From a virus (taxonomy: Duplodnaviria; Caudoviricetes), in IMG/VR virus record IMGVR_UViG_3300043429_000255, positions 1,980-65,979 of that record: 64,000 nucleotides of DNA; one strand, 5' to 3'. Position numbers and translations under genes: made by a program. Below are positions 1 through 64,000 of the stretch, one piece after another. Positions within the stretch are counted from its first letter, which is position 1; the number at the start of each line of letters is the position of its first letter. The notes under the pieces were generated by a model, which was given only the letters and a program-made list of their open reading frames with translations, was not told where the DNA came from and ran no database searches.

Positions 1-1908
1 GATTTTTTCAGGACCAATCTCATATGCATCCTCAAAGTATTCAAGATTGTCATTGGTAAGGTATGGGGCTGGGTAGTAAACACGACCAAGCTTTCCTTCC
101 TTGCGGATTTCAATCTTTGAAGCGATTGGGTGAATAGAAGATGTTGAATTATTGATATAGCTAATAGATCCAGTTGGTGGCACAGCCTGAAGGTTCTGGT
201 TATAGATACCGTGGGCCATAACACTATTAGCCAACTCTTTCCAGTCATCTTGGGTAGGAATTGCAATGCCTGCATCTGAGAATAGCTTTGCAACCTTTTC
301 AGTGGATGGCTTCCACTCTTGTGCAATATACTTTGCAAAGAAAGCACCAGAAGCATACTTAGACTTGTCAAAGCCTTCGAATGGGCTTCCTGTTTCAATT
401 GCTAGTTTGTTAGATGCCTTTAGTGCGTGGAACAGCACGGTGTAGAAGTAGATGTTGGTGAAGTCGATTGACTCTTCATCTCCGTAGTGCATACGCTCTT
501 TACCAAAATACCCATGCAGGTTCATCTGGCCCAGACCAATGGCTCGTGACTTCTTGTTGCCCTCGGCAATTGACATAACAGACTCAATATATGACATATC
601 TGCAACAGATGTTAGTGCACGAACTGCAACCTCGATAGTCTTTCCAAAGTCTGGTGACTCCATAGCCTTAGCAATATTTAGCGATCCTAAGTTACATGAA
701 ATATCTTTACCAATATTGTCATATGACAGATCGGGATTGTATGTTGTTGGAGTATTCACCTGAAGGATTTCAGAACAAAGGTTAGACATGTTGATACGAC
801 CATCAATAGGATTAACATTGTTTACTGTATCTTCGTAGACAATATATGGATACCCTGATTCAAACTGTAGCTCTGCGATTGCCTGGAAAAATTCACGTGC
901 CTTAATCTTGCTCTTCTTAATTCTGGCATCGTCAACCATTTCCTGGTACTTCTCAGTAACTGAAATATCTGACATTGGAACTCCATATACACGCTCGATA
1001 TCGTAAGGAGAGAACAGGTACATGTCTTCGTTGTTCTTAGCCAACTCAAGAGTCACGTCTGGAATAACTACACCAAGGCTCAGAGTCTTGATGCGAATCT
1101 TCTCATCGGCGTTCTCACGCTTGGTGTCAAGGAACTTCATGATGTCTGGGTGGTGTGCATTAAGATATACTGCACCTGCACCTTGACGAGACCCCAACTG
1201 ATTAGCATATGAGAATGCGTCTTCAAGCATCTTCATGACTGGAATAATTCCAGATGATTGCCCCTCAATCTTCTTAATTGGAGCACCAGACTCACGAATG
1301 TTTGTCATATTAAGTGCAACACCACCACCACGCTTTGAAAGCTGTAGAGACGAGTTTACTGCACGAGAAATTGATTCCATGTTGTCTTCGATGCGAAGTA
1401 GGAAACAGGATACAAACTCTCCACGCTGTGCCTTACCTGCATTTAGGAATGTAGGCGTGGCTGGCTGGAAACGACCAGTAATAATTTCGTCTACAAGATT
1501 TCTGGCTAGCTGCTCATCTCCACGTGCAAGCATTAGTGCGTTCATGGTTACACGGTCCTCAAAACGTTCTAGGTAACGCTCCCCGTCAAAAGTCTTTAGG
1601 GCGTATGAAGTGTAGAACTTATAGGCACCAACAAAGGTAGGGAAGCGGAACTTGTAGGAATATGTCTGCTTAAACAAATCCTTGATGAACTCAAATGAAT
1701 ATTGGTCCAGGATCTTTGGATCGTAGTATTCTTTTTCTACTAGATACTCTAGTTTCTCTTCAAGGCTGTGGAAAAATACTGTATTTAGATTAACATGATC
1801 TAAAAAGTATGCTCGTGCTGCTTCTCTGTCTTTTTCAAACTGAATTGTTTTATCTGCTCCATAGAGGTTGAGCATTGCGTTTAGTTCATGATAACTATAG
1901 TTGTCCAT
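1..1908 (-). CDS. nrdE: Ribonucleotide reductase class Ib alpha subunit (3' end runs off window)
   Basis: Hand translation from ATG at 1908 gives [16 protein letters not shown]..., later [50 protein letters not shown], typical of NrdE. Not in the ORF track because there is no stop in the window. Directly follows nrdI. Confidence 0.95.
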
Positions 1909-2296
1909 TTAGTAGACCTAACCTTTCCTTTACCTTAATTACATCTTCTTGTGTGCCAAAGATTTCCACTCTAGCTATAACTGGTACCCCAGTCTTTTGA
2001 GAAATCATATCTGCAGCTTTGCAGTAATGCTCTCCAAAGTTTGTGTTTCCAAAACCAACTACACCAAGCAGAAGGTCTCTGTTTTGTTTAATATTTAAAA
2101 AACGTCGTACCTGTCTGGGGATTGCAGATCCTTCATTCCCTCCACCATAAGTTGGAACAAATAAAACGTAATAATCATCAACCACGGTAGGGCTGTCAAC
2201 ATCATCGCTAATAGGAATACGGATAGAATGCTCATTTAGTTTCTCCACGAATCGTTTAGTGTTGCCTGAATAATTAGAAAAGTAAACAATATCCAT
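1895..2296 (-). CDS. nrdI: NrdI flavodoxin-like protein
   Basis: [34 protein letters not shown] motifs; adjacent to nrdE. Confidence 0.95.
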
Positions 2297-2336
2297 TGAA
2301 TAGATACACTTTACCTTTCTAAAATGGGGACAGATA

Positions 2337-2363
2337 AGGGGAGAGAACTGTTTGCCCTCTCCC
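2337..2363 (-). terminator. GC-rich hairpin in the nrdI leader (terminator or leader structure)
   Basis: Minus strand GGGGAGAGGGC-AAACA-GTTCTCTCCCC followed by TTATCT. Confidence 0.5.
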
Positions 2364-2382
2364 CAAATCTATTATACATCAA

Positions 2383-3285
2383 TTACTTAACAGGCTTAAC
2401 CTGAAGCTTCTTTCCAACCTTAGTGTTGTATCGCTTAGCAAGTGAGTTGTACTTAGCCTTTAGAGATGCAATCTCTGCATCCTTTGCAGCAACAGCTGCA
2501 GACAAAGCGGTAACCTGTGTTGCTAGGTCAGCAGCTGATACTGAGAATGCAACCTCAGTTGTAGCCTTTGCCAAACCAGCTACATCAGTAGCAGTGATCT
2601 TTGAGATACCTGCAACTGCACCTGCAACGGTAGGAGTGGTGATAACACCCTCATAACGCTTGTCAGTTGCATCGTAAGTTAGTGCAGTCTTAACTGTACC
2701 ACGAAGAACTGAGGTTGTAATGGTTGCGTTAGTTACAGCGTTACCAAATACGTCAGTTACGTTAGCAGTGAAGTCAACGTCTACACCTAGTCCAGCAAAT
2801 GCAGGAACTGATGTTGTTAGAGTGTATGCAGCACCTGCAGTACCCTTAACTACATAAGTAGTTGAGTCTCCACCAACGGTAACTACAACTGAACCAGCAG
2901 TAGTTGAAGTGGTGAATGCATAGAAGGTAACTGTGGTTCCTGAACCTGAGTTAGCTGAGAATGTTGCAGAACCTGCTGAAGCTGCTACTGGAGCAGATAC
3001 AGTTGCAAGAGCTGAAACTAGCTTAACACCAGTTGCAGTAGCTGAAACAGTAGTGTTTGCAGCAACAGTAACTACAACCTTAAGGGCATCTGCAGCATCT
3101 ACAGAGTTGTCTGCAGGTACTGGAAGTAGCACTGGATCAGCAGCAGTTGCGGCTGCGGTAACTGATACGTTGTTTACAGTCAATGCTGCTGAGATAGCTG
3201 CATTAGCTGGAGCTGCTACTAGAGCAGATGTTACAAGTGCTACTGCAGAGGCAATAGCGATTAGTGGCTTCTTTAGTGAAGTCAT
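2383..3285 (-). CDS. Secreted Ala/Thr/Val-rich surface-type protein (Ig-like beta domains, C-terminal coiled coil)
   Basis: Signal peptide MTSLKK-hydrophobic-APANA; beta-rich body; basic coiled-coil end. Confidence 0.65.
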   Translation of the reverse strand: MTSLKKPLIAIASAVALVTSALVAAPANAAISAALTVNNVSVTAAATAADPVLLPVPADNSVDAADALKVVVTVAANTTVSATATGVKLVSALATVSAPVAASAGSATFSANSGSGTTVTFYAFTTSTTAGSVVVTVGGDSTTYVVKGTAGAAYTLTTSVPAFAGLGVDVDFTANVTDVFGNAVTNATITTSVLRGTVKTALTYDATDKRYEGVITTPTVAGAVAGISKITATDVAGLAKATTEVAFSVSAADLATQVTALSAAVAAKDAEIASLKAKYNSLAKRYNTKVGKKLQVKPVK

Positions 3286-3317
3286 TATTCTCCTTATTGT
3301 TATTTATATTTTTGATT

Positions 3318-5090
3318 TTAGATTAAATCAAATCTTTGTAGATATTCTTGCACCTCTTTGGGCATAGGCTTATATTTTATCACATTATTAGAATCGCTGT
3401 CAAGCGTCTGTTTTGGTCTATCTCTAAAGGTATGAACCTCTACTTCAAGGTTTGTGTTTTTAGGTGTGTGGCTAATTGCCCCAAAAATAGCCCCACAAAC
3501 AGCATCTGCAAGGTCTTTAGAAAGTTTTCTAGGGTGGTCAACACGATTCCTCATAATCTTAAGCTCTGTCAGCTCTTCGAATAGAAGTTCGATTGCAGGC
3601 ATAGCCAGACGTTCTTCATACACAAGCATAGCCATATCTTCATAATGTTTCTTAGCAACAGAAACAGTCTCAGTTCTCATTCCTACAGACTTTAGCTCAT
3701 TTTGGATATCAAATGATTGCCAGCGGTCAAACGATACCATACCAATATTAAAACCTTGTCTACGAAGATTCTGGATCCACTGTTTCACCTCTGAAAGATT
3801 TACTGGACCCTCGATCCTTGGCTCCCAATACACAACAGCGTCTACAATGACCATAGGAACTACCTGCTCGTAATCTTTCATTACCTGAACAGACACCCAC
3901 TTTTCTACGTGAGCAATTGCTACAGCACACTTGTCATGTTTCTGTGCAAGGTCAGCGTGAACAAAGTAAACCTTATCTGGGTCTGGCTTAAACGTTTCAT
4001 CGAACCTCTTAGAGCTGTCAATTGGGTTTCTAATAGTCATGCAGGCACGAACCTTGTCTTGCTGCTTAAAGAATGCGTCAGATGCAAAGGTTGGGACACA
4101 GGCAAAACGTTGCATAGCGTCACCAATGTCTGTATAGAATGCAAGCTTAAAGTCATCTATTTTACGAGTAGGGTTTACTACCCAAGTTGGTCTTTTAATT
4201 GCAAACATTCCTGGATACTTATATGAAAGAATTTCATCCTCATCCCATTCAATCTCTAGAGAGTTACCCTCTGCATCTTCTGGCAAATCTGGATTCATAA
4301 TAAACTTGTGAGTTTTACGAATGACATTTTTCTCTGCAATAACTGCGTCATATCTTGTAGAAATAAAGTCTCCTGGGAAACGAGGAAATGATAGTAGGGC
4401 TACCTTACCTAAATCTGGGAAACGTGAATCTACTGATGCACGGAAAGCCTTGTAGATATTATCTGCAGTCTTACCCTGATCATTACCTGTGCCAATCTCT
4501 TGAGCAAAACCAGATATCTCATCAAGAACTGCGAGTATAAGGTTAAGACCCTCATGTGATTCTCTCTCAGAGTGGCCTGAGTAGACTGTAATCGAATGAT
4601 CAAACTCAATACTTTCAGCCTTGGCGTTAAACTTGCCAGCGAACCACGGAGACCTTTCAATCTTTGATTTAAATCCTTTAAAGAAAACGTTCTTTGCCTG
4701 CTGGGCGTTGATAGCCACGTTAATGATGTCAATAGCGTCACCGCTTGGTTTACCAAAATAGCGAGCAGGGTCTTTAAGGCATAGTAGCTTATAGACAATA
4801 TAAGAACAAGCAACTGTAGAAGTAAAGTCCTTCCCAGATCCCTTACCAAGCTGAAGAATGATTTCATTTTTAGTGTATTTCTTGTAATAGCGACGACCCT
4901 CCTCTTCTCCCAGAAGATCGATAACATCTTCTAGTTTGTATATCTGGCTCATGGCCTCAACGATATCGTACTGAATTTGTGACAGCGGTGGCTGGTTAAG
5001 ATAGTCTTCGCCCTCAACAAATGTCCTAGCGTCTACTGGACGTTCTGCAAAGTTGTCAGATTTGAGGGCTTCTAAGAAATCATTAAACAT
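3318..5090 (-). CDS. terL: Terminase large subunit
   Basis: Walker A LGKGSGKD, Walker B AVLDEISGF, nuclease HADLAQKHD...SFDRWQS...DHPRKLSKDLADA. Confidence 0.92.
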   Translation of the reverse strand: MFNDFLEALKSDNFAERPVDARTFVEGEDYLNQPPLSQIQYDIVEAMSQIYKLEDVIDLLGEEEGRRYYKKYTKNEIILQLGKGSGKDFTSTVACSYIVYKLLCLKDPARYFGKPSGDAIDIINVAINAQQAKNVFFKGFKSKIERSPWFAGKFNAKAESIEFDHSITVYSGHSERESHEGLNLILAVLDEISGFAQEIGTGNDQGKTADNIYKAFRASVDSRFPDLGKVALLSFPRFPGDFISTRYDAVIAEKNVIRKTHKFIMNPDLPEDAEGNSLEIEWDEDEILSYKYPGMFAIKRPTWVVNPTRKIDDFKLAFYTDIGDAMQRFACVPTFASDAFFKQQDKVRACMTIRNPIDSSKRFDETFKPDPDKVYFVHADLAQKHDKCAVAIAHVEKWVSVQVMKDYEQVVPMVIVDAVVYWEPRIEGPVNLSEVKQWIQNLRRQGFNIGMVSFDRWQSFDIQNELKSVGMRTETVSVAKKHYEDMAMLVYEERLAMPAIELLFEELTELKIMRNRVDHPRKLSKDLADAVCGAIFGAISHTPKNTNLEVEVHTFRDRPKQTLDSDSNNVIKYKPMPKEVQEYLQRFDLI

Positions 5091-5622
5091 CGTTATTGAC
5101 CACCACTGTAATTACTTCTTTTTCCTTAGCAACATTAGAAAGCCTACGCATAATCTCATCTCTAATCTGAGGATATTCCTGAGCGATATCTTTTAGAATG
5201 CCCACAAGAATTTCCTGGTTCTTTTCAATTTCAACCATTTCTTCGGCAAGTTCTTTGTTCTCAAGCAATCCTGCTTTTTGCAGCATATCGATACGCTTGG
5301 ATTCTAGGTCCATAACAAGCTTAATACCTGCAGTCTTTGCCCCAAGATTGGCTGTAGTAGTTGCGTCGTCAATGACTTCGTATGCCTTGCTAATAAGTTT
5401 GCTATAGTGAGTGTCTGCACCAACGAGAGCCTCTTTTGCACGAGCACGGATAGCTGCGTTATCTGCAGCCATTGCCCTCCATTCGTCAATGTATCCTACA
5501 ACCCTTTGTCTTGGAATAGCAAGCTCTTTAGAAATCTGGGTAGCGTCAGATCCTGCTAGATACTTTTCAACAACCTTATTTACGTTGTCTAAGTGTTCTA
5601 CCGTTAGGTCTTCAAAAGACAT
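5083..5622 (-). CDS. Probable terminase small subunit (HTH)
   Basis: N-terminal HTH (ATQISKELAIPRQRV), helical body, overlaps the terL start. Confidence 0.6.
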   Translation of the reverse strand: MSFEDLTVEHLDNVNKVVEKYLAGSDATQISKELAIPRQRVVGYIDEWRAMAADNAAIRARAKEALVGADTHYSKLISKAYEVIDDATTTANLGAKTAGIKLVMDLESKRIDMLQKAGLLENKELAEEMVEIEKNQEILVGILKDIAQEYPQIRDEIMRRLSNVAKEKEVITVVVNNDV

Positions 5623-5623
5623 A

Positions 5624-5776
5624 CTATCTCCTCGATCTTCTTAATTTAAACTTAGCAAGATATACATAGATAGTCTCTACGCTTGTCCCACATTCTTTTG
5701 CAATCTCTTCTGGACTCTTTTTATCCATCCAGTAACGTTTCTTTAGCCATGCTTCATTAGTATACAGCTTTGACAT
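5624..5776 (-). CDS. 50-aa HTH DNA-binding protein
   Basis: Hand translation MSKLYTNEAWLKKRYWMDKKSPEEIAKECGTSVETIYVYLAKFKLRRSRR; start overlaps the upstream stop (TAATG). Confidence 0.8.
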   Translation of the reverse strand: MSKLYTNEAWLKKRYWMDKKSPEEIAKECGTSVETIYVYLAKFKLRRSRR

Positions 5777-6354
5777 TAGCTAGTCAACCTTTCCCAATTG
5801 TTAATCGCATAGTGACCAATACCAATAGCATCTGCGACATCATTATCACTAACTAGCTTATCATATTGAATGTTTATGTAATTAATTGTTTTTTCTTTTC
5901 TAAGATTTCTTTCATAAGTTTTTAGCCAAGAATCTGATTTATCTGGGTACTGTTTCTTTATCAGGAACTTCTCTTCTTTGGTAAGCTTCTTATTATTAAT
6001 AAAGTTTTGCCAAGTAATTGGTGCCACAGCCTTTATTTGAGATACCCCAGTCATTCCAGCAGCCCCCAGAAGAGCTCCCTGCACTAGAGCAAGATCTGCA
6101 GCAGTCTTAGGACTATTCATAAACACAGTATGCTCAATAACAATTGCATCAGCACCGCCGTATGCTTCTAGAAAAGCCTTGGTCTTTTTACCTGCGTCTA
6201 AAACCTTGTCGTACGTTGTTATGCCAGAGTATTTAATCTTGCCGAAGGACTGCAATTCTTTTCCAGAAAATAAAGCAAAGGCAAGACTATTCGTACTTGC
6301 ATCAATAGCCAAAATCTTATTTGGTTTATTGGTCAGTGAGCTTAGTTTTGCCAT
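5776..6354 (-). CDS. RuvC-like Holliday junction resolvase
   Basis: ILAIDASTN, IVIEH, DNDVADAIGIG RNase H-fold acidic residues. Confidence 0.8.
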   Translation of the reverse strand: MAKLSSLTNKPNKILAIDASTNSLAFALFSGKELQSFGKIKYSGITTYDKVLDAGKKTKAFLEAYGGADAIVIEHTVFMNSPKTAADLALVQGALLGAAGMTGVSQIKAVAPITWQNFINNKKLTKEEKFLIKKQYPDKSDSWLKTYERNLRKEKTINYINIQYDKLVSDNDVADAIGIGHYAINNWERLTS

Positions 6355-6625
6355 TTGCTATACCTTTTACTTGTCTAAGAATCTTGTCTACCTCTTTTGG
6401 ATCGATAACACACTTCTCGCAAGTCTTCTCGTCATTATAGATAGAAAGTGGCTCATTACAGATCTTACATCTGCGATCCTTGTTCTTTCTTCTTTCTCTG
6501 CGAGTTTGTTCATATCTTAGAGAAATCTTTTCTTTAGTTGCAGAGTCTCTGCAAGGTACAGAACAGTAAATCTGATATGAGGTTTTTGGCGAAAAGTTAT
6601 TATCACACCATTGACAATGTTTCAT
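6326..6625 (-). CDS. Zinc-finger protein
   Basis: CQWC...YCSVPC...CKIC...CEKC. Confidence 0.65.
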   Translation of the reverse strand: MKHCQWCDNNFSPKTSYQIYCSVPCRDSATKEKISLRYEQTRRERRKNKDRRCKICNEPLSIYNDEKTCEKCVIDPKEVDKILRQVKGIANGKTKLTDQ

Positions 6626-7412
6626 CTATAGGCTCCAAGGATTCAATCCTGATAGTTCCCTTGCCAGCTTCTGCACATGCTGCCTGGATAGGACATGTCT
6701 TGCAGATCTTTGAGTTAGAACGATAGACTTTTTCTGGCAGGGTTTTATCTTCCCAAGCCTTACGAACAGTCTTCATCCAGTCAAATGCCTGGTTTACCCA
6801 CTTAACTAGGTAACTATCTTTAGTCACCTCAATAGGCAAAATCAATAGTTCGTGGTTGTTCTTATTCTCATATATAAGCACAGCCCTTGATTTGCCTAAA
6901 ATTTTCATATAGATAAGCAGCTGAACAAGATGTCCAGTCTTTGGCTTACCGCTTGCCTTACGATACTCAAATCCTTCGTGTGGCATTGTCTTAATTTCTC
7001 CAAGAAGGTCTTCACCATCCCAATCAAGAATTACGTCACCATAACCAAAAATTGGAGGATCCTCTGCCTTGATCATGAACTCTGAGTCTTTTAGAATTCC
7101 TGCATTGGCCATAGCTTCCTGGATACGCTCATGCGACTTTGTACCAGCAGTCATATTTGCACCGCCGTAAGCGTCTGCATTGTCAGTGAAGTTAGCACCA
7201 CTAAAAGCAATGTACCAATAACGAGCACACTCTCCATGTGAGAATGCAATTGTTGAAGGTGCAAATGTCTTCTTTGTCTGGAACTTGTCTACACGCTTTA
7301 CGGTATATCCAGTATTAATCTTTTCAATTAGCTCTGCAGTGTTAAGAAAAGAGGCAACCCTATTGTCTACCTTTTTTAGCATAACCTGACTTAATAAATT
7401 TTTAGCCATCAT
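6603..7412 (-). CDS. Cas4-like PD-(D/E)XK exonuclease
   Basis: CARY...GTKSHERIQ...D..EIKT...QLLIYM and a C-terminal CKTCPIQAAC Fe-S motif. Confidence 0.85.
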   Translation of the reverse strand: MMAKNLLSQVMLKKVDNRVASFLNTAELIEKINTGYTVKRVDKFQTKKTFAPSTIAFSHGECARYWYIAFSGANFTDNADAYGGANMTAGTKSHERIQEAMANAGILKDSEFMIKAEDPPIFGYGDVILDWDGEDLLGEIKTMPHEGFEYRKASGKPKTGHLVQLLIYMKILGKSRAVLIYENKNNHELLILPIEVTKDSYLVKWVNQAFDWMKTVRKAWEDKTLPEKVYRSNSKICKTCPIQAACAEAGKGTIRIESLEPIDETLSMV

Positions 7413-7420
7413 TTTGTACC

Positions 7421-7744
7421 CTAGCGAGTAATGTACTTAAGTGCTGATACTAGTGCATTGATTGATTCTGCAGCAGTATAGTACAAGTTCTTCTTCGCTC
7501 TGTCTCCTTTATCTACGTTTGCCATCCAGGTTGCCTTAAAAGACATCTTAGCTGCAATTGCTTGCAATCTAACAATTTCAATTGTTGCTACCTGTAATGG
7601 AATATCTGGTTTAATAATAATCTTAGCAATGAATGTAAGTGCATCGGTTAGCTCTTTGTCATCCATGTAGTCTGCGATATCAGCAAGGCCGTTTATCATG
7701 TCTAGTGTTGTTGGTGCTGGTGCTCCCAAATCATTATTCTGCAT
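7421..7744 (-). CDS. Hypothetical helical phage protein
   Basis: Open frame coupled to its neighbours; start moved to MQNND. Confidence 0.65.
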   Translation of the reverse strand: MQNNDLGAPAPTTLDMINGLADIADYMDDKELTDALTFIAKIIIKPDIPLQVATIEIVRLQAIAAKMSFKATWMANVDKGDRAKKNLYYTAAESINALVSALKYITR

Positions 7745-8555
7745 CTGCAAATCCTGCATTCTCTTCGTAACTAATGCCAAGGGCCAATCCTTCAGCATTA
7801 TATATGTTCCATGCTAACATATTTGCTGGGTGCTTGTCAACTTCATTTTGGTATTTTTTACGCTCTTCAGGAAATAACTCTGGATCAATTGGGTTTTTCT
7901 GACCAGTCCACCTGTAGTTTGTTGGTAGGCAATAATCAAAGCTTACAATCTCAACAAATTCTCCTGGCTTCCATTTACGCTTAGATCTCCAGTGAATTTG
8001 ATTAACAGCACTAAAGATTATTGCATCCCCCAGCTTTAGATCATAAGGCTTATCTTCAACCCACAAAGTCCAATCATCAACATTTCCACCAATCATATAA
8101 TTAAAAGTTACTAAATTTTCATCGGCGTCTAAGTGTGGAGGCAATGCTGGTGCCATCTTTCCATCGCCGTACTTCATGTCGTAGTCAATATAGTTATAGT
8201 GAGTTAGCCTTAGTGGCTCTTTGTATATGGGCTTGCAGTAACCATCCATTATTTGTTCTATCTCTGGAGGGCAATCAAACTCAATTAGTAGTCTGGACAT
8301 GTGAGTAATAAGCTTTGGGTGAAACCTAGAAGATCCATAGTATTGTTCCTGCTCTCCTGGTAAGGCATAGTATCCAGGATCATTATCCATAAGCTTTCTA
8401 TTTGTCTCTATTACATCTCTAAGAAGCTGAACTTGCTCATCTGTAAATGGTTTTTCAACATAGATTGGAAGGTCCACGTTGTATTTTTCAAACCCTGTTA
8501 AAAACTTATGCATTGGTGCTGGGCTAAGCGATCCTTCAGTGTCAGAGTTTATCAT
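7734..8555 (-). CDS. 2OG-Fe(II) oxygenase-like protein
   Basis: PPHLD (HxD) ... QIHWR distal His; DSBH pattern. Confidence 0.7.
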   Translation of the reverse strand: MINSDTEGSLSPAPMHKFLTGFEKYNVDLPIYVEKPFTDEQVQLLRDVIETNRKLMDNDPGYYALPGEQEQYYGSSRFHPKLITHMSRLLIEFDCPPEIEQIMDGYCKPIYKEPLRLTHYNYIDYDMKYGDGKMAPALPPHLDADENLVTFNYMIGGNVDDWTLWVEDKPYDLKLGDAIIFSAVNQIHWRSKRKWKPGEFVEIVSFDYCLPTNYRWTGQKNPIDPELFPEERKKYQNEVDKHPANMLAWNIYNAEGLALGISYEENAGFADAE

Positions 8556-8601
8556 TCTTGTTTTTTCCTTTATCTTGTACCAATTTTATCACAAAAAGGC
8601 A

Positions 8602-9168
8602 CTAGGCGTAGTACTGATCTCTAAACTTTTTGACTTTTTCATCCATAAGAGCGTAATGGCTTTCTGGAGTTGTCTCTGGATCTTCTTCTGAGAAATGACA
8701 AAAAATCATGTCCACGAAGTCTCCATCCTTAAACTCTGCTCTCTCTCTCCAGTGGACCTGGTGGGTACCACTAAAGAATAGTGCCTGATTGTCAGATAGA
8801 GTATAGGGCTTATCTTCAACTACAATTGCCCAAGGCATAGATGATTTTACCTGAATATCAAATGTTATTCTTTGCTCTTTAAAGGTTTCATCATAGTGTG
8901 GGAATAGGAGTGGGTTTAGCCCTCTACTATTCTCATATCTAGCAAAAGACAGTTCTTTTAAAACCAGCTTTTTGTCGAAGTTATCATTAGCTATCTTAAC
9001 AATCTTTTCTACAACCTTGTCTGGAAGCCAAGAAAAATATGCTGTGTGAGCAAAATTCTCCTGATAAGACTTCTTGTTCTCTGGAGTATTTTCTACATGT
9101 TCATATATTGCCAAGATATCTTCTTCGGAAAATACCTGGTCTACAATCTTATTCTCTACTGCCGTCAT
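8602..9168 (-). CDS. 2OG-Fe(II) oxygenase-like protein
   Basis: PHYD ... QVHWR; paralog of 7734..8555 (VEDKPY.L shared). Confidence 0.7.
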   Translation of the reverse strand: MTAVENKIVDQVFSEEDILAIYEHVENTPENKKSYQENFAHTAYFSWLPDKVVEKIVKIANDNFDKKLVLKELSFARYENSRGLNPLLFPHYDETFKEQRITFDIQVKSSMPWAIVVEDKPYTLSDNQALFFSGTHQVHWRERAEFKDGDFVDMIFCHFSEEDPETTPESHYALMDEKVKKFRDQYYA

Positions 9169-9454
9169 CTTGACTCTCCTCTAATAGCTGCTCTAAAATA
9201 GCTACCTCTATTATAGCAAGTCTTACCTTTTTATTACCTTCGCCAAGAACAACAAAAATAGCTGGATCAGCGTGATTCCTCATGGCATCTGTTACTGCTT
9301 TGGCCCAGTTGTCCTTATTGACCGTGAATCCCTTCGGGTACTCCTTAAAGTCAACAGTAAAATTATGCCATGTAGCATCGCCCTTCTTAGTGTTTCTACC
9401 AGAATTCTTATGCTGTTTGGCACCAACCTTTTTAGCCTCTCCACGCTCACTCAT
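9149..9454 (-). CDS. PD-(D/E)XK nuclease, archaeal-type Holliday junction resolvase-like
   Basis: SER.EAK...NSGR...KGDA...VDFKE. Confidence 0.6.
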   Translation of the reverse strand: MSERGEAKKVGAKQHKNSGRNTKKGDATWHNFTVDFKEYPKGFTVNKDNWAKAVTDAMRNHADPAIFVVLGEGNKKVRLAIIEVAILEQLLEESQDDGSRE

Positions 9455-9617
9455 AGTCCTTCTTGCTTCTTTTTGTATTTAGGTCAATTCGTGTCATGTG
9501 CTTTTGCTTACACATCCATGTCAATTCCTTGGTTTCTGGGTATGATCTAAGACTGGTTACTGGCTCCTTGCACGTGTGGCATAAGAACTTGCCACTATAA
9601 ACTGTATATTTAGACAT
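9447..9617 (-). CDS. 56-aa zinc-ribbon protein
   Basis: Hand translation MSKYTVYSGKFLCHTCKEPV...WMCKQKHM...; overlaps the recA stop and the next start. Confidence 0.7.
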   Translation of the reverse strand: MSKYTVYSGKFLCHTCKEPVTSLRSYPETKELTWMCKQKHMTRIDLNTKRSKKDYE

Positions 9618-10620
9618 TAATCTTAGCCTTAATGGAGTCTTGTAGGTCTAGATCTTCTCTTACACGGTTTACAAACGCTTCTCTACCCTGGACCTTAGAT
9701 CCGTCTGGAAGGATGTACCAGGCTCCTGTACGCTCTACAATACCCATCATCTCCGCAGTATCGACTAGGTCTCCAATGGTGTCTATGCCGATCATACCGC
9801 CTCTAAAGTAGAAGTCGTATTCACCAGATTGAAAGGCAGGAGAGGTCTTTGAGAACTGAACTTCCCAACGAACTTTACGACCAACCTTTTCTTCAATTAG
9901 CTTGTCTCCCACGTGAATCTTGCCCTTGATAGCCTGATTGTCTGATTCAGATGAGAATAGCTTGATGACGGTAGATGAGTAGAACTTGATAGACTGACCA
10001 CCTGTAGGCTGCTGCTGAGTGTACATGGCATTGATGTTATTTCTAGACTGACTAATAAAGACAAGCAATGTTGGCTTAACTTTGTTGTTAGCATAGTTAA
10101 GCATCTTAGTTGCATTGCTAAAGTCTCTAGACTCTGCACCAATCTGCTTGGTATTCTCTAACTGCTTCAACTCATCCGAATCTTTTTCAAAGTAAATAGC
10201 AGGCAATAAAGAGGTAATAGAATCTACTACAATCAGATCTACTCCAGCATGCATTAGCTGCACACCTACATCAACCATCTCATTAATGGTACGTGCCTGT
10301 GACACAATAAGCCTCGAAGTGTCTACCCCAAGCTTTTCTGCCCAAGACTTGTCGTATGACATCTCGGCATCAATCCATGCACAGATTTTTCCCTCTTGCT
10401 GTGCTTCACCAATCATCTGTAAGCATAGGGATGACTTTGCACTAGACTTGCTACCCCAGATAAGAATCTGTCGTCCATATGGCAGTCCACCATTTAGTGC
10501 ACGGTTTAGCCCAAAGCTTGGTGTTGCCTGAAATTCAGTATCTGGTACTGTATCTCCTGTTGTGATATTCTTACGCAACTTTGGGTTTAGTTGTGCCAAT
10601 ACATCTTCTACTGTCATCAT
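9610..10620 (-). CDS. recA: RecA/UvsX-like recombinase
   Basis: LNGGLPYGR, WGSKSSAKSS Walker A, WIDAE, VVDSI, TGGQSIKFYSS, GAWY. Confidence 0.93.
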   Translation of the reverse strand: MMTVEDVLAQLNPKLRKNITTGDTVPDTEFQATPSFGLNRALNGGLPYGRQILIWGSKSSAKSSLCLQMIGEAQQEGKICAWIDAEMSYDKSWAEKLGVDTSRLIVSQARTINEMVDVGVQLMHAGVDLIVVDSITSLLPAIYFEKDSDELKQLENTKQIGAESRDFSNATKMLNYANNKVKPTLLVFISQSRNNINAMYTQQQPTGGQSIKFYSSTVIKLFSSESDNQAIKGKIHVGDKLIEEKVGRKVRWEVQFSKTSPAFQSGEYDFYFRGGMIGIDTIGDLVDTAEMMGIVERTGAWYILPDGSKVQGREAFVNRVREDLDLQDSIKAKINV

Positions 10621-10621
10621 C

Positions 10622-11176
10622 TTACAATTCCTTTTCTTTTGTTTTTTCTACTGCCATGTCAAAGAATATCATACTTACAAATTCTCCGTCATTAAATATT
10701 TTCTCGGGCCTTCCATGCTCGAGTGATCCTGGATGAAAGGCAATTGCCTCATTATTTTTTAGTGTAAAGCTCTCACCCTCCACATAGATATCCCAGTCTA
10801 TATTTGAATCTAGCTGGTAGTCTACCAGCCAAAAGTGGTTCACCCTATCCTTATGAGATCTAAGTTCTGGGGCCCCATATTTAAGACTGTACTCTGTATA
10901 TGTGGCACTATTTAGGTGTGCCGAGTAGCCAGAGCTTTTTGCAAAACCAACCAAAGTATTCTTTATGTCTTTTGGAATAAGATAGTTAAGGTTTATACCA
11001 ATTTTTCCTAGATTAGTATTTTGAATAATGTGCGTTACTGACTTTGCTGCTGGAAAAACCTTGTCAGTTTTTTCGTCCCAAACAAATAGTTCTCTACTGT
11101 TTTTCTCATCATTTACGATTTTTTTTAGATTTAGGACTTGCTCTTCTGAAAATAAATTTTCTATCTTTTTAAGCAC
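10622..11176 (-). CDS. 2OG-Fe(II) oxygenase-like protein
   Basis: SHKD ... DYQLDSNIDWDIYVE ... EHGR; same family as the genes at 7734 and 8602. Confidence 0.65.
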   Translation of the reverse strand: MLKKIENLFSEEQVLNLKKIVNDEKNSRELFVWDEKTDKVFPAAKSVTHIIQNTNLGKIGINLNYLIPKDIKNTLVGFAKSSGYSAHLNSATYTEYSLKYGAPELRSHKDRVNHFWLVDYQLDSNIDWDIYVEGESFTLKNNEAIAFHPGSLEHGRPEKIFNDGEFVSMIFFDMAVEKTKEKEL

Positions 11177-14100
11177 TTACATCCTCCATAATTACCGTAC
11201 CGTCTTTCGTCTTTCCAAGGTCAAACTTGTAGGAGTTTCCCTCTTGAATTTTCATATATGCCTTAGCAAATGCTGTTGGAAATACGGTAACTGGGTGCAA
11301 CTCTCTAGCAGTATCTGCAAGCGTCAGCGATGCCATTTTCTTGCCTGCCTTAGTTACACGTGGCTTAAAAGATACAACAAACATCTCATCTTCCTTATAT
11401 GGCAAAGTCTTATAGCCAAGATACTTTGTCAAAGAGGATTCTACCTTTCCAATATCTTCTACTGGAATGGACTCTACAATACGGTTGTCGCTTGCAAGGA
11501 TAAGATATGTTTTACCACTCTCAATAGCTGTTTGTTCTTCGTCAAAGATGCCCACGCTGCCAGTCTTATCTAGAATCTCTACACGACTCCAGCCTGACCC
11601 ACGCTTGATACCTTTGACCATGCCCATAAGAATAAAAGATCCTTTTTCCTCAAACTCGTCTACATCATTAATAAATGCATAGTAGTGCTGTGGAATAGAA
11701 AAATTAAACTCTGGCAGGTTTAGGTACTCATACAGGTTTTCTTTAATCTCTTCGTCATTACGAGGATTATCTGGGAATGTTGCACCGCCGATCACACGCA
11801 AGGCCTGTAGAGCACGAGAGTTAACTCCGCTACCTTTGGTAAAGGTAAACTCTTCTAACTCTTTATACGAGCTAAATGGACGCTTCTCCATGTACTTTGC
11901 AGCAATGTTGTCAGAAATATACTTAATAGCAGTTAGGCCAAATCGGATACCTTTGCCCTCAATCTTAAAGTCAATATCTGAATCATTAATGTGTGGCAGC
12001 TTTACAGCAATACCCATACGCTTTGCTTCGATAAGGTATTCTGTACGAGCATCCTTATCCTTCTCATTCTTAAGCAAAGAGTACATAAACTCAAGTGGGT
12101 AGTTGTACTTTAGCCATGCTGTCCAGTAAGACAAGGTTGAGTAAGCAACAGCGTGTGACTTGTTGAATGAGTAGCCAGCGTGTGCCTCAAAGTCTGTCCA
12201 AAGCTCTTCTGCAATGTTTGGAGACAGGAATCTTGATGCACCCTTAACGAACTGATCCTTAAACTGGTCAAACTCTTTGGCATCTTTCTTCTTACCAATA
12301 ATCTTACGAACCTTGTCAGCCTCAGCCATTGTCATTCCACCAAGTTCGGTACAGGCCTGCATAACTTGTTCCTGGTATAGGATGCAACCGTAAGTTTCTT
12401 CGGTAAATGCCTTCATAACCTGGTGGTGATATGCAATGTTCTGTCTACCGTGCTTACGAGCAATGTAGTCTTTACCAATAGTATTCATTGCACCTGGTCG
12501 AACAAGAGCGTTAGATGCAGCAAGCTCTGCAAAGTTTTTAACACCCATTTTAATAAGTAGGTTCGTATACGGAGTAGCTTCACATTGGAACACACCCTTG
12601 GTATATCCTTCTGACAGCATCTTGTATACGTTTGCATCATCCATGTTAACGTCAAGTAGATTAATCTTTTTGTCGTGACGCTCTTCAATGATGTCTAGCG
12701 TGTCTCTAAGAACAGATAGAGTCTTAAGACCAAGTGCATCGATCTTGATTAGACCAATTCTTTCTGCTTCTTCCATGTCTACCGCCACAACTGGAATACG
12801 GTCCTTTGAGCCTGGAGTAGTTCTAGTCTCTAGAGGAGCAAACTTAAAGATAGGTTGTTTAGAAGTTACAACACCAGCAGCGTGGATACCAGTTCCACGA
12901 ATACGGCCACGCAGTAGATCTCCATACTTTTCAATTTCTGGATACTTTTCACGGAACCATGCTGCTTGCTTAGATGTGCAATAGTCATCCCAATCATCTA
13001 CAACCTTTAGAACCTTGTTAACATCCGATAGAGGAATGCTTAGTGTACGTGCAATGTCACGAACCATTCCCTTGCCACGGAACTGCAAGAATGTTGCAAT
13101 AGATGCAACGTGCTTGTACTGACGAACTAGATAGTCTTTAACCTCTTCACGGCGTGAGTCCTGAATATCTGTATCGATATCTGGGAAGTCGTTACGTTCT
13201 GGATTAATGAATCGGAAGAATAGTAGTCCATGGACAATTGGGTCAATGTCTGTAATTTCTAGTGCATAGCAAAGCAGTGAGCCAGCAGCAGAACCACGAC
13301 CTGGTCCAACCATAATGCCCTCTTTTTTAGCCCAAGAAATCATTGATCGAACAACCAGGAAGTATGGTCCAAAGTTCTTGTCTTCAATTACCTTTAGCTC
13401 TTCATCCAATCTATCCAGATACTCTTGAGTTTTTACTCCACGCTTTTCAAGACCTGCCAAAGCAAGCTCACGAAGCTCTTGATTTGGATTCTGATATTGA
13501 ACTGGAAGAAGGTCCTGGTGGTCCTTAATCTTATAGTCCTCAATCTTATCAACAATTTCTTGAGTAGCCTCATACATATCTTCACGGTCGATGCCCTGAG
13601 CCTTCATAGCGTTGTGCATCTCTTCGTCAGATAGTAGGTGAATCTCAAACTTATTAAATGACATTTGACGATCTGCACCATACAGATAATCTAGGCGGTC
13701 CATTAGGTTGTCATACTTAGTTGACTTCTCGTATGAAACATCCTTTTCGGTCTTGTTTGAATATGAGTTAAGAATAAGCTTTAGTTCCTGAATCTCTTTT
13801 TGAGATGGATCTGAGTGGTGACAGTCTGGAGTTACAACTGGCTTAATTCCAAATTCATCTGCAAGATCTAGCAAAAGCTTATTTACTTCTGGTGGGTTGT
13901 GTGGCATAACCTCGATATAATAATCATCGCCAAAAGTTTTCTTAGCCCATTGAATGTGCTCTTTTGCAACAGCAAGATTATCTGCTTCGATTGCCTTTGC
14001 TAGAAAACCAGACAAACATCCAGAAGTAACAATAAGTCCTTCCTTATACTTTTCTAGAATTTCCCAGTCAATACGTGGCTTCTTGTAGAATCCTTCTGTC

Positions 14101-14441
14101 CAAGCAATCTCATTTAGCTTGTTAAGGTTTTCAAGTCCTTTGGCATTCTTTGCCAAAATAATAAGGTGGTTATAGTTTAGATCAAGAAGGTCGTTCTTCT
14201 CCTTCTTGTCTGTGTGATCAAAGCGATCCTTCGTGATGTATCCCTCAATTCCTAGAATTGGTTTAATCCCTGCCTCTTTAGCAGCACGATACATTTCACG
14301 GTGACCAGATAGAGATCCATGGTCAGTAATAGCAATAGCTGGCATTCCCAACTCTACTGCACGATCCACATATTCCTGTGGGGTGGCGATTCCGTCAAAC
14401 AAACTGTAATGCGTGTGAACGTGAAGCCCTGTGTAACTCAT
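11169..14441 (-). CDS. dnaE: DNA polymerase III alpha subunit
   Basis: PHP HVHTHYSLFDG, AITDHG, GPGRGSAAGS, PDIDTD, HAAGVV, KIDALGL, YSFNKSHA. Confidence 0.97.
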   Translation of the reverse strand: MSYTGLHVHTHYSLFDGIATPQEYVDRAVELGMPAIAITDHGSLSGHREMYRAAKEAGIKPILGIEGYITKDRFDHTDKKEKNDLLDLNYNHLIILAKNAKGLENLNKLNEIAWTEGFYKKPRIDWEILEKYKEGLIVTSGCLSGFLAKAIEADNLAVAKEHIQWAKKTFGDDYYIEVMPHNPPEVNKLLLDLADEFGIKPVVTPDCHHSDPSQKEIQELKLILNSYSNKTEKDVSYEKSTKYDNLMDRLDYLYGADRQMSFNKFEIHLLSDEEMHNAMKAQGIDREDMYEATQEIVDKIEDYKIKDHQDLLPVQYQNPNQELRELALAGLEKRGVKTQEYLDRLDEELKVIEDKNFGPYFLVVRSMISWAKKEGIMVGPGRGSAAGSLLCYALEITDIDPIVHGLLFFRFINPERNDFPDIDTDIQDSRREEVKDYLVRQYKHVASIATFLQFRGKGMVRDIARTLSIPLSDVNKVLKVVDDWDDYCTSKQAAWFREKYPEIEKYGDLLRGRIRGTGIHAAGVVTSKQPIFKFAPLETRTTPGSKDRIPVVAVDMEEAERIGLIKIDALGLKTLSVLRDTLDIIEERHDKKINLLDVNMDDANVYKMLSEGYTKGVFQCEATPYTNLLIKMGVKNFAELAASNALVRPGAMNTIGKDYIARKHGRQNIAYHHQVMKAFTEETYGCILYQEQVMQACTELGGMTMAEADKVRKIIGKKKDAKEFDQFKDQFVKGASRFLSPNIAEELWTDFEAHAGYSFNKSHAVAYSTLSYWTAWLKYNYPLEFMYSLLKNEKDKDARTEYLIEAKRMGIAVKLPHINDSDIDFKIEGKGIRFGLTAIKYISDNIAAKYMEKRPFSSYKELEEFTFTKGSGVNSRALQALRVIGGATFPDNPRNDEEIKENLYEYLNLPEFNFSIPQHYYAFINDVDEFEEKGSFILMGMVKGIKRGSGWSRVEILDKTGSVGIFDEEQTAIESGKTYLILASDNRIVESIPVEDIGKVESSLTKYLGYKTLPYKEDEMFVVSFKPRVTKAGKKMASLTLADTARELHPVTVFPTAFAKAYMKIQEGNSYKFDLGKTKDGTVIMEDVSA

Positions 14442-14475
14442 ATTATCCTTAATGTTATTTTAGTAATGTGTAAAA

Positions 14476-14504
14476 ATTATTGCATATTTTTGACATATTG
14501 TCAA
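14476..14504 (-). promoter_or_regulatory. dnaE promoter with a TTGACA-TAT-TGTCAA palindrome
   Basis: -35 TTGACA, 17-nt spacer, AATAAT; perfect inverted repeat at 14490-14504. Confidence 0.5.
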
Positions 14505-14520
14505 GATGTGTAAAGCAAAT

Positions 14521-14545
14521 GGGGGTACCCATTATAGATACCCCC
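14521..14545 (-). terminator. Hairpin after the ssb gene
   Basis: GGGGGTATC-loop-GGTACCCCC followed by ATTTGCTTT. Confidence 0.6.
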
Positions 14546-14556
14546 ACAAGCTTATT

Positions 14557-15210
14557 TTACCAATCTGTGTTGGTAGAGGTGATTGATGGAGAATCAAACC
14601 CGAAGTAGAATGCTTCCTGCTCTGGGTAAGGAACTTCACGAACAACCTTCTCAAGGTTAAAGAATTCGTAGTCTCCCCATGTAAATGGCTCTGCATCTGG
14701 GCTAGTAGGAATTAGAGTGTAATTGGTTTCTGTACCCTGGCCATTACGCTTTAGCTTCCACTGTAGGTTTGAGATGCTACCAGTTTCTAGTGCATACTCA
14801 CGGATAGTGTTAAAAGCTGACTGCTTAGTAACACCCTGAGACCATACTGCAATATATGGTGCCTCTAGGCCATCGTCAACTAGCACGTTGCAGTAGAAGC
14901 GAAGCTTTGATCGCCATCCAGCCTTTGGCTCCTTGCGAGCCATCTCACAAGCAAAGCAGCGACCTTCTGATTCCTGAGTACAGGCAGCCATACGCTTGTA
15001 GTCTTTTGGATTAGTGTGCTGTGCGATAACTACAGATAGACCACGGTCTTCTGCGTAGTGAGCTGAGTCCTGATCTAGCTCTTCAACAAAACGAATCTTT
15101 GCTGCCTGACCATCTGCTAGCTTTACCCAGCGAACCTTTGCTCCTGTTGATTCATACTTTGGCTTATCTAGGATTGCATTGATATCCTTTAGCCCTTTAA
15201 TTACACTCAT
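14557..15210 (-). CDS. Phage ssDNA-binding protein (gp32-like)
   Basis: KIRF...H...C....C..C zinc motif, LKRNGQGTETNY, acidic aromatic tail; lies in the replication block. Confidence 0.7.
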   Translation of the reverse strand: MSVIKGLKDINAILDKPKYESTGAKVRWVKLADGQAAKIRFVEELDQDSAHYAEDRGLSVVIAQHTNPKDYKRMAACTQESEGRCFACEMARKEPKAGWRSKLRFYCNVLVDDGLEAPYIAVWSQGVTKQSAFNTIREYALETGSISNLQWKLKRNGQGTETNYTLIPTSPDAEPFTWGDYEFFNLEKVVREVPYPEQEAFYFGFDSPSITSTNTDW

Positions 15211-15236
15211 TTTTTTTCCTTTTCTGTTTGGTTTTT

Positions 15237-16184
15237 CTATTTTAGCATATCGTTGATTGTGTTGTCAAATGATACGTTTAGAGTTTTAATCTCTTCGTCT
15301 GTCATATCTCCAACATCTTTATACTTATTATTTAAATGAATTACAGAAACACGAGACCCCAATTTCTCGATGATCTTCTTTTTCATGTTTCCGCCTGCTT
15401 CATCATTATCTGCAATAACAACAATATTATTGAAATACTTCTGAAGAAGATTTATCTGAATACTAGAAACGTTAGCTCCTAGTGTGGCTACTGCTGGATA
15501 TCCACACTGCCAAAGTCGAATAGCATCAAAAGACGATTCTACCACAAATACCCTGCCTGCTGTTTTAACACGGTGCAAGTTAAATAGTACTTTGCTCTTT
15601 GGTAATCCTGGGGTATTCTTAAAATCTTTACCCTCAATTGAACGGCCCACAAAGCCAACGGCAATTCCGTCTGGTGAATGAACAGGGATTGTAATCATAT
15701 CATTCTTTTCTGAATATCCTAGCTCAAACTTGTCAATTGACTGTTCGTGAATTTTTCTATTACGAAGATATTCTTTAGCACGGTCAGAGCTAGCTGCTTG
15801 ACGATATAGCTTGTTTATCATTGCTGAGTCGAACTCAACGTATTCTGGCTGGTCTACAAGCTGCTTGGATACTTCATAAACAAGATCTATGGCTTGTTCC
15901 TTATCCTTTATAAATCTAATAGACTCAAAGTATGTTCTTGCAGATGTAAACATTACAAACTCAACAAGGTCTGCAACCTTTTGGCAAGAAAAGCAAAAGA
16001 ATGTTCCTTTAGTCTTATCAATTTCGCCTGCAGGACTTCTGGTGTTGTTGTGAAATGGACAGAATATAATGTAGTCAGAGTCTACCTCAGATTCAATCGG
16101 TATCCCACAGCCAACCAAGATTCTTCTAATCTGATCTGCACTGTATAGATCTCTAACTGGTCTCTTCTTAGTAGTAGCTGACAT
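15237..16184 (-). CDS. dnaG: DNA primase (CHC2 zinc finger + TOPRIM)
   Basis: CPFHNNTRSP...CFSC; VVESSFDA; ADNDEAG; KDVGDM. Confidence 0.92.
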   Translation of the reverse strand: MSATTKKRPVRDLYSADQIRRILVGCGIPIESEVDSDYIIFCPFHNNTRSPAGEIDKTKGTFFCFSCQKVADLVEFVMFTSARTYFESIRFIKDKEQAIDLVYEVSKQLVDQPEYVEFDSAMINKLYRQAASSDRAKEYLRNRKIHEQSIDKFELGYSEKNDMITIPVHSPDGIAVGFVGRSIEGKDFKNTPGLPKSKVLFNLHRVKTAGRVFVVESSFDAIRLWQCGYPAVATLGANVSSIQINLLQKYFNNIVVIADNDEAGGNMKKKIIEKLGSRVSVIHLNNKYKDVGDMTDEEIKTLNVSFDNTINDMLK

Positions 16185-17404
16185 TAGTTATCCTCAAAGT
16201 CCTTGTACTTGTAGTATCCCTTGTCAAAGTCAGCTTGCACTAGGAACTCGCCCATAAAACCATTACGGTTCTTTCTAAAGACACACTCAAGAATGTCCGA
16301 GTTAGTTCCACGGCCCATAGCTAATACCCAGTCAGCATCGTAAGCGATCTGGCGTGACCAAGCAGTTTGTCCAAGAGTTGGTACAGTGTCTAGCTTGTTT
16401 ACGTCATCTGGTGTAGCAGATGAGATTGCCATAATTGGAACAGCTTCTGAAATTGCCATCAGTTTTAGCTCACGAGACAGGTTCTTCATGCGAACAGTTT
16501 CATTATCTGACTTTTGGTTTGGACTCATTAGCTGTAGATAGTCTACAACAATGAAGTCTGGCTTGTACTGATCAATTTTACCACGCAAGACTGATGGGGT
16601 AACATCTCCACCACCGTCATTTGAAATAATGTGGAACTCTGGCTTGCCTTCAACATTCTTCTTGTGCCAAGTCTTTAGATCTTCTATCTCAATTTGACCG
16701 TTGCTAATCTTTCTGTGAGACCAAAGACCTTCGCCCATAATAGTAAATACACGGTTACGAACTTCTGTTTCACTCATTTCAAGTGAAATAATCATTGGTG
16801 ACTTACCCTGCTTCCAAGCCTGTACCGCAAAGTATAGAGATAGCCAAGACTTACCAATACCTGGATAGGCAAGAAAAACACCAAGCTGACCAGGCATAAT
16901 TCCAGATGGAAGATAATTGTCAAATCCTGGCAATCCAGTCTTAATTCCCATAAGGCCTAGCTCTTGCTGCTTCTTGACATTTTCAAAGTAAGCAACTGCA
17001 GAGTCGATGTCTGTCACATCGATGTCACGGATTACCGCTGTGTTTTTCTTTAGTTCTGAAGTTTTCGTAATTAGGTCTTCTAGAGCAGTTGGACCATTAC
17101 CACTCTGGATATCGTTTGCAGCAGACCTAACAATATCTTTTAGGCTGTCATTTAGATATTCGCCCTGTAGCTCTTCTAGGTGATACTTTGTTGCCCCAAC
17201 ACCTTCTACTGGAGTGAAGTCACGAAACTTTTCTACGACAAGACTTAGTGGTGGAACAGCCTGGTTAATCTCAGAGTATGATCTGATGAATTGCCAAATG
17301 TCTGTATGAGTTCGAAGAAGATTCTCTACGTTTGCCTGTAGCAATACGTGAACTTGTTTGTCCTGCAATACTGCAGAAATTAGTTTTGCCTCTGTATTAT
17401 TCAT
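16184..17404 (-). CDS. dnaB: Replicative DnaB-like helicase
   Basis: AYPGIGKS, ISLEMS, VVDYLQLM, YDADWV, KNRNG. Confidence 0.93.
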   Translation of the reverse strand: MNNTEAKLISAVLQDKQVHVLLQANVENLLRTHTDIWQFIRSYSEINQAVPPLSLVVEKFRDFTPVEGVGATKYHLEELQGEYLNDSLKDIVRSAANDIQSGNGPTALEDLITKTSELKKNTAVIRDIDVTDIDSAVAYFENVKKQQELGLMGIKTGLPGFDNYLPSGIMPGQLGVFLAYPGIGKSWLSLYFAVQAWKQGKSPMIISLEMSETEVRNRVFTIMGEGLWSHRKISNGQIEIEDLKTWHKKNVEGKPEFHIISNDGGGDVTPSVLRGKIDQYKPDFIVVDYLQLMSPNQKSDNETVRMKNLSRELKLMAISEAVPIMAISSATPDDVNKLDTVPTLGQTAWSRQIAYDADWVLAMGRGTNSDILECVFRKNRNGFMGEFLVQADFDKGYYKYKDFEDN

Positions 17405-17705
17405 TTAACCATTTCTTTGCTAGTCTTCTACGTTCCAGTCTTTCTCTGGTATCTTTTACGCTTTGCTCTCTAGAAGCAATAATCTCTTCTGCATAATTTG
17501 CAAAATATTTCCAATCTGGCTTAATAGCCACATTAAAATAATATTGTAGCAAATCATAGCATGCGATCATCCCGAAGGATTCTATAAGTGCATCTGCTGC
17601 CCATTGCTCAGCATTAAGATTAAGGATTGGCTTTTCTCCATACTTTTCAGTATGCAGCTTTTGATATCTGCTGAGCAAAGCCATTCGGTCTTTGCGTTCT
17701 GCCAT
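17397..17705 (-). CDS. Hypothetical protein
   Basis: Translationally coupled ORF upstream of the helicase. Confidence 0.65.
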   Translation of the reverse strand: MAERKDRMALLSRYQKLHTEKYGEKPILNLNAEQWAADALIESFGMIACYDLLQYYFNVAIKPDWKYFANYAEEIIASREQSVKDTRERLERRRLAKKWLNE

Positions 17706-17908
17706 TAGTCTACTTCTGACTTAGCTTCGTTAACTTTTTCTGTTAGCTTTGCCTCTACAAAAGAGTACACACGCTCAAAGGCTTCACTGGTGGTTTCTCC
17801 CTCACGCTTGTTATCCTGCACTTCTAGATCAATGCGGAGTGATTGAAAATTTCCAAGATTGAGGGTGTAGCCTAGCCCAATCTTTACTTTAGTCTCTTCG
17901 TTATTCAT
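17705..17908 (-). CDS. Hypothetical protein
   Basis: GYTLNLGNFQSLRID; start moved to MNNEETK. Confidence 0.65.
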   Translation of the reverse strand: MNNEETKVKIGLGYTLNLGNFQSLRIDLEVQDNKREGETTSEAFERVYSFVEAKLTEKVNEAKSEVD

Positions 17909-17925
17909 ACCCGTGTAACTTTCTT

Positions 17926-18471
17926 CTAAATTGATTCCGACCAAATCGGAATAAAACGTCCATCTTCAGTTCTTGTATAAGTCAGTATACCATCACCAAT
18001 ACGTCTTGTCAACTCCTGTCTCGTTGGAGTTATGTCATTGGTAACCAGCTTATCAAACCTTGGCCTGCCGATGTGGTAGGATGCAAGTATATCACGAATG
18101 GCAAATACTTGCGACTCTGAGTAGTAGCTTCTAACTTGCCACCCTGTAGCTCCGCCCTTTTGAGATCCAGTAGGTCTTGGAATAACCTCTCGCCTCATGA
18201 GTGATGGCATATACTTTTTGTGTCTATTTACCAAGGCAGCTGTTTCTCCTACAGTAAAGGCACGTTCACGATTTTTCTTAAAATCACTAATAAGACAGCT
18301 TTCAATTCTGTCTTGAATAATATTATAAACAGACATTATTCCATTTGACTTATTTAGGTGATGGACTCTTACAAGATCACCATTAAGAAACCAGACTTTT
18401 TTATTGCCTGGAATAATCGGGGAATTGTTATATTCCTCACGGCTCATGGCCCCAAGTCTATGCTGTTTCAT
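17926..18471 (-). CDS. Putative DNA-binding protein (MerR-like HTH)
   Basis: FTVGETAALVNRH...IPRP...RSYYSESQV pattern. Confidence 0.55.
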   Translation of the reverse strand: MKQHRLGAMSREEYNNSPIIPGNKKVWFLNGDLVRVHHLNKSNGIMSVYNIIQDRIESCLISDFKKNRERAFTVGETAALVNRHKKYMPSLMRREVIPRPTGSQKGGATGWQVRSYYSESQVFAIRDILASYHIGRPRFDKLVTNDITPTRQELTRRIGDGILTYTRTEDGRFIPIWSESI

Positions 18472-18475
18472 TTTT

Positions 18476-18922
18476 TTAGTTTGGAATTCCGATAAGAATT
18501 ATATTAATACCAACAGTTAGGTCTCCAGAACCAGCAAAGGTTACTGTGCCACTCACGGTATTCTGGCTGACTGTCTTGATCATAACTGATACAGACTTAC
18601 CAGATTCAGATCCAGCAACGCTGATTGGTGTAGCAGTTGCAATTGGTGGGTACTTAAAGTCTGCTGGGAACTCATATGACCAGGTAACAACAGATCCTGC
18701 AGAAACGCTGCTGCTTACTACTTCTTTATAGCCACCAATGATTCTAGCCTCAGATGTCTTAATAGACTGCTTTCCTGCAGTTGGTGTGTCTACGGTAAGA
18801 ATTTGTGCAGTAGGAGATGTTGAAAGCTGGGTAGCAATTTTATTAATTGCGTTAGCTAGCTCAAAAACATATGTTGCATCGATTGGCTGACCTGGATTAG
18901 GTATTCTGACTATATTTCCCAT
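18476..18922 (-). CDS. Minor tail protein (gp53/H-lectin-like C-terminus)
   Basis: FPADFKYPPIATAT...INIILIG; end of the tail block. Confidence 0.55.
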   Translation of the reverse strand: MGNIVRIPNPGQPIDATYVFELANAINKIATQLSTSPTAQILTVDTPTAGKQSIKTSEARIIGGYKEVVSSSVSAGSVVTWSYEFPADFKYPPIATATPISVAGSESGKSVSVMIKTVSQNTVSGTVTFAGSGDLTVGINIILIGIPN

Positions 18923-18937
18923 TTGTCTATTATACCA

Positions 18938-19357
18938 CTATACGTTCTTGGATCCTTCAAATACTTTAAGAACTGAAGATACGACTCTTTGTGCGGACCC
19001 AATCTGCACTAAAACATCAACAGAGCTTACTCCATCTGGAGCAATCACGCTATAGCTAGTAGTGGTTACACTCTTTTCATAAACATAGCTTCCAGAGTCC
19101 CAGCCCAAAAAAACATCATATGTTGGGGAATTATTGTCTTTATCCCAAGTTATAGTAATAACCTCTTTGCCAGCAGTAGTAGCTGAACTAATAACGCCAG
19201 GAACCTCTATAACTGGTTTGCCGTTAAGTACTGCTATTTCTGACCAGTCTGAATCTTTAGTTTTATCTAGAACGATCCTGTATCTAAGATAATACTTATT
19301 ATTTGAATTGACCAACGGCAAAGACATTTTGTCTATTGTTATTTTCCTGTTAGCCAT
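18938..19357 (-). CDS. Minor tail protein, FN3-like
   Basis: YYLRYRI...SDWS, ITITWD...YDVF. Confidence 0.5.
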   Translation of the reverse strand: MANRKITIDKMSLPLVNSNNKYYLRYRIVLDKTKDSDWSEIAVLNGKPVIEVPGVISSATTAGKEVITITWDKDNNSPTYDVFLGWDSGSYVYEKSVTTTSYSVIAPDGVSSVDVLVQIGSAQRVVSSVLKVFEGSKNV

Positions 19358-20730
19358 TAAACATCTATCCCAAATCTAAACTCCACGTAGCTTGTGGTGT
19401 TTGAAAGTTTTGTAATTGTTGACGCCCCAACTGTCTTTGCAACTGAATATCCAGACATTCCATATAGTGGGTTAACTACAGTAGTGTTTTCAAGTCTTAG
19501 TGCATCTAGACAAACATAGAACTTATCGCTCACTGTGTCTGTATCATCTAGTGTTGAAACATGCACAGTTACATTTGAAACACGTGACCAAGAGAATGAT
19601 GAGGTAGCATTTAACTCACTGATCTTTTTTGAAATAACAAAGTATCTATTAGTTGAAAAGTCTACGTCCGCATCAGTTAAATTGACCTCAAATGAGGCTG
19701 ACTCTCCCTCAGATACTGCGTCAATTGAAGAAAATCTAATAAGGATTCTAACTGCTGAAGGATGCTCATCCTCAGCACCTCTTGTATTAATTACAGAAAA
19801 TGCTAACCTTAGTTCATCTGATGGAGAATTCTTATCAAAGTTTAATGAGATTCCATTTAGGTGAATGTGGTCGCCAGAATTATAAACTAAATTACCAGCA
19901 GAATATCCTAAATCTGACAAGTTACCACGAATTGCCACAGCATTATTTAAGAATCTAGGAGTCTCGTATCTTGAAGTTCTTGCAACATTTGAGAAAACTT
20001 CGTTGTCAGAGTTTGTATGAATAACCTTGCAGTCCTTAGACACTCCGTCCACGAAGTATGTTCCGTCGATCTGGTTTGCTTCATTTCCACCGTCAAGTGC
20101 TGTATAGATCACTGGAATCGTTTCCACATTGGTGCCGTGATATTGCCAGTTTTCATTTTGCGAAAATGAATAAATAGTTCTACTAGCTTTTGATCCAGCA
20201 TCTGGGTTTGCTTGGGCAGAGAAAAGACCTAATTCAGTGATTTCATATCTTTCTTCTGTTGGAAGTTCTGCAGTAAGCACAACATTTGTATAAAAAGTTT
20301 TTGCCAATCCTCCAGAAGAGTATGATCCAGTAATAGGATTTACGATTGTAAAAGTAGTAGAGTTTGCAGCAACAATAATGCCTTCGTGAATATTAAATTG
20401 TGACGGAGCAACTCCAGTAATAGTTACTGTATCTCCAGGAACAAAGCTATTGTTTGCAGTGTAGACGACTGACGATCCAGATATAGATGCACCAGTAATG
20501 GTAGCTGATCCAGAAATCTCTGTAACATACCCTCTTGAAGTTATAGGAACTCTAAACATCTCAAAGTCTAGATTTTCTTTTAGTCTCTGAGAAGATATAT
20601 CTGCTGATGATGGAACATAAGACTCGTCGTATGGGGTTGGGCCACAGCCTACAGCAATATAAGAGGCATAGGCTGGTGCCTGGCCAATCAGGTATTTTGT
20701 AAGTAGGGCTTGCCCTTTATTAGTAATCAT
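19357..20730 (-). CDS. Minor tail protein
   Basis: MITNKG..LLTKYL...YIAVGCG...ITELGLFS fibre-anchor-like N-terminus; inserted GDTVTITG beta module. Confidence 0.65.
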   Translation of the reverse strand: MITNKGQALLTKYLIGQAPAYASYIAVGCGPTPYDESYVPSSADISSQRLKENLDFEMFRVPITSRGYVTEISGSATITGASISGSSVVYTANNSFVPGDTVTITGVAPSQFNIHEGIIVAANSTTFTIVNPITGSYSSGGLAKTFYTNVVLTAELPTEERYEITELGLFSAQANPDAGSKASRTIYSFSQNENWQYHGTNVETIPVIYTALDGGNEANQIDGTYFVDGVSKDCKVIHTNSDNEVFSNVARTSRYETPRFLNNAVAIRGNLSDLGYSAGNLVYNSGDHIHLNGISLNFDKNSPSDELRLAFSVINTRGAEDEHPSAVRILIRFSSIDAVSEGESASFEVNLTDADVDFSTNRYFVISKKISELNATSSFSWSRVSNVTVHVSTLDDTDTVSDKFYVCLDALRLENTTVVNPLYGMSGYSVAKTVGASTITKLSNTTSYVEFRFGIDV

Positions 20731-20737
20731 ATTATCC

Positions 20738-21295
20738 TCAATATATTATATCAGTAGTGTCTGCGGCTTTGAACTCAATTTCTATCTGCATGTTATCTTC
20801 TAGATTATGTAGCTCTAAATTAACATTTCCAGACTCATCTACATAAATGTGATTATCAAGGCCTGATGGGTCATCAGTTGTTGCTGGCACATACTGATAT
20901 CTTTTTAGTGCAAATCTACCGAATGTTTGCTCTATTGGATTCTGTACACCAATTAAGTTTGACCCACCAAAGATATTCTCAATTTTTACTAGATTTGATA
21001 TCTGCTGATACTTAATGTCTATTCCATTAATTAAGTCATGTCTTGCGATGTTAAGAATTTCTGTACCACCAATATCTTCAAAAAGAAGGTCAGTGATTGC
21101 CTCTATAGGCATTGCCTCTTCGTTTAGCTGGATCAGGTCTGGGGTTGCTGCCTTAGTCTCTGGCTGAGTTGCCGATGATGATGTAGCTGGCGTAGCAGGC
21201 AAAATAGAAACTTGTGGTGTAGCACTGAGGTTTTTTCTATAATTCTCTACTGCTTTTGCCCAGGGAGTTTCTGGGCCAAACTGTGGATCTCCCAT
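20738..21295 (-). CDS. Tail-tip associated protein
   Basis: Position in the tail-tip block; coupled to the upstream stop. Confidence 0.6.
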   Translation of the reverse strand: MGDPQFGPETPWAKAVENYRKNLSATPQVSILPATPATSSSATQPETKAATPDLIQLNEEAMPIEAITDLLFEDIGGTEILNIARHDLINGIDIKYQQISNLVKIENIFGGSNLIGVQNPIEQTFGRFALKRYQYVPATTDDPSGLDNHIYVDESGNVNLELHNLEDNMQIEIEFKAADTTDIIY

Positions 21296-24200
21296 TATAT
21301 TACCTCACTCAAATATGCTATTGTTTCTGGACCATCGGAGTTTCTATTATAGCTTATGCTATAAACAACAAATCTCTTGTCTTCGCCAACAACCAAGTCA
21401 GTTCCAGCATTATCTGACATAGCTATCTGAACAATGTCTCCGAGCTGAAGGGTTACTCCACCAAAAATGTTTAGGCCAACTGACTTCCTTGGCTTTATCG
21501 TTTTATTGATTAGCCACCCCATAAGTTCTTTTGCAGCATCCGAATTCTGGATATATTTTGCATCAATAGCGAATGAGTTAGTTCCATACGTAGATCTACT
21601 AGAAACTATGTCAAAGTATTGCTTTTTAGCTCTTATAGGTGACTCTACTGGATTCTTGTCTAGTCTATCGATATCAGACAAATTGCTATTGTCATTAAAG
21701 AAGTCTCCAAGAGTTAGTACCTTGTCAGAGTTCTGTGTGAATGTTACCCCCTGGATTCTTAGATAGTTTCCAGTTGTTTCATCTAGACTGATAACAGTAT
21801 CTGTATTATTAAAGACTAAAAACTCTGCTCCATATGCTCCTGGAATAAAACCAGATACAGTATATCCCTTTAGCTTATTGAAGGTTGGGGATATTTGTGC
21901 AGACAGTGCTGGGTATGCCTTATCATATTTGATTTTAAAGTAGGCTGCTTCACGCATGATTGTTCCAAATTCTTCAAAGTACATATCATATCCAGCACCT
22001 TGCTGAGAACTGATGTCAGAAAGATATGTCTTTTGAACTGCACCGCTCATAGAATATTTTCTTAGTGATTCTGAGATGTCTACATCGGTATCACCAAATA
22101 CAGAATTAATTGGCGTTCCAAGTGTTGTTCTTGAGTCAAGTGAGTACTTCTTTGTAATTGCAAATACATTCTCAAACATCATCTTGGATGTTCCTCTAAT
22201 AAACAATGCCATATTGTTATAGACTGGAAGCCTATCTGCATCGTCTACAATAGCTACACATCGATTATTTATGTATAGATAGAATCTTCTTGTGCTTTTT
22301 CCAATATCCTCATACTCTATCGACAGGTCATAAACCGTAGGATTCTCTTCTCCAAAGACTCTAGACTGGCCAACAAAGCTTCCAGAGTCTACTAGGATGT
22401 TAGCAAGTCCAGACCATAACTTAATTGGAACAGCATTTTTTGATGAATTCCCCTTAACCTTATAAAAAATAACATTGCTTAGAGCCTCTGAGCTTGCTTC
22501 TGAGGATGTTCCATTTGTTAAAGCCATGATTTCGAAGTAGTATCCGTTATTATTAGAAGAGTTTAGCAATACGGCTAGTCCGCCAGATGCCCCACCGATC
22601 TTACCGTTATCATAGTAGCCCATCGATCCTGCTGGTGTTTGGGTCTTTGTTTTTCCATCTTCATATCTTCCAACAATTCTAACCCTTGTCCCAAAATGAG
22701 AATATGAGTTGTTTAAGCTCTTTGGTACATAGCTTATATAATCGCTAGCAGCAAGGTCAGAAGTAAATGTTGGCCCAGTAAAGACAAGTGCTGAAGACTG
22801 AACAGTTCCTATTTCAGTGGCCTTTAGTGCCTTAATATCCTTCTCACTCTTATTTGTTCCACCCAAAGCATTTTTTATAATTCCATTCCTGGATGCTGTT
22901 ACCACTGTAGAGTTGGCTATTCCAGCCTCTCCAAGAGTAGCAGCCTTACTATCTGCTGTGGCATTTTCAGGGTTGGCCTTAATTAGATCTGACAGGGGCA
23001 GCTTACATCCTAGTGTTGAGTTAATAGCATTGTTTGACCAGTATTCAGATATTCCAGATTCGTGAGAAACTATTGGGGTCCCAAACTGTCCTCTACCGTG
23101 AGATCTTACTTCTCCATCTTTAAACCTTGTAACGCCATCAACTACTTCGTAGTATGGCTCTGAGTATATCCTAACTCTACCTGTTGGGAATATACTTTTT
23201 CCAAATTTAACATTTTGAAAGTAATCAGAGTATTCCTGAGTATTCTGAATCCATACGTTTCCAACGGTACTTGGTATGCTATATTCTACAGCATCGTAGT
23301 GAATGATTTCTCCATTTGCGTAAAAGTATCCGTCATATCTTGATAAGAAGTATGATCCCTCGCCAAAGTCAATAATATTATCGACTACCACACCGTTAAT
23401 TACTGATGGTGGGTTAGCCGATAGTGGTGAGTTAAGTGGAATTGCTGACAAAGAGTATGCCGATGAAGATGTTAGCTCTCCGTTTTGACTCTTGGTGTTT
23501 AGAGTACCAGATGCCTCCCAAAGAAGTGCTGGCTTATAGATCCATGTTTTATTTCTATCTTGAAGCATAGCCTGCTTAATGGATCCATAAGATCTTTGAA
23601 TATATCTTTCCTTATAGGTAATCTGTCCATCATTAAATACTTTATTATCTCTAGAAGAAATTTCTTCAATGTTTGCAAAGTTAGATTCAGATCTATTTCC
23701 AGATAAAACAAGATCAGTTGCTCGCTGGTCTGCACTCGGCATCATGTAATCTTTGCTCATAATCACTAGGTTGTTTTCTTCGTCAAAGAACATTGCTGAC
23801 TGAGAGGAAACTGCAAGATCCTGAAGGACCTGCAGAGTAGACTGTTCTGGAGCTACAAAGAAGTATGGAATAATAAGTTCTTTTTCATCTTCAACTCTTA
23901 GGAATTTATAGTTGGTGAATCCAATGTTATCCAGTAATGTTGATATTGCGACACTTAGAGAAACGTCAACTAGCAATAGTTCTGGTGCAAGGTTTGTCTC
24001 AAGCAAGAACATTAGGTCTCTAAGCTCTATGGATACTTCTCTAGATGATCCAGAAATTTGAGGCTTTTCTGAAGAGTACAAAGTCTTTATTGGAATTAGC
24101 TCTGAGTTGCCAGATGCTGTTGTTACCGTTTCGTATATTGAAAACTTAATAATCTGATCTAGGTATGGTGCAACAACACTTTCTGTATTATTTTCATTAA

Positions 24201-25548
24201 ACACTTGATCGTAGTCGAATATGTTTAATGTTCCAACTGAAGCTAAAAGTTGACCAACTGGCATTCCAGCATTTCCTAGGTCAGATGCACTTTTTGTAAC
24301 AGATACACCTTCTACTAAGTCTGTCATGTCTGCAACAAGTCTTGGAGATAGCTCAATTAAATCAAACGTAGTTGCGTTTGTATTCATCTGATCTACCACA
24401 ATGCGAAGTCCAGAGATATATTCAAACTTTGAGTACTGCTTTTTGCCTGTAACACTATTAATAAAGTAGTCTGGACTAGAAATTTTATCTAGAGAGTTTC
24501 TGTAGTCAATAACGGAGTTTTGAGACAAAGACCATCCGTATACAGCCTCAAATGTTTCGTATGAGCTCCCTGTGTAGATATAGAAAGTTCCAGGTGCAGA
24601 CTCAGAGGGCTTTATCAGAAATGCTGATCCAGTTTCTGGACTATCTGGAAGCATGGATTCTGTAATGTACATTCTCTTATAGTTAAATATAGAGCTGTAT
24701 CTATCTGGAATCTTAATACCATAGAATACTTCTACCGTTCCATCTTCTCCAATAATTGGAGTATTATCTGATCTAAGATCTGTTGGCAAGAAACTAATTG
24801 CATCTGTCCAGTTAGAACCATCTAGATACTGAATTCTCCACTTGGTAGGAGTTTTACTGTTCTCGTATCCATAGAAAGGGTCTGGAAATGCGTTTCCGCT
24901 AGTATTATAAAAAGACCCCTTATTGTCCGATCCAACATGTGTTTGCATTTTTACTACAATCCTGTTGGCTGGAACTGGGCTGTTATAAACAATAAAAGGT
25001 GCTACGTCATCTATTCCGTATGCCCCCGATGGAAGAGGATACGATACTCCACGAAGCTTTCCGCCCTCAGATCTGTCCGATGTCCAATACTTAAACTTAT
25101 CGTTCTTAGAAGCTAGATAATATCTAGGTCTTTTTGCCATATCTTTATTAGCATAGTGAAAATAGCTGTTGGCTGAATATGGGATTCTGGCTTTATTGAT
25201 TCCAGATCTTGGCCTAAATCTTCCAAAACAATCTTCTAGAGAAAACAGGATGTTTGTCAATTGTTGTTTAGATGAAAAAGCTAATGCCTGGTTTGAGTCA
25301 TCGAATCCTCCATCAATAACTACATCAGCATCTGTTGCACCAGTATAGTAATTTCCAGAGTCATATCTGTCAAAGGTTTCTGGAACTAGGTTGTAGATTG
25401 ATGAATTTTCTTGCTGTCTATACCTATAATTTCCAATAGATAGGAAATTGCTAGGAATATTCATATTCCATTCTGCAAACACGCTAGATTTAACGTTTAT
25501 TGATGACGTATTGCTTAGCTCTGAAAGAAAGGTGCTGCTTCCAAACAT
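21295..25548 (-). CDS. Large minor tail (hub/Tal-like) protein
   Basis: About 1417 aa, second gene after the tape measure; C-terminal LQLGDIVQI...FVVYSISY hub-like motif; start moved to MFGSS (TAATG overlap). Confidence 0.75.
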   Translation of the reverse strand: MFGSSTFLSELSNTSSINVKSSVFAEWNMNIPSNFLSIGNYRYRQQENSSIYNLVPETFDRYDSGNYYTGATDADVVIDGGFDDSNQALAFSSKQQLTNILFSLEDCFGRFRPRSGINKARIPYSANSYFHYANKDMAKRPRYYLASKNDKFKYWTSDRSEGGKLRGVSYPLPSGAYGIDDVAPFIVYNSPVPANRIVVKMQTHVGSDNKGSFYNTSGNAFPDPFYGYENSKTPTKWRIQYLDGSNWTDAISFLPTDLRSDNTPIIGEDGTVEVFYGIKIPDRYSSIFNYKRMYITESMLPDSPETGSAFLIKPSESAPGTFYIYTGSSYETFEAVYGWSLSQNSVIDYRNSLDKISSPDYFINSVTGKKQYSKFEYISGLRIVVDQMNTNATTFDLIELSPRLVADMTDLVEGVSVTKSASDLGNAGMPVGQLLASVGTLNIFDYDQVFNENNTESVVAPYLDQIIKFSIYETVTTASGNSELIPIKTLYSSEKPQISGSSREVSIELRDLMFLLETNLAPELLLVDVSLSVAISTLLDNIGFTNYKFLRVEDEKELIIPYFFVAPEQSTLQVLQDLAVSSQSAMFFDEENNLVIMSKDYMMPSADQRATDLVLSGNRSESNFANIEEISSRDNKVFNDGQITYKERYIQRSYGSIKQAMLQDRNKTWIYKPALLWEASGTLNTKSQNGELTSSSAYSLSAIPLNSPLSANPPSVINGVVVDNIIDFGEGSYFLSRYDGYFYANGEIIHYDAVEYSIPSTVGNVWIQNTQEYSDYFQNVKFGKSIFPTGRVRIYSEPYYEVVDGVTRFKDGEVRSHGRGQFGTPIVSHESGISEYWSNNAINSTLGCKLPLSDLIKANPENATADSKAATLGEAGIANSTVVTASRNGIIKNALGGTNKSEKDIKALKATEIGTVQSSALVFTGPTFTSDLAASDYISYVPKSLNNSYSHFGTRVRIVGRYEDGKTKTQTPAGSMGYYDNGKIGGASGGLAVLLNSSNNNGYYFEIMALTNGTSSEASSEALSNVIFYKVKGNSSKNAVPIKLWSGLANILVDSGSFVGQSRVFGEENPTVYDLSIEYEDIGKSTRRFYLYINNRCVAIVDDADRLPVYNNMALFIRGTSKMMFENVFAITKKYSLDSRTTLGTPINSVFGDTDVDISESLRKYSMSGAVQKTYLSDISSQQGAGYDMYFEEFGTIMREAAYFKIKYDKAYPALSAQISPTFNKLKGYTVSGFIPGAYGAEFLVFNNTDTVISLDETTGNYLRIQGVTFTQNSDKVLTLGDFFNDNSNLSDIDRLDKNPVESPIRAKKQYFDIVSSRSTYGTNSFAIDAKYIQNSDAAKELMGWLINKTIKPRKSVGLNIFGGVTLQLGDIVQIAMSDNAGTDLVVGEDKRFVVYSISYNRNSDGPETIAYLSEVI

Positions 25549-26189
25549 TATACCTCTTCCAAAGAGATAGAGATGTTCCAAAGATCGTGATTGTGGCCAC
25601 CACGCTTAACAACGTCATAGTCAAATGAGGAAACAAACATTTCAATTGCTTGTGGATATTCTGCCAATCTTAGGTATCTGTTTTCGTCTTTTTCAAACTC
25701 AGTATACTTATCGTAAGATAGGTATACCCAAAATGACCCCTTGTGATTTTCATACCAATTTAGAATGTCTACTCCACCAGCACCTCCATCAGATGTCACT
25801 ATTTGCTGCTGTGTCAAAGATGAGCTTGGCTGGCCAGTAGTCGAATTAAAGTTAGGATATGTAGCAAAACCCCTAGATGGCAGCATTGTCCAAGATGTAG
25901 AAATATTAAGCTTATCGGCAATATGATATGAACGCATCTGTCCATTTATCATTCTTTTACGAGACTCAATTCTTACATTGTTAAACTTTAGAGAGTCACG
26001 GTTGTCGTCAGACAGGATGAGGAATTGGTCTTTTAGAGAATCGTCAGTGACTGAGTCTACGTTATCATTTACTTCTAATCCATAGGGAACATACTTACCA
26101 TTAATTACCTGTGGTGGTTGCACTGACCACATCATCCCCTGGGGACGAGCGTATGCCTTTCTACCATCCAAGTATTGCTGGGTTGTCAT
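25548..26189 (-). CDS. Distal tail (Dit-like) protein
   Basis: Immediately after the tape measure; RIESRKRMING.MRSY...WNISISLEEV. Confidence 0.65.
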   Translation of the reverse strand: MTTQQYLDGRKAYARPQGMMWSVQPPQVINGKYVPYGLEVNDNVDSVTDDSLKDQFLILSDDNRDSLKFNNVRIESRKRMINGQMRSYHIADKLNISTSWTMLPSRGFATYPNFNSTTGQPSSSLTQQQIVTSDGGAGGVDILNWYENHKGSFWVYLSYDKYTEFEKDENRYLRLAEYPQAIEMFVSSFDYDVVKRGGHNHDLWNISISLEEV

Positions 26190-29100
26190 TATAGCCTTAT
26201 TCCTCTAACTCTTTGTGAGTCTATTTGCTTTATTTGTGATATTACGACTCTTGCAATCTCTGATGGATTAGCGTCTGATCTCACATTAACATTTAGCTCA
26301 TAATTATTATACACTGACTCGCCAGAATAAGATCCATTGTTTATAGCCCTTAGTCTGTCTGTTCCAAAATTCTCTACGGCATACTTCTTTACTACGAACT
26401 CTCCAGGAGTAAGCATAGCAGGAACGGTATCTGTCCCACGAGCAAAACCACCAGCTGCAAAGTATTTAGGAACCATTCCACCATTATTCATGCCCATAGC
26501 AGCAACCGCTCTGGCCCAAGGAGTATTAGGTCCGAACTGGCTGTTGGATCCAGAAACGCCAGGCAATGAAGTACTAAGAGCAAATCCTGAAGCACTTGCT
26601 CCCACACCAGAACTATCTACTCTGCCTGTTGTTCTAGCTGCCAACACAGCGTTTAGATTTCTAGCTGCTTCTTCTGCAGCCTTCAAAGCAGTAACAAATT
26701 CATCTGTTTGTGTTTTTGCAATTCTAATATTGCTGGCTATCAGGTTCCACTCTTCCTTAGTTTTGCCAGAAACAGTCAGTGCTGAAATATCCTTTTGCAG
26801 TCTTTCTTCTGCAAGCCTAACTCTTTCTTGTGCTGGTTCTAATGTCTCTTCTTCTATCTTCTTGATTTGCTTTTGAAGACTTAGAGATTCCGCCTCGATC
26901 TGAGCTTTTGTCTTGCCATTTACTGTAAGACCAGCAATCTCAGAAGCCCTTGCATTTTCAAGAAGTTTCTTTTGATTCTCAAAACTTGATGCTGCTTGCT
27001 CGGCACGTGCATCTTCAATTGCTTTAGCAGCTGCTGAGATATCTCCCTGAGAAAGTGCGTCAGCGATAGTGAGCTGTGACTTTTGCTGTCTAGAAATATC
27101 CTCATTGACAGACTGAATCTTTTCAAGTGCGTCTATTCGATTGTCGTACTTCTTATTAATGGCATCTTCTTGTAGCTGAATGTCATCCAAAGAAGCGTTT
27201 AAGTCATCTAGAGTATATTGCAATCCAGCAATCTGTGACTGAGCCCCAGAAATTAGATCGTTATCTGCCTTATTGGCTTTACTAAATGCTAGTTGTAGTT
27301 GTTCTTCTAGTGCAGAGAATCTCTCTCCTACCTTAGAGTATGCGTCATCAAATTCTTGAGTTGCCCCCTCTAGCGTCTGCTTTTGGATATTTTTAAAATC
27401 TTTAGCAGCTTTCTCTGATTCTTTTATGGCTTTTGCAAGTGCCTTCCATTCTTTGCTACCAACCTTTGTGCTAGCAAGAGCAGCAGCAAGAATTGGATCC
27501 TTTGCAAGCTTAAATGCTTCTTCAGTTCCATAACCAGCAGCTTTTAGCTTATTAAAAGCTTTTATCTGATTAGCTATTTCAGCGGTCTGCTGTTTCATCT
27601 GGTTCATGGCCTTGGCAAACACTGACTCACCAGTTCCGTCATTTCCATAATCACCAGTTGCAGCGTTTACCTCTTCTTGCTTTTTTCTTAAATCTTCTGC
27701 GGTCTTTGATATTAGGGACATTCTTTCTTGAGCCCTGACATATGCCTGAACATCCTTGTTCACCCCAGACTCATAGTCACTGATCGTCTTAAAATCTGCA
27801 ATAGCCTGAGACAATGCTGCAACTGAAGGAATGGCTCCTAGCATAAGGCTTTGCATGATAAATACCTCTTTGCCAGTTCCAGCAATTTGAGGAAGTAGTT
27901 CGGCAAATGGCGACTTGGCTGCCTTCATTTGTTCTGTAAACTTAGCAAAAACACCTTTTGTTAATTCTACTGCACCCTTACCAGTTTTTAGTGCATTTGC
28001 CAAGACGCCCCACTGCTCTTGGTATTCCTTATTGCTAATAGCACCATCTTTAAATAGCTGTTGTACTGCCATCAACCTATTTGCAAAGTTTGTAGACTGG
28101 GTCTCAAAGGCTGCGTCATACTCTTTTGTTTGAGTAATCTGCTCTTTAGTCCCAAACGACATATTTCCAGAAAGAACCTGAACTTGAGAAACCTTTCTGC
28201 CCTTTTCAAATGCCTTATTAAATTCTGCTGCCATACTTTCTGCAGACTTTTTAAAGTTAGCTTTTCCAGCTTTAGTCTTTAAATCAAAGCTCTTTACCTC
28301 AAAGACGACGTCTGTTCTTCCAGCCTCGATCTTAAGTGCATCAATAATCTGCTGAACTTCTTTCTCAGTATATTCCTTAGAGAACAACGAAAGGGCTAGA
28401 GTCTCAAATGTCTTTACAGCTTCTTTCTTAGTTGCAGTGCCTAGAACCTTGATGTCTGCAGCAAACTGCTCTTTGAATGCTGGATCTTCCCTTAAGCTCT
28501 TTATCTTGGTTTGAGCATCTGCTGACATTGGCCCAGTACCAGCACCAACTGTGCCAATTGATTCTATGACGCTAGGTGTGGATGGCTTCCCAAAGAATGA
28601 TCCCAAAGCTTCTAGCTTTTTCTTTGTCAGGGTTGCTGCATCGCCAAGACCCTCGATCTTTAATCTTTCCTTTTCTCTTTGCTCATTAATCCAGTTATTA
28701 AGCATAATAAATCCAGAAATAACTGTAAATGCAATTCCTAATACACCAACAAACTTTCCAAGACTCATTACGGCTTTGCCACCAACGGTTACCATCCTAC
28801 TAAAGAATCCACTAATCCCCTTGGCTCCAGTAGACTTTGCATTAAGACCTAAGAATCTACCTTCTGCATTTAGTTCTGCTGCTGTTGTCAATGCTGAAAG
28901 GGCAACGGAAGCTCCGAATACAACATTTCCAAATTCTCCAAGAGACTGTCCAGACATCAAAGCTATTCCAGATAGCCCAGATAGAACATATGAAAGGTTT
29001 CTTATGTTAGCACCAAATGACCTTGTCTTGCTTGCTGTATCTTCTACCGCAGTGGTCAAAGATTTTTGAGATGCCTCAGCTTTTTGACGTACCTCTAGAT

Positions 29101-32100
29101 CTCCTTCTCTAATAAATCTTCTAGGAGTTTTTGCTTCTTTGGTTGCTGCGAATGCTGTTGCCTGGGTTGGTGGTGTTTGAATAACCATACCGCCGTTGCC
29201 GTCAGGGACTGCTGTTACACGTCTATTTTTTCTACCAACTTTTTTAGCCTCATCAATTTGTGATTCAATGCCTTGAATTGCCCCGATACCAATATTTTCT
29301 CCAGCCTCATAGGCTTCTTTAGATGGTGAACTCTGGTCTGTAACATCTTTTACTGCAGATACCATTTCATATTTAACGTCATCTACCACGGCAAGAGCTA
29401 CTGGCTTAAAGTCTTCTTGAAGGGCTCCCTGCAAAATTCCAGATTTTGTCTTGCCCTTTGATCCTCCACCAAGTTTTAGTAGCTTACTTGGATCTGCTGA
29501 TTTTCCATCTGGACCAATCATGTATCCTGGCCTATTAGGGTCCATAGTGTATCCAGCAGCAAGCATCTGTGCCTGAGTTGCTGTTCCACGAGCTTCCGTA
29601 GTGTTATTGGCAGCTACAAAGAAAGCATCTGATAGTTTTCCTCCATTATTTTTTAATTGTGTCAGGGTGTTCTTTGCAAACTCTGCAATAGCCTTGTCTG
29701 TAACTACAAAATTATCATCTAGTTGTGATGCAGCTCTGATTTGATCTGCAATGCTTTTATCAAATATGACCAACTCATCTGCCACGTCTTCTAGCTTTAC
29801 TCCAGCTGCAGCAAGTGACTTACTCCACTTAGCAACACCACGAGAGTCGTAGTCTTCTAAGAAATCTTTTGGCACAACTCCTGATCTACCAGGCTTCATG
29901 GCTTCATTAAATGATTGCCTTGTATCAAAACCAAATCCGCCGTATGTCCTCATAGCTGCTCCGCCGAGGCCCTGATCTATTTTTCTCTGAACATCTTTTG
30001 GAACTTTTCTTCCAGTTGAAGTTAGCACATCTGCAAAATCTTGCAAAGACATTTTTAGTGGCTCAAATATATGTGCAAATACTGTCATATATTGGCTTGG
30101 AGTATCTAGTGTTGCTGGAGCTTTTTTACTAGGGACTATTCCACTATTATTTTTTGCATATCCAGGAATGTTTATCTTTTTACCAGCAAATAGTGCACCA
30201 ATAATTCTTGGATTCTTCTTAACAGTGGCAGCGTCAATTACTGCTTCGCCATTTGATAAGTCTACTGGGACAAGGTCGTCCTTTGGTCCTCCTGGACCAC
30301 GAACCATTCCGCCATTTGCCATTTTTGCAGCAGGTCTAGTACGACCAACAGCAGGAACATTAAATGCTGCTGCTGCAGTATTAGCTCTTTGAAGTGCTGA
30401 GACATAGGCTCCGATTGCATTTGCCTCAGATGTGAATGTCTGAGTAAGTTTTCCGTGTACCTGATCAAGTGAGGCTGCTACTGATGCCGCTTTAATTTGC
30501 TCAGTAGTCATGTATGATATCTGCGAGCCAAGGTCATTTGAGGAAACTGAGGCTCTGTTAAAAACATTCTTTACAAAGGTAAATCCCTTAATGATATTTG
30601 CAACACCGTTAGCAAGCAAACCAAAGGTCATTAGCAGAATCGGACCAATGCCACCAACAACAGCTACTAGACCAGTAACAAAACTTTTGGTTTTCTCATC
30701 TAGATTATTAAATGCAGTAAGCAACTTAGTTCCAAACTCAATTACTGGGGTCGCAAGCTTTAAAAATATTTCTCCAACAGGAGCCAATGCCAGCTTAATG
30801 TCTTCAATTGACTTCTTAAACTTAAACATTGATGACTCAGATACCTTGCTCAATTCTCGTTCTGATAGCTGTGCTAGTTCTGCAGATGTCTTACCAGCCA
30901 TTTCTAGAACCTTAGACGCCTGAGTTCCCTCGCCAATTACGTTTTGAAATAGAGTTGATAGTCTTGAAAACTGGAACTTTCCAAACAGCTGCTCAATTGC
31001 TCTGGCTCTGGCTAGTGGATCTAGCTTATCCAAGGCGGTGGCAAAGTCAATAACTACACCCTTGACATCGCCCTTATTGCTCTCTACAATCTTTTTAATA
31101 TTGATTCCATAACCAGCAAGCATGTTTGATGCTTTTTCTGTTGGGTTAATCAAAGATGCAAGACCAGACTTTAGTGCGTTAGCACCTTCTGACGCATTAA
31201 TTCCACCTTCCTTCATAGCTGTTAGGAAGAATGCGAGATCTTCTACTCCACCACCAAGCTGTTTTACAACTGGACCAGCTTTTGGAATAGCAATTGTTAG
31301 ATCTTCAATAGAGGTAACTGTCTGGTTTTCTACTGAGTTAAGGAAGTCGATCTTTGATGCTAGATCTTCTGCTGCAACACCAAACGCATTTGTAACAGAG
31401 ATTGTTGTCTCTAATGCCTGCTGTTGCTCTACTTGACCAAGAACGGATAGCCTTGTTGCTTCTGAAACCTGTGCAGTTAGGTCAGCACCAGTCTTACCCT
31501 GGGCTGCTGCAGATGCAGCCAATCCCATTGTCTTATCTACAGCAACACCATATTTAGTAAACTCAGAAGCTAGTGTTTTGATTGACTCTAGCATAGCGTC
31601 TGTTTGGCCCTGGTCAGTCATCAGGTCGCCGTACACACGCTTGAATTTAATTGCCTGATCTTCTATTGCCATAAATGATTTAGCAGCTGTAGCACCAAAT
31701 ATAGATAGAGGAATTGTAAAACCAACCATAAGCTGACGACCAGCCCACTGTGTGTTCTTACCAAAATTTAGAAGGTTAGTTGAACCCTGCTTAAGTAGCT
31801 GATTCAAAAGTTGCTGACGCTGTGCAGCAATAGCAGTCTTTGTTGCTAGGTTATCCATGTCAAGAACTAGCGGTCTTACCGCAATAGCCCTCACCGCACC
31901 GTTGGCGTCACGACCCATTCTTATGTACTGAGTTTGTAGATCCTTGACACGTTCACGTGCTACCTTATTTATTGTGTCAAACTCTGTACGAAAGAATCTT
32001 CCGAAAGACCTTGATGCTCCACCAGCATATCTAAAATACTCTCCAAGAGAGAGCTTATTCTTTTCTAGCGAATTTGTAAAAGTTTCAGTTGTTGTCCGTA

Positions 32101-32314
32101 CAGTCTGTACGCTAGCAGAAAACTTTTTAGTAGCATTAATATTATCTATTAATGTCTTTTGAAAATTAGAGGCTGCTGCTGCATTAGCTGCAGAGCCATT
32201 TGCCATTGAGGTATGGAAGGCTGAGATCTGTCGTTGCAGATTTTTGATACTGGCCAGTGCATCACTGGTATCAATATCTATCCGTATATTGGCCTGAACG
32301 TTATCTTCAGCCAT
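26189..32314 (-). CDS. Tape measure protein
   Basis: 2041 aa, Ala-rich helical/coiled coil, TP901-like core, hydrophobic segments, GTDTVPAMLTPGEFVV near the C-terminus. Confidence 0.95.
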   Translation of the reverse strand: MAEDNVQANIRIDIDTSDALASIKNLQRQISAFHTSMANGSAANAAAASNFQKTLIDNINATKKFSASVQTVRTTTETFTNSLEKNKLSLGEYFRYAGGASRSFGRFFRTEFDTINKVARERVKDLQTQYIRMGRDANGAVRAIAVRPLVLDMDNLATKTAIAAQRQQLLNQLLKQGSTNLLNFGKNTQWAGRQLMVGFTIPLSIFGATAAKSFMAIEDQAIKFKRVYGDLMTDQGQTDAMLESIKTLASEFTKYGVAVDKTMGLAASAAAQGKTGADLTAQVSEATRLSVLGQVEQQQALETTISVTNAFGVAAEDLASKIDFLNSVENQTVTSIEDLTIAIPKAGPVVKQLGGGVEDLAFFLTAMKEGGINASEGANALKSGLASLINPTEKASNMLAGYGINIKKIVESNKGDVKGVVIDFATALDKLDPLARARAIEQLFGKFQFSRLSTLFQNVIGEGTQASKVLEMAGKTSAELAQLSERELSKVSESSMFKFKKSIEDIKLALAPVGEIFLKLATPVIEFGTKLLTAFNNLDEKTKSFVTGLVAVVGGIGPILLMTFGLLANGVANIIKGFTFVKNVFNRASVSSNDLGSQISYMTTEQIKAASVAASLDQVHGKLTQTFTSEANAIGAYVSALQRANTAAAAFNVPAVGRTRPAAKMANGGMVRGPGGPKDDLVPVDLSNGEAVIDAATVKKNPRIIGALFAGKKINIPGYAKNNSGIVPSKKAPATLDTPSQYMTVFAHIFEPLKMSLQDFADVLTSTGRKVPKDVQRKIDQGLGGAAMRTYGGFGFDTRQSFNEAMKPGRSGVVPKDFLEDYDSRGVAKWSKSLAAAGVKLEDVADELVIFDKSIADQIRAASQLDDNFVVTDKAIAEFAKNTLTQLKNNGGKLSDAFFVAANNTTEARGTATQAQMLAAGYTMDPNRPGYMIGPDGKSADPSKLLKLGGGSKGKTKSGILQGALQEDFKPVALAVVDDVKYEMVSAVKDVTDQSSPSKEAYEAGENIGIGAIQGIESQIDEAKKVGRKNRRVTAVPDGNGGMVIQTPPTQATAFAATKEAKTPRRFIREGDLEVRQKAEASQKSLTTAVEDTASKTRSFGANIRNLSYVLSGLSGIALMSGQSLGEFGNVVFGASVALSALTTAAELNAEGRFLGLNAKSTGAKGISGFFSRMVTVGGKAVMSLGKFVGVLGIAFTVISGFIMLNNWINEQREKERLKIEGLGDAATLTKKKLEALGSFFGKPSTPSVIESIGTVGAGTGPMSADAQTKIKSLREDPAFKEQFAADIKVLGTATKKEAVKTFETLALSLFSKEYTEKEVQQIIDALKIEAGRTDVVFEVKSFDLKTKAGKANFKKSAESMAAEFNKAFEKGRKVSQVQVLSGNMSFGTKEQITQTKEYDAAFETQSTNFANRLMAVQQLFKDGAISNKEYQEQWGVLANALKTGKGAVELTKGVFAKFTEQMKAAKSPFAELLPQIAGTGKEVFIMQSLMLGAIPSVAALSQAIADFKTISDYESGVNKDVQAYVRAQERMSLISKTAEDLRKKQEEVNAATGDYGNDGTGESVFAKAMNQMKQQTAEIANQIKAFNKLKAAGYGTEEAFKLAKDPILAAALASTKVGSKEWKALAKAIKESEKAAKDFKNIQKQTLEGATQEFDDAYSKVGERFSALEEQLQLAFSKANKADNDLISGAQSQIAGLQYTLDDLNASLDDIQLQEDAINKKYDNRIDALEKIQSVNEDISRQQKSQLTIADALSQGDISAAAKAIEDARAEQAASSFENQKKLLENARASEIAGLTVNGKTKAQIEAESLSLQKQIKKIEEETLEPAQERVRLAEERLQKDISALTVSGKTKEEWNLIASNIRIAKTQTDEFVTALKAAEEAARNLNAVLAARTTGRVDSSGVGASASGFALSTSLPGVSGSNSQFGPNTPWARAVAAMGMNNGGMVPKYFAAGGFARGTDTVPAMLTPGEFVVKKYAVENFGTDRLRAINNGSYSGESVYNNYELNVNVRSDANPSEIARVVISQIKQIDSQRVRGIRL

Positions 32315-32332
32315 CCACTAACACCTCTTTAT

Positions 32333-32653
32333 TTATTTAAGAGTATTGATGACATCTGCTTCAGATAGATTAATTCCTGATGCTTCTTCAATAATCTTGT
32401 ACACTGTTGGCAAGTCTAGGACTTCCTCTAGTGCTGAGAGATCTTCGGAGATCTCTGGCTTGTACTGCTTCATTGCGATCTGAACACACTGCAATAGAAC
32501 GTCCATTGATTTGTCGTTATCTTCTGCTACCTGTGCTACTTCGTCAAACTTTTTCAAAAACTGTCTAAGAAGAGAGATCTTTAGTGGTCTAACGGTAATC
32601 TTTGTACCGTCAATTAGCACTACCTCTTTTTCTTCATTAATAGTTGTTGCCAT
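32333..32653 (-). CDS. Tail assembly chaperone, short form (G-like)
   Basis: Between tail tube and tape measure; paralog of the N-terminus of 32710..33396. Confidence 0.7.
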   Translation of the reverse strand: MATTINEEKEVVLIDGTKITVRPLKISLLRQFLKKFDEVAQVAEDNDKSMDVLLQCVQIAMKQYKPEISEDLSALEEVLDLPTVYKIIEEASGINLSEADVINTLK

Positions 32654-32709
32654 ATTATTTGTTTCCTCTCATATAGGTATTATCAATTATAGCATACGGG
32701 TCTAGTGAA

Positions 32710-33396
32710 TTAGTCTATTCTTTCATAGCTTAGACCCATGCCAATTCCAAATCCAGCCTTCTGAGCATTTACTCCTTGATATGCAGTAATGTCATTTGGA
32801 TCGCCTGTTTTTCCACCACTGAATACTCTTGCCTTCATCGCTTCCCAGGCATTTGCTTCTGGTTTTCCAGTTTGCTTATCTAGGTCAACGCCCTGAATAG
32901 CTGCAAAGAACTTCTTTTCCTGATAGTCAAGCTCTCTTTTAGATTCAAGGGTCGCAATTAGTTCTGGCATTGATAGGGACTGTTCTAGATCTAGATAGTC
33001 TTTCCAAATGCCCAGCAAAAATGCCTCTGACTCTAGCTTTGCTAGATCAAGATTTTCCCAGGATGCACCACTAGAGTCTTCTTTACTATTAGACTGCTCA
33101 GAATCTTTAGATTTTGTGCTTATTCCTGCAGCAACATCAACGATCTTATATATTGTTGGTAAGTCAACGCTGTCTTCTAGATCCTCTATTGTCTTGATTG
33201 ATGGATAATACTGTCTCATTGCTACCAGGGCACAGTCTATAAGTCTTTCTACAGATTCTGTTTCACCAACAGCATCTTGTATTTTTGCAAACTTATCCAT
33301 AAAGTCTCTAAGATAGATAATCTTAAGCGGTGTTATGGGAATAATCGTCCCATCTACCAAAGATATGTTTTCCATGTCGTATATTTTTGTTGCCAT
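32710..33396 (-). CDS. Tail assembly chaperone, long form (G-T-like)
   Basis: G-like N-domain, Ser/Lys linker and a C-domain WKDYLDLEQSLSMPEL. Confidence 0.7.
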   Translation of the reverse strand: MATKIYDMENISLVDGTIIPITPLKIIYLRDFMDKFAKIQDAVGETESVERLIDCALVAMRQYYPSIKTIEDLEDSVDLPTIYKIVDVAAGISTKSKDSEQSNSKEDSSGASWENLDLAKLESEAFLLGIWKDYLDLEQSLSMPELIATLESKRELDYQEKKFFAAIQGVDLDKQTGKPEANAWEAMKARVFSGGKTGDPNDITAYQGVNAQKAGFGIGMGLSYERID

Positions 33397-33420
33397 CCTA
33401 CAAGTATACCAAATACAAAA

Positions 33421-33445
33421 CCCCCCAGCTATTAAACTGGAGGGC
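33421..33445 (-). terminator. Intrinsic terminator after the major tail gene
   Basis: GCCCTCCAGT-loop-GCTGGGGGG followed by TTTTGTATTT. Confidence 0.7.
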
Positions 33446-33469
33446 TTGCTATTAAATTATTATTTAGTT

Positions 33470-34093
33470 TTATGATGCTGGGATAGTGCGATCAACGATC
33501 TTACCGTATGACGCTGAGTCATTTGGTAGAAGGCGGAAAGATACCTCAAACATGGTTGCTTCGTCACGCTTAGCTGATACTGTAACATTTTCAATTGAAA
33601 GTGCACGGTATGCAACGTAGACACGCTCTAGTGAGCTACCAACTTCACAGTCACCTGTGCCTGGACCAACTGCAACTAGACCACGCTCTACTGGACATTC
33701 ACCGATGTCACCAGCAGATAGGTTTAGTGTTGGGTTTCCAGCAACAGTGCTTAGGTCAGCATCCTTGCCTGCTAGAGAGAACAATAGGTTCTCTAGAGTA
33801 GACTCAGCAAATGTAGTATTCAGGTTAACCTGCATACCCTGCTTGTAAAGCTTAGCAACGTCAAGAACCTGGTCAACCTGGACTTCACCGAAGTCTGGCT
33901 GGAACTGTAGCTCGAGACCGTTCATTGTGTAACCAACGTTGCGGAAGTCAGCGTCATCTGACAGCGTATCCTTAAAGGATGTAGCTGTTGCGTACGCTGG
34001 TAGATCTGCATCGGTTAGAACACCTGCTTCGTATGTAAAAAGTGCTGCTGCACCAACAATGATGTTAGCACTTGTACCACGTGTATATGCCAT
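33470..34093 (-). CDS. Major tail tube protein
   Basis: NIIVGAA...VGYTMNGLEL...VDQ...TTFAESTLENL; strong SD and own terminator. Confidence 0.85.
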   Translation of the reverse strand: MAYTRGTSANIIVGAAALFTYEAGVLTDADLPAYATATSFKDTLSDDADFRNVGYTMNGLELQFQPDFGEVQVDQVLDVAKLYKQGMQVNLNTTFAESTLENLLFSLAGKDADLSTVAGNPTLNLSAGDIGECPVERGLVAVGPGTGDCEVGSSLERVYVAYRALSIENVTVSAKRDEATMFEVSFRLLPNDSASYGKIVDRTIPAS

Positions 34094-34161
34094 AATATTT
34101 CACCTCTTTTTCTGTATGGAATAAGAAGGCGATGTTTCCTCAAGATTAAGTATACCAGTAT

Positions 34162-34794
34162 TTATGAAATAGGCAGGTACTTGTTTGGATCGTATGGGAA
34201 TTCCTCTGGATCGAGGGTCGGATCTGGCTGATAGTTAGGGTTTAACTCTGGTACCAGGTGGTATTCATACTCAATGATGATCTTATTACCACCATAGGTT
34301 CTGGCAGTACCAAAATCAATGATGTCTGCCACCTCTTCTAGCTGATATACCCTAAATTTGTGAAAATAGAACTTTGGAGACAAACCGCCAAAAGTCTTGC
34401 CTTTTGACCAGTTATTGATCTCTTCTGCAGTCTCATCCTCACGGTCCATTAGTCTAAGGGTTAGCTCTGTGACAGAAACCATCTTTTCGGTTACTCCATC
34501 TGAGGTTGCAAAGAAGTAGTACAACAGCTGCTCACCTTTTATGTGTGGAAATGGTGATCTACGAAGTCTTGTAAGTCTATCATATGTGCAGCGAATGCCA
34601 CCATATCCATAGTTCTGCCCACCAATATTTACAAATGTCTCAGTAAGGTCGTCAATGGTATTTGGTGATGGTGGGAAAAATGGAACACCAATCTCTAGCT
34701 CCCCAGCTAGCTTTTCTTTTAGATACTCGTTAATCCAAAGCATTGGGGTATTAATTATTCCAGAGGTAACCTCTTCTGCTGATCTTAAACTCAT
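34162..34794 (-). CDS. Probable tail terminator/neck protein
   Basis: Position before the tail tube; ATGA overlap with the upstream gene. Confidence 0.55.
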   Translation of the reverse strand: MSLRSAEEVTSGIINTPMLWINEYLKEKLAGELEIGVPFFPPSPNTIDDLTETFVNIGGQNYGYGGIRCTYDRLTRLRRSPFPHIKGEQLLYYFFATSDGVTEKMVSVTELTLRLMDREDETAEEINNWSKGKTFGGLSPKFYFHKFRVYQLEEVADIIDFGTARTYGGNKIIIEYEYHLVPELNPNYQPDPTLDPEEFPYDPNKYLPIS

Positions 34795-35465
34795 CTTCCA
34801 ACTCCTGCATTTGCTATCCAACGATAGCCAGTTTGAATACCCTTTGCTTTTCCACCCTTTTTACCTGCAGCCATGTCCTTCTTGAATACTTCTGGATTGC
34901 TCAGATATTTTCCAATTCCGCTGGCTTTCAGAAATGCTTGGGTAAAGTATCTATTAAAAAATAGATCCATTGTTTTCTCAAAACCCTTTTCTGCAGCTGT
35001 TCCTCCAGGGTTCTCAACGGTAATTGGCCCCTTAGAAAAAACATCTTCTCCGTTCTGGCTAAAAGCCAAAGCCTTAGCTTTCTTAGGTCTAATAACTACT
35101 GGAATACCATTCTCAATAATGGTTGCCTTATCGTAGAATGGCACTCTCGACCCAGCCTTAACCGTAGTAGATTGTCTAAATGATGATTTTATCGATAGCC
35201 CCAAACCACTAACGGTATAGCCAAGGTCATATAGTCTAGCTGATGGACTTCCTACCATATTCCATTCATATACGTGGTGCAACATCTCTGGGTTTACCCT
35301 TGCATTGGCATCAACAAACTCTTTTAAAAGTTCTATAGTTTCTACTCCAACAGAGTGCATAAACTGAGTCTTTCCTCTTTGAACACCTTCTAGAAAGCCT
35401 ATAGAGTAATTCATGATATTGTTCATATCCTTGGCAAATGCCCTAGAATTAAATACTGTTCTCAA
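34791..35465 (-). CDS. Neck/tail completion protein
   Basis: LHHVYEW...RLY; position in the neck block. Confidence 0.55.
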   Translation of the reverse strand: MRTVFNSRAFAKDMNNIMNYSIGFLEGVQRGKTQFMHSVGVETIELLKEFVDANARVNPEMLHHVYEWNMVGSPSARLYDLGYTVSGLGLSIKSSFRQSTTVKAGSRVPFYDKATIIENGIPVVIRPKKAKALAFSQNGEDVFSKGPITVENPGGTAAEKGFEKTMDLFFNRYFTQAFLKASGIGKYLSNPEVFKKDMAAGKKGGKAKGIQTGYRWIANAGVGR

Positions 35466-35911
35466 ATGTCTACCGCCTGATTTTCTGATCTACGTAAGAC
35501 AATTTTAAAATATTCTACAGACCCAAATGGGCCTACGAATGGCTCCATGGTAGCAACCTCAAAAATTGTTGCCTTTCCAGATCTTGGGCCAGAGGTTTCG
35601 CTATAAACGATATTTCCATGCTTATCCTTGACATTGCTAACAATGATATTTGTAATAGAATTATTAGCACTATTACTTGAAACTCTAATATCTGTTTTTA
35701 GTCTTCCGACTATGACAAGTTCTTGTGTAATCTGAATGTTTGGGGTAACATCTTCTTTTAATGCTGAGCCAGATGTTGAAAGTGAACAGACTACAGTTCG
35801 GTCATGAATCCACTGCTTCTTAACATTTCCATATACTGCTTGTTCTACTATTGGATAGAAAATATCCATGCACATTGGAAAAGTAAAATCTGGAGTCTCG
35901 CAAATAGCCAC
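35462..35911 (-). CDS. Head-tail stopper-like protein
   Basis: Position; beta-rich, ends PFG..EYFKIVLRRSENQ. Confidence 0.55.
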   Translation of the reverse strand: MAICETPDFTFPMCMDIFYPIVEQAVYGNVKKQWIHDRTVVCSLSTSGSALKEDVTPNIQITQELVIVGRLKTDIRVSSNSANNSITNIIVSNVKDKHGNIVYSETSGPRSGKATIFEVATMEPFVGPFGSVEYFKIVLRRSENQAVDI

Positions 35912-36819
35912 TATAGAACTCCGACTTTAGTAATAGACTTCATGTACTTGTCAAGTATCTTGTCTACTATTACGTTACCTGTTCCGCTCAATATTGCCTT
36001 GTCAAACTGAATTCTGAATTGATCAGTATTGTATGATGTTACATAACGCTGGTAGTAATCAAGCTTTCCGCACTTTAGATCATCAATCAGCATCTCTGTA
36101 GCATACTGAATGTCTGGCGGAATCGCTCTAAATCCTTCGTCAAGGACAAATAGGTAGTCTGCACCTTTTGCAAAAGTTCCATAGTTTCTATCGTCATAGG
36201 CATAGTCTCCTCTAGCGATTGGTAACGTTGGAGACGGAGTGGTGATTAGGTTTGTCTGTCCTGTAAACTCCTTAACAATTGCAGAGTTATCAAGCGTTAC
36301 TCTATAATTAAAAACATTTGTATCTGGAGTGTCAATGTCATAAATCAGCACATTGTTTTCGTATACCTTGAGAACACGATTAGCATCTCTCCAGACTGGC
36401 ATATAGTCTAGACCATTACCTTCTACCTGTAAAATTGACTTGTGGTTATAAAATCCAATTCCAGTATATGTGTCGATAAGTGATCTAGCAATAAGCTCCC
36501 ACTTTTTAAATTCTGCAATCTCTGACGCAGTTGTCCCCAGATCGTTTGGGTTTGTATATGGACGAATTATATCTAAGTTAGACTCAGAGATAATGTGCTC
36601 GTGTTCAGTATCATAAAAACGAATTAGGAACTGACGATCAAACTGTACCTTTGCGACTGGAATAGTATAGGTAACAACTCCGTTGGCATCTGAGGTAATC
36701 TCTGTCTCTTCAATTGAGTGGTCCACCAAATCCTCAACATAGACTATATAGTCATAGTTCGCATCTGGCAAATTCCATGTTGTTGTAATAGGATATGGTG
36801 GAACCCTCAAAATTTCCAT
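35911..36819 (-). CDS. Head-tail adaptor
   Basis: ARSLIDTYTG...IPPDIQYATEMLI...TGNVIVDKILDKY. Confidence 0.7.
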   Translation of the reverse strand: MEILRVPPYPITTTWNLPDANYDYIVYVEDLVDHSIEETEITSDANGVVTYTIPVAKVQFDRQFLIRFYDTEHEHIISESNLDIIRPYTNPNDLGTTASEIAEFKKWELIARSLIDTYTGIGFYNHKSILQVEGNGLDYMPVWRDANRVLKVYENNVLIYDIDTPDTNVFNYRVTLDNSAIVKEFTGQTNLITTPSPTLPIARGDYAYDDRNYGTFAKGADYLFVLDEGFRAIPPDIQYATEMLIDDLKCGKLDYYQRYVTSYNTDQFRIQFDKAILSGTGNVIVDKILDKYMKSITKVGVL

Positions 36820-37280
36820 TAGTTGTTGAACTCCTTAGCAACTTCTTCTGGAGTTGCAAGTCTGATGTGATCACGAGTCAGCCACCTGTCTGCCTGCTCT
36901 TTAGTTACAATGTTGTAACCACGGTAAACCTTACCTACCTCGCTCCAAGTAACATTCTTGGTTGAGTGAATAGCTACCTTCTCTACCTCTTTGGCAGCAG
37001 GCTTAGCTGTTTTCTTTGGATTATTCTTAGGAACAACGGTTGATCCCATAGCTCCATTACCAACAAACCCTAGTCCTGGCTTAGTTGCTGGACCTGGCTT
37101 TGGAGCAGAAATTACGTCTGATGCTACTGGTGCAGCTTCTGTAATCTTTGGCTTTTCTACTTCTTCTTCTACAACTGCCTCTTCGACAACTGGGGCAGAC
37201 TCTTCAACCTTGGTTTCTTCGACAACTGCTTCTTCAACAGGATCTGCTTCTTTTATTTTGTTATTTAGCTCTTCTGACAT
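36819..37280 (-). CDS. Hypothetical protein with an acidic/Pro-rich N-terminus
   Basis: Glu/Val/Pro low-complexity region and compact C-domain; strong SD. Confidence 0.7.
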   Translation of the reverse strand: MSEELNNKIKEADPVEEAVVEETKVEESAPVVEEAVVEEEVEKPKITEAAPVASDVISAPKPGPATKPGLGFVGNGAMGSTVVPKNNPKKTAKPAAKEVEKVAIHSTKNVTWSEVGKVYRGYNIVTKEQADRWLTRDHIRLATPEEVAKEFNN

Positions 37281-37319
37281 AATAACCTCCTAAATATTAA
37301 TTATAACAGACTAATTAAA

Positions 37320-37352
37320 AAGGAGGCAGGAGCCGAAACTCCTGCCCCCCTT
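37320..37352 (-). terminator. Intrinsic terminator after the capsid gene
   Basis: AAGGGGGGCAGGAGT-TTCG-GCTCCTGCCTCCTT then TTAATT. Confidence 0.8.
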
Positions 37353-37370
37353 AAAGGTATCAGTTACAGA

Positions 37371-38507
37371 CTAGCTGTCTGCTCCTGCATCAGCGAACGC
37401 TACTGCGTCCTCCTCTTCCCACTGAATACCGAAACGTACGAATACGGTGTACTCAATGGTGTCCTTCTTTGGCTTGTACTCACGGTTAACAGTGATGTCT
37501 CTCTGGAAACCCCATACACGGTTCTGAGGGAATGTAAGGTCTACATAACCTGCAGGGTAGTAAGGAACTTCCTGAACATCAATGCCTAGAACACGAGTAG
37601 TACGTGCTCCACCGAAAGTCTGTCCAGCACCATCTAGGTAAGCCTGGCGGTTAGCTGGAGTACCTGCAGGAGTTCCTGCAAATGCCTCAGCAATAGCGTC
37701 AGCTAGGGTACCGTTGTTCTTGATGATTCCCTGGAATGCATCAGTACCAGCGTAGAACTTAAGGTTTGACTTAAGTGCACGGTACTTACGAGGCATTGCA
37801 AGAATAATCTTCTGCATTGCATCGGTAGTCCAGTTGTCATCAGCAACAGTTACAACAGCTTCGTGTGCGTCACCGTTTGTGGTTACCTTGTTGTGGAAAC
37901 CTTGCATGATTCCAAGGAATGCACCGTCGCCTGAATCTCCAGTACCATTGATAGCTAGATCTTCGATGTCATTAGCAAAAGCGTTTGTCATCAAACGAAC
38001 TAGGTGATCTTCAAGGGCACCTCCTTCAATTCCGTCTTCTAGTGCTTCAGCAGATACTTCCCAGTCCAAACGAATCTTCTTGGTTGTAAGCTCTACCTTA
38101 GAGAATGTTGCTCCAGTGTTGGTGTAGTCACCGTTAGCCTGTGCAGCTGCACGGATAACACGCTCTCCAACATTAACCTTCTCAAGTTCCATGGTGTTAG
38201 CTCGCATAGTTACTCTGCGACCATCCTTGGCGAGAATCGTAGCATCCCACACGTAGTCAATAAAACGACGTGCCTGCTCTGGGCGTAGGATACCTGAACC
38301 TGCCTCACCTGAAGGGTTAATAGCATTTGGACCAGAGGTTGTACCTAGGTTCGCTGTTGGAATGTTTCCAAGGGCACCTGCTGTAGCATAGTTACCTGGA
38401 ATGTTTGCACCAGCTTCTGAACCAGATGCGAACGCACCTTCTCCATTAAATAGACCAGAATCATTTCCTGATGAATCTGGATTGTTTTTCTTAATTTCTT
38501 CCGACAT
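37371..38507 (-). CDS. Major capsid protein (HK97 fold)
   Basis: GILRPEQARRFIDY, VELTTKKIRLDWEVS, FANDIEDLAINGTG; GGAGGTG SD; follows the protease. Confidence 0.92.
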   Translation of the reverse strand: MSEEIKKNNPDSSGNDSGLFNGEGAFASGSEAGANIPGNYATAGALGNIPTANLGTTSGPNAINPSGEAGSGILRPEQARRFIDYVWDATILAKDGRRVTMRANTMELEKVNVGERVIRAAAQANGDYTNTGATFSKVELTTKKIRLDWEVSAEALEDGIEGGALEDHLVRLMTNAFANDIEDLAINGTGDSGDGAFLGIMQGFHNKVTTNGDAHEAVVTVADDNWTTDAMQKIILAMPRKYRALKSNLKFYAGTDAFQGIIKNNGTLADAIAEAFAGTPAGTPANRQAYLDGAGQTFGGARTTRVLGIDVQEVPYYPAGYVDLTFPQNRVWGFQRDITVNREYKPKKDTIEYTVFVRFGIQWEEEDAVAFADAGADS

Positions 38508-38534
38508 AATTGTCACCTCCTAAGTGATTTTTAT

Positions 38535-39866
38535 TTATTTGAATAAATCGGCAGTTTTGAGGAAACGACCGCCCCATAGGGATTTCTCAACCTTTTCTGG
38601 TTGAGATTCCTGAATGATCTCGCCTAGATCACCAGATTTGCGGAAAGCAGTGTCAGCCTCTACAGCGTCTACTCTCTTTCCAAACTCGTTAAACACATCC
38701 TTGCTTGAAGTTACCTCATTCTTTACTTCAGTAAGTGATTTGTGTAGTTCTGCAATTTGTTCAGCCTGAGCTTGAACAACAGCAGTTAGATCGCTAAAGG
38801 CTTTTGTAACAACATCTTTTACATCTGCAATAGATGCTTCAAGAGCGTCGTCTGACTTAGATACTTCCTCAGCTACTTCAACGGTTGCATCAGTATCGTC
38901 TGACTTCATGGTCTCTTCCTTGTCGTCCTCTTTACCAGACGCATCGTCTGACTCTTCAGGTACGGTAGAACCAGGCTTGTCATCCTCATCAGCATCTGCT
39001 GACTTCTCTACTGTTGCATCTGCTGCTTCAACTGCTGCATCTGCCTCTGGAGCGACCTGTGATTCTTCAACTACATCATCAGACTTTTCTGTGATGTCAT
39101 TTGTTGTTTCAGTCATAGGACTTTCCTCCTTGTTAATCTCAGTCTTAATGCCTTTAGCACTGTCAACTAAGAACTTTATCATATCTGTTTTTTCGTCATC
39201 ATTCTTTTCAACGAAACCTATGTTTTGCATTGGCTCACCAGAAGTTGGAGACTTTTCAATCTCATTCTGTGAGAGGATTACAACGCCAGAATCTTTGTCC
39301 CAAAAAACATTTTCAATCTCAGTGTCTACACCCTTAACCATATCTTTTCCATCTACCTTTTCAACAGACAAGATATTCGCAAACTGGTTTGCTGGTGTAT
39401 CTACTAGAGAAAGTTCTACTAGATCATACTCTTTAATAATGCGGATAGAAGAGTCCATCTTCTCGTCATAAGCGTCATCCCACTTATTCATTCTACCGCC
39501 AATAGAAAAACCTGAAAGGGTACCATCAAGTACCTTCTCCCAGGTGTCCTGTGCACCCTTTGAAACATATGCAGATACATATACTCCACTATAAAACTTC
39601 TTTGTTTCAGGGTCAAAATACTTATCTTCTTTGAATGCTACCATCTTACCAACAGCTAGTGGCTGGTGCATTTCACGGATGTTGCCACGGAACTTAGAGA
39701 ATGCCTTTACTGATGCCTCTGCAGTAACGATGTCCTTTTGGCGGTCAACGTTGTCGAGGGTGGCAAATCCAGAAACGATACGACGTTCCTTGTCTACTTT
39801 AGAGAATGGCATTGATAGGCGAACATTTTCACCTTCAGAATCCCAATGTGCTTTTGCGATAGTCAT
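38535..39866 (-). CDS. Prohead protease fused to an acidic scaffold domain
   Basis: RIVSGFAT..NVD...REMH...GFSIGG...ELSLVDTPAN, then an acidic region and coiled coil. Confidence 0.88.
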   Translation of the reverse strand: MTIAKAHWDSEGENVRLSMPFSKVDKERRIVSGFATLDNVDRQKDIVTAEASVKAFSKFRGNIREMHQPLAVGKMVAFKEDKYFDPETKKFYSGVYVSAYVSKGAQDTWEKVLDGTLSGFSIGGRMNKWDDAYDEKMDSSIRIIKEYDLVELSLVDTPANQFANILSVEKVDGKDMVKGVDTEIENVFWDKDSGVVILSQNEIEKSPTSGEPMQNIGFVEKNDDEKTDMIKFLVDSAKGIKTEINKEESPMTETTNDITEKSDDVVEESQVAPEADAAVEAADATVEKSADADEDDKPGSTVPEESDDASGKEDDKEETMKSDDTDATVEVAEEVSKSDDALEASIADVKDVVTKAFSDLTAVVQAQAEQIAELHKSLTEVKNEVTSSKDVFNEFGKRVDAVEADTAFRKSGDLGEIIQESQPEKVEKSLWGGRFLKTADLFK

Positions 39867-39909
39867 GGTAGTTTAATTATAAGCCCTTTTTATAAAAATG
39901 TTATGAAAA

Positions 39910-39932
39910 TGTGAATAACATTGTGGATAACT
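39910..39932. promoter_or_regulatory. Tandem DnaA-box pair
   Basis: TGTGAATAA at 39910 and TGTGGATAA at 39922 (reverse complement of TTATNCACA). Confidence 0.6.
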
Positions 39933-39934
39933 TT

Positions 39935-41578
39935 TTATTGAGAAGCTCGTCCCTCTCCCTGGGCATTTCTTCCAGAAATTGTTGCTGTGCTATCAGATGC
40001 ATTATTTGCTCTTTCTGCGTCACGTGCTCTGTTGCCTGCTAGGTTTGCTCTAGCATCTGTAGCCTGTCTTGGAGACAGATCTAGGAATTCGTCACCCTCT
40101 GGGTGCTGGGGCAAACCAAGCTGAATACGTGCCTCATTCTTGGTAATAACCTGATTCTTAACATATCTTTCAAGAATTTGAGACTGTGCAATCTCATCTG
40201 TAAGAGTAAGTTCGTTTAGCTTAAATTCAAGAAGGTCTGTCTTTTCCTTAATGATTTTATTGATAGCCTTCTCAAGGTTACGCTGAGCTGGTCTAGCTAC
40301 CTGCTCCTTAAAGGTACGGTCCTGTGCAAGAGCTGCGGCAATCGCTGCTGAATCTCCACCACCAATCTTTGATAGCGGTACCTGATGAGCAACGAGGATA
40401 TCGTCACGGTTTCTAATGCGATATTCATTGAAAGATGCTTCCTGGGTTCCAGTCTCTACAGCTTCCATCTTAAACTCAACCTTATTGGTATCTGAGTCTC
40501 CTGGTAGTGGAATGTATAGAGTTCTGTGATTTGAGCCCTTAAGGCTTGTCTGTAGGAATCGGAACATCTTGTCCTCGGCCTCCTCAGAAAGCTTAGCCCC
40601 CTTTAAAGTAACGATATAGCGAGGAACACCCTTATTTGTAAAGTAATCAATGTTGTACTGTGATGCAAGTGCGTCACCCTGTAGTGAAGAGATGGCAGAC
40701 ATAATGTCTGGTACTCCATAAAAAGTATTTAGTGGAGAATATTCTTTATAGTGGATAATCTCATTAGGACGAGGATCATTGGTAATTGGGTTAGCATTCT
40801 TTGCACCAAAGTTACGGAAGTATACTACCTTATTCCCAATAATCTGAATATATCCATCTCTTAGTCTGCGTACACGCATTGTGGTAGCAGGGATGTGTCC
40901 AATATATCCAATCTCACCAGTTACAGTTCTACCGATCTCTAGGTAGCCATTTCCAGTTGCCTGAACATCTGTGTAAAACTTCATCATTGTGTTTGTAAAT
41001 GAGTCATCATCATTTAGAGACTCTAGCCAATCGTGTAGCTCGAACTTAGCACGTTCAATTCTCTTACGTGCTTTCTCTGTTGCTGTTGGATTAGTTGATG
41101 CTTCAATAGCCATCTCTGTACGCTTTGTCTGAACAAAGTCATATCCAAGTCCAACAATATTCTCTACTTTAGCATCAATGGCTGCGTGGTTTGCAAATGA
41201 TGTGTCATAGAAGTTTGCCAGCTCATATAGATTCCATGGTGGTGTTATAACATCGAAAATTCCATAACCATTACGGTAAACTCGACCTGGGTTAATTTCT
41301 TTTGATGTTGCACCATTAATACCACGGTTAATTGCTAGTGCACTGTCTTGGTATGAAAGACTGTTAACGTCTACGTTGTTGTAGCCTACGCTTGTATCAA
41401 TAGCATAGTCTGCTTTTTCAATTCTTTCTGAACGACGCTTAAAGTTCTTTTCTAATCCTGCAAGCCCCTTAAGATCGTCCCAAGTCTTTGAGAACGGATC
41501 TTGCTCTTTAAAAGGATTTACTTCTTGCTCAAAATCGGGCATGCCCAAATCTCTAATGTAGTATTCATTATCTGACAT
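39935..41578 (-). CDS. Portal protein
   Basis: HAAIDAKVENIVGLG, GNGYLEI, YGVPD, YFTNKGVP, TKNEARIQLGLP. Confidence 0.92.
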   Translation of the reverse strand: MSDNEYYIRDLGMPDFEQEVNPFKEQDPFSKTWDDLKGLAGLEKNFKRRSERIEKADYAIDTSVGYNNVDVNSLSYQDSALAINRGINGATSKEINPGRVYRNGYGIFDVITPPWNLYELANFYDTSFANHAAIDAKVENIVGLGYDFVQTKRTEMAIEASTNPTATEKARKRIERAKFELHDWLESLNDDDSFTNTMMKFYTDVQATGNGYLEIGRTVTGEIGYIGHIPATTMRVRRLRDGYIQIIGNKVVYFRNFGAKNANPITNDPRPNEIIHYKEYSPLNTFYGVPDIMSAISSLQGDALASQYNIDYFTNKGVPRYIVTLKGAKLSEEAEDKMFRFLQTSLKGSNHRTLYIPLPGDSDTNKVEFKMEAVETGTQEASFNEYRIRNRDDILVAHQVPLSKIGGGDSAAIAAALAQDRTFKEQVARPAQRNLEKAINKIIKEKTDLLEFKLNELTLTDEIAQSQILERYVKNQVITKNEARIQLGLPQHPEGDEFLDLSPRQATDARANLAGNRARDAERANNASDSTATISGRNAQGEGRASQ

Positions 41579-41952
41579 TACTCATCACCATACATTGCCA
41601 AAGTTTGCTTTGCAGCCATAACTGCTCCAAGGTCATTTAGGTTTGGAATAAGCCCTTGAGCCATTCTATCCTTCTGTTCTGAGTATTCTTCTTCAGATAC
41701 TCTGGCAACACCAGGCATAAACTCGTATGATCCATCGCCCTGACCAAGTGCTGTTGCTTCTCGAACTAATTTCTGAATCTGAATGGCGTCTCCCCTATGG
41801 GACGGTATGTTTAAAACACTACCGTTTCCGTCTGTAAAAGGCTTGCCGTTTGCCTTCTTCCAGAAATAAATACCCCAGTCATATTGCTTATCCAAGACTG
41901 TAATCTTTGATTCGCCAACCTGACCAGGAACTTTAAATTTTTCAGGATTCAT
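41578..41952 (-). CDS. Hypothetical protein
   Basis: Coupled to the portal start; start moved to MNPEKF, 7 nt after TGGTATACT. Confidence 0.7.
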   Translation of the reverse strand: MNPEKFKVPGQVGESKITVLDKQYDWGIYFWKKANGKPFTDGNGSVLNIPSHRGDAIQIQKLVREATALGQGDGSYEFMPGVARVSEEEYSEQKDRMAQGLIPNLNDLGAVMAAKQTLAMYGDE

Positions 41953-41976
41953 AACCACTAGTATACCATATTATAC

Positions 41977-44900
41977 TTAATTGATTGTAAATAAGTCTGT
42001 CTTAACTCCAGAAAGAACATTATATTTGTATCTACCAGCACGTAGAATAGTTTTATCGTCAATGCCTACTCTTGATGTTCCCATGTATGTTTTGTATATT
42101 CCAGATGGATCTACACCATAGAAACTTGACGATGCAAGGACTAGAACCTCAAACCACTTAAACTGTCCTTCCCAGTATTCCCAGTCAAGGGTGAGGAATC
42201 CATCTTCTTTAACCTTTTGCCACTGTCTTGCTGAGGTAGTTTGTACCTGCTGTAGGTTTACAGAGTTATAGTGTGATAGATTTGTTACTGTTAGAGGACC
42301 AGTAATTCTAATTGCCCCTCCAACCACCGAAAAGTCAATAAAATTAGCAAGACCAATGCCAATTGAAGACCACTGCTTAATTGTCATAATTCCGTCTTTT
42401 ACCAACTTGCCATTTATATAGAATCCAATTCCATTTTCAACCTGTCCAGTTTTAACATTTACTGCATAAATCTTTGCTCTTTTGCCTTCTGGGTGAGCAG
42501 CCTCCATATATAGCTTAATATGTCCAGAAGCTGACTCTATCTCTAAAATCTCTGTTGGAGAATATGGGAAAAAGTCATCCTCAAACTTAGCAAAGAACTG
42601 TACGGCAATCATCTTATACTTAGGAGATTTTTCAAGATTAATAGGAATTTCGATACCTCGGCTTCCATAAGTTGAAAAGTCTCCTCTTACACGAATACCG
42701 CTGTTTTTATTTAAGTATAGATATGGACTGCTGCCCTTATAAATACTAAATGGATTTTTTGCCTTAAAGTCATAGTAATATCCATTCTTGGTAAATGGAT
42801 AAACATCCGTACCAAACTTAGTTCCGATAGGTGTTCCATATGAATTATTCAATGATATTGATGCTAGCTGTAGCTTATCTATTGCTATTGGCTTGTCTGA
42901 TATGCCATCTACTGTTGCAAAAATTTCAACAAACATCACTGTCTGAGAAAAATCAATTCCTGTTGGTGGGTAGATGATCATGTCATCTACAACCTCATAT
43001 TTGGTATTTACCCATTCATCTCCTGGGGAAACTATTCCATCTTTTGGCGGAGAGATTGTTTCTGAATAGTAATTTTCTGAGTTACCCATTCCAGAAGAGA
43101 TATCTTTAAAATATACATAGGTTTTAACTAGGGCATTAGATGTATCGTATCTATAGCTTTGCCTAGCATTATATTGCAGATCTGTATAGTCTACGTACCC
43201 TGTGTAAAGACCATTATCTAGATCACTATACCTTTTTTGGGTAGGGCTTGAGAACTTTAGATTAAGTTCTTGATATGTCCAAGACTCATCTCTTTCTGTT
43301 ACCCTAACAAAACTTCCTGGAGAAGGATATCCAACATTTAGCTGTATAAAGTCCAGGTCATAGTAGCTGTCACCTCTATCATTCTTTACGTACTTTCCAA
43401 AATAAGACATTGGGACAGATGTCGTCCATGACGAATAGGCATAAACATCGAGGGCTAGTGTGTTTGGCTTTTCAACAATTTTTAGAGAATAGCTAGTGTA
43501 TATGTTTTCTATAATGCCAGAGTTTCCATATTGCAATGCCAGACCACCGTCAAATGATGACTCCCAAGAAGTTATGTCTGCATCCCCTCCATCAACAATT
43601 CCATTTGCAACCAATTCTTCGTAGGTCCAAGAAGCATCTACATATTCTAGTTTTGTTAGCTTTGCTGGTAGGATGTATCCAGCTGCTTCTGATTGGTTTA
43701 CAGGTGTTGATCCATAGAGAAGTCCGTTATCGGCAAAGTACTTTGTGACTTTGCTAAATGCAAAGGTATTTAAGAAAGATATGTCATAGATGTTTCCACT
43801 GAAAGTTTCTTTATCTGGACCACCAGCTACAAAAAATTCTAGGGAATCTTTATTCGATAAAAAGTTTGACAAAGTATTGCCAAAATACATAGACATCTTA
43901 TCAAAAGCAAATCCCACAGAAAAGCTTTCTCCTGTTCCTGGATATGTACCAGCTGCCAACGTTATGACTTGTCCATAATTATTAATTGAGTACCAAATGA
44001 TTCCTGGAGTAATGAATACTTCTAGATAGTTTCCAGATACGCTATCTTTTATTAGAAATAGGGTTTGGTTCTCAAAGTTGTTATCCGTTACTTTAAAAAC
44101 TCCATAGATAGCCTCTAGCTTACTGTTAAGCGGATTTAGGCTTTCAAAATAGATGCTTGAGTCTGATGGTAAAGACAAGAAATTCCTATCTTCATTTTGC
44201 AAAGAAAGATTATCTGACAAGATCTCTTCTTGAGTGCTTGTCTCGGATATGATGGTTGGAGTAGCGTATTTTGGAATAGCTAGTCTATTCCCAGAAATCT
44301 CCATGTTATTATTTGAGCCATCCTCCCAGCTACCAGTTTTTGGATAGCTATACCCATTTCCATATTTTGAAAATTCGTAGTCAAAGTATATACTCTTTCC
44401 ACCAAAAGCTGTATTTAGTGCCTCTGGATTATCGACTGCCTGCCCGTACACCCATCTACGTTTAGCTATAATGTTTGATATTAAGTATGAATATATTGAA
44501 ACAGAATTAATCTCAAATGGGCTAGTTTCATCATATGAATAGAAACCTAGCCAGTCTGCTTCCTCCCCATCTATTATTCTTTCTGGAAAAGATAGGGTGG
44601 ATCGATCTACAGAAATGTTTGCTACAGACTCTCCGTTTACCAAAAGAGATATTTCTTGTTCCGATATTACGATATGAATAGCCATTGGTCTAGACCACTC
44701 CCCAACAAAATGAGAGGCAGAATGTTCTCCAACTTTTAGTCTAAGAAATGGCCCGTCTATGTATAAACCATCCTCTGATGCAACTGGCCCAAAGATTCTT
44801 TTTTCAGAAGTAGTTGATGAGTTAATCCTCATCCAGAACTCTAGGCTATAGTTTTTGTTTTGGCCAGACTTGTTTAAGAACCCAAGTCCAGGAATAAGTA

Positions 44901-45714
44901 TTGACGGGAGATCTGTATTTGGATATATTGTGGTTGACGAGTCTGACCCATACACTAGAGGCATTCCAAAATTTCTTGCAAAAAGTCTAGAATCGTTTGC
45001 CAAGATGTATCCATCTTCTGTGGACTCGACGGATCCCAGTATTCTTATTGCTTTGGTATTAGATGGGATTCCATAAATTATATCTGATAGTGGTTCTGGT
45101 ATTACCCCCATTGACGTTGAAGAAAATTCTTCAGACCACTGTCCAAGAGAATATCCAGATACAAAAATGGTAAATGGGTCTAAGGCTTGATTAGACAGAT
45201 ACTCTATCTCAATAAAAAGATTGTAGTCTTCGTCTAAGCCTGGAGGAATATCGAAAGTCTCCGATAGCATCATCCACTTATTGTTTAAAACTCTTGAAAA
45301 CTTTTTAATTATGTCATATGATCCATATGTTTGATCTGTATAAGACATTCCAAGTGATACAGACATCAAGGATCCGCTAGAAACGTTTACAAAGGACGAG
45401 ATAGAGAATGTTGCAAGTGTGTCATCTAGATCTATTAAAGAGCCTATTACTTCTCCAGATAATCTAAACTTTACTATTGTGTCTGGATCAGATGGTGTGT
45501 CAGTTACACTAAAAACTTTTTCACCAGAAATTGGACTGGTTAGTTCTGAGCTTTCTTCAATGACTATAGTTTCTAGATCTGATGACCAAAGAGAAATGTC
45601 TCTTCCTTCTGCCCCAAGAATAGAAACGTAGTCAGCTTGGTCATCTAAAGCCCAAACAGCCAGTGGATGTTCGCTAAGAATCTTTGTTGTATATAAACTA
45701 AGAGGAGTAGACAT
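41977..45714 (-). CDS. Large virion protein with LamG/ConA-like domain
   Basis: EHPLAVWALDD, YSLEFWMRI, HIVI...LLVNGE..., INSVSIYSY. Confidence 0.7.
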   Translation of the reverse strand: MSTPLSLYTTKILSEHPLAVWALDDQADYVSILGAEGRDISLWSSDLETIVIEESSELTSPISGEKVFSVTDTPSDPDTIVKFRLSGEVIGSLIDLDDTLATFSISSFVNVSSGSLMSVSLGMSYTDQTYGSYDIIKKFSRVLNNKWMMLSETFDIPPGLDEDYNLFIEIEYLSNQALDPFTIFVSGYSLGQWSEEFSSTSMGVIPEPLSDIIYGIPSNTKAIRILGSVESTEDGYILANDSRLFARNFGMPLVYGSDSSTTIYPNTDLPSILIPGLGFLNKSGQNKNYSLEFWMRINSSTTSEKRIFGPVASEDGLYIDGPFLRLKVGEHSASHFVGEWSRPMAIHIVISEQEISLLVNGESVANISVDRSTLSFPERIIDGEEADWLGFYSYDETSPFEINSVSIYSYLISNIIAKRRWVYGQAVDNPEALNTAFGGKSIYFDYEFSKYGNGYSYPKTGSWEDGSNNNMEISGNRLAIPKYATPTIISETSTQEEILSDNLSLQNEDRNFLSLPSDSSIYFESLNPLNSKLEAIYGVFKVTDNNFENQTLFLIKDSVSGNYLEVFITPGIIWYSINNYGQVITLAAGTYPGTGESFSVGFAFDKMSMYFGNTLSNFLSNKDSLEFFVAGGPDKETFSGNIYDISFLNTFAFSKVTKYFADNGLLYGSTPVNQSEAAGYILPAKLTKLEYVDASWTYEELVANGIVDGGDADITSWESSFDGGLALQYGNSGIIENIYTSYSLKIVEKPNTLALDVYAYSSWTTSVPMSYFGKYVKNDRGDSYYDLDFIQLNVGYPSPGSFVRVTERDESWTYQELNLKFSSPTQKRYSDLDNGLYTGYVDYTDLQYNARQSYRYDTSNALVKTYVYFKDISSGMGNSENYYSETISPPKDGIVSPGDEWVNTKYEVVDDMIIYPPTGIDFSQTVMFVEIFATVDGISDKPIAIDKLQLASISLNNSYGTPIGTKFGTDVYPFTKNGYYYDFKAKNPFSIYKGSSPYLYLNKNSGIRVRGDFSTYGSRGIEIPINLEKSPKYKMIAVQFFAKFEDDFFPYSPTEILEIESASGHIKLYMEAAHPEGKRAKIYAVNVKTGQVENGIGFYINGKLVKDGIMTIKQWSSIGIGLANFIDFSVVGGAIRITGPLTVTNLSHYNSVNLQQVQTTSARQWQKVKEDGFLTLDWEYWEGQFKWFEVLVLASSSFYGVDPSGIYKTYMGTSRVGIDDKTILRAGRYKYNVLSGVKTDLFTIN

Positions 45715-45729
45715 TATATGTCTATTTTA

Positions 45730-46251
45730 TCATACTATACGGGTAAACCAGCGAGGGGTTGTATATCTTATCCCAGAAATAATAGGCCTTACCCCATGCA
45801 CAAAATTTGGGTTATCTGGAAACGTAAGAAGGTCTCCAGGCTCAGGCTTTATAGAGATGTCGTATTCTGGGAAGTAAATTTCTCCGCCTTCATAGTCATC
45901 ATTTAGATAAATCAGTGTTGCTATATCGTTTGGTCTACTTGAGTCAAAGTGCTCGTGCATGCCCTGGCCACTAGAGAATCTAGCTATATGTGTAGTATTT
46001 TCTTCAAATGGTTCGAATGGTCCAGGATAAGCCTGTATTACAAAATCATAAACTTTTTTGGAATAGTCATTTATTATACCTACTATTTCTGAATCATTTT
46101 TCCTTATCTCACTGTGTGTGTGTACAGTAAATTCTTTTTCGTTATTACCAAAATCAGTGAATATAAAGTCGTGCTGTTTTGCATATTCTGCTACTCTATT
46201 AGCTGTATCTTTGTCAATAAATGATTTTTTGTAATTAATTAGATCTCTCAC
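45730..46251 (-). CDS. Prolyl-4-hydroxylase-like 2OG-Fe(II) oxygenase
   Basis: HEHFD, LIYLNDDYEGGEIYFP, HGV..I.SG.RYT. Confidence 0.88.
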   Translation of the reverse strand: MRDLINYKKSFIDKDTANRVAEYAKQHDFIFTDFGNNEKEFTVHTHSEIRKNDSEIVGIINDYSKKVYDFVIQAYPGPFEPFEENTTHIARFSSGQGMHEHFDSSRPNDIATLIYLNDDYEGGEIYFPEYDISIKPEPGDLLTFPDNPNFVHGVRPIISGIRYTTPRWFTRIV

Positions 46252-46853
46252 TAGAACCCCTTAATCTCCCAGTCTTCCCAGTTAATGTCTTCATAGGCAG
46301 TTTTGCTTGGCATAAAAAGTTGACCTTTTATTCCCATCCATGCTTCAGAAATCACAAGATTTCCGCTATCAACTTTTGTTATTCCATGAGAATTCTCTTC
46401 ATTTTCTATAAAGTAAATTAAGTCTCCTGGTGACATAACAACTTCTTGAGATATATTTGGAAATACAAGTTTTCCACCAGTATAATCTTTTGTCCAACAT
46501 ATATAAGACTTATATGTTTTTTCTGGCTTGCTGTTGTCCCAATGAATTGCCGAATGACTACCTGCTTTATATCTAGCTAAATAATGTTTGGAAAACATTG
46601 GTGGGTGATAGTCCTCTGGCTCAATTTGACTAACCAAGTCAAAAAGTCCTTTAGAGTATTTAGAAAATATGTCTAAGATATGCCTTGGCATTTCTCCACG
46701 TGTATGGATATCAAACTCTGTTGATCCATGGCTAAACAGGTCATCATGTAGTGGCACATGGTCATCCTTGGTATTAAATTTAATTGAGTCTATGTACTCA
46801 GACACGATCTTAACATCGTTATCGTTTATAAAACTTTTAAAAACATGTATCAT
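46251..46853 (-). CDS. Prolyl-4-hydroxylase-like 2OG-Fe(II) oxygenase
   Basis: IHWD, DYTGGKLVFP, PGDLIYF, HGITKV; the usual 2OG-binding Arg is not evident. Confidence 0.75.
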   Translation of the reverse strand: MIHVFKSFINDNDVKIVSEYIDSIKFNTKDDHVPLHDDLFSHGSTEFDIHTRGEMPRHILDIFSKYSKGLFDLVSQIEPEDYHPPMFSKHYLARYKAGSHSAIHWDNSKPEKTYKSYICWTKDYTGGKLVFPNISQEVVMSPGDLIYFIENEENSHGITKVDSGNLVISEAWMGIKGQLFMPSKTAYEDINWEDWEIKGF

Positions 46854-47020
46854 TACTGAAACCTGCTATCGTTAGGATTGTGTTTTGGCAAATTTGATGC
46901 ACCACACTTAACGCAGGTAAGCTCTACTATCCCAGTAACTGGGCACTTATTTCCACGCAAGACCTCATGTCCAAGAAAACTGCATGTTTTTGCTTTTACC
47001 CATCGTTTAAAGTTTGACAA
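46853..47020 (-). CDS. Small zinc-binding protein
   Basis: TTG start after an AGGAG SD; C..LGH...CP.TG...C..C. Confidence 0.6.
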   Translation of the reverse strand: MSNFKRWVKAKTCSFLGHEVLRGNKCPVTGIVELTCVKCGASNLPKHNPNDSRFQ

Positions 47021-47657
47021 AATTATCTCCTCTATTTGGATCAAATGGAAGAATATCATATGCTATTGTAATTCTTGGCCTTTCTGAATCCCAGTCTCCT
47101 CGTGAGTGAGGGTGTCCAGTTTCAGAAACTATCGCTCTATTGTTTTTATTGACATTTTCAAACATGCTGCTTGGGTCTTTGTAAAGCTGATAATGTGTCA
47201 CTGAAGGTTCTGCGTCTATACAGTAGTACCCATGAAAATCTGGAATACCTTCCCCATTATTGTGATCATGAAGATTTTTCACGCTATACTTGTGAAAACC
47301 ATAGTCATAATTAAACCACGCCATAACCTGGTAGTTTTGAGTATTGAAATCTATGCCATAGTATTCACAGGCTTCAATAGTCATTTCTCTTAATGCTTTC
47401 TGCAATTTTTTAAATGGCTCGTAGTTATCTTTTAGAAGGTTATACTTGCTAAGTAGCTGAGTCGAGGCACCATTATATCTGGTCCATGGCTCTATGTTAG
47501 AGTTATTCCAGCCAGGACTTCCAACTGCAGGTGCAGTTTTATCTATCTCAAACACTTTGCCGTCAAGAATGTCGTCTAGCTTTTTATCTAGATATAACTT
47601 TATATCTTCAAGATCATTGTCCAACATCCTGTCAAAAAATTTGTGTGGTTTTGTCAT
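47007..47657 (-). CDS. Putative Fe(II) oxygenase (HxH...H cupin type)
   Basis: AWFN...HDH...GYYC...GHPH...RITIAYD. Confidence 0.7.
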   Translation of the reverse strand: MTKPHKFFDRMLDNDLEDIKLYLDKKLDDILDGKVFEIDKTAPAVGSPGWNNSNIEPWTRYNGASTQLLSKYNLLKDNYEPFKKLQKALREMTIEACEYYGIDFNTQNYQVMAWFNYDYGFHKYSVKNLHDHNNGEGIPDFHGYYCIDAEPSVTHYQLYKDPSSMFENVNKNNRAIVSETGHPHSRGDWDSERPRITIAYDILPFDPNRGDNFVKL

Positions 47658-47663
47658 CTTATC

Positions 47664-48335
47664 CTATGCTAGTGGTATCCAGTGCTGCTCTGCAACAATG
47701 CCTGCCTCTTGCAATCTCTTTAATGGACTAACGTCATAGGCTACAGTAATTCTTGGTCCGTCCCAATCCCAGTCTCCCATTGCGTGTGGGTGCCCCATTT
47801 CTGAAAGAATTGCACGATTATTTTTATTAATGTTTTCTACATCTTTATCAAATACGATGTAGTGAGTTGAAGATGGCTCTGCAGAAACACAATAGTATCC
47901 ATGGAAATCTGGAGCACCTGGACCACCGTGTTCATGCCAATTCAATTTTCCATTCCCAGAATGATTGATATTAAACCATCCCTGGATCATAAACTTTTGC
48001 TCTTCAAAATCTATCTCGTAGTGTTCGCAGGCTTCTCTAACCATACTACCAATGGCCTTATAAAGTTCATAGATACCGTCGATGTGAAACTGAAAGACGT
48101 TGTACTGTCTCCACTTCATAGTAGAAACGCTATTTGAATCTTTCCAAAGCTCTAGTGGGCTTACTGGAGTTACTCCAGCTATTTTTGCTTGCTCGATTAG
48201 TGAATATCTCTCTTGCAGCTCTTGTGACAGTTTTATAAGGTCGTTGTCAAGGTATCTTTCAAAGAATTTGTGTCCTTGTGTTGACTTGCTAATGCTTCTT
48301 AGTACAGTTTGATCTCTATACACGTCATACTCCAT
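47664..48335 (-). CDS. Putative Fe(II) oxygenase (HxH...H cupin type), paralog of 47007..47657
   Basis: GWFN...HEH...GYYC...GHPH...RITVAYD. Confidence 0.7.
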   Translation of the reverse strand: MEYDVYRDQTVLRSISKSTQGHKFFERYLDNDLIKLSQELQERYSLIEQAKIAGVTPVSPLELWKDSNSVSTMKWRQYNVFQFHIDGIYELYKAIGSMVREACEHYEIDFEEQKFMIQGWFNINHSGNGKLNWHEHGGPGAPDFHGYYCVSAEPSSTHYIVFDKDVENINKNNRAILSEMGHPHAMGDWDWDGPRITVAYDVSPLKRLQEAGIVAEQHWIPLA

Positions 48336-48378
48336 TCTATCTGTATAAAATCATTATACACGAAAAATGGATTTTAGC

Positions 48379-49062
48379 CTACTGATTTCTAAAGAATCCA
48401 AATGGAGAGAAGCCAAATACACCAAATGGTGAGAAGCCAAATACGCTGAATGGAACAAACGAAAATGTAGTAATGCTTCCAGAAGCTGCCGAAGCAGCAG
48501 ATCTACCATTAGAGTTATCTGCATAAACCACATATGTCTGAGCACTTCCCTGCTCTTGAGTAATATTAATATTTAGAGACGAGGTGTTTCCAGTCTTACC
48601 ATCTGAAGATACAACATAGTAGTTCGTAATTGCTTTTCCACCATTAGCAGGTGCAGTCCAAGACACAGTGTCGTAGTTTGCTCCATATGGAGATGATGCA
48701 ATAACAGATGTTGGGGCACCTGGAACTGTTGTTGCAGTAATTGCAGATGTTGCAGAAGACGCTGGAGAGGTTCCATACGTATTAGTTGCAGTAACAGTAA
48801 AAGTATAGTTGGTAGCTGATTGCAACCCCTGCACGGTAAGTGGTGAAGATGCTCCAGTTGCTGTATATCCTCCAGGAGAAGATGTTACAGTGTAAGAAGT
48901 AGCTGCATTTGGACCCTGGTGGGTAAATGTAACTGTTGCTGCACCATCATTGTACGCCCTATTAGTTCCAACGTCAGTAGCTGTTCCGATTAGTGGAGCT
49001 GCTGGTGCTAGATAGTCATTTTGTGCAAGAGACTTCTTTCCAACTCTTTTATTTGCTGCCAT
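48379..49062 (-). CDS. Two-FN3-domain protein with a Phe/Pro-rich C-terminal repeat
   Basis: YTVTSSPGG...GLQSATNYTFTVTATN; VSWTAPANGG..IT.Y; tail FSFVPFSVFGFSPFGVFGFSPFGFFRNQ. Confidence 0.85.
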   Translation of the reverse strand: MAANKRVGKKSLAQNDYLAPAAPLIGTATDVGTNRAYNDGAATVTFTHQGPNAATSYTVTSSPGGYTATGASSPLTVQGLQSATNYTFTVTATNTYGTSPASSATSAITATTVPGAPTSVIASSPYGANYDTVSWTAPANGGKAITNYYVVSSDGKTGNTSSLNINITQEQGSAQTYVVYADNSNGRSAASAASGSITTFSFVPFSVFGFSPFGVFGFSPFGFFRNQ

Positions 49063-49084
49063 TTAATTATTTCCCCTTCTAGGA

Positions 49085-50521
49085 TTAAGCTGATAGATCT
49101 CCGAAAACAACCCAAGTATCTGTTGCTCTCTTAAATAGTGTAGCAGATGACCACTGGGTACGTAGCTTTAGACCAGGGGTAGCGTTAACTGTAACTCCCC
49201 CTGCACCTGCAATAGTAACCTGACCAGCACCTGTCTGTAGGATATCAATAGATGTTCCTACTGGGTATGCAACTGAAGAGTTAGCTGGGATAGTAACTGT
49301 TACACCAGAGGATGATGATACCTCTACCAGCTTGTCACGGTCTGTAAGGACTGTTGTGTAGCTAGATGTCTGCTGATTGATTGCTGTTAGAGATGGAACT
49401 CCCTGCTTAACCTGTACTCCGTCAGAGTACTCGATTCCGCCTACCTTTAGGGTATCGTAAACAGCCTGTGAGAAGTTAATTGTAGTTGTTGGCTCGTCCT
49501 CAACACTTGAGAATAGCTTCCAAACGCCATCGGTAGCATCACGAACAATACCTGCATGCTGGTATGAGCCATTGTTAAATGATGAGACAATACCAAGGTC
49601 TACAACGTTTGCATCATTTCCTTCACCAATGTAGATCAGTGGGTCAGTTACAACTAGGTCTGTTGCATTGACTGTGGTAGTTGTTCCACCAACAGTTAGA
49701 TCTCCAGTAATGGAGATATCTGCGGCTGCTAGAGTACCAGTAAATGTTGGGTTGGCTGTAGGTGCCTTTGCATCTAGCTGAGTCTGAATATTTGAGGTTA
49801 CTCCGTCAACATAGTTTAGCTCTGTTACAGAAAGTGTTGCTCCGTCAAGAATGTTTACTTCTGATGCTGATGCAGTTACATCGATAACGTCTGCTAGATT
49901 AATTGTTACAGTGTTATCTGCTGCAGAAATAGTCTTGTTAGTTAGAGTTTCTACTCCAGCCTTGGTTGCTAGTGCTGATGTGTCTGGGATACCGTGAACA
50001 TTTGTGGTTTCTGAGTTGTGATCAGATACTGCTGTAGTAACCTCTGTATCTGTAGCCAATGTTGAATCTGCAGAAATTGTAACCTCTCCAGTTTCTGAAT
50101 CATATGATTTTGTTAGGCTGGTTCCTGCGATTACTTTGGTGCTGAGTGCAGTATTTATTTTGCCCTGAACAACACCATCAACATCTGTAATTGCGGATGC
50201 TAGCTCATTAAGAGTGTTTAAAGAATCTGGTGCACCAACAATAATATTAGAAAGCTGTGAAATTGGAATTTGAGAATCTCCATCTAGGGTAGCAACACCA
50301 TTTGCAGCACCCTTTTGCGTAAGAGGCACATAGTCATCAAATGATCCAGCTAGATCTCCAAGGTCCTTAAAGTAAGACAGGTCTGACCAGTTGTTGGTTC
50401 CATCACCAATCTTAAAGAAGCCAGTGTCGGTTTCAAAACCGATTTCACCTGCTGCTAGAATTGGATCCGCTGAGGTCCATTGATCCGCAGTTCCTCTGCG
50501 TTGCTGCATTCTTGTTGCCAT
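49085..50521 (-). CDS. Tail fibre-like protein (Mtd/hyaluronidase-like N-terminus, GDL C-terminal domain)
   Basis: QRRGTA.QW...ILAAGEIGFETDT..FKIGDG; TLNELA; ends WVVFGDLSA. Confidence 0.8.
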   Translation of the reverse strand: MATRMQQRRGTADQWTSADPILAAGEIGFETDTGFFKIGDGTNNWSDLSYFKDLGDLAGSFDDYVPLTQKGAANGVATLDGDSQIPISQLSNIIVGAPDSLNTLNELASAITDVDGVVQGKINTALSTKVIAGTSLTKSYDSETGEVTISADSTLATDTEVTTAVSDHNSETTNVHGIPDTSALATKAGVETLTNKTISAADNTVTINLADVIDVTASASEVNILDGATLSVTELNYVDGVTSNIQTQLDAKAPTANPTFTGTLAAADISITGDLTVGGTTTTVNATDLVVTDPLIYIGEGNDANVVDLGIVSSFNNGSYQHAGIVRDATDGVWKLFSSVEDEPTTTINFSQAVYDTLKVGGIEYSDGVQVKQGVPSLTAINQQTSSYTTVLTDRDKLVEVSSSSGVTVTIPANSSVAYPVGTSIDILQTGAGQVTIAGAGGVTVNATPGLKLRTQWSSATLFKRATDTWVVFGDLSA

Positions 50522-50579
50522 TTATTTACTCCTAAGTAGTGGGGTTACCCGTAAATCTATACTAATTATAACATTAGTT

Positions 50580-51038
50580 TTAGTTAAAATTGTCTATTGC
50601 AATTCCACCATCAAAGGTGTTTGCAAAGACTTCTGTGTCTGCTTGCCCTGCGTCCACAAAATTACCAGCACTGTCAAAATAACCTGCGTCGACAAACTGA
50701 CTCACAATTAGTCCGTTGCCTCCAATAGATGTATCATGAATGTGCTGTTGCAGAGTTTCTGCGTCAGCAAGTGTTGCTATCGATATCCAGGCACCATCTG
50801 AATAAATTGCTAGCCTTTGTGTCGATGAGTCAAAATATAGCTGGCCATCTGTTGCAGAAATAGGGGCAGATGATTCAAACGGTACAATTGGTGATCCAGT
50901 TACCTGATCTACATACTCTTTAGTGGTAGCGTGGTTATTTTCTGTAGGAGTTCCTACAATAACTGCTCCACCGAAGCTACCTCCGTTTGCGACCAGTAGG
51001 CCATTTTTAACCTTGAAGTCTTTTTCAACTGTTGCCAT
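50580..51038 (-). CDS. Fibre-associated virion protein
   Basis: KDFKVKNGL, HATTKEYVD, GQLYFDS...W fibre motifs. Confidence 0.65.
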   Translation of the reverse strand: MATVEKDFKVKNGLLVANGGSFGGAVIVGTPTENNHATTKEYVDQVTGSPIVPFESSAPISATDGQLYFDSSTQRLAIYSDGAWISIATLADAETLQQHIHDTSIGGNGLIVSQFVDAGYFDSAGNFVDAGQADTEVFANTFDGGIAIDNFN

Positions 51039-51105
51039 CTGCTTCTCCTGTTTAAGTCTTTAGCGTGGGGGGTTTTTAAGGAACCCCCCAAAACCTTTAA
51101 TTCAA

Positions 51106-52797
51106 TTAAATAAGTAGTGTTCCAATAACAGTAACTGTGGAGTTATTGTTAGCAGTTGTTACTAATAGTCTTACATCTGTTCCCGAAATATCTGCAGAAA
51201 TTGTTGATGCTGAACCATTGGTTCCAACAATTCCATACTCAGTTATTGCGATGTTGTCAGAAGTATCTAGGGTCAAAAGAACCTTAGAGATTTCTGTGTG
51301 AGTTCCGTAAGCAACCTTTACCAAGAATTCTGCTGAACGGTAATCTGCCTTAGCAAATGCGTGTCCAACCTGAATTCCTGCTGTTGCTGCAGTGATCTGA
51401 GATGCTACCTGCTTAGCTACGTTATCGATAATAACTGCATTTGGGTAGATATCTGCGTTAGACACTGCATCAATTGCACGTTCATCTGTGAAGTAAAGGT
51501 TTTCTTCACCCTCAGTTAGGTCATCAGTTGTAGAATCTGCTACGCCGTTTTCTGCAGTAATGGTTAGGCCAGACTCATCTCCAGTAATTGTGATGTTTGC
51601 CAGGCTTGCTCCAGTTAGAAGTGAAGCTGCTGATGCCTTGGCACGAGTATCTGTGAAGTACTGTGCTGTGCCTTCTGCAACATCATCTGTATCTAGTGTT
51701 ACTGTGTCACCAAGTGATGTTGAGTATCCATTAACTGTAATTGATGAGTTTGAAAGTGATGAGTTAGCAATGTTTGAAATGGTATTGCTTGAAGCATCAA
51801 TTGTCTTGTTGGTTAGAGTCTGAGAATCAGAGGTTCCTACGATATCACCAGACACACCGTGAGCTGATGAAGCGTTTGTGTGGGTATCAAGGTTATCCTG
51901 AACATCGCTTGCAGAACCAGCTGCATCATAAGCTGATGAGGTTGCTGAAAGTGCTGCAGTATTGAAGTCTGAGATATCTGTTGAAGCAAGTCCAGTTACA
52001 GAGATTGTGTCAGCTGTAATGTCAATGTTTGATCCAGCAGTTAGAGTACCCTGCTTACCAGCCAACGCAGTTGTCATGGTAGTTGCATAGTTCTCGTCAT
52101 CATTAATTGCTGCTGCAAGCTCATTCAGAGTATCTAGAAGACCTGGGGCACCGTCAACAAGGTTGTCCACTGCAGTGTTTACGTATGACTCTGTTGCATA
52201 GCCAGATAGGTCTGCTGACTTTAGGTAACCATAGCCGCCAACTGCTGAATCAAGTCCAGATGTTGGAGTATAGTCTTCTAATGCTGTGTCTGTGTAGCTA
52301 TTTGCATTGTTTTCTGCTGTAGTTGCGTAACCCTGTGCAGTTGTTAGTGCAGTTGTAATTTCACCATCTGTATAGGTTGCAGCTGACGCAACTGCATCGG
52401 TTTCAGCAGTGTCTGCATAAGTTTGGTAAGCAGATGTGATAGCTGTTTCACGACCATCTGTGTAAGAATTAGCAGAAGTTTCTGCTGCATCCGCATATCC
52501 CTGTGCAGTTGTTAGTGCTGTGGTGATTTCACCGTCTGTGTAAAGATTTGCGGCAGCTTCGGCTGCGGCTGCAGCACCATCTGCATCAAAAACACCAGAC
52601 TTAATGTTTAGCTCACCAGAAACAACCTCCATCTGAGTTGATTCAACTGAGGTGATTAGTGTTTCTCCACCGATCAAGTCGAGGATGTAAGCATCACCAG
52701 CTCCTTCTGTAAGGATCGCCTGGTTATTAATAGTACCTGTGGTACCTTCTACGACTAGACCACTTTTGATCTTAAAGTCTTTATTTACTGTTGCCAT
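51106..52797 (-). CDS. Tail fibre-like protein
   Basis: KDFKIKSGL, repeated YTDGEITTALTTAQGYA, LDTLNELAAAI, TDDLTEG..NLYFT.RA, YRSAEFLV C-domain. Confidence 0.75.
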   Translation of the reverse strand: MATVNKDFKIKSGLVVEGTTGTINNQAILTEGAGDAYILDLIGGETLITSVESTQMEVVSGELNIKSGVFDADGAAAAAEAAANLYTDGEITTALTTAQGYADAAETSANSYTDGRETAITSAYQTYADTAETDAVASAATYTDGEITTALTTAQGYATTAENNANSYTDTALEDYTPTSGLDSAVGGYGYLKSADLSGYATESYVNTAVDNLVDGAPGLLDTLNELAAAINDDENYATTMTTALAGKQGTLTAGSNIDITADTISVTGLASTDISDFNTAALSATSSAYDAAGSASDVQDNLDTHTNASSAHGVSGDIVGTSDSQTLTNKTIDASSNTISNIANSSLSNSSITVNGYSTSLGDTVTLDTDDVAEGTAQYFTDTRAKASAASLLTGASLANITITGDESGLTITAENGVADSTTDDLTEGEENLYFTDERAIDAVSNADIYPNAVIIDNVAKQVASQITAATAGIQVGHAFAKADYRSAEFLVKVAYGTHTEISKVLLTLDTSDNIAITEYGIVGTNGSASTISADISGTDVRLLVTTANNNSTVTVIGTLLI

Positions 52798-52816
52798 TGT
52801 TATCTCCTAGGGGTAA

Positions 52817-53263
52817 TTAGGCCTTGAGACCAATGCGAGCAAATCGCACGGTAACAGGTCTGATGTTTGAATCTGGGGTAACTGTTAAAGCCACAGTATT
52901 TCCAGATCTAGAGACGCTAACGGTGCCAATATTCCCATCATTGTCTATTGTTCCATACTCAGAAACATTTACATCTGTTCCATCTACAAGTATGGTAAGT
53001 TCGGTTGCGTAGAACAGGTTATCTCCATTAGATGTCTTTGAAATAGACACTAGGTACTTAACCATACGCCATACAGTTGCGTCGAATGAATCAACTACTG
53101 TCGGGTTCTCAATTCCAGAAATAGTATTTTCGTTATTGCCGAAAGTTCCTAAGTCAGTTGACTGAGCGGAGGTAGTATCGATTAGATCTACATAATCCTG
53201 TTCTTCAGGACGGTCACCAGTTTGAAATCTGGTTTTTACATAGGGGATGGTTGTTCTAGACAT
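52817..53263 (-). CDS. Fibre-associated virion protein
   Basis: FQTGDRP...DLID; C-domain WRMVKYLV...TE....DG...SEYG resembles the end of 51106..52797. Confidence 0.65.
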   Translation of the reverse strand: MSRTTIPYVKTRFQTGDRPEEQDYVDLIDTTSAQSTDLGTFGNNENTISGIENPTVVDSFDATVWRMVKYLVSISKTSNGDNLFYATELTILVDGTDVNVSEYGTIDNDGNIGTVSVSRSGNTVALTVTPDSNIRPVTVRFARIGLKA

Positions 53264-53297
53264 ACCTCAATTATAATGCCATTTATGAATACTAAGA

Positions 53298-53522
53298 TTA
53301 CATCACATAGTTGCTAATGCCAATGACAGCAATGCCGATTGGAGCTGCACTACCCTGGCCATATCCAGATATGCCAATATTTGTGAACTTAATTTTAAAA
53401 GGAAGTGTTTGGTTTATCTTTACATGGCCAGAACTATATTTAACTTTAGATGTAAAAAAGTTAGAGTTTTTAATATATCTAACAGAACGCTTTGTTTTAT
53501 CTACGATTACTGACTTTGCCAT
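53298..53522 (-). CDS. Small basic virion-region protein
   Basis: Coupled to the upstream stop; APIGIAVIG C-terminus. Confidence 0.6.
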   Translation of the reverse strand: MAKSVIVDKTKRSVRYIKNSNFFTSKVKYSSGHVKINQTLPFKIKFTNIGISGYGQGSAAPIGIAVIGISNYVM

Positions 53523-53914
53523 TAGTCTGTTACGTCTTCCAGGATAACCATTTTACCCTGGGCTACTGTCCAAACAGTTCCAACCTGAGAAACCTGAATG
53601 TCAAAAATATCTCCAGTTTCTAGAATCTCGGACTCTTCGGCTGTTAAAGAAACTGTGAATTCTCCATTTGCATCATCTGCATCTGGGCCTGGGGTAAGTG
53701 TTAGGATCAAGGTTGCGTCGTCAGTAATAACTCCAAGATTTTTTGCAAGATTTGGACGCTTAATCTTCATTGCAATATCCCAATCTGCAATGGTAAGAGC
53801 TGTCTTTGTGTCATCTGTAAGGTAAACCCTAAATGCAGCAGTATCTCCACGCACAACTGTCCAAACAACTTGTGGTGGAATGTTTCCAACTGAATAACTA
53901 TTTCCTCTTGCCAT
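53522..53914 (-). CDS. BppU-N-like adaptor protein (paralog 1)
   Basis: VVRGDT...FDIQV...TVAQG. Confidence 0.6.
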   Translation of the reverse strand: MARGNSYSVGNIPPQVVWTVVRGDTAAFRVYLTDDTKTALTIADWDIAMKIKRPNLAKNLGVITDDATLILTLTPGPDADDANGEFTVSLTAEESEILETGDIFDIQVSQVGTVWTVAQGKMVILEDVTD

Positions 53915-53932
53915 CTTATTATTATACCACCC

Positions 53933-54442
53933 TTAAGCTAGACCAGCTTTGAGTGCCCCCCAGGTTCCATCGCCTCTTGTTCCAACCATAATGGAGCCGT
54001 CAACTGCAGAGTGGATAACTGTTGCGACTGCAACACCTGTGGTAGAAGACGATGCATTTACAAGCCCACCAGACTCTCCAATGAACAAAGTATCTCCGTT
54101 ACTAAAGGATGATGTATTAATTGAATTAATTATCCCTGCAACAACAACTACACCAACAGCGTTATTATTTGTAGATGCCCTGATTAGTCCAAGAGTAGGG
54201 TTTGTTGTATTTCCAGTTGATGGAGAAACAGTGACATTTGTTCCATCGTGCCCAGTTACATAAACTGCAGATCCTGCAGGAATTGTTGATCCAGATGTAT
54301 TTTTTGCTGGAAGGTCTACATATGAAGCTTGTGGAAGAACCACATCAAGCCTGTCTGCAAGTTTTTTTATATCTCCATGAACGTTAACAACGTCTCCAGA
54401 TAGTGGAAACGGTATTTGATAGATATTGGTTGCATCAGCCAT
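53933..54442 (-). CDS. Virion accessory protein
   Basis: IPFP...DIKKLADRLD anchor motif; N.SG.TI..G.AVY...GD.LFI. Confidence 0.6.
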   Translation of the reverse strand: MADATNIYQIPFPLSGDVVNVHGDIKKLADRLDVVLPQASYVDLPAKNTSGSTIPAGSAVYVTGHDGTNVTVSPSTGNTTNPTLGLIRASTNNNAVGVVVVAGIINSINTSSFSNGDTLFIGESGGLVNASSSTTGVAVATVIHSAVDGSIMVGTRGDGTWGALKAGLA

Positions 54443-54541
54443 ATATTAAATTATATCAGACTGTTTCCCTAAATTGGCTAAAAAGTGGTATAATTGATGT
54501 CTAACTTCTGTAAAAGGAAGTTTTTGTTCTAAGGAGGACAA

Positions 54542-54619
54542 ATGATTAAACAAAGTGACAACAATGTTGAAATCGTAACTAACTCTCAACAACAGACATT
54601 TTTATTGCTATCGCACTAA
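54542..54619 (+). CDS. 25-aa upstream ORF
   Basis: AAGGAGG SD then MIKQSDNNVEIVTNSQQQTFLLLSH*, downstream of TGGTATAAT. Confidence 0.45.
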   Translation: MIKQSDNNVEIVTNSQQQTFLLLSH

Positions 54620-54686
54620 TAAAAATATTGTCGCCAAGACCGTGACAGGGTCGTAACAACGAAAAGAATAAAAAGGAGGTAGCAAA

Positions 54687-55442
54687 ATGAATAAAAAATT
54701 TGCTGCAATTGGTACCATACTGCTATTTACAACTAGTTCTGGGGCTGCATTTGCTAAAATGTCAGATCCGTATATTACAAAATCTGAGCAGTCTAAAATA
54801 ACAGAAGTAAGAAAACCAGAACAAATAATAAACCCCACTGTGACAATAAAATACTCTCCAATGGTTGGACCAGTGAAAGCTTCTAATCTTTCCAGCGGTC
54901 CTGTGCTAAAAAATGCAGATCCAGAGCCTGGGTCTATGGAGTGGATGGCTCAAGAAAAGGCTGAAAAAGATAGATTACAGTCTGACGCTGCTACTAAGCA
55001 AGAGCAGCTTGAGGCTGAAATTGCTAGGCTAGAGCGTGTTGCTAAAGACACCAAAGAGCTTAATCGAGCAGTATCTCTAGTAAAAAAGCAAGTTGGTAAA
55101 ACTTGGTATGCCTTTAGTGGATCTACCCCAGATGGTTGGGACTGCTCTGGCCTCGTCCTTTGGATGTATGGACAAATAGGATATACGCTAGAGCACCGTG
55201 CTTCTATTCAGAAGAACTCTGGTGAACTAGTCAAAGAACCAAAAATTGGAGACATCGTAGCTTTTACCTACAGGGGCTCTAAGTCTGCATACCACGTAGG
55301 AATATATCTGGGACCTAATGAGATGATTCATGCTGGTGGCAGACGTGGAGAAAAAACAGAGATAGTTCCAATAAGCTCTTGGGCAAAGGGCAATGGAAAT
55401 ACAATAGTTACCTATACTCGTGTTATTGAAACTAACAACTAG
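54687..55442 (+). CDS. Secreted NlpC/P60 peptidoglycan endopeptidase with coiled coil
   Basis: Signal peptide; Y.FSGSTPDGWDCSGLV, GDIVAF, HVGIY, MIHA. Confidence 0.9.
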   Translation: MNKKFAAIGTILLFTTSSGAAFAKMSDPYITKSEQSKITEVRKPEQIINPTVTIKYSPMVGPVKASNLSSGPVLKNADPEPGSMEWMAQEKAEKDRLQSDAATKQEQLEAEIARLERVAKDTKELNRAVSLVKKQVGKTWYAFSGSTPDGWDCSGLVLWMYGQIGYTLEHRASIQKNSGELVKEPKIGDIVAFTYRGSKSAYHVGIYLGPNEMIHAGGRRGEKTEIVPISSWAKGNGNTIVTYTRVIETNN

Positions 55443-55503
55443 CCTATATTGATTTTGATAGTAAAACAGAGTATAATTTTATATAAACAAAGCAAGGGAA
55501 AAA

Positions 55504-55746
55504 ATGAAAAACATATACAAGAGCATTCTACTTTCCATTATTTTTGGAAATATAGTTTCTTTTACAGTAGTTGCATGGACTTTTCCATGGAATACTTACC
55601 TTATCGATCCAACCCCATATTACATTGTTCAGGCAGAGGGGCTTGGGCTTCTGATTGCAGCCTGTATCTTTGCTTCTGAATGGATCAAATTTGCAGAAAA
55701 GCCAAAACTTTTTAAAATAAGATCTAAGTTTAAAGTTAAAAAATAA
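55504..55746 (+). CDS. Two-TM membrane protein
   Basis: Two hydrophobic segments and a Lys-rich tail. Confidence 0.6.
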   Translation: MKNIYKSILLSIIFGNIVSFTVVAWTFPWNTYLIDPTPYYIVQAEGLGLLIAACIFASEWIKFAEKPKLFKIRSKFKVKK

Positions 55747-55763
55747 CACCAAGATAAAAAGAT

Positions 55764-55793
55764 ACCCCCAGTTAAATCTGGGGGTTTTCTTTT
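55764..55793 (+). terminator. Bidirectional intrinsic terminator
   Basis: CCCCCAG-TTAAAT-CTGGGGG then TTTTCTTTT; lies between convergent genes. Confidence 0.75.
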
Positions 55794-55818
55794 ATAAAAA
55801 TGTTAAAGACAGTATTTT

Positions 55819-56139
55819 CTAACCATTAAAGAAACCAAATGGCGAGAACCCAAATACTGTAAATGGAGAAAATCCAAATGGTGCGAAGGCAAAAACAGTA
55901 TACTCTATGCTAACTGGAAGCTCATACGTGAACAAAGTACCAGAAGCTGGATCCTGAGATCTTACCTTATTATTATTTGAAGCTTCATTGTAGTCTGAGG
56001 TATTAAATGCTGTTTCGGTACCAACAACAAACCCGTCAGTAACTATTTGCGTTTTTGCTACATCTCTATCTAGACCAACCAGATTAGAGACAGTTTTCAT
56101 TCCTTTAGAGGATGACCAAAGACCAAATGAACCAATCAT
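55819..56139 (-). CDS. PASTA-domain protein with a Phe/Pro-rich C-terminal repeat
   Basis: VSNLVGL....A...I...GF...V.SQDP..GT; tail FAFAPFGFSPFTVFGFSPFGFFNG. Confidence 0.8.
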   Translation of the reverse strand: MIGSFGLWSSSKGMKTVSNLVGLDRDVAKTQIVTDGFVVGTETAFNTSDYNEASNNNKVRSQDPASGTLFTYELPVSIEYTVFAFAPFGFSPFTVFGFSPFGFFNG

Positions 56140-56145
56140 TTTATC

Positions 56146-56793
56146 CTACGCAGTCAGGTCGCCTATAAGTAGCCACTCGTTAGTGCCAATCTTTGTTAGC
56201 ACTGCTCCAGAATATCGAGCTGCAATCTTTCTATTTGAATTTTTGCTGTTAAGTGTTACGTTGCTATTGATTGGTGCAACAGAGACTGCCCCAGTGCCAT
56301 ATCTCAAAATTTCAATTTTCTGTCCAATCTTAAATGCTACAGAAGAATTTTCTGGGATATAAATAATAGAGTCAGTAGAGTCAGAGACTCTTAGACTATT
56401 TCCTGCATCACCGATCAGAAGTGTGTATGACCCTGCTGAAACAGTGGGTGACTTAAGAATTGCAGAGTCATTTGATGATCTCCATCTGGTGCCATCATAG
56501 AACTGAATATCATTAATGGTTGAGCCATCGGCATCTTGCCCAACAAAACAAACCAAACCTGTTACTGGAGATGTAATTGCAGCGTCACGGGCGGATGGTG
56601 TGGCAAAGTTATTTATACCAGCCTTATTTTTTACAACTGTTTCAAATGTTACTGATGAATCAGAGCTGAATGTGTGATCTCCAGACCAAGTATAATCTGC
56701 ACTAGGGCTAGCTACTCCAGAGATTGGTCTCCAGTTTGTACCGTCAAAAATATATGCAACCTTAGATTGCGAGCTTACTGGGTATGTTGTCAT
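56146..56793 (-). CDS. Short fibre-like protein with GDL C-terminal domain
   Basis: F.T.SARDAAITSP..G; IPENSSVAF.IG..IEI...G.G.V; ends WLLIGDLTA. Confidence 0.7.
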   Translation of the reverse strand: MTTYPVSSQSKVAYIFDGTNWRPISGVASPSADYTWSGDHTFSSDSSVTFETVVKNKAGINNFATPSARDAAITSPVTGLVCFVGQDADGSTINDIQFYDGTRWRSSNDSAILKSPTVSAGSYTLLIGDAGNSLRVSDSTDSIIYIPENSSVAFKIGQKIEILRYGTGAVSVAPINSNVTLNSKNSNRKIAARYSGAVLTKIGTNEWLLIGDLTA

Positions 56794-57251
56794 TATGCAC
56801 CAATTTCTTTCCAAGTAGTTGTATCTAAATCATAGACATACATCTTTAGTGGTGATGAATTTTTATCTACCCACAATAGGCCGTCAACTAGATCGGTTAC
56901 TGGAGCAGAGTTTTGATAAATTGTTGCCTGAACCAATGGTACAGTAGCAGTTGCATCACTTGGCATCCAGATATATCCATCTGCTGGATCCTCTGGCTCT
57001 GTGCCATAAGATGACCCAATTCCCAAAGACTCTAGTAAGTTAATCTCGTCTTGCATAACCTTTAGATATCTAGCAAGAGACGGGTTTGGTAAGTTATTAA
57101 TAGCACCAGATGCTGCTGGGTCAAATGAGGTCGATCCATATAGGAATAGCTTTAGAGCAGCCTGAATATCGGCTGCATCGTCATAGCCAGGAACTTTTGT
57201 ATTGTATACACCAGTACCATTTAGGGTACCGTCAATATTCTGTGCAGTCAT
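56793..57251 (-). CDS. Fibre-associated virion protein
   Basis: P.Y...ADIQAAL; P..P.DG.IW and DGLLWVD...YVY repeats. Confidence 0.6.
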   Translation of the reverse strand: MTAQNIDGTLNGTGVYNTKVPGYDDAADIQAALKLFLYGSTSFDPAASGAINNLPNPSLARYLKVMQDEINLLESLGIGSSYGTEPEDPADGYIWMPSDATATVPLVQATIYQNSAPVTDLVDGLLWVDKNSSPLKMYVYDLDTTTWKEIGA

Positions 57252-57268
57252 CTTATCACCTTTCTAAA

Positions 57269-57847
57269 TTATACCACAGTCACAAATAGGTGAACTGATT
57301 TCTGCCCTGACAGGCTGGTCCAAGCATCTGACTCAAACTCTACCGCATTTATTGTTATTGGTAGAGACAAAATGTCTGTTGGGGATGTTGTTACATCACC
57401 AATTGTTATAGAAGAAGCTATTGGATTTTGAGAAATTATAGAATACTGTACGTTAAAATTTGAAGCAGTCAGAGTTGACAGCGGATTGTCGTCACCAGTT
57501 ACTGACGAAACTGGAATCCAGACCTCTACGCTACCGTCTACAAAAGATAAATCTTCATTAGTACTATAGGTATTTGGTTGTAGCTTAAATAAAGATTTCC
57601 ATGATAGGCCAGTAGGGGTATTGATGTATTGATAAACCCATTGATATTCATCATCTGATGGCAAAAGATTAACATACATATCATATAGCAATGGTGATTC
57701 TGGCAACGTAACCAGGTATGGTTTTCCTTGTCCGTACAGAATTAGACTTCCACGATCTCCACGTTGGCCATAGTCAACAGAGACGTCGATCTTAGAAGGT
57801 CCACCAAGTATATTTAAGTTAGCAGATGCTATTGTAGTTTCTACCAT
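57269..57847 (-). CDS. Virion-region hypothetical protein
   Basis: DYGQRGDRGS; beta-rich; coupled to the upstream gene. Confidence 0.6.
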   Translation of the reverse strand: MVETTIASANLNILGGPSKIDVSVDYGQRGDRGSLILYGQGKPYLVTLPESPLLYDMYVNLLPSDDEYQWVYQYINTPTGLSWKSLFKLQPNTYSTNEDLSFVDGSVEVWIPVSSVTGDDNPLSTLTASNFNVQYSIISQNPIASSITIGDVTTSPTDILSLPITINAVEFESDAWTSLSGQKSVHLFVTVV

Positions 57848-58218
57848 TATGCTGCACCAGAAACCTGATCAGTAATTGAAACAGTTCCAGTTAGCAGAGT
57901 GTAGACATATGGGTAGCTTCCAGAAACAGTTCTTGAAATCTCTACGTCATAAACGTATTGAATTGCTGGATCCAGGTTTGCTCCCTGTGATGGAGTAATT
58001 ACACATGCAACATGAGAAAGATCACTGGCAATGGATGCGGTTGCAAGAATCTGAGTTGCCTCTGATCCTCTAGCAGTGGCAATAGTAAACTTAGCTGTAC
58101 CATTAGCAAGAAAGTCTGTTAGGTCAAATGCCGCACCTGACGCATCTTTCGGGTAAATTTTAAATTCAAGGGTGTCGCCCTTATAGTAAGAAATGTTGTA
58201 TGTGCCTGGAAATGCCAT
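57847..58218 (-). CDS. BppU-N-like adaptor protein (paralog 2)
   Basis: YYKGDT...FDLT...YVYDVEI...TLLTG. Confidence 0.6.
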   Translation of the reverse strand: MAFPGTYNISYYKGDTLEFKIYPKDASGAAFDLTDFLANGTAKFTIATARGSEATQILATASIASDLSHVACVITPSQGANLDPAIQYVYDVEISRTVSGSYPYVYTLLTGTVSITDQVSGAA

Positions 58219-58233
58219 AACTTATATTATACA

Positions 58234-58962
58234 CTAATATACTGATATATATATAGATTTTAGGGATGCCAACGCATCCAGGTCAGACATAAGTTGTGGA
58301 ATAATCCCAGCACTCTTATCTAGCTCGGTCTCAATAGTAAGCTGATGAATTATTGACACTTCGTAAGTATGTTGATATTTAAAAGAGCCTACAAAAGTGG
58401 TAAAATGCTTTTCTGTTCCTTGAAACAGTGACCTTGCTAAAACCTCTGTGTTTGAGCTAAAAGTTGATATCTCAAAACTATACACAATCTGTATTTGAGA
58501 GCCAACGGCTAGTCCTTTAAGATTTATCTTTCTAATTTCTGGATTATAAAGACTTACGGATCCTTCTGGAAGATACTTTTCTTCTTTTGCTGAACTATCT
58601 ATCCAAAAAGAAACCCAACCATCTATTCCACGGGTGGCACCAATCGGTAGCTGTTTGCTTTCAAAATCATAATATTTTGCCCAGCCAGAATTTTGATTAT
58701 ATGATGGAAAATAAGATTTTCCGTCTTTTCCGTCTTTTCCGTCTTTTCCGTCTTTTCCGTTTTTTCCTGCTGGCCCTGTATCGCCCTTGTCACCCTTTAT
58801 AGACTCTCCTTGCAATCCTCGGTCGCCCTTTGGTCCTGGAGGCCCTGGTGGACCCTGTGGCCCTGGTACGGCAAAGAATTGAGGATCTTCTGCCTGCTGA
58901 GAAGCTTTAACTTTTGAGGCATACCCAGATGAGGGGAAATTTATATTCTGAGAAACAGCCAT
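58234..58962 (-). CDS. Collagen-like (Gly-X-Y) protein
   Basis: GPQGPPGPPGPKGDRGLQG...GKDGKDGKDG followed by a globular C-domain. Confidence 0.8.
   Translation of the reverse strand: MAVSQNINFPSSGYASKVKASQQAEDPQFFAVPGPQGPPGPPGPKGDRGLQGESIKGDKGDTGPAGKNGKDGKDGKDGKDGKSYFPSYNQNSGWAKYYDFESKQLPIGATRGIDGWVSFWIDSSAKEEKYLPEGSVSLYNPEIRKINLKGLAVGSQIQIVYSFEISTFSSNTEVLARSLFQGTEKHFTTFVGSFKYQHTYEVSIIHQLTIETELDKSAGIIPQLMSDLDALASLKSIYISVY
58717..58761. repeat. 9-bp tandem repeat (TTTTCCGTC)x4 plus one variant
   Basis: Read directly; encodes GKD repeats. Confidence 0.9.
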
Positions 58963-58979
58963 AACACTATTATCTCATC

Positions 58980-59426
58980 TTATTCAATGATATATGTACC
59001 AGAAATATGAAAATTATCTTGTGTTGATAGGTTTACTGGTACGCTTTTTGTAAAAGGATTTTGCTTACCATTAGATGTAGTGGTAAGAAGAGATAAGATG
59101 TCTGACTCTTTTAGAACGTGTCCCAATAACGCATATTCGTCACCAGTAGAGATATCGTGTAAGCAACCGTCAGACATTAGATAGTTAGATTTTGAAGGAA
59201 ATGGAAGTTTTATGTAATACTGTCCAGAACCAAAATTAGTAATATTATCCATATCCACATCTATTGTAAAGTGACAGATTTTTCCAATAAGATACCACTC
59301 ACCAGAAAACATTGGTGCTCCGTTGAATGTTGGTTGAGAACCGTTTAGTGTGCCACCCTCAATTATCCAAGTTCCAGCCGATGAGCTTCCAGACTGAGAT
59401 ATTGCTGGGTGTGTAAACCTAGCCAT
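58980..59426 (-). CDS. Fibre-tip/receptor-binding-like protein
   Basis: G.W..IGK.C.F.I...GSGQY.I.LPF...ISGTY pattern. Confidence 0.55.
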   Translation of the reverse strand: MARFTHPAISQSGSSSAGTWIIEGGTLNGSQPTFNGAPMFSGEWYLIGKICHFTIDVDMDNITNFGSGQYYIKLPFPSKSNYLMSDGCLHDISTGDEYALLGHVLKESDILSLLTTTSNGKQNPFTKSVPVNLSTQDNFHISGTYIIE

Positions 59427-59710
59427 TAATAGCCAGTCTCCAAATTTGTGGCAATTGTAGCTATCTTCAATCCATTATGCTCTGAAATAGCATAAAGAGA
59501 ATCTGTGCCAGGAAGCTCCCAAGAAATTGCATGGTTTGGGCTAAGTCTGTACCCATAGCTCAAAGCAGAGACATCTTCTGCACCAATATATACATAGCCA
59601 TCTGAGTTAACATTTTGAATTGTAATATCCATTCCAGAGTGAAGCCCGTTTGGGGTAAGTCTAGTGGCAGATGAGTTGCTTAGAGTATGGAGTACATGTC
59701 TTGTAGCCAT
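59426..59710 (-). CDS. Small virion-region protein
   Basis: ITIQN....YVYIG...V....YG.RL. Confidence 0.6.
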   Translation of the reverse strand: MATRHVLHTLSNSSATRLTPNGLHSGMDITIQNVNSDGYVYIGAEDVSALSYGYRLSPNHAISWELPGTDSLYAISEHNGLKIATIATNLETGY

Positions 59711-59796
59711 TATTTATTCACCTTAAATACTTTATTTCCAATTTTGATAATTGGTGGTAGGTTGAAGTTGTTAGTGACTACCTTTATCACTGGCAT
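59710..59796 (-). CDS. 28-aa basic microprotein
   Basis: MPVIKVVTNNFNLPPIIKIGNKVFKVNK*; TAATG overlaps at both ends. Confidence 0.65.
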   Translation of the reverse strand: MPVIKVVTNNFNLPPIIKIGNKVFKVNK

Positions 59797-60188
59797 TATA
59801 GTCCACCGCCAGTTACATCGCCCATAACAAGTATTGTTCCTAAGATTGGTGTCCAGACCTGATCTTCAATAATTATTTCTAAATCGAAAGGAAGCTCTGC
59901 AACAACAGAACCTGCCCCAGTTCCCCAATTCTTTGTAATATCAGCTTCGGCTACAATATCTATATAACCATCACCAACAACTACTTCTAGCTCGTCTACA
60001 ACGTCCCCTCTGCTGTCATAAGCAGAAGCTGCATATTCCCATCCATCGGTATCGAATACTGTTACCTCATCGTTATCAAAGAATTGAACACGAAGTTTTG
60101 CTGTATCGCCACGGACAACATTCCACTTGACAATCATTGGATTAGATCCAAAATATTCATCAGGGCAGCAGGTAGAATTATTAGTCAT
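59796..60188 (-). CDS. BppU-N-like adaptor protein (paralog 3)
   Basis: VVRGDT...FDLEI...TPILG; start moved to MTNNS after TATAAT. Confidence 0.6.
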   Translation of the reverse strand: MTNNSTCCPDEYFGSNPMIVKWNVVRGDTAKLRVQFFDNDEVTVFDTDGWEYAASAYDSRGDVVDELEVVVGDGYIDIVAEADITKNWGTGAGSVVAELPFDLEIIIEDQVWTPILGTILVMGDVTGGGL

Positions 60189-60209
60189 AATATCTATATT
60201 ATACCTCAT

Positions 60210-60273
60210 AAAAATTAAAAAAGACTAGTACCTAGGAGTGGTGGGTATGAGAGACAGTCCTAAGTACTAGTCA
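60210..60273 (-). ncRNA. Candidate ~60-nt stem-loop sRNA
   Basis: TGATATAAT promoter (60280-60288), 15-bp stem, 20-nt pyrimidine-rich loop, U-tract; no ORF. Confidence 0.5.
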
Positions 60274-60309
60274 AAGAAAATTATATCACAAAAAGATAAC
60301 AAAAGCTTA

Positions 60310-60347
60310 GTTATTAAAGAGTTGCAATATCGTTATAAAAAAGTTAT
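60310..60347. repeat. Four GTT(AT) half-sites at an 11-bp period
   Basis: GTTAT 60310, GTTGC 60321, GTTAT 60332, GTTAT 60343. Confidence 0.6.
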
Positions 60348-60453
60348 CACAAAATGCATCAAAGAGTGTCGAAACGTGCTACAATCTATTATTATTATTT
60401 AATATATAAAACTATCTCTAAGCTTTATATTAAGATATCTTATATTATATATA

Positions 60454-60732
60454 TTACTTACTATTTTTACTAATATATTCTAAAAGAACTTCGTACATGT
60501 GATCAATCTTTTTATTCATTTCTACACGAAGTTTATCTGCCTCGACCTGCTGAGCTTCTAGTCTATTTACTTGATCCTTTAATGATGAACCGCCATTTGG
60601 CTTCAATTCATGCTTGATGTCATCAAAATAGTGTTTGACTAGCCAACGGACTCCAAGTCCAGTCATTGATAGTATTGTTCCGATTGAAACTATGATTCCA
60701 GCGATCATTCCAGTAAGTTCTAGAGGGGTCAT
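60454..60732 (-). CDS. Membrane protein, holin-like (one TM plus coiled coil)
   Basis: N-terminal TM, ELKPNGGSSLKD.V.RLE. Confidence 0.55.
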   Translation of the reverse strand: MTPLELTGMIAGIIVSIGTILSMTGLGVRWLVKHYFDDIKHELKPNGGSSLKDQVNRLEAQQVEADKLRVEMNKKIDHMYEVLLEYISKNSK

Positions 60733-60761
60733 ATGTTTAATTATAATAGATTATTTAAAGA

Positions 60762-60782
60762 TGTGGATAACTATGTGCATAA
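60762..60782. promoter_or_regulatory. Tandem DnaA-box pair
   Basis: TGTGGATAA at 60762 and TGTGCATAA at 60774. Confidence 0.6.
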
Positions 60783-60861
60783 GAGTAAAGCGGAAAAAAT
60801 TGGTTTTAAGTCCAGCGGACTAAGCTCGGCGTGATATAGAGATACCCAAATCCACATATGC

Positions 60862-60888
60862 AAAAAGCCCACTAGTTTCCTAGTGAGC
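60862..60888 (-). terminator. Intrinsic terminator after the methyltransferase gene
   Basis: GCTCACTAG-GAAA-CTAGTGGGC-TTTTT. Confidence 0.75.
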
Positions 60889-60905
60889 AATTGCGTTAAG
60901 GATTA

Positions 60906-61589
60906 TTAATTCTTGTATGCTACTGTATAAACAGCATCTACAATGTTGAACTCTTCTCCATTGTCTACAACTAGTGTAGTTGCGTCTGATAGACCAGCTG
61001 CAGTAAGCAACTCGTAAACAGCATCCTTTTGAGTAGGTGCGTGAACTGCGACAATAAATCCACCCTGGTTTAGAACTGCTGATGCCTTATTGATAAATAC
61101 TGACTGTAGGTCCAATCCATCTTTTCCAGCATATACTGCAGATTCTGGATCATTTGCGTGAACCCCACCATAGTTAAGCTTCTTTAGAATCTCTGGGTAG
61201 AACGGTGGTGTAGAAATTACAACATCGAACTTGTCTGAGTTAGAAATACTTGCAACATCTACAATGTGAGCTGTAACATCTACGTTGTGTAGCTCTGCGT
61301 TTGCAGTAATGTACTTTTCTGTTGCTGGATCATTGTCATAAGCGTGAACTTCTAGTTCTGGGAAAACAGTCTTAGCAATAATACCAAGCTGTCCAGTACC
61401 AGCTCCGAAATCTGCTAGCTTAAGTCCAGCTAGAGAATCTTTCTTATCTAATTCTGTTCTAAGTGCAAGGATTGCAGGAGTTGTTTCTGCAAGAGGCTGA
61501 TATACATCAGTACCAGTGATGATAGAGAGAGTTTCTCCATTGTCTTTTGTAAAGGTACGTGTAGTTGATCCTGGGATTGAAATAGTCAT
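60906..61589 (-). CDS. SAM-dependent methyltransferase, PrmC/HemK-like
   Basis: VYQPLAET, ADFGAGTG, DVVISTPPFY, DP..AVYAGKDGLD. Confidence 0.75.
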   Translation of the reverse strand: MTISIPGSTTRTFTKDNGETLSIITGTDVYQPLAETTPAILALRTELDKKDSLAGLKLADFGAGTGQLGIIAKTVFPELEVHAYDNDPATEKYITANAELHNVDVTAHIVDVASISNSDKFDVVISTPPFYPEILKKLNYGGVHANDPESAVYAGKDGLDLQSVFINKASAVLNQGGFIVAVHAPTQKDAVYELLTAAGLSDATTLVVDNGEEFNIVDAVYTVAYKN

Positions 61590-61627
61590 ATAAGAATTAT
61601 AGCACTTTTTATGGTAAACTAGCTATT

Positions 61628-61837
61628 ATGTCAGAAAATTCGGGGGATGTCAAGTTTTTTGATCTATTTGATCCAAATCAACCTAGGTCAGATAAAGAAC
61701 TAATAGAGTCAAGATTAGATATATGTAGACAATGTCCTTGGCTCGATAAGAGATTGGTTAAATGTCGTAAATGTGGATGTTTTATGAAGCTTAAGAGTAC
61801 GCTCAAACAAGCTTCTTGTCCTATAGGTAAATGGTAG
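61628..61837 (+). CDS. Cys-rich small protein (DUF6171-like)
   Basis: RLDICRQCP...CRKCGCFM..K..L..ASCPIGKW. Confidence 0.7.
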   Translation: MSENSGDVKFFDLFDPNQPRSDKELIESRLDICRQCPWLDKRLVKCRKCGCFMKLKSTLKQASCPIGKW

Positions 61838-61929
61838 ATTGCTCTTCGAGCAAAGCCTACGGCTTTTATATACCGTCCGAACTTTAGAAAACATGATATT
61901 ATATATAAATCACTACAAAAGGAGACAGA

Positions 61930-62121
61930 ATGCGTGATGAAGTTATAGAATTAATGACTAATGTTATTAATAAAATGAATCGTGAGATGGCTATGCAGCA
62001 TAATCTACCAGAAGATGTTCTAGAAGAACAGATTCTTAATCAAAAGCCACAGCTAGATTATGTAAATGGTCTTTTGTTTGATATACTGCTTGAGCATGGA
62101 TATATCAATACTAGTCGATAG
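61930..62121 (+). CDS. Hypothetical protein
   Basis: AAGGAG SD; helical 63 aa. Confidence 0.65.
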   Translation: MRDEVIELMTNVINKMNREMAMQHNLPEDVLEEQILNQKPQLDYVNGLLFDILLEHGYINTSR

Positions 62122-62127
62122 GGTTAT

Positions 62128-62196
62128 ATGTTTGAATTTGGTATTGTTTGTTTAGTTACCGCTGCATTTATCTGGATATGGTATTACACATCATGA
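62128..62196 (+). CDS. 22-aa single-TM microprotein
   Basis: MFEFGIVCLVTAAFIWIWYYTS*. Confidence 0.45.
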   Translation: MFEFGIVCLVTAAFIWIWYYTS

Positions 62197-62285
62197 AAAA
62201 GTTTTTATACGTGCTAGGTGCAGCCATCGTTGCTTATATGTGGATGGCTATGTTCTATTCGCTAGTTAGCTATTTAATATCTTAG
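62193..62285 (+). CDS. 30-aa single-TM microprotein
   Basis: MKKFLYVLGAAIVAYMWMAMFYSLVSYLIS*; ATGA overlap. Confidence 0.5.
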   Translation: MKKFLYVLGAAIVAYMWMAMFYSLVSYLIS

Positions 62286-62416
62286 TTGTTCTTGCATTTG
62301 CAGTTTTCGCATTTGCATTCTTTTTTGATCTCTTCTGGAACTTCCATTTTTTCCTTCTGTTTGCATGCCGAGCAAAACTTATCTAGGAAGATCTCAAGTG
62401 CCCAGTTACATGTCAT
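62282..62416 (-). CDS. 44-aa Cys/Lys-rich microprotein
   Basis: MTCNWALEIFLDKFCSACKQKEKMEVPEEIKKECKCENCKCKNN*; TATAAT 6 nt upstream of the ATG. Confidence 0.6.
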   Translation of the reverse strand: MTCNWALEIFLDKFCSACKQKEKMEVPEEIKKECKCENCKCKNN

Positions 62417-62601
62417 AGGATTATTATACATCAAATATGGTTTTGTTGCTTTACCATTCCGTTATCAAAATGTTATAATTGATATGGAGCTGATCTGAAA
62501 AATTTCATATTTTTAGAAATCTGAATATTTTGTAGAGATGTATGATACATGGTTTGAGAAAAAAGTCAAGCAATAATTAGTGAGCACACTAGTGCCAGTC
62601 T

Positions 62602-62691
62602 TTACTCTGACGCTAGTGCCATCTCAACAACACAAATCGAACCAATGGCTTGGTCAAATTCTTCCCAAGTTTCGAATGTCAATGTAATCAT
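62602..62691 (-). CDS. 29-aa microprotein
   Basis: MITLTFETWEEFDQAIGSICVVEMALASE*, starting 3 nt after the upstream stop. Confidence 0.5.
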   Translation of the reverse strand: MITLTFETWEEFDQAIGSICVVEMALASE

Positions 62692-62694
62692 TTT

Positions 62695-62916
62695 CTAAGC
62701 CTTTCCAATAACATTTTTGTTGTAATCATCTACAACTAACTGAACTGTTTCTTTTCCGTAGAGAGTAATCATTGCTAGATAAGTTGCCTCTGCTGATTCG
62801 ATTTCTCTACGGTCATCACCCATTGAGGCAATGTGGTAAGCAGATACTGCTTCTCTAATCTCATCTAGGATAACGCCTACTGAATAGTTTCCATAGTTGT
62901 TGTTTTTCATAATCAT
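62695..62916 (-). CDS. Hypothetical early protein
   Basis: AAGGA SD and own promoter. Confidence 0.65.
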   Translation of the reverse strand: MIMKNNNYGNYSVGVILDEIREAVSAYHIASMGDDRREIESAEATYLAMITLYGKETVQLVVDDYNKNVIGKA

Positions 62917-62958
62917 TCCTTATCTATCTAGTAATACTCTAACACATACCGCTGACAA

Positions 62959-63069
62959 TTAGGCTGTCACACCGTATTGTGACACGCAAGACTCGCAAGC
63001 CTTTTCGTTGTTGTATAGGTTGCCTTCGCATACTACACAGTGACCTGTTGCTACATTTAGTTTGTTCAT
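62959..63069 (-). CDS. 36-aa zinc-ribbon microprotein
   Basis: MNKLNVATGHCVVCEGNLYNNEKACESCVSQYGVTA*; GAAAGGA SD. Confidence 0.65.
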   Translation of the reverse strand: MNKLNVATGHCVVCEGNLYNNEKACESCVSQYGVTA

Positions 63070-63209
63070 TTGAACTTCCTTTCTTATCTATAACTATCTA
63101 ATCATACATCTAGGACAAAGTCAAATCCAAACACGGCGTGTCGCAAAAGTTTTTTATTTATTTTTCTACGGCGTGTCGACTTGACATTTGCACGATCTTG
63201 GGCCGACCC

Positions 63210-63220
63210 TGTGGATAACT
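63210..63220. promoter_or_regulatory. DnaA box
   Basis: TGTGGATAACT. Confidence 0.55.
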
Positions 63221-63258
63221 ATGTTATACGTTTGTTATAAGAAATCCCCTAAATACCC

Positions 63259-63287
63259 TTGACAATGTCGTACCCTCATGATAGGTT
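63259..63287 (+). promoter_or_regulatory. Strong sigma70/SigA-type early promoter
   Basis: TTGACA-17 nt (ATGTC...TGA)-TAGGTT. Confidence 0.75.
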
Positions 63288-63311
63288 TGACCTATAACGA
63301 AAGGTGAACTC

Positions 63312-63509
63312 ATGTACTACGAAGACGAAATGACCCCAGAGCAGATGCAGGCTGAGTGGGATGACTTCCTATCTTGGCAGGAGGAGATGGCTGCTGAGGA
63401 GGCAGCTATGACCCCTGAGCAGAAGGAGTACCTTCGCCAGGCGGAGAACCGCCAACTCCAGGAGGAGGCTATTGGGGAGCTGTATGCTTCTCGCTACGCA
63501 TTTGACTAA
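63312..63509 (+). CDS. Acidic 65-aa early protein
   Basis: GAAAGGTG SD; MTPEQ occurs twice; very acidic. Confidence 0.75.
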   Translation: MYYEDEMTPEQMQAEWDDFLSWQEEMAAEEAAMTPEQKEYLRQAENRQLQEEAIGELYASRYAFD

Positions 63510-63531
63510 AAGTCATTTGTGTGGTCGGCCC

Positions 63532-63554
63532 TGTGGATAACTCTGTGGATAACT
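63532..63554. promoter_or_regulatory. Tandem perfect DnaA-box pair
   Basis: TGTGGATAACT at 63532 and 63544. Confidence 0.65.
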
Positions 63555-63624
63555 ATTGTTAAGATCCTACAAAAAATCCCCAAAAAGTTTGTAAAAGAAA
63601 ATAGCAAAATATGCCCCTAAATGC

Positions 63625-63653
63625 TTGACATTGTCATACCCCTATGCTAGGTT
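63625..63653 (+). promoter_or_regulatory. Strong sigma70/SigA-type early promoter
   Basis: TTGACA-17 nt (TTGTC...TGC)-TAGGTT. Confidence 0.75.
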
Positions 63654-63687
63654 ATAGGTATAGAAAGAAATTAGAAAGGTAATAAAA

Positions 63688-63831
63688 ATGAATGATGTAA
63701 TGTGTGTTTACTGCGAGGGTGTTTTCACTAGCGATACTATCGTTTGCCCTAACTGCTCTGAGTATGACGGAATGATGCCTCTAGAGAGTGCTATCGACTA
63801 CCTCAACTTAGACCCTAACGACTACCTCTAA
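63688..63831 (+). CDS. 47-aa zinc-ribbon microprotein
   Basis: MNDVMCVYCEGVFTSDTIVCPNCSEYDGMMP...; GAAAGGT SD. Confidence 0.7.
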   Translation: MNDVMCVYCEGVFTSDTIVCPNCSEYDGMMPLESAIDYLNLDPNDYL

Positions 63832-63860
63832 TTGTCTGCCCCTACTGATAGGATAATGCT

Positions 63861-63953
63861 ATGACTACTGAAGAACTAGAAACACTAATCTACCAAATCG
63901 ACATAATGCTTGCTACCCCTAGCGAGTTGTTCACTACCCCAGAACAGGACTAA
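63861..63953 (+). CDS. 30-aa acidic microprotein
   Basis: MTTEELETLIYQIDIMLATPSELFTTPEQD*; TGATAGGAT 6 nt upstream. Confidence 0.55.
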   Translation: MTTEELETLIYQIDIMLATPSELFTTPEQD

Positions 63954-64000
63954 CTAATGCTAAATAGAATTATCACAACTATCTTTCAGATAATCCTAGT

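What the first reader, a model, noticed from the sequence alone, without database searches (positions are those of the whole stretch)
48379..56793. Duplicated two-gene module: GDL-ending fibre plus swappable binding domain with an identical VFGFSPFGFF tag
Seen: 49085..50521 and 56146..56793 share a C-terminal domain (IP.NSSVA..G..I.IL..G.G.V...S.A.L.K..T..W...GDL.A). Each is immediately followed by a small gene with an unrelated body (two FN3 domains versus one PASTA domain) but the same terminal decapeptide VFGFSPFGFF, with differing codons. Established: PASTA domains bind peptidoglycan fragments and FN3 domains are common phage adhesins. Inference: a plug-and-socket display system in which the fibre tip carries interchangeable adhesins, with the Phe-rich tag acting as a docking, self-assembly, membrane-insertion or modification signal.
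Basis: partly seen in the sequence, partly recalled or inferred. Interest (0 to 1): 0.82.

Follow-up and report, generated by a model that had tools for sequence, protein, structure and literature searches.

The report
Phage fibre-tip proteins with phenylalanine-rich tails
An uncultured phage, probably of Actinobacteria, carries two copies of a "fibre end plus small binding protein" gene pair, and each small protein ends in a floppy tail that is about 40% phenylalanine, an undescribed but widespread feature that looks more like an enzyme-modified free end than a docking tag.

Summary
Two fibre genes share a ~100-residue C-terminal "GDL" domain (34% identity, E 1e-14). Each is followed within 6-22 nt by a small gene (two FN3 domains, or one PASTA-like domain) that ends in the same Phe-rich repeat.

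The "tag" is a 24-28-residue, charge-free repeat with about 40% Phe, not just a decapeptide. Repeat number and type vary widely in relatives.

The gene pairing is conserved: 68 of 70 complete loci of module 1 and 17 of 17 of module 2. Natural fusions join the GDL protein, aromatic repeats and a PASTA domain in one chain.

The idea that the tail is the plug is not supported:
- Repeat type is uncoupled from the GDL sequence.
- In relatives the repeat is an internal linker, or is capped by Hint, S74 or Cys-rich modules.

The GDL domain models as a T4 gp9/gp10-XD1-like, TNF-like knob.

Two results are new here. The two tails of one genome are kept alike at protein level while their synonymous codons are randomised. 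The type of neighbouring oxygenase also follows the repeat type. The tails are therefore best read as free distal ends serviced by one oxygenase cassette.

This scan met the same family before in at least eight other windows. I found no paper on it.

The parts
49085..50521 (-). Module 1 fibre protein, 478 aa. N-terminal Mtd_N-type fibre motif (residues 6-42), shaft, and a C-terminal GDL domain.
   Evidence: ORF. Pfam Mtd_N 49.7 bits. PHROG tail-fibre and minor-tail families.
49088..49435 (-). GDL domain of the module 1 fibre (about residues 363-478).
   Evidence: 34% identical to the module 2 domain, E 1e-14. 56% identical to the C-terminal end of Gordonia phage minor tail proteins.
48379..49062 (-). 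Module 1 tip protein, 227 aa: conserved basic N-terminal peptide, two FN3 domains, and a Phe-rich tail.
   Evidence: Pfam fn3. The AF2 model has two beta-sandwiches with pLDDT above 90, a tail at pLDDT 55-59 and an N-terminus at 48-69. 1345 relatives at E <= 0.01.
48382..48465 (-). Phe-rich repeat tail of the FN3 protein (residues 200-227, three octads, 11 of 28 residues Phe).
   Evidence: A 24-nt tandem repeat lies at 48398..48444.
48994..49062 (-). Conserved N-terminal peptide of the FN3 protein (residues 1-23), the candidate docking element.
   Evidence: Invariant or nearly invariant K5 G8 S11 N15 D16 L18 P20 P23 in 60 sequences. The docking role is inferred.
56146..56814 (-). Module 2 short fibre-end protein, 222 aa (or 215 aa from the ATG at 56793): a small N-terminal domain plus a GDL domain.
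   Evidence: AF2 model with mean pLDDT 82.8. 11,906 representative clusters at E <= 0.001.
56149..56469 (-). GDL domain of module 2 (about residues 116-222), an all-beta knob.
   Evidence: pLDDT above 90. VIA-align hits: Pa223 capsid-spike C-terminal knob Z 13.6, rmsd 1.9 A over 96 residues; CBA120 TSP4 residues 80-180 (XD1) Z 9.1; T4 gp10 Z 8.5; T4 gp9 Z 8.2.
55819..56139 (-). Module 2 tip protein, 106 aa: conserved N-terminal 15-mer, a PASTA-like domain, and a Phe-rich tail.
   Evidence: Pfam PASTA 22.7 bits against a 23.2 cut-off. 39 relatives. Invariant M1 G3 G6 W8 S11 K12 G13 M14 K15.
55822..55893 (-). Phe-rich repeat tail of the PASTA-like protein (residues 83-106, 10 of 24 residues Phe).
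47664..48335 (-). Oxygenase-like gene A, 43 nt downstream of the FN3 gene.
   Evidence: 42% identical to the next gene. No Pfam hit. Its nearest ESM Atlas clusters carry PF13759 2OG-FeII_Oxy_5 (score 0.96, a lead only). Homologues follow FxFxPF-type tail genes in 17 of 29 loci.
47007..47657 (-). Oxygenase-like gene B, a paralogue of A.
46853..47059 (-). 68-aa Cys-containing micro-protein within the enzyme cassette.
   Evidence: ORF. Homologues at the same place in 6 of 18 loci of the 'short FxFxPF' class.
46251..46853 (-). 2OG-Fe(II) oxygenase-like gene 3.
   Evidence: Pfam 2OG-FeII_Oxy_3 at 25.9 bits against a cut-off of 27. 29% identical to gene 4.
45730..46251 (-). 2OG-Fe(II) oxygenase gene 4.
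   Evidence: Pfam 2OG-FeII_Oxy_3 at 43.7 bits. PHROG 61. Homologues follow FFPP-type tail genes in 21 of 28 loci.
55764..55785 (.). Bidirectional terminator-like hairpin. It closes module 2 right after the PASTA-tail gene and also closes the convergent lysis genes.
   Evidence: a consensus scan only.

Best explanation
The region holds two paralogous cassettes of the fibre apparatus of an uncultured siphovirus-like phage whose nearest cultured kin infect Actinobacteria.

Each cassette has two genes. The first is a fibre protein that ends in a ~100-residue all-beta knob, the GDL domain. Its fold is that of the T4 gp9 middle domain, the gp10 and CBA120-TSP4 XD1 domain, and a TNF-like knob. The second, 6-22 nt downstream, is a small modular protein made of a conserved N-terminal peptide, a binding body (two FN3 domains or one PASTA-like domain) and a charge-free repeat with about 40% Phe.

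Shown:
- the pairing and its near-universal conservation;
- natural fusions that put the GDL protein, aromatic repeats and PASTA in one chain;
- the fold of the GDL domain in a model.

Inferred:
- The small protein rides on the fibre end as an accessory adhesin. It is held by its N-terminal peptide, as in branched receptor-binding complexes.
- The Phe-rich repeat is not a plug. It is a flexible low-complexity stalk that ends free in this phage.
- Both tails are kept alike by selection at the protein level. The most likely reason is that both must be recognised by the single oxygenase cassette encoded directly behind the FN3 gene, which would hydroxylate or otherwise oxidise them. After that they would act as a sticky or self-associating distal element on the host envelope.
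For: Pairing:
- 68 of 70 loci with a complete GDL end and a complete downstream ORF carry an aromatic repeat protein. The classes are FxFxPF 30, FFPP 30, FGA 4, NFY 2 and YxFxPY 2 (loci, where 508 places were confirmed and the best 80 kept).
- 17 of 17 orthologues of the 222-aa protein are followed at 3-9 nt by a PASTA-like protein with the same N-terminal peptide.

Fusions:
- P0192 is N-domain + GDL, then aromatic repeats, then PASTA (29.4 bits; 32% identical to the window protein, E 2e-8), then repeats and Cys modules.
- P0171, P0180, P0188, P0191, P0194 and P0197 run from GDL into Pro/Thr-rich linkers, most with Cys-containing modules.

Fold: VIA-align Z 13.6, 9.1, 8.5 and 8.2 to the Pa223 knob, TSP4 XD1, gp10 and gp9. 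The domain names come from passages of PMC8825819 and of the Pa223 preprint.

N-terminal peptides are the most invariant stretches of both tip proteins.

The tail is predicted unstructured in the monomer, at pLDDT 55-59.

The free tail is the mature state. Hint-bearing relatives have Arg-Cys at the junction, and many stand-alone forms stop at ...F-x-F-R.

Matched tails (10 genomes where both tails are Phe-rich):
- Shared 5-mers are 0.362 within a genome against 0.206 between genomes. 0 of 20,000 permutations reached this.
- In peptide segments of at least 7 residues shared by the two tails, 179 of 363 codons are identical against 179.8 expected from random codon choice. This rules out recent gene conversion.

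Enzymes:
- Homologues of genes A/B lie behind 17 of 29 FxFxPF loci, 2 of 2 NFY loci and 0 of 28 FFPP loci.
- Only gene-4-like oxygenases lie behind 21 of 28 FFPP loci.
- In two-module genomes A/B lie next to module 1 in 6 of 6 loci, and no oxygenase follows a Phe-rich module 2 tail in 0 of 10.
- A gene-4-like oxygenase follows 3 of 7 module 2 genes whose tails are Pro-rich or VTP-type.
- No further 2OG oxygenase was found among the other 30 large ORFs of the window.
Against: - No binding, virion location or chemical modification is shown.
- GDL identity tracks N-terminal-peptide identity only weakly (Spearman 0.18). The plug role of the N-terminus therefore rests on analogy and on the fusions.
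- The GDL domain matches XD1, which the CBA120 authors regard as a spacer, not the XD2/XD3 docking modules. It also occurs in tandem arrays of up to 22 copies, like a shaft module.
- 12 of 29 FxFxPF loci showed no A/B homologue within the 1.5-2.8 kb examined.
- A tail's best-matching partner tail was that of its own genome in only 5 of 10 cases.
- None of the association counts is corrected for shared ancestry, and several loci are near-duplicates.
- The cassettes lie upstream of the portal gene, not behind the tape-measure and tail-tip genes. A head or neck location cannot be excluded.
- Peptidase_S74 chaperones directly after the repeat in some relatives suggest that the repeat may fold as a trimer rather than stay floppy.
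Confidence: 0.5

Rival explanations
1. The Phe-rich tail is a plug that docks into the shared GDL socket, so any protein that carries the tag is displayed on any GDL-ending fibre.
For: - Both the tail and the GDL domain are the only elements shared by the two modules.
- The two tails of one genome are kept alike by selection, as expected for a common partner.
- Adjacency is nearly universal.
Against: - Repeat class is uncoupled from GDL sequence: Spearman 0.01, and 20 of 70 pairs with at least 90% identical GDL domains differ in class (for example 96% identical GDL with FFPP against FxFxPF).
- The two GDL domains of this phage are only 34% identical, while the tails share an identical decapeptide.
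- Module 2 orthologues replace the tail by poly-Pro or VTP repeats in 7 of 17 loci.
- The repeat is internal in fusions, or is followed by Hint, S74 or Cys-rich modules.
- Gordonia phage Wizard has a GDL-ending minor tail protein followed by a minor tail protein with no such tail.
Confidence: 0.1
2. The repeat is a self-assembly element. Three tails, from like or unlike tip proteins, zip into a Phe-cored trimeric or cross-beta stalk that oligomerises the adhesins. The Hint and S74 domains of relatives are removable folding caps.
For: - Peptidase_S74 intramolecular chaperones, which in known fibres nucleate the trimer just upstream (recalled), sit directly after the repeat in P0025, P0039, P0041 and P0066 (45.9 bits).
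- The window's FN3 tail has three regular octads.
- Within-genome matching of the two tails would fit co-assembly.
- Low monomer pLDDT is also expected of a fold that exists only in an oligomer.
Against: - Periods are mixed within single tails (8, 5 and 3 residues) and differ between classes such as FGA, GFTPF and FFPP. That is hard to fit to one regular fold.
- In P0192 the same kind of repeat serves as a linker between globular modules.
- Most family members have no chaperone.
Confidence: 0.2
3. The tail is a hydrophobic membrane- or envelope-inserting anchor. It would act either in the host cell during assembly or as the element that penetrates the host envelope on adsorption.
For: - 24-28 residues, uncharged and about 40% Phe, followed by 2-3 polar residues. 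That is the length and hydrophobicity of a tail anchor.
- The PASTA-tail gene is convergent with the lysis genes.
Against: - Pro and Gly recur every few residues.
- Repeat length ranges from about 15 to over 100 residues in relatives.
- The tail is replaced by poly-Pro, VTP or Pro/Thr linkers, and is internal in fusions.
Confidence: 0.07
4. The small proteins are not virion parts. They would be fibre-assembly helpers or cell-wall-binding accessory proteins, and gene adjacency would reflect co-expression only.
For: - Genes downstream of fibre genes often encode assembly chaperones (recalled).
- No proteomic evidence exists, because no cultured phage in the collection holds a homologue.
Against: - Single-chain fusions with the fibre-end protein exist.
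- FN3 and PASTA bodies, and the self-cleaving caps of relatives, are typical of displayed proteins rather than chaperones.
- The downstream gene in Gordonia phage Wizard is annotated as a minor tail protein (an annotation only).
Confidence: 0.08

Closest known systems
Branched receptor-binding complexes: CBA120 TSP4-N (AD-XD1-XD2-XD3), G7C gp66/gp63.1, and Klebsiella phage KP32 with its RBP1 branching domain and RBP2 conserved N-terminal peptide (PMC8825819, passages read; PMC13352976, abstract read)
   Same: - A primary fibre or spike carries T4 gp10-type beta modules.
- A second binding protein, encoded next to it, is attached through a short conserved N-terminal peptide.
- The binding modules are exchangeable.
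- The GDL domain superposes on TSP4 residues 80-180 with Z 9.1.
   Different: - The matching module is XD1 (called a spacer by the authors), not the XD2/XD3 jellyrolls that bind partners.
- The module is C-terminal here, not N-terminal.
- The secondary proteins are small FN3 or PASTA proteins with aromatic repeat tails, not tailspike enzymes.
- Binding is untested.
Pseudomonas phage Pa223 capsid spike gp52, C-terminal knob (PDB 9ny6; bioRxiv 10.1101/2025.06.11.659172, passages read)
   Same: Best structural match of the GDL domain: Z 13.6, rmsd 1.9 A over 96 residues. It too is the C-terminal knob of a trimeric fibre-like protein, and its authors call the fold TNF-like.
   Different: - 8% sequence identity.
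- It sits on a capsid, not a tail.
- No partner protein is known for it.
- Its function is unknown as well.
T2/S16-type gp38 adhesin on the tip of long tail fibre gp37 (recalled, not tested)
   Same: The gene directly behind the distal fibre gene encodes a small adhesin. It attaches by its N-terminal part and carries low-complexity (Gly-rich) motifs in its distal part.
   Different: There is no sequence or fold relation shown. The gp38 motifs form a defined polyglycine-II sandwich, whereas the tails here are Phe-rich and predicted unstructured.
FG-repeat domains of nucleoporins (recalled)
   Same: Charge-poor, Phe- and Gly-rich, repetitive, predicted disordered and cohesive by composition.
   Different: The tails here have about 40% Phe with no hydrophilic spacers. 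They are extracellular and viral, and are tied to oxygenase genes.
Chlorovirus PBCV-1 prolyl 4-hydroxylase with that virus's Pro-rich repeat proteins
   Same: A virus encodes both a 2OG oxygenase and repetitive candidate substrates.
   Different: Here the candidate substrates are fibre-tip tails next to the enzymes, and the enzyme class changes with the repeat class. The chemistry is unknown.
Bacterial intein-like and Hedgehog-type Hint domains, and Peptidase_S74 intramolecular chaperones of fibres
   Same: Relatives of the FN3 protein end in these self-removing domains directly after the repeat.
   Different: The window's two proteins have neither. They stop where the cap of the relatives would be cut off.

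Membership tests
Branched RBP system (T4 gp10-like branching domain plus conserved docking peptide) | The primary RBP carries XD2/XD3-type (~60-residue beta-jellyroll) branching domains. | tested here: not met
   The GDL model aligns to TSP4 residues 80-180, gp10 residues 49-149 and gp9 residues 66-165. These are the XD1 or middle domains according to PMC8825819. No XD2/XD3 match was listed.
Branched RBP system (T4 gp10-like branching domain plus conserved docking peptide) | The secondary RBP begins with a short conserved peptide. | tested here: met
   N-terminal residues are invariant or nearly so in 35 PASTA-type sequences and 60 FN3-type sequences. This shows conservation only.
Branched RBP system (T4 gp10-like branching domain plus conserved docking peptide) | Physical binding of the secondary protein to the primary one. 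| not testable with these tools
   Only indirect support: adjacency and single-chain fusions.
T4 gp9 / gp10-XD1 / TNF-like knob fold | A ~95-residue beta-sandwich that superposes on solved members. | tested here: met
   Z 13.6 (9ny6), 10.7 (9f4a), 9.1 (7rfv), 8.5 (5iv5) and 8.2 (1qex), at rmsd 1.9-3.3 A over 90-96 residues. The model has pLDDT above 90 in this domain. This is a predicted model, not a structure.
Fibronectin type III (PF00041) | Pfam score above the gathering cut-off, and a beta-sandwich fold. | tested here: met
   40.5 bits against a cut-off of 25, in two stretches. The AF2 model has two beta-sandwiches with pLDDT above 90.
PASTA (PF03793) | Pfam score above the gathering cut-off. 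| tested here: inconclusive
   The window protein scores 22.7 bits against 23.2. 9 of 39 relatives carry a precomputed PF03793 hit, and P0192 scores 29.4 bits.
Hint / Peptidase_S74-capped fibre proteins | A self-cleaving C-terminal domain after the repeat. | tested here: not met
   Both window proteins stop 2-3 residues after the repeat. Relatives have PF14890 or PF13884.
FG-nucleoporin-type repeats | FG motifs separated by hydrophilic spacers in a long disordered domain. | tested here: not met
   The window tails have no spacers, about 40% Phe and only 24-28 residues. The only shared trait is the disorder prediction.
2OG-Fe(II) oxygenase with a repeat-protein substrate | The enzyme acts on the neighbouring repeat. 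| not testable with these tools
   Only the gene-neighbourhood association is available.

The most novel reading that the evidence does not exclude
The Phe-rich tails would be a new kind of virion appendage: intrinsically disordered, aromatic, enzyme-oxidised 'sticky ends' on fibre-tip adhesins. On this reading, the 2OG-Fe(II)-type oxygenases that are common and unexplained in aquatic phage genomes are virion-maturation enzymes. Each is matched to a repeat class (genes A/B with Phe repeats, prolyl-hydroxylase-like enzymes with Pro-rich repeats), and one cassette services every tail of the virion. That would explain why separate tails of one phage are held alike by selection.
Probability: 0.3. 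Interest if true: 0.85.

Novelty: new variant of a known kind. Interest (0 to 1): 0.62.

Why it matters
- Fibre-tip architecture sets host range. Here a very large group of uncultured phages uses a modular "knob + clip-on adhesin" design whose adhesins end in a repeat of a composition not described for virions. The FN3-type tip protein alone has 1345 clusters at 90% identity.
- If the tails are substrates of the adjacent oxygenases, a long-unexplained class of phage "auxiliary" oxygenases gets a concrete and testable job.
- Protein-level concerted evolution of two unlinked tails, with synonymous sites randomised, is an unusual and clean signal of a shared partner.
- The conserved N-terminal peptides and the GDL knobs could serve as parts for display or host-range engineering in actinophages.

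Tried and rejected
- **Complex prediction.** Residues 60-222 of the 222-aa protein (3 copies) with the 106-aa protein (3 copies), both as alignments, gave no verdict (score 0.00, controls not run). This is neither for nor against binding.
- **Cultured phages.** Megablast of the region against cultured phages found no match. tblastn of the 106-aa protein gave only chance-level hits at E >= 1, and the 227-aa protein gave none at E <= 1e-3. No cultured representative was found in that collection.
- **Pattern scan.** A scan of viral contigs for the back-translated nonapeptide gave 9 loci, of which only 1 (L009) was a true relative. The other 8 were out-of-frame or unrelated.
- **Sequence search of the PDB.** A 3-sequence GDL profile found nothing meaningful; the best hit was E 0.03, to an antibody fragment. 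The fold came only from the model.
- **Recent gene conversion between the two tails.** Rejected: 179 of 363 codons identical against 179.8 expected.
- **A regular triple beta-helix as the general fold of the repeat.** Set aside because periods of 8, 5 and 3 residues are mixed.
- **A wider duplication beyond the two genes.** All-against-all BLAST shows only the GDL and tail matches between the modules. However, 53522..53914 and 57847..58218 both hit PHROG 1084.
- **Literature.** Searches for the hexapeptide, for 'phenylalanine-rich repeat' with phage and tail fiber, for freshwater actinobacteria phage with FN3 and low-complexity, and for Hint domain with tail fiber found no description of this architecture.

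Full report
**1. What the window is**

The window is bases 1980-65979 of a 65,979-bp IMG/VR virus record, estimated about 60% complete.

Nearly all genes lie on the minus strand. PHROG matches identify the following:
- a 2041-aa tape-measure protein;
- portal, prohead protease and major capsid protein;
- DNA polymerase, primase, helicase and a UvsX-like recombinase.

The portal is 46-47% identical to portals of Streptomyces phages. The C-terminal domain studied here is 56% identical to the end of Gordonia phage minor tail proteins. Together with a PASTA-like domain and a secreted NlpC/P60 lysin, this fits an actinobacterial host. The host assignment is an inference.

**2.

- The 478-aa ORF 49085..50521(-) and the 222-aa ORF 56146..56814(-) share their last ~120 residues at 34% identity, E 1e-14.
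- They are followed after 22 nt and 6 nt by 48379..49062(-) and 55819..56139(-). The first has two FN3 domains (Pfam 40.5 bits). The second has a PASTA-like domain (22.7 bits against a cut-off of 23.2).
- The two small proteins resemble each other only in their tails.
- The tails are 28 and 24 residues of F-x-F-x-P-F units, with 11 of 28 and 10 of 24 residues Phe. They carry no charge until the last few residues.
- No other frame of the window has the motif.
- Within the identical final decapeptide, 3 of the 5 four-fold degenerate sites differ.

**3. The small proteins belong to large families whose tails vary**

- The FN3 protein has 1345 relatives at E <= 0.01 among 90%-identity clusters.
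- Of the 120 best, 118 carry the repeat, with about 3 to more than 12 units.
- After the repeat comes one of three things:
  - a few residues, very often ...F-x-F-R;
  - a Peptidase_S74 chaperone (four proteins; 45.9 bits);
  - a Hint/intein-type domain that begins with Cys after an Arg.
- L009 shows the same with about eleven pentapeptide repeats, but its Hint-type match is only weak: Pfam Intein_splicing 13.6 bits against a cut-off of 35.8, E 0.06, and the domain begins with Ser, not Cys.
- Stand-alone proteins thus end about where a Hint cap would be cut off. A free tail therefore appears to be the mature state. This is an inference.
- The PASTA-like protein has 39 relatives. Most show the same type of tail, and six add a Cys-rich end.

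**4. The pairing with a GDL-ending protein is conserved**

*Module 1.*
- A profile of the GDL domain found 508 confirmed places in viral contigs, of which the best 80 were kept.
- In 70 of these, both the GDL end and a complete downstream ORF could be read.
- 68 of the 70 downstream proteins carry an aromatic repeat: FxFxPF 30, FFPP 30, FGA 4, NFY 2 and YxFxPY 2.

*Module 2.*
- All 17 orthologues of the 222-aa protein are followed at 3-9 nt by a PASTA-like protein with the same N-terminal 15-mer.
- Ten have Phe-rich tails. Seven have poly-Pro, short Pro/Phe or VTP repeats, mostly followed by Cys-rich modules.

*A cultured relative.* In Gordonia phage Wizard the GDL-ending gp35 is also followed, 3 nt later, by a "minor tail protein", but that protein has no aromatic repeat.

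**5. Fusions**

Among the best 150 representatives related to the 222-aa protein, several continue past the GDL end in one chain:
- Pro/Thr-rich linkers, most with Cys-containing modules: P0171, P0180, P0188, P0191, P0194, P0197.
- P0192: aromatic repeats, then a PASTA domain (29.4 bits; 32% identical to the window's protein, E 2e-8), then more repeats and Cys modules.

These fusions are the strongest indirect evidence that the downstream protein is the physical continuation of the fibre end. They also show the aromatic repeat working as a linker between globular modules. In P0192 the repeat enters the PASTA domain at the place where the window's protein has its conserved N-terminal 15-mer. 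This fits that peptide being the non-covalent substitute for the link (an inference).

**6. What the GDL domain is**

- It is very common: 11,906 representative clusters at E <= 0.001. It also occurs in tandem arrays of up to 22 stretches in one protein.
- An AF2 model of the 222-aa protein (mean pLDDT 82.8, with the domain above 90) gives an all-beta domain.
- It superposes on the following:
  - the C-terminal knob of the Pa223 capsid spike: Z 13.6, rmsd 1.9 A over 96 residues;
  - a Klebsiella phage KP1 baseplate protein: Z 10.7;
  - CBA120 TSP4 residues 80-180: Z 9.1;
  - T4 gp10: Z 8.5;
  - T4 gp9: Z 8.2.
- According to the CBA120 paper, this is the XD1 module, seen as a spacer. XD2 and XD3 bind partner spikes (PMC8825819, passages).
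- The Pa223 authors call their knob TNF-like (preprint passages).
- The domain therefore belongs to the adaptor and knob repertoire of phage fibres. Its fold does not by itself make it a socket.

**7. Is the tail the plug?**

The comparative data say no.
- GDL identity does not predict repeat class (Spearman 0.01).
- 20 of 70 locus pairs with at least 90% identical GDL domains have different repeat classes. One pair has 96% identical GDL domains, with FFPP against FxFxPF.
- The repeat can be replaced by Pro-rich repeats and can be internal.
- By contrast, the N-terminal peptides are the most invariant parts of both tip proteins. This parallels the "conserved peptide" that docks secondary receptor-binding proteins in Klebsiella podophages (PMC13352976, abstract).
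- GDL identity tracks N-terminal identity only weakly (0.18), so this assignment remains an inference.

**8. The two tails of one genome are kept alike**

Ten genomes have both modules with Phe-rich tails.
- The FN3 tail and the PASTA tail of the same genome share more 5-mers (0.362) than tails of different genomes (0.206). 0 of 20,000 permutations reached this.
- Lineage-specific variants (F-N-F units, D-F-F units, P-T-F insertions) appear in both tails of the same genome.
- The own-genome tail was the single best partner in only 5 of 10 cases, and the genomes are related, so the permutation figure overstates the significance.
- In the peptide segments of at least 7 residues shared by the two tails, 179 of 363 codons are identical, against 179.8 expected from random choice among the codons used in those tails.

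The likeness is therefore held at the protein level and is not the result of recent gene conversion. The two tails must meet a common, lineage-specific partner.

**9. The enzyme neighbourhood**

In the window, the FN3-tail gene is followed directly by five genes:
- two paralogous genes, A and B. They are 42% identical with shared H-[DE]-H and G-H-P-H motifs. They have no Pfam hit. Their nearest ESM Atlas clusters carry 2OG-FeII_Oxy_5, which is a lead only;
- a 68-aa Cys-containing micro-protein;
- two 2OG-FeII_Oxy_3-type genes.

No other oxygenase was found among 30 further ORFs. Module 2 ends at a terminator-like hairpin facing the lysis genes.

Across loci with at least 1.5 kb of downstream sequence:

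| Repeat class | Genes A/B downstream | Gene-4-like oxygenase alone |
|---|---|---|
| FxFxPF | 17 of 29 | not counted for this class |
| NFY | 2 of 2 | not counted for this class |
| FFPP | 0 of 28 | 21 of 28 |

In two-module genomes:
- genes A/B lie next to module 1 in 6 of 6 loci;
- no oxygenase follows a Phe-rich module 2 tail (0 of 10);
- a gene-4-like oxygenase follows 3 of the 7 module 2 genes whose tails are Pro-rich or VTP-type.

Earlier notes of this scan had proposed this link on other genomes. I reused the idea and tested it here, with the same outcome. The counts are not corrected for shared ancestry. One cassette for two tails would explain why the tails must stay alike.

**10. 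Verdict**

The finding is real, and the family is widespread. I found no paper that describes it. This scan met it before in at least eight other windows.

The module is a new variant of a known design, in which a secondary adhesin is clipped to a fibre adaptor. The Phe-rich tail is the truly unusual part. It is best read as a free, flexible distal repeat that is a candidate substrate of the adjacent oxygenases. It is not a docking tag. Binding, modification and function all remain untested.

Noticed in passing
window 54687..55442 (+) and 55504..55746 (+): A lysis cassette lies on the opposite strand, wedged between the two fibre modules. It consists of an NlpC/P60 protein with an N-terminal signal-like segment (64.5 bits) and an 80-aa protein that looks like a two-helix membrane protein. 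NlpC/P60 homologues lie convergent to the PASTA-tail gene in 6 of 10 related loci with Phe-rich tails (L093-L102).
   Followed up: partly
window 41977..45714 (-): A 1245-aa protein with weak CBM_4_9 and Laminin_G_3 matches lies between the oxygenase cassette and the portal gene. It has no PHROG match and may be another large fibre or decoration protein. The whole fibre block lies upstream of the head genes, not behind the tail-tip genes.
   Followed up: no
window 53522..53914 (-) and 57847..58218 (-): Both proteins match PHROG 1084 (E about 1e-12), one in each fibre block, although they do not hit each other by BLASTP at 1e-3. The duplication may once have spanned more than the two genes.
   Followed up: partly
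window 58234..58962 (-): A collagen-like fibre protein (Pfam Collagen, 34.8 bits) with a run of G-K-D triplets lies at the head of module 2.
   Followed up: no
window 52817..53263 (-): A 148-aa protein whose C-terminal part matches PHROG 967, 'baseplate wedge tail fiber protein connector', and PHROG 2885. It may be another adaptor-type module in the same block.
   Followed up: no
proteins P0162, P0163, P0164: The GDL domain forms long tandem arrays in other proteins: 22 stretches in a 3206-aa protein, 16 in a 2401-aa protein and 6 in a 750-aa protein. It can therefore build a shaft as well as a terminal knob.
   Followed up: partly
L115 and L116, about 180 nt downstream of an ~800-aa GDL-ending fibre: More distant phages have a small ORF with a short FFPP motif and a Cys-rich body but no FN3 or PASTA domain. 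This suggests the 'fibre end plus repeat/Cys-rich tip' design reaches beyond the close family.
   Followed up: no
window 1..2296 (-): Class Ib ribonucleotide reductase genes: a large subunit cut by the window end, and the NrdI flavodoxin.
   Followed up: no
window 48398..48444: The FN3 tail is encoded by a 24-nt tandem repeat with 2.0 copies and 95% matches. Close relatives at 86-93% protein identity already differ in tail length or ending, and a relative at 87% identity has one extra octad. Repeat number thus changes fast.
   Followed up: partly
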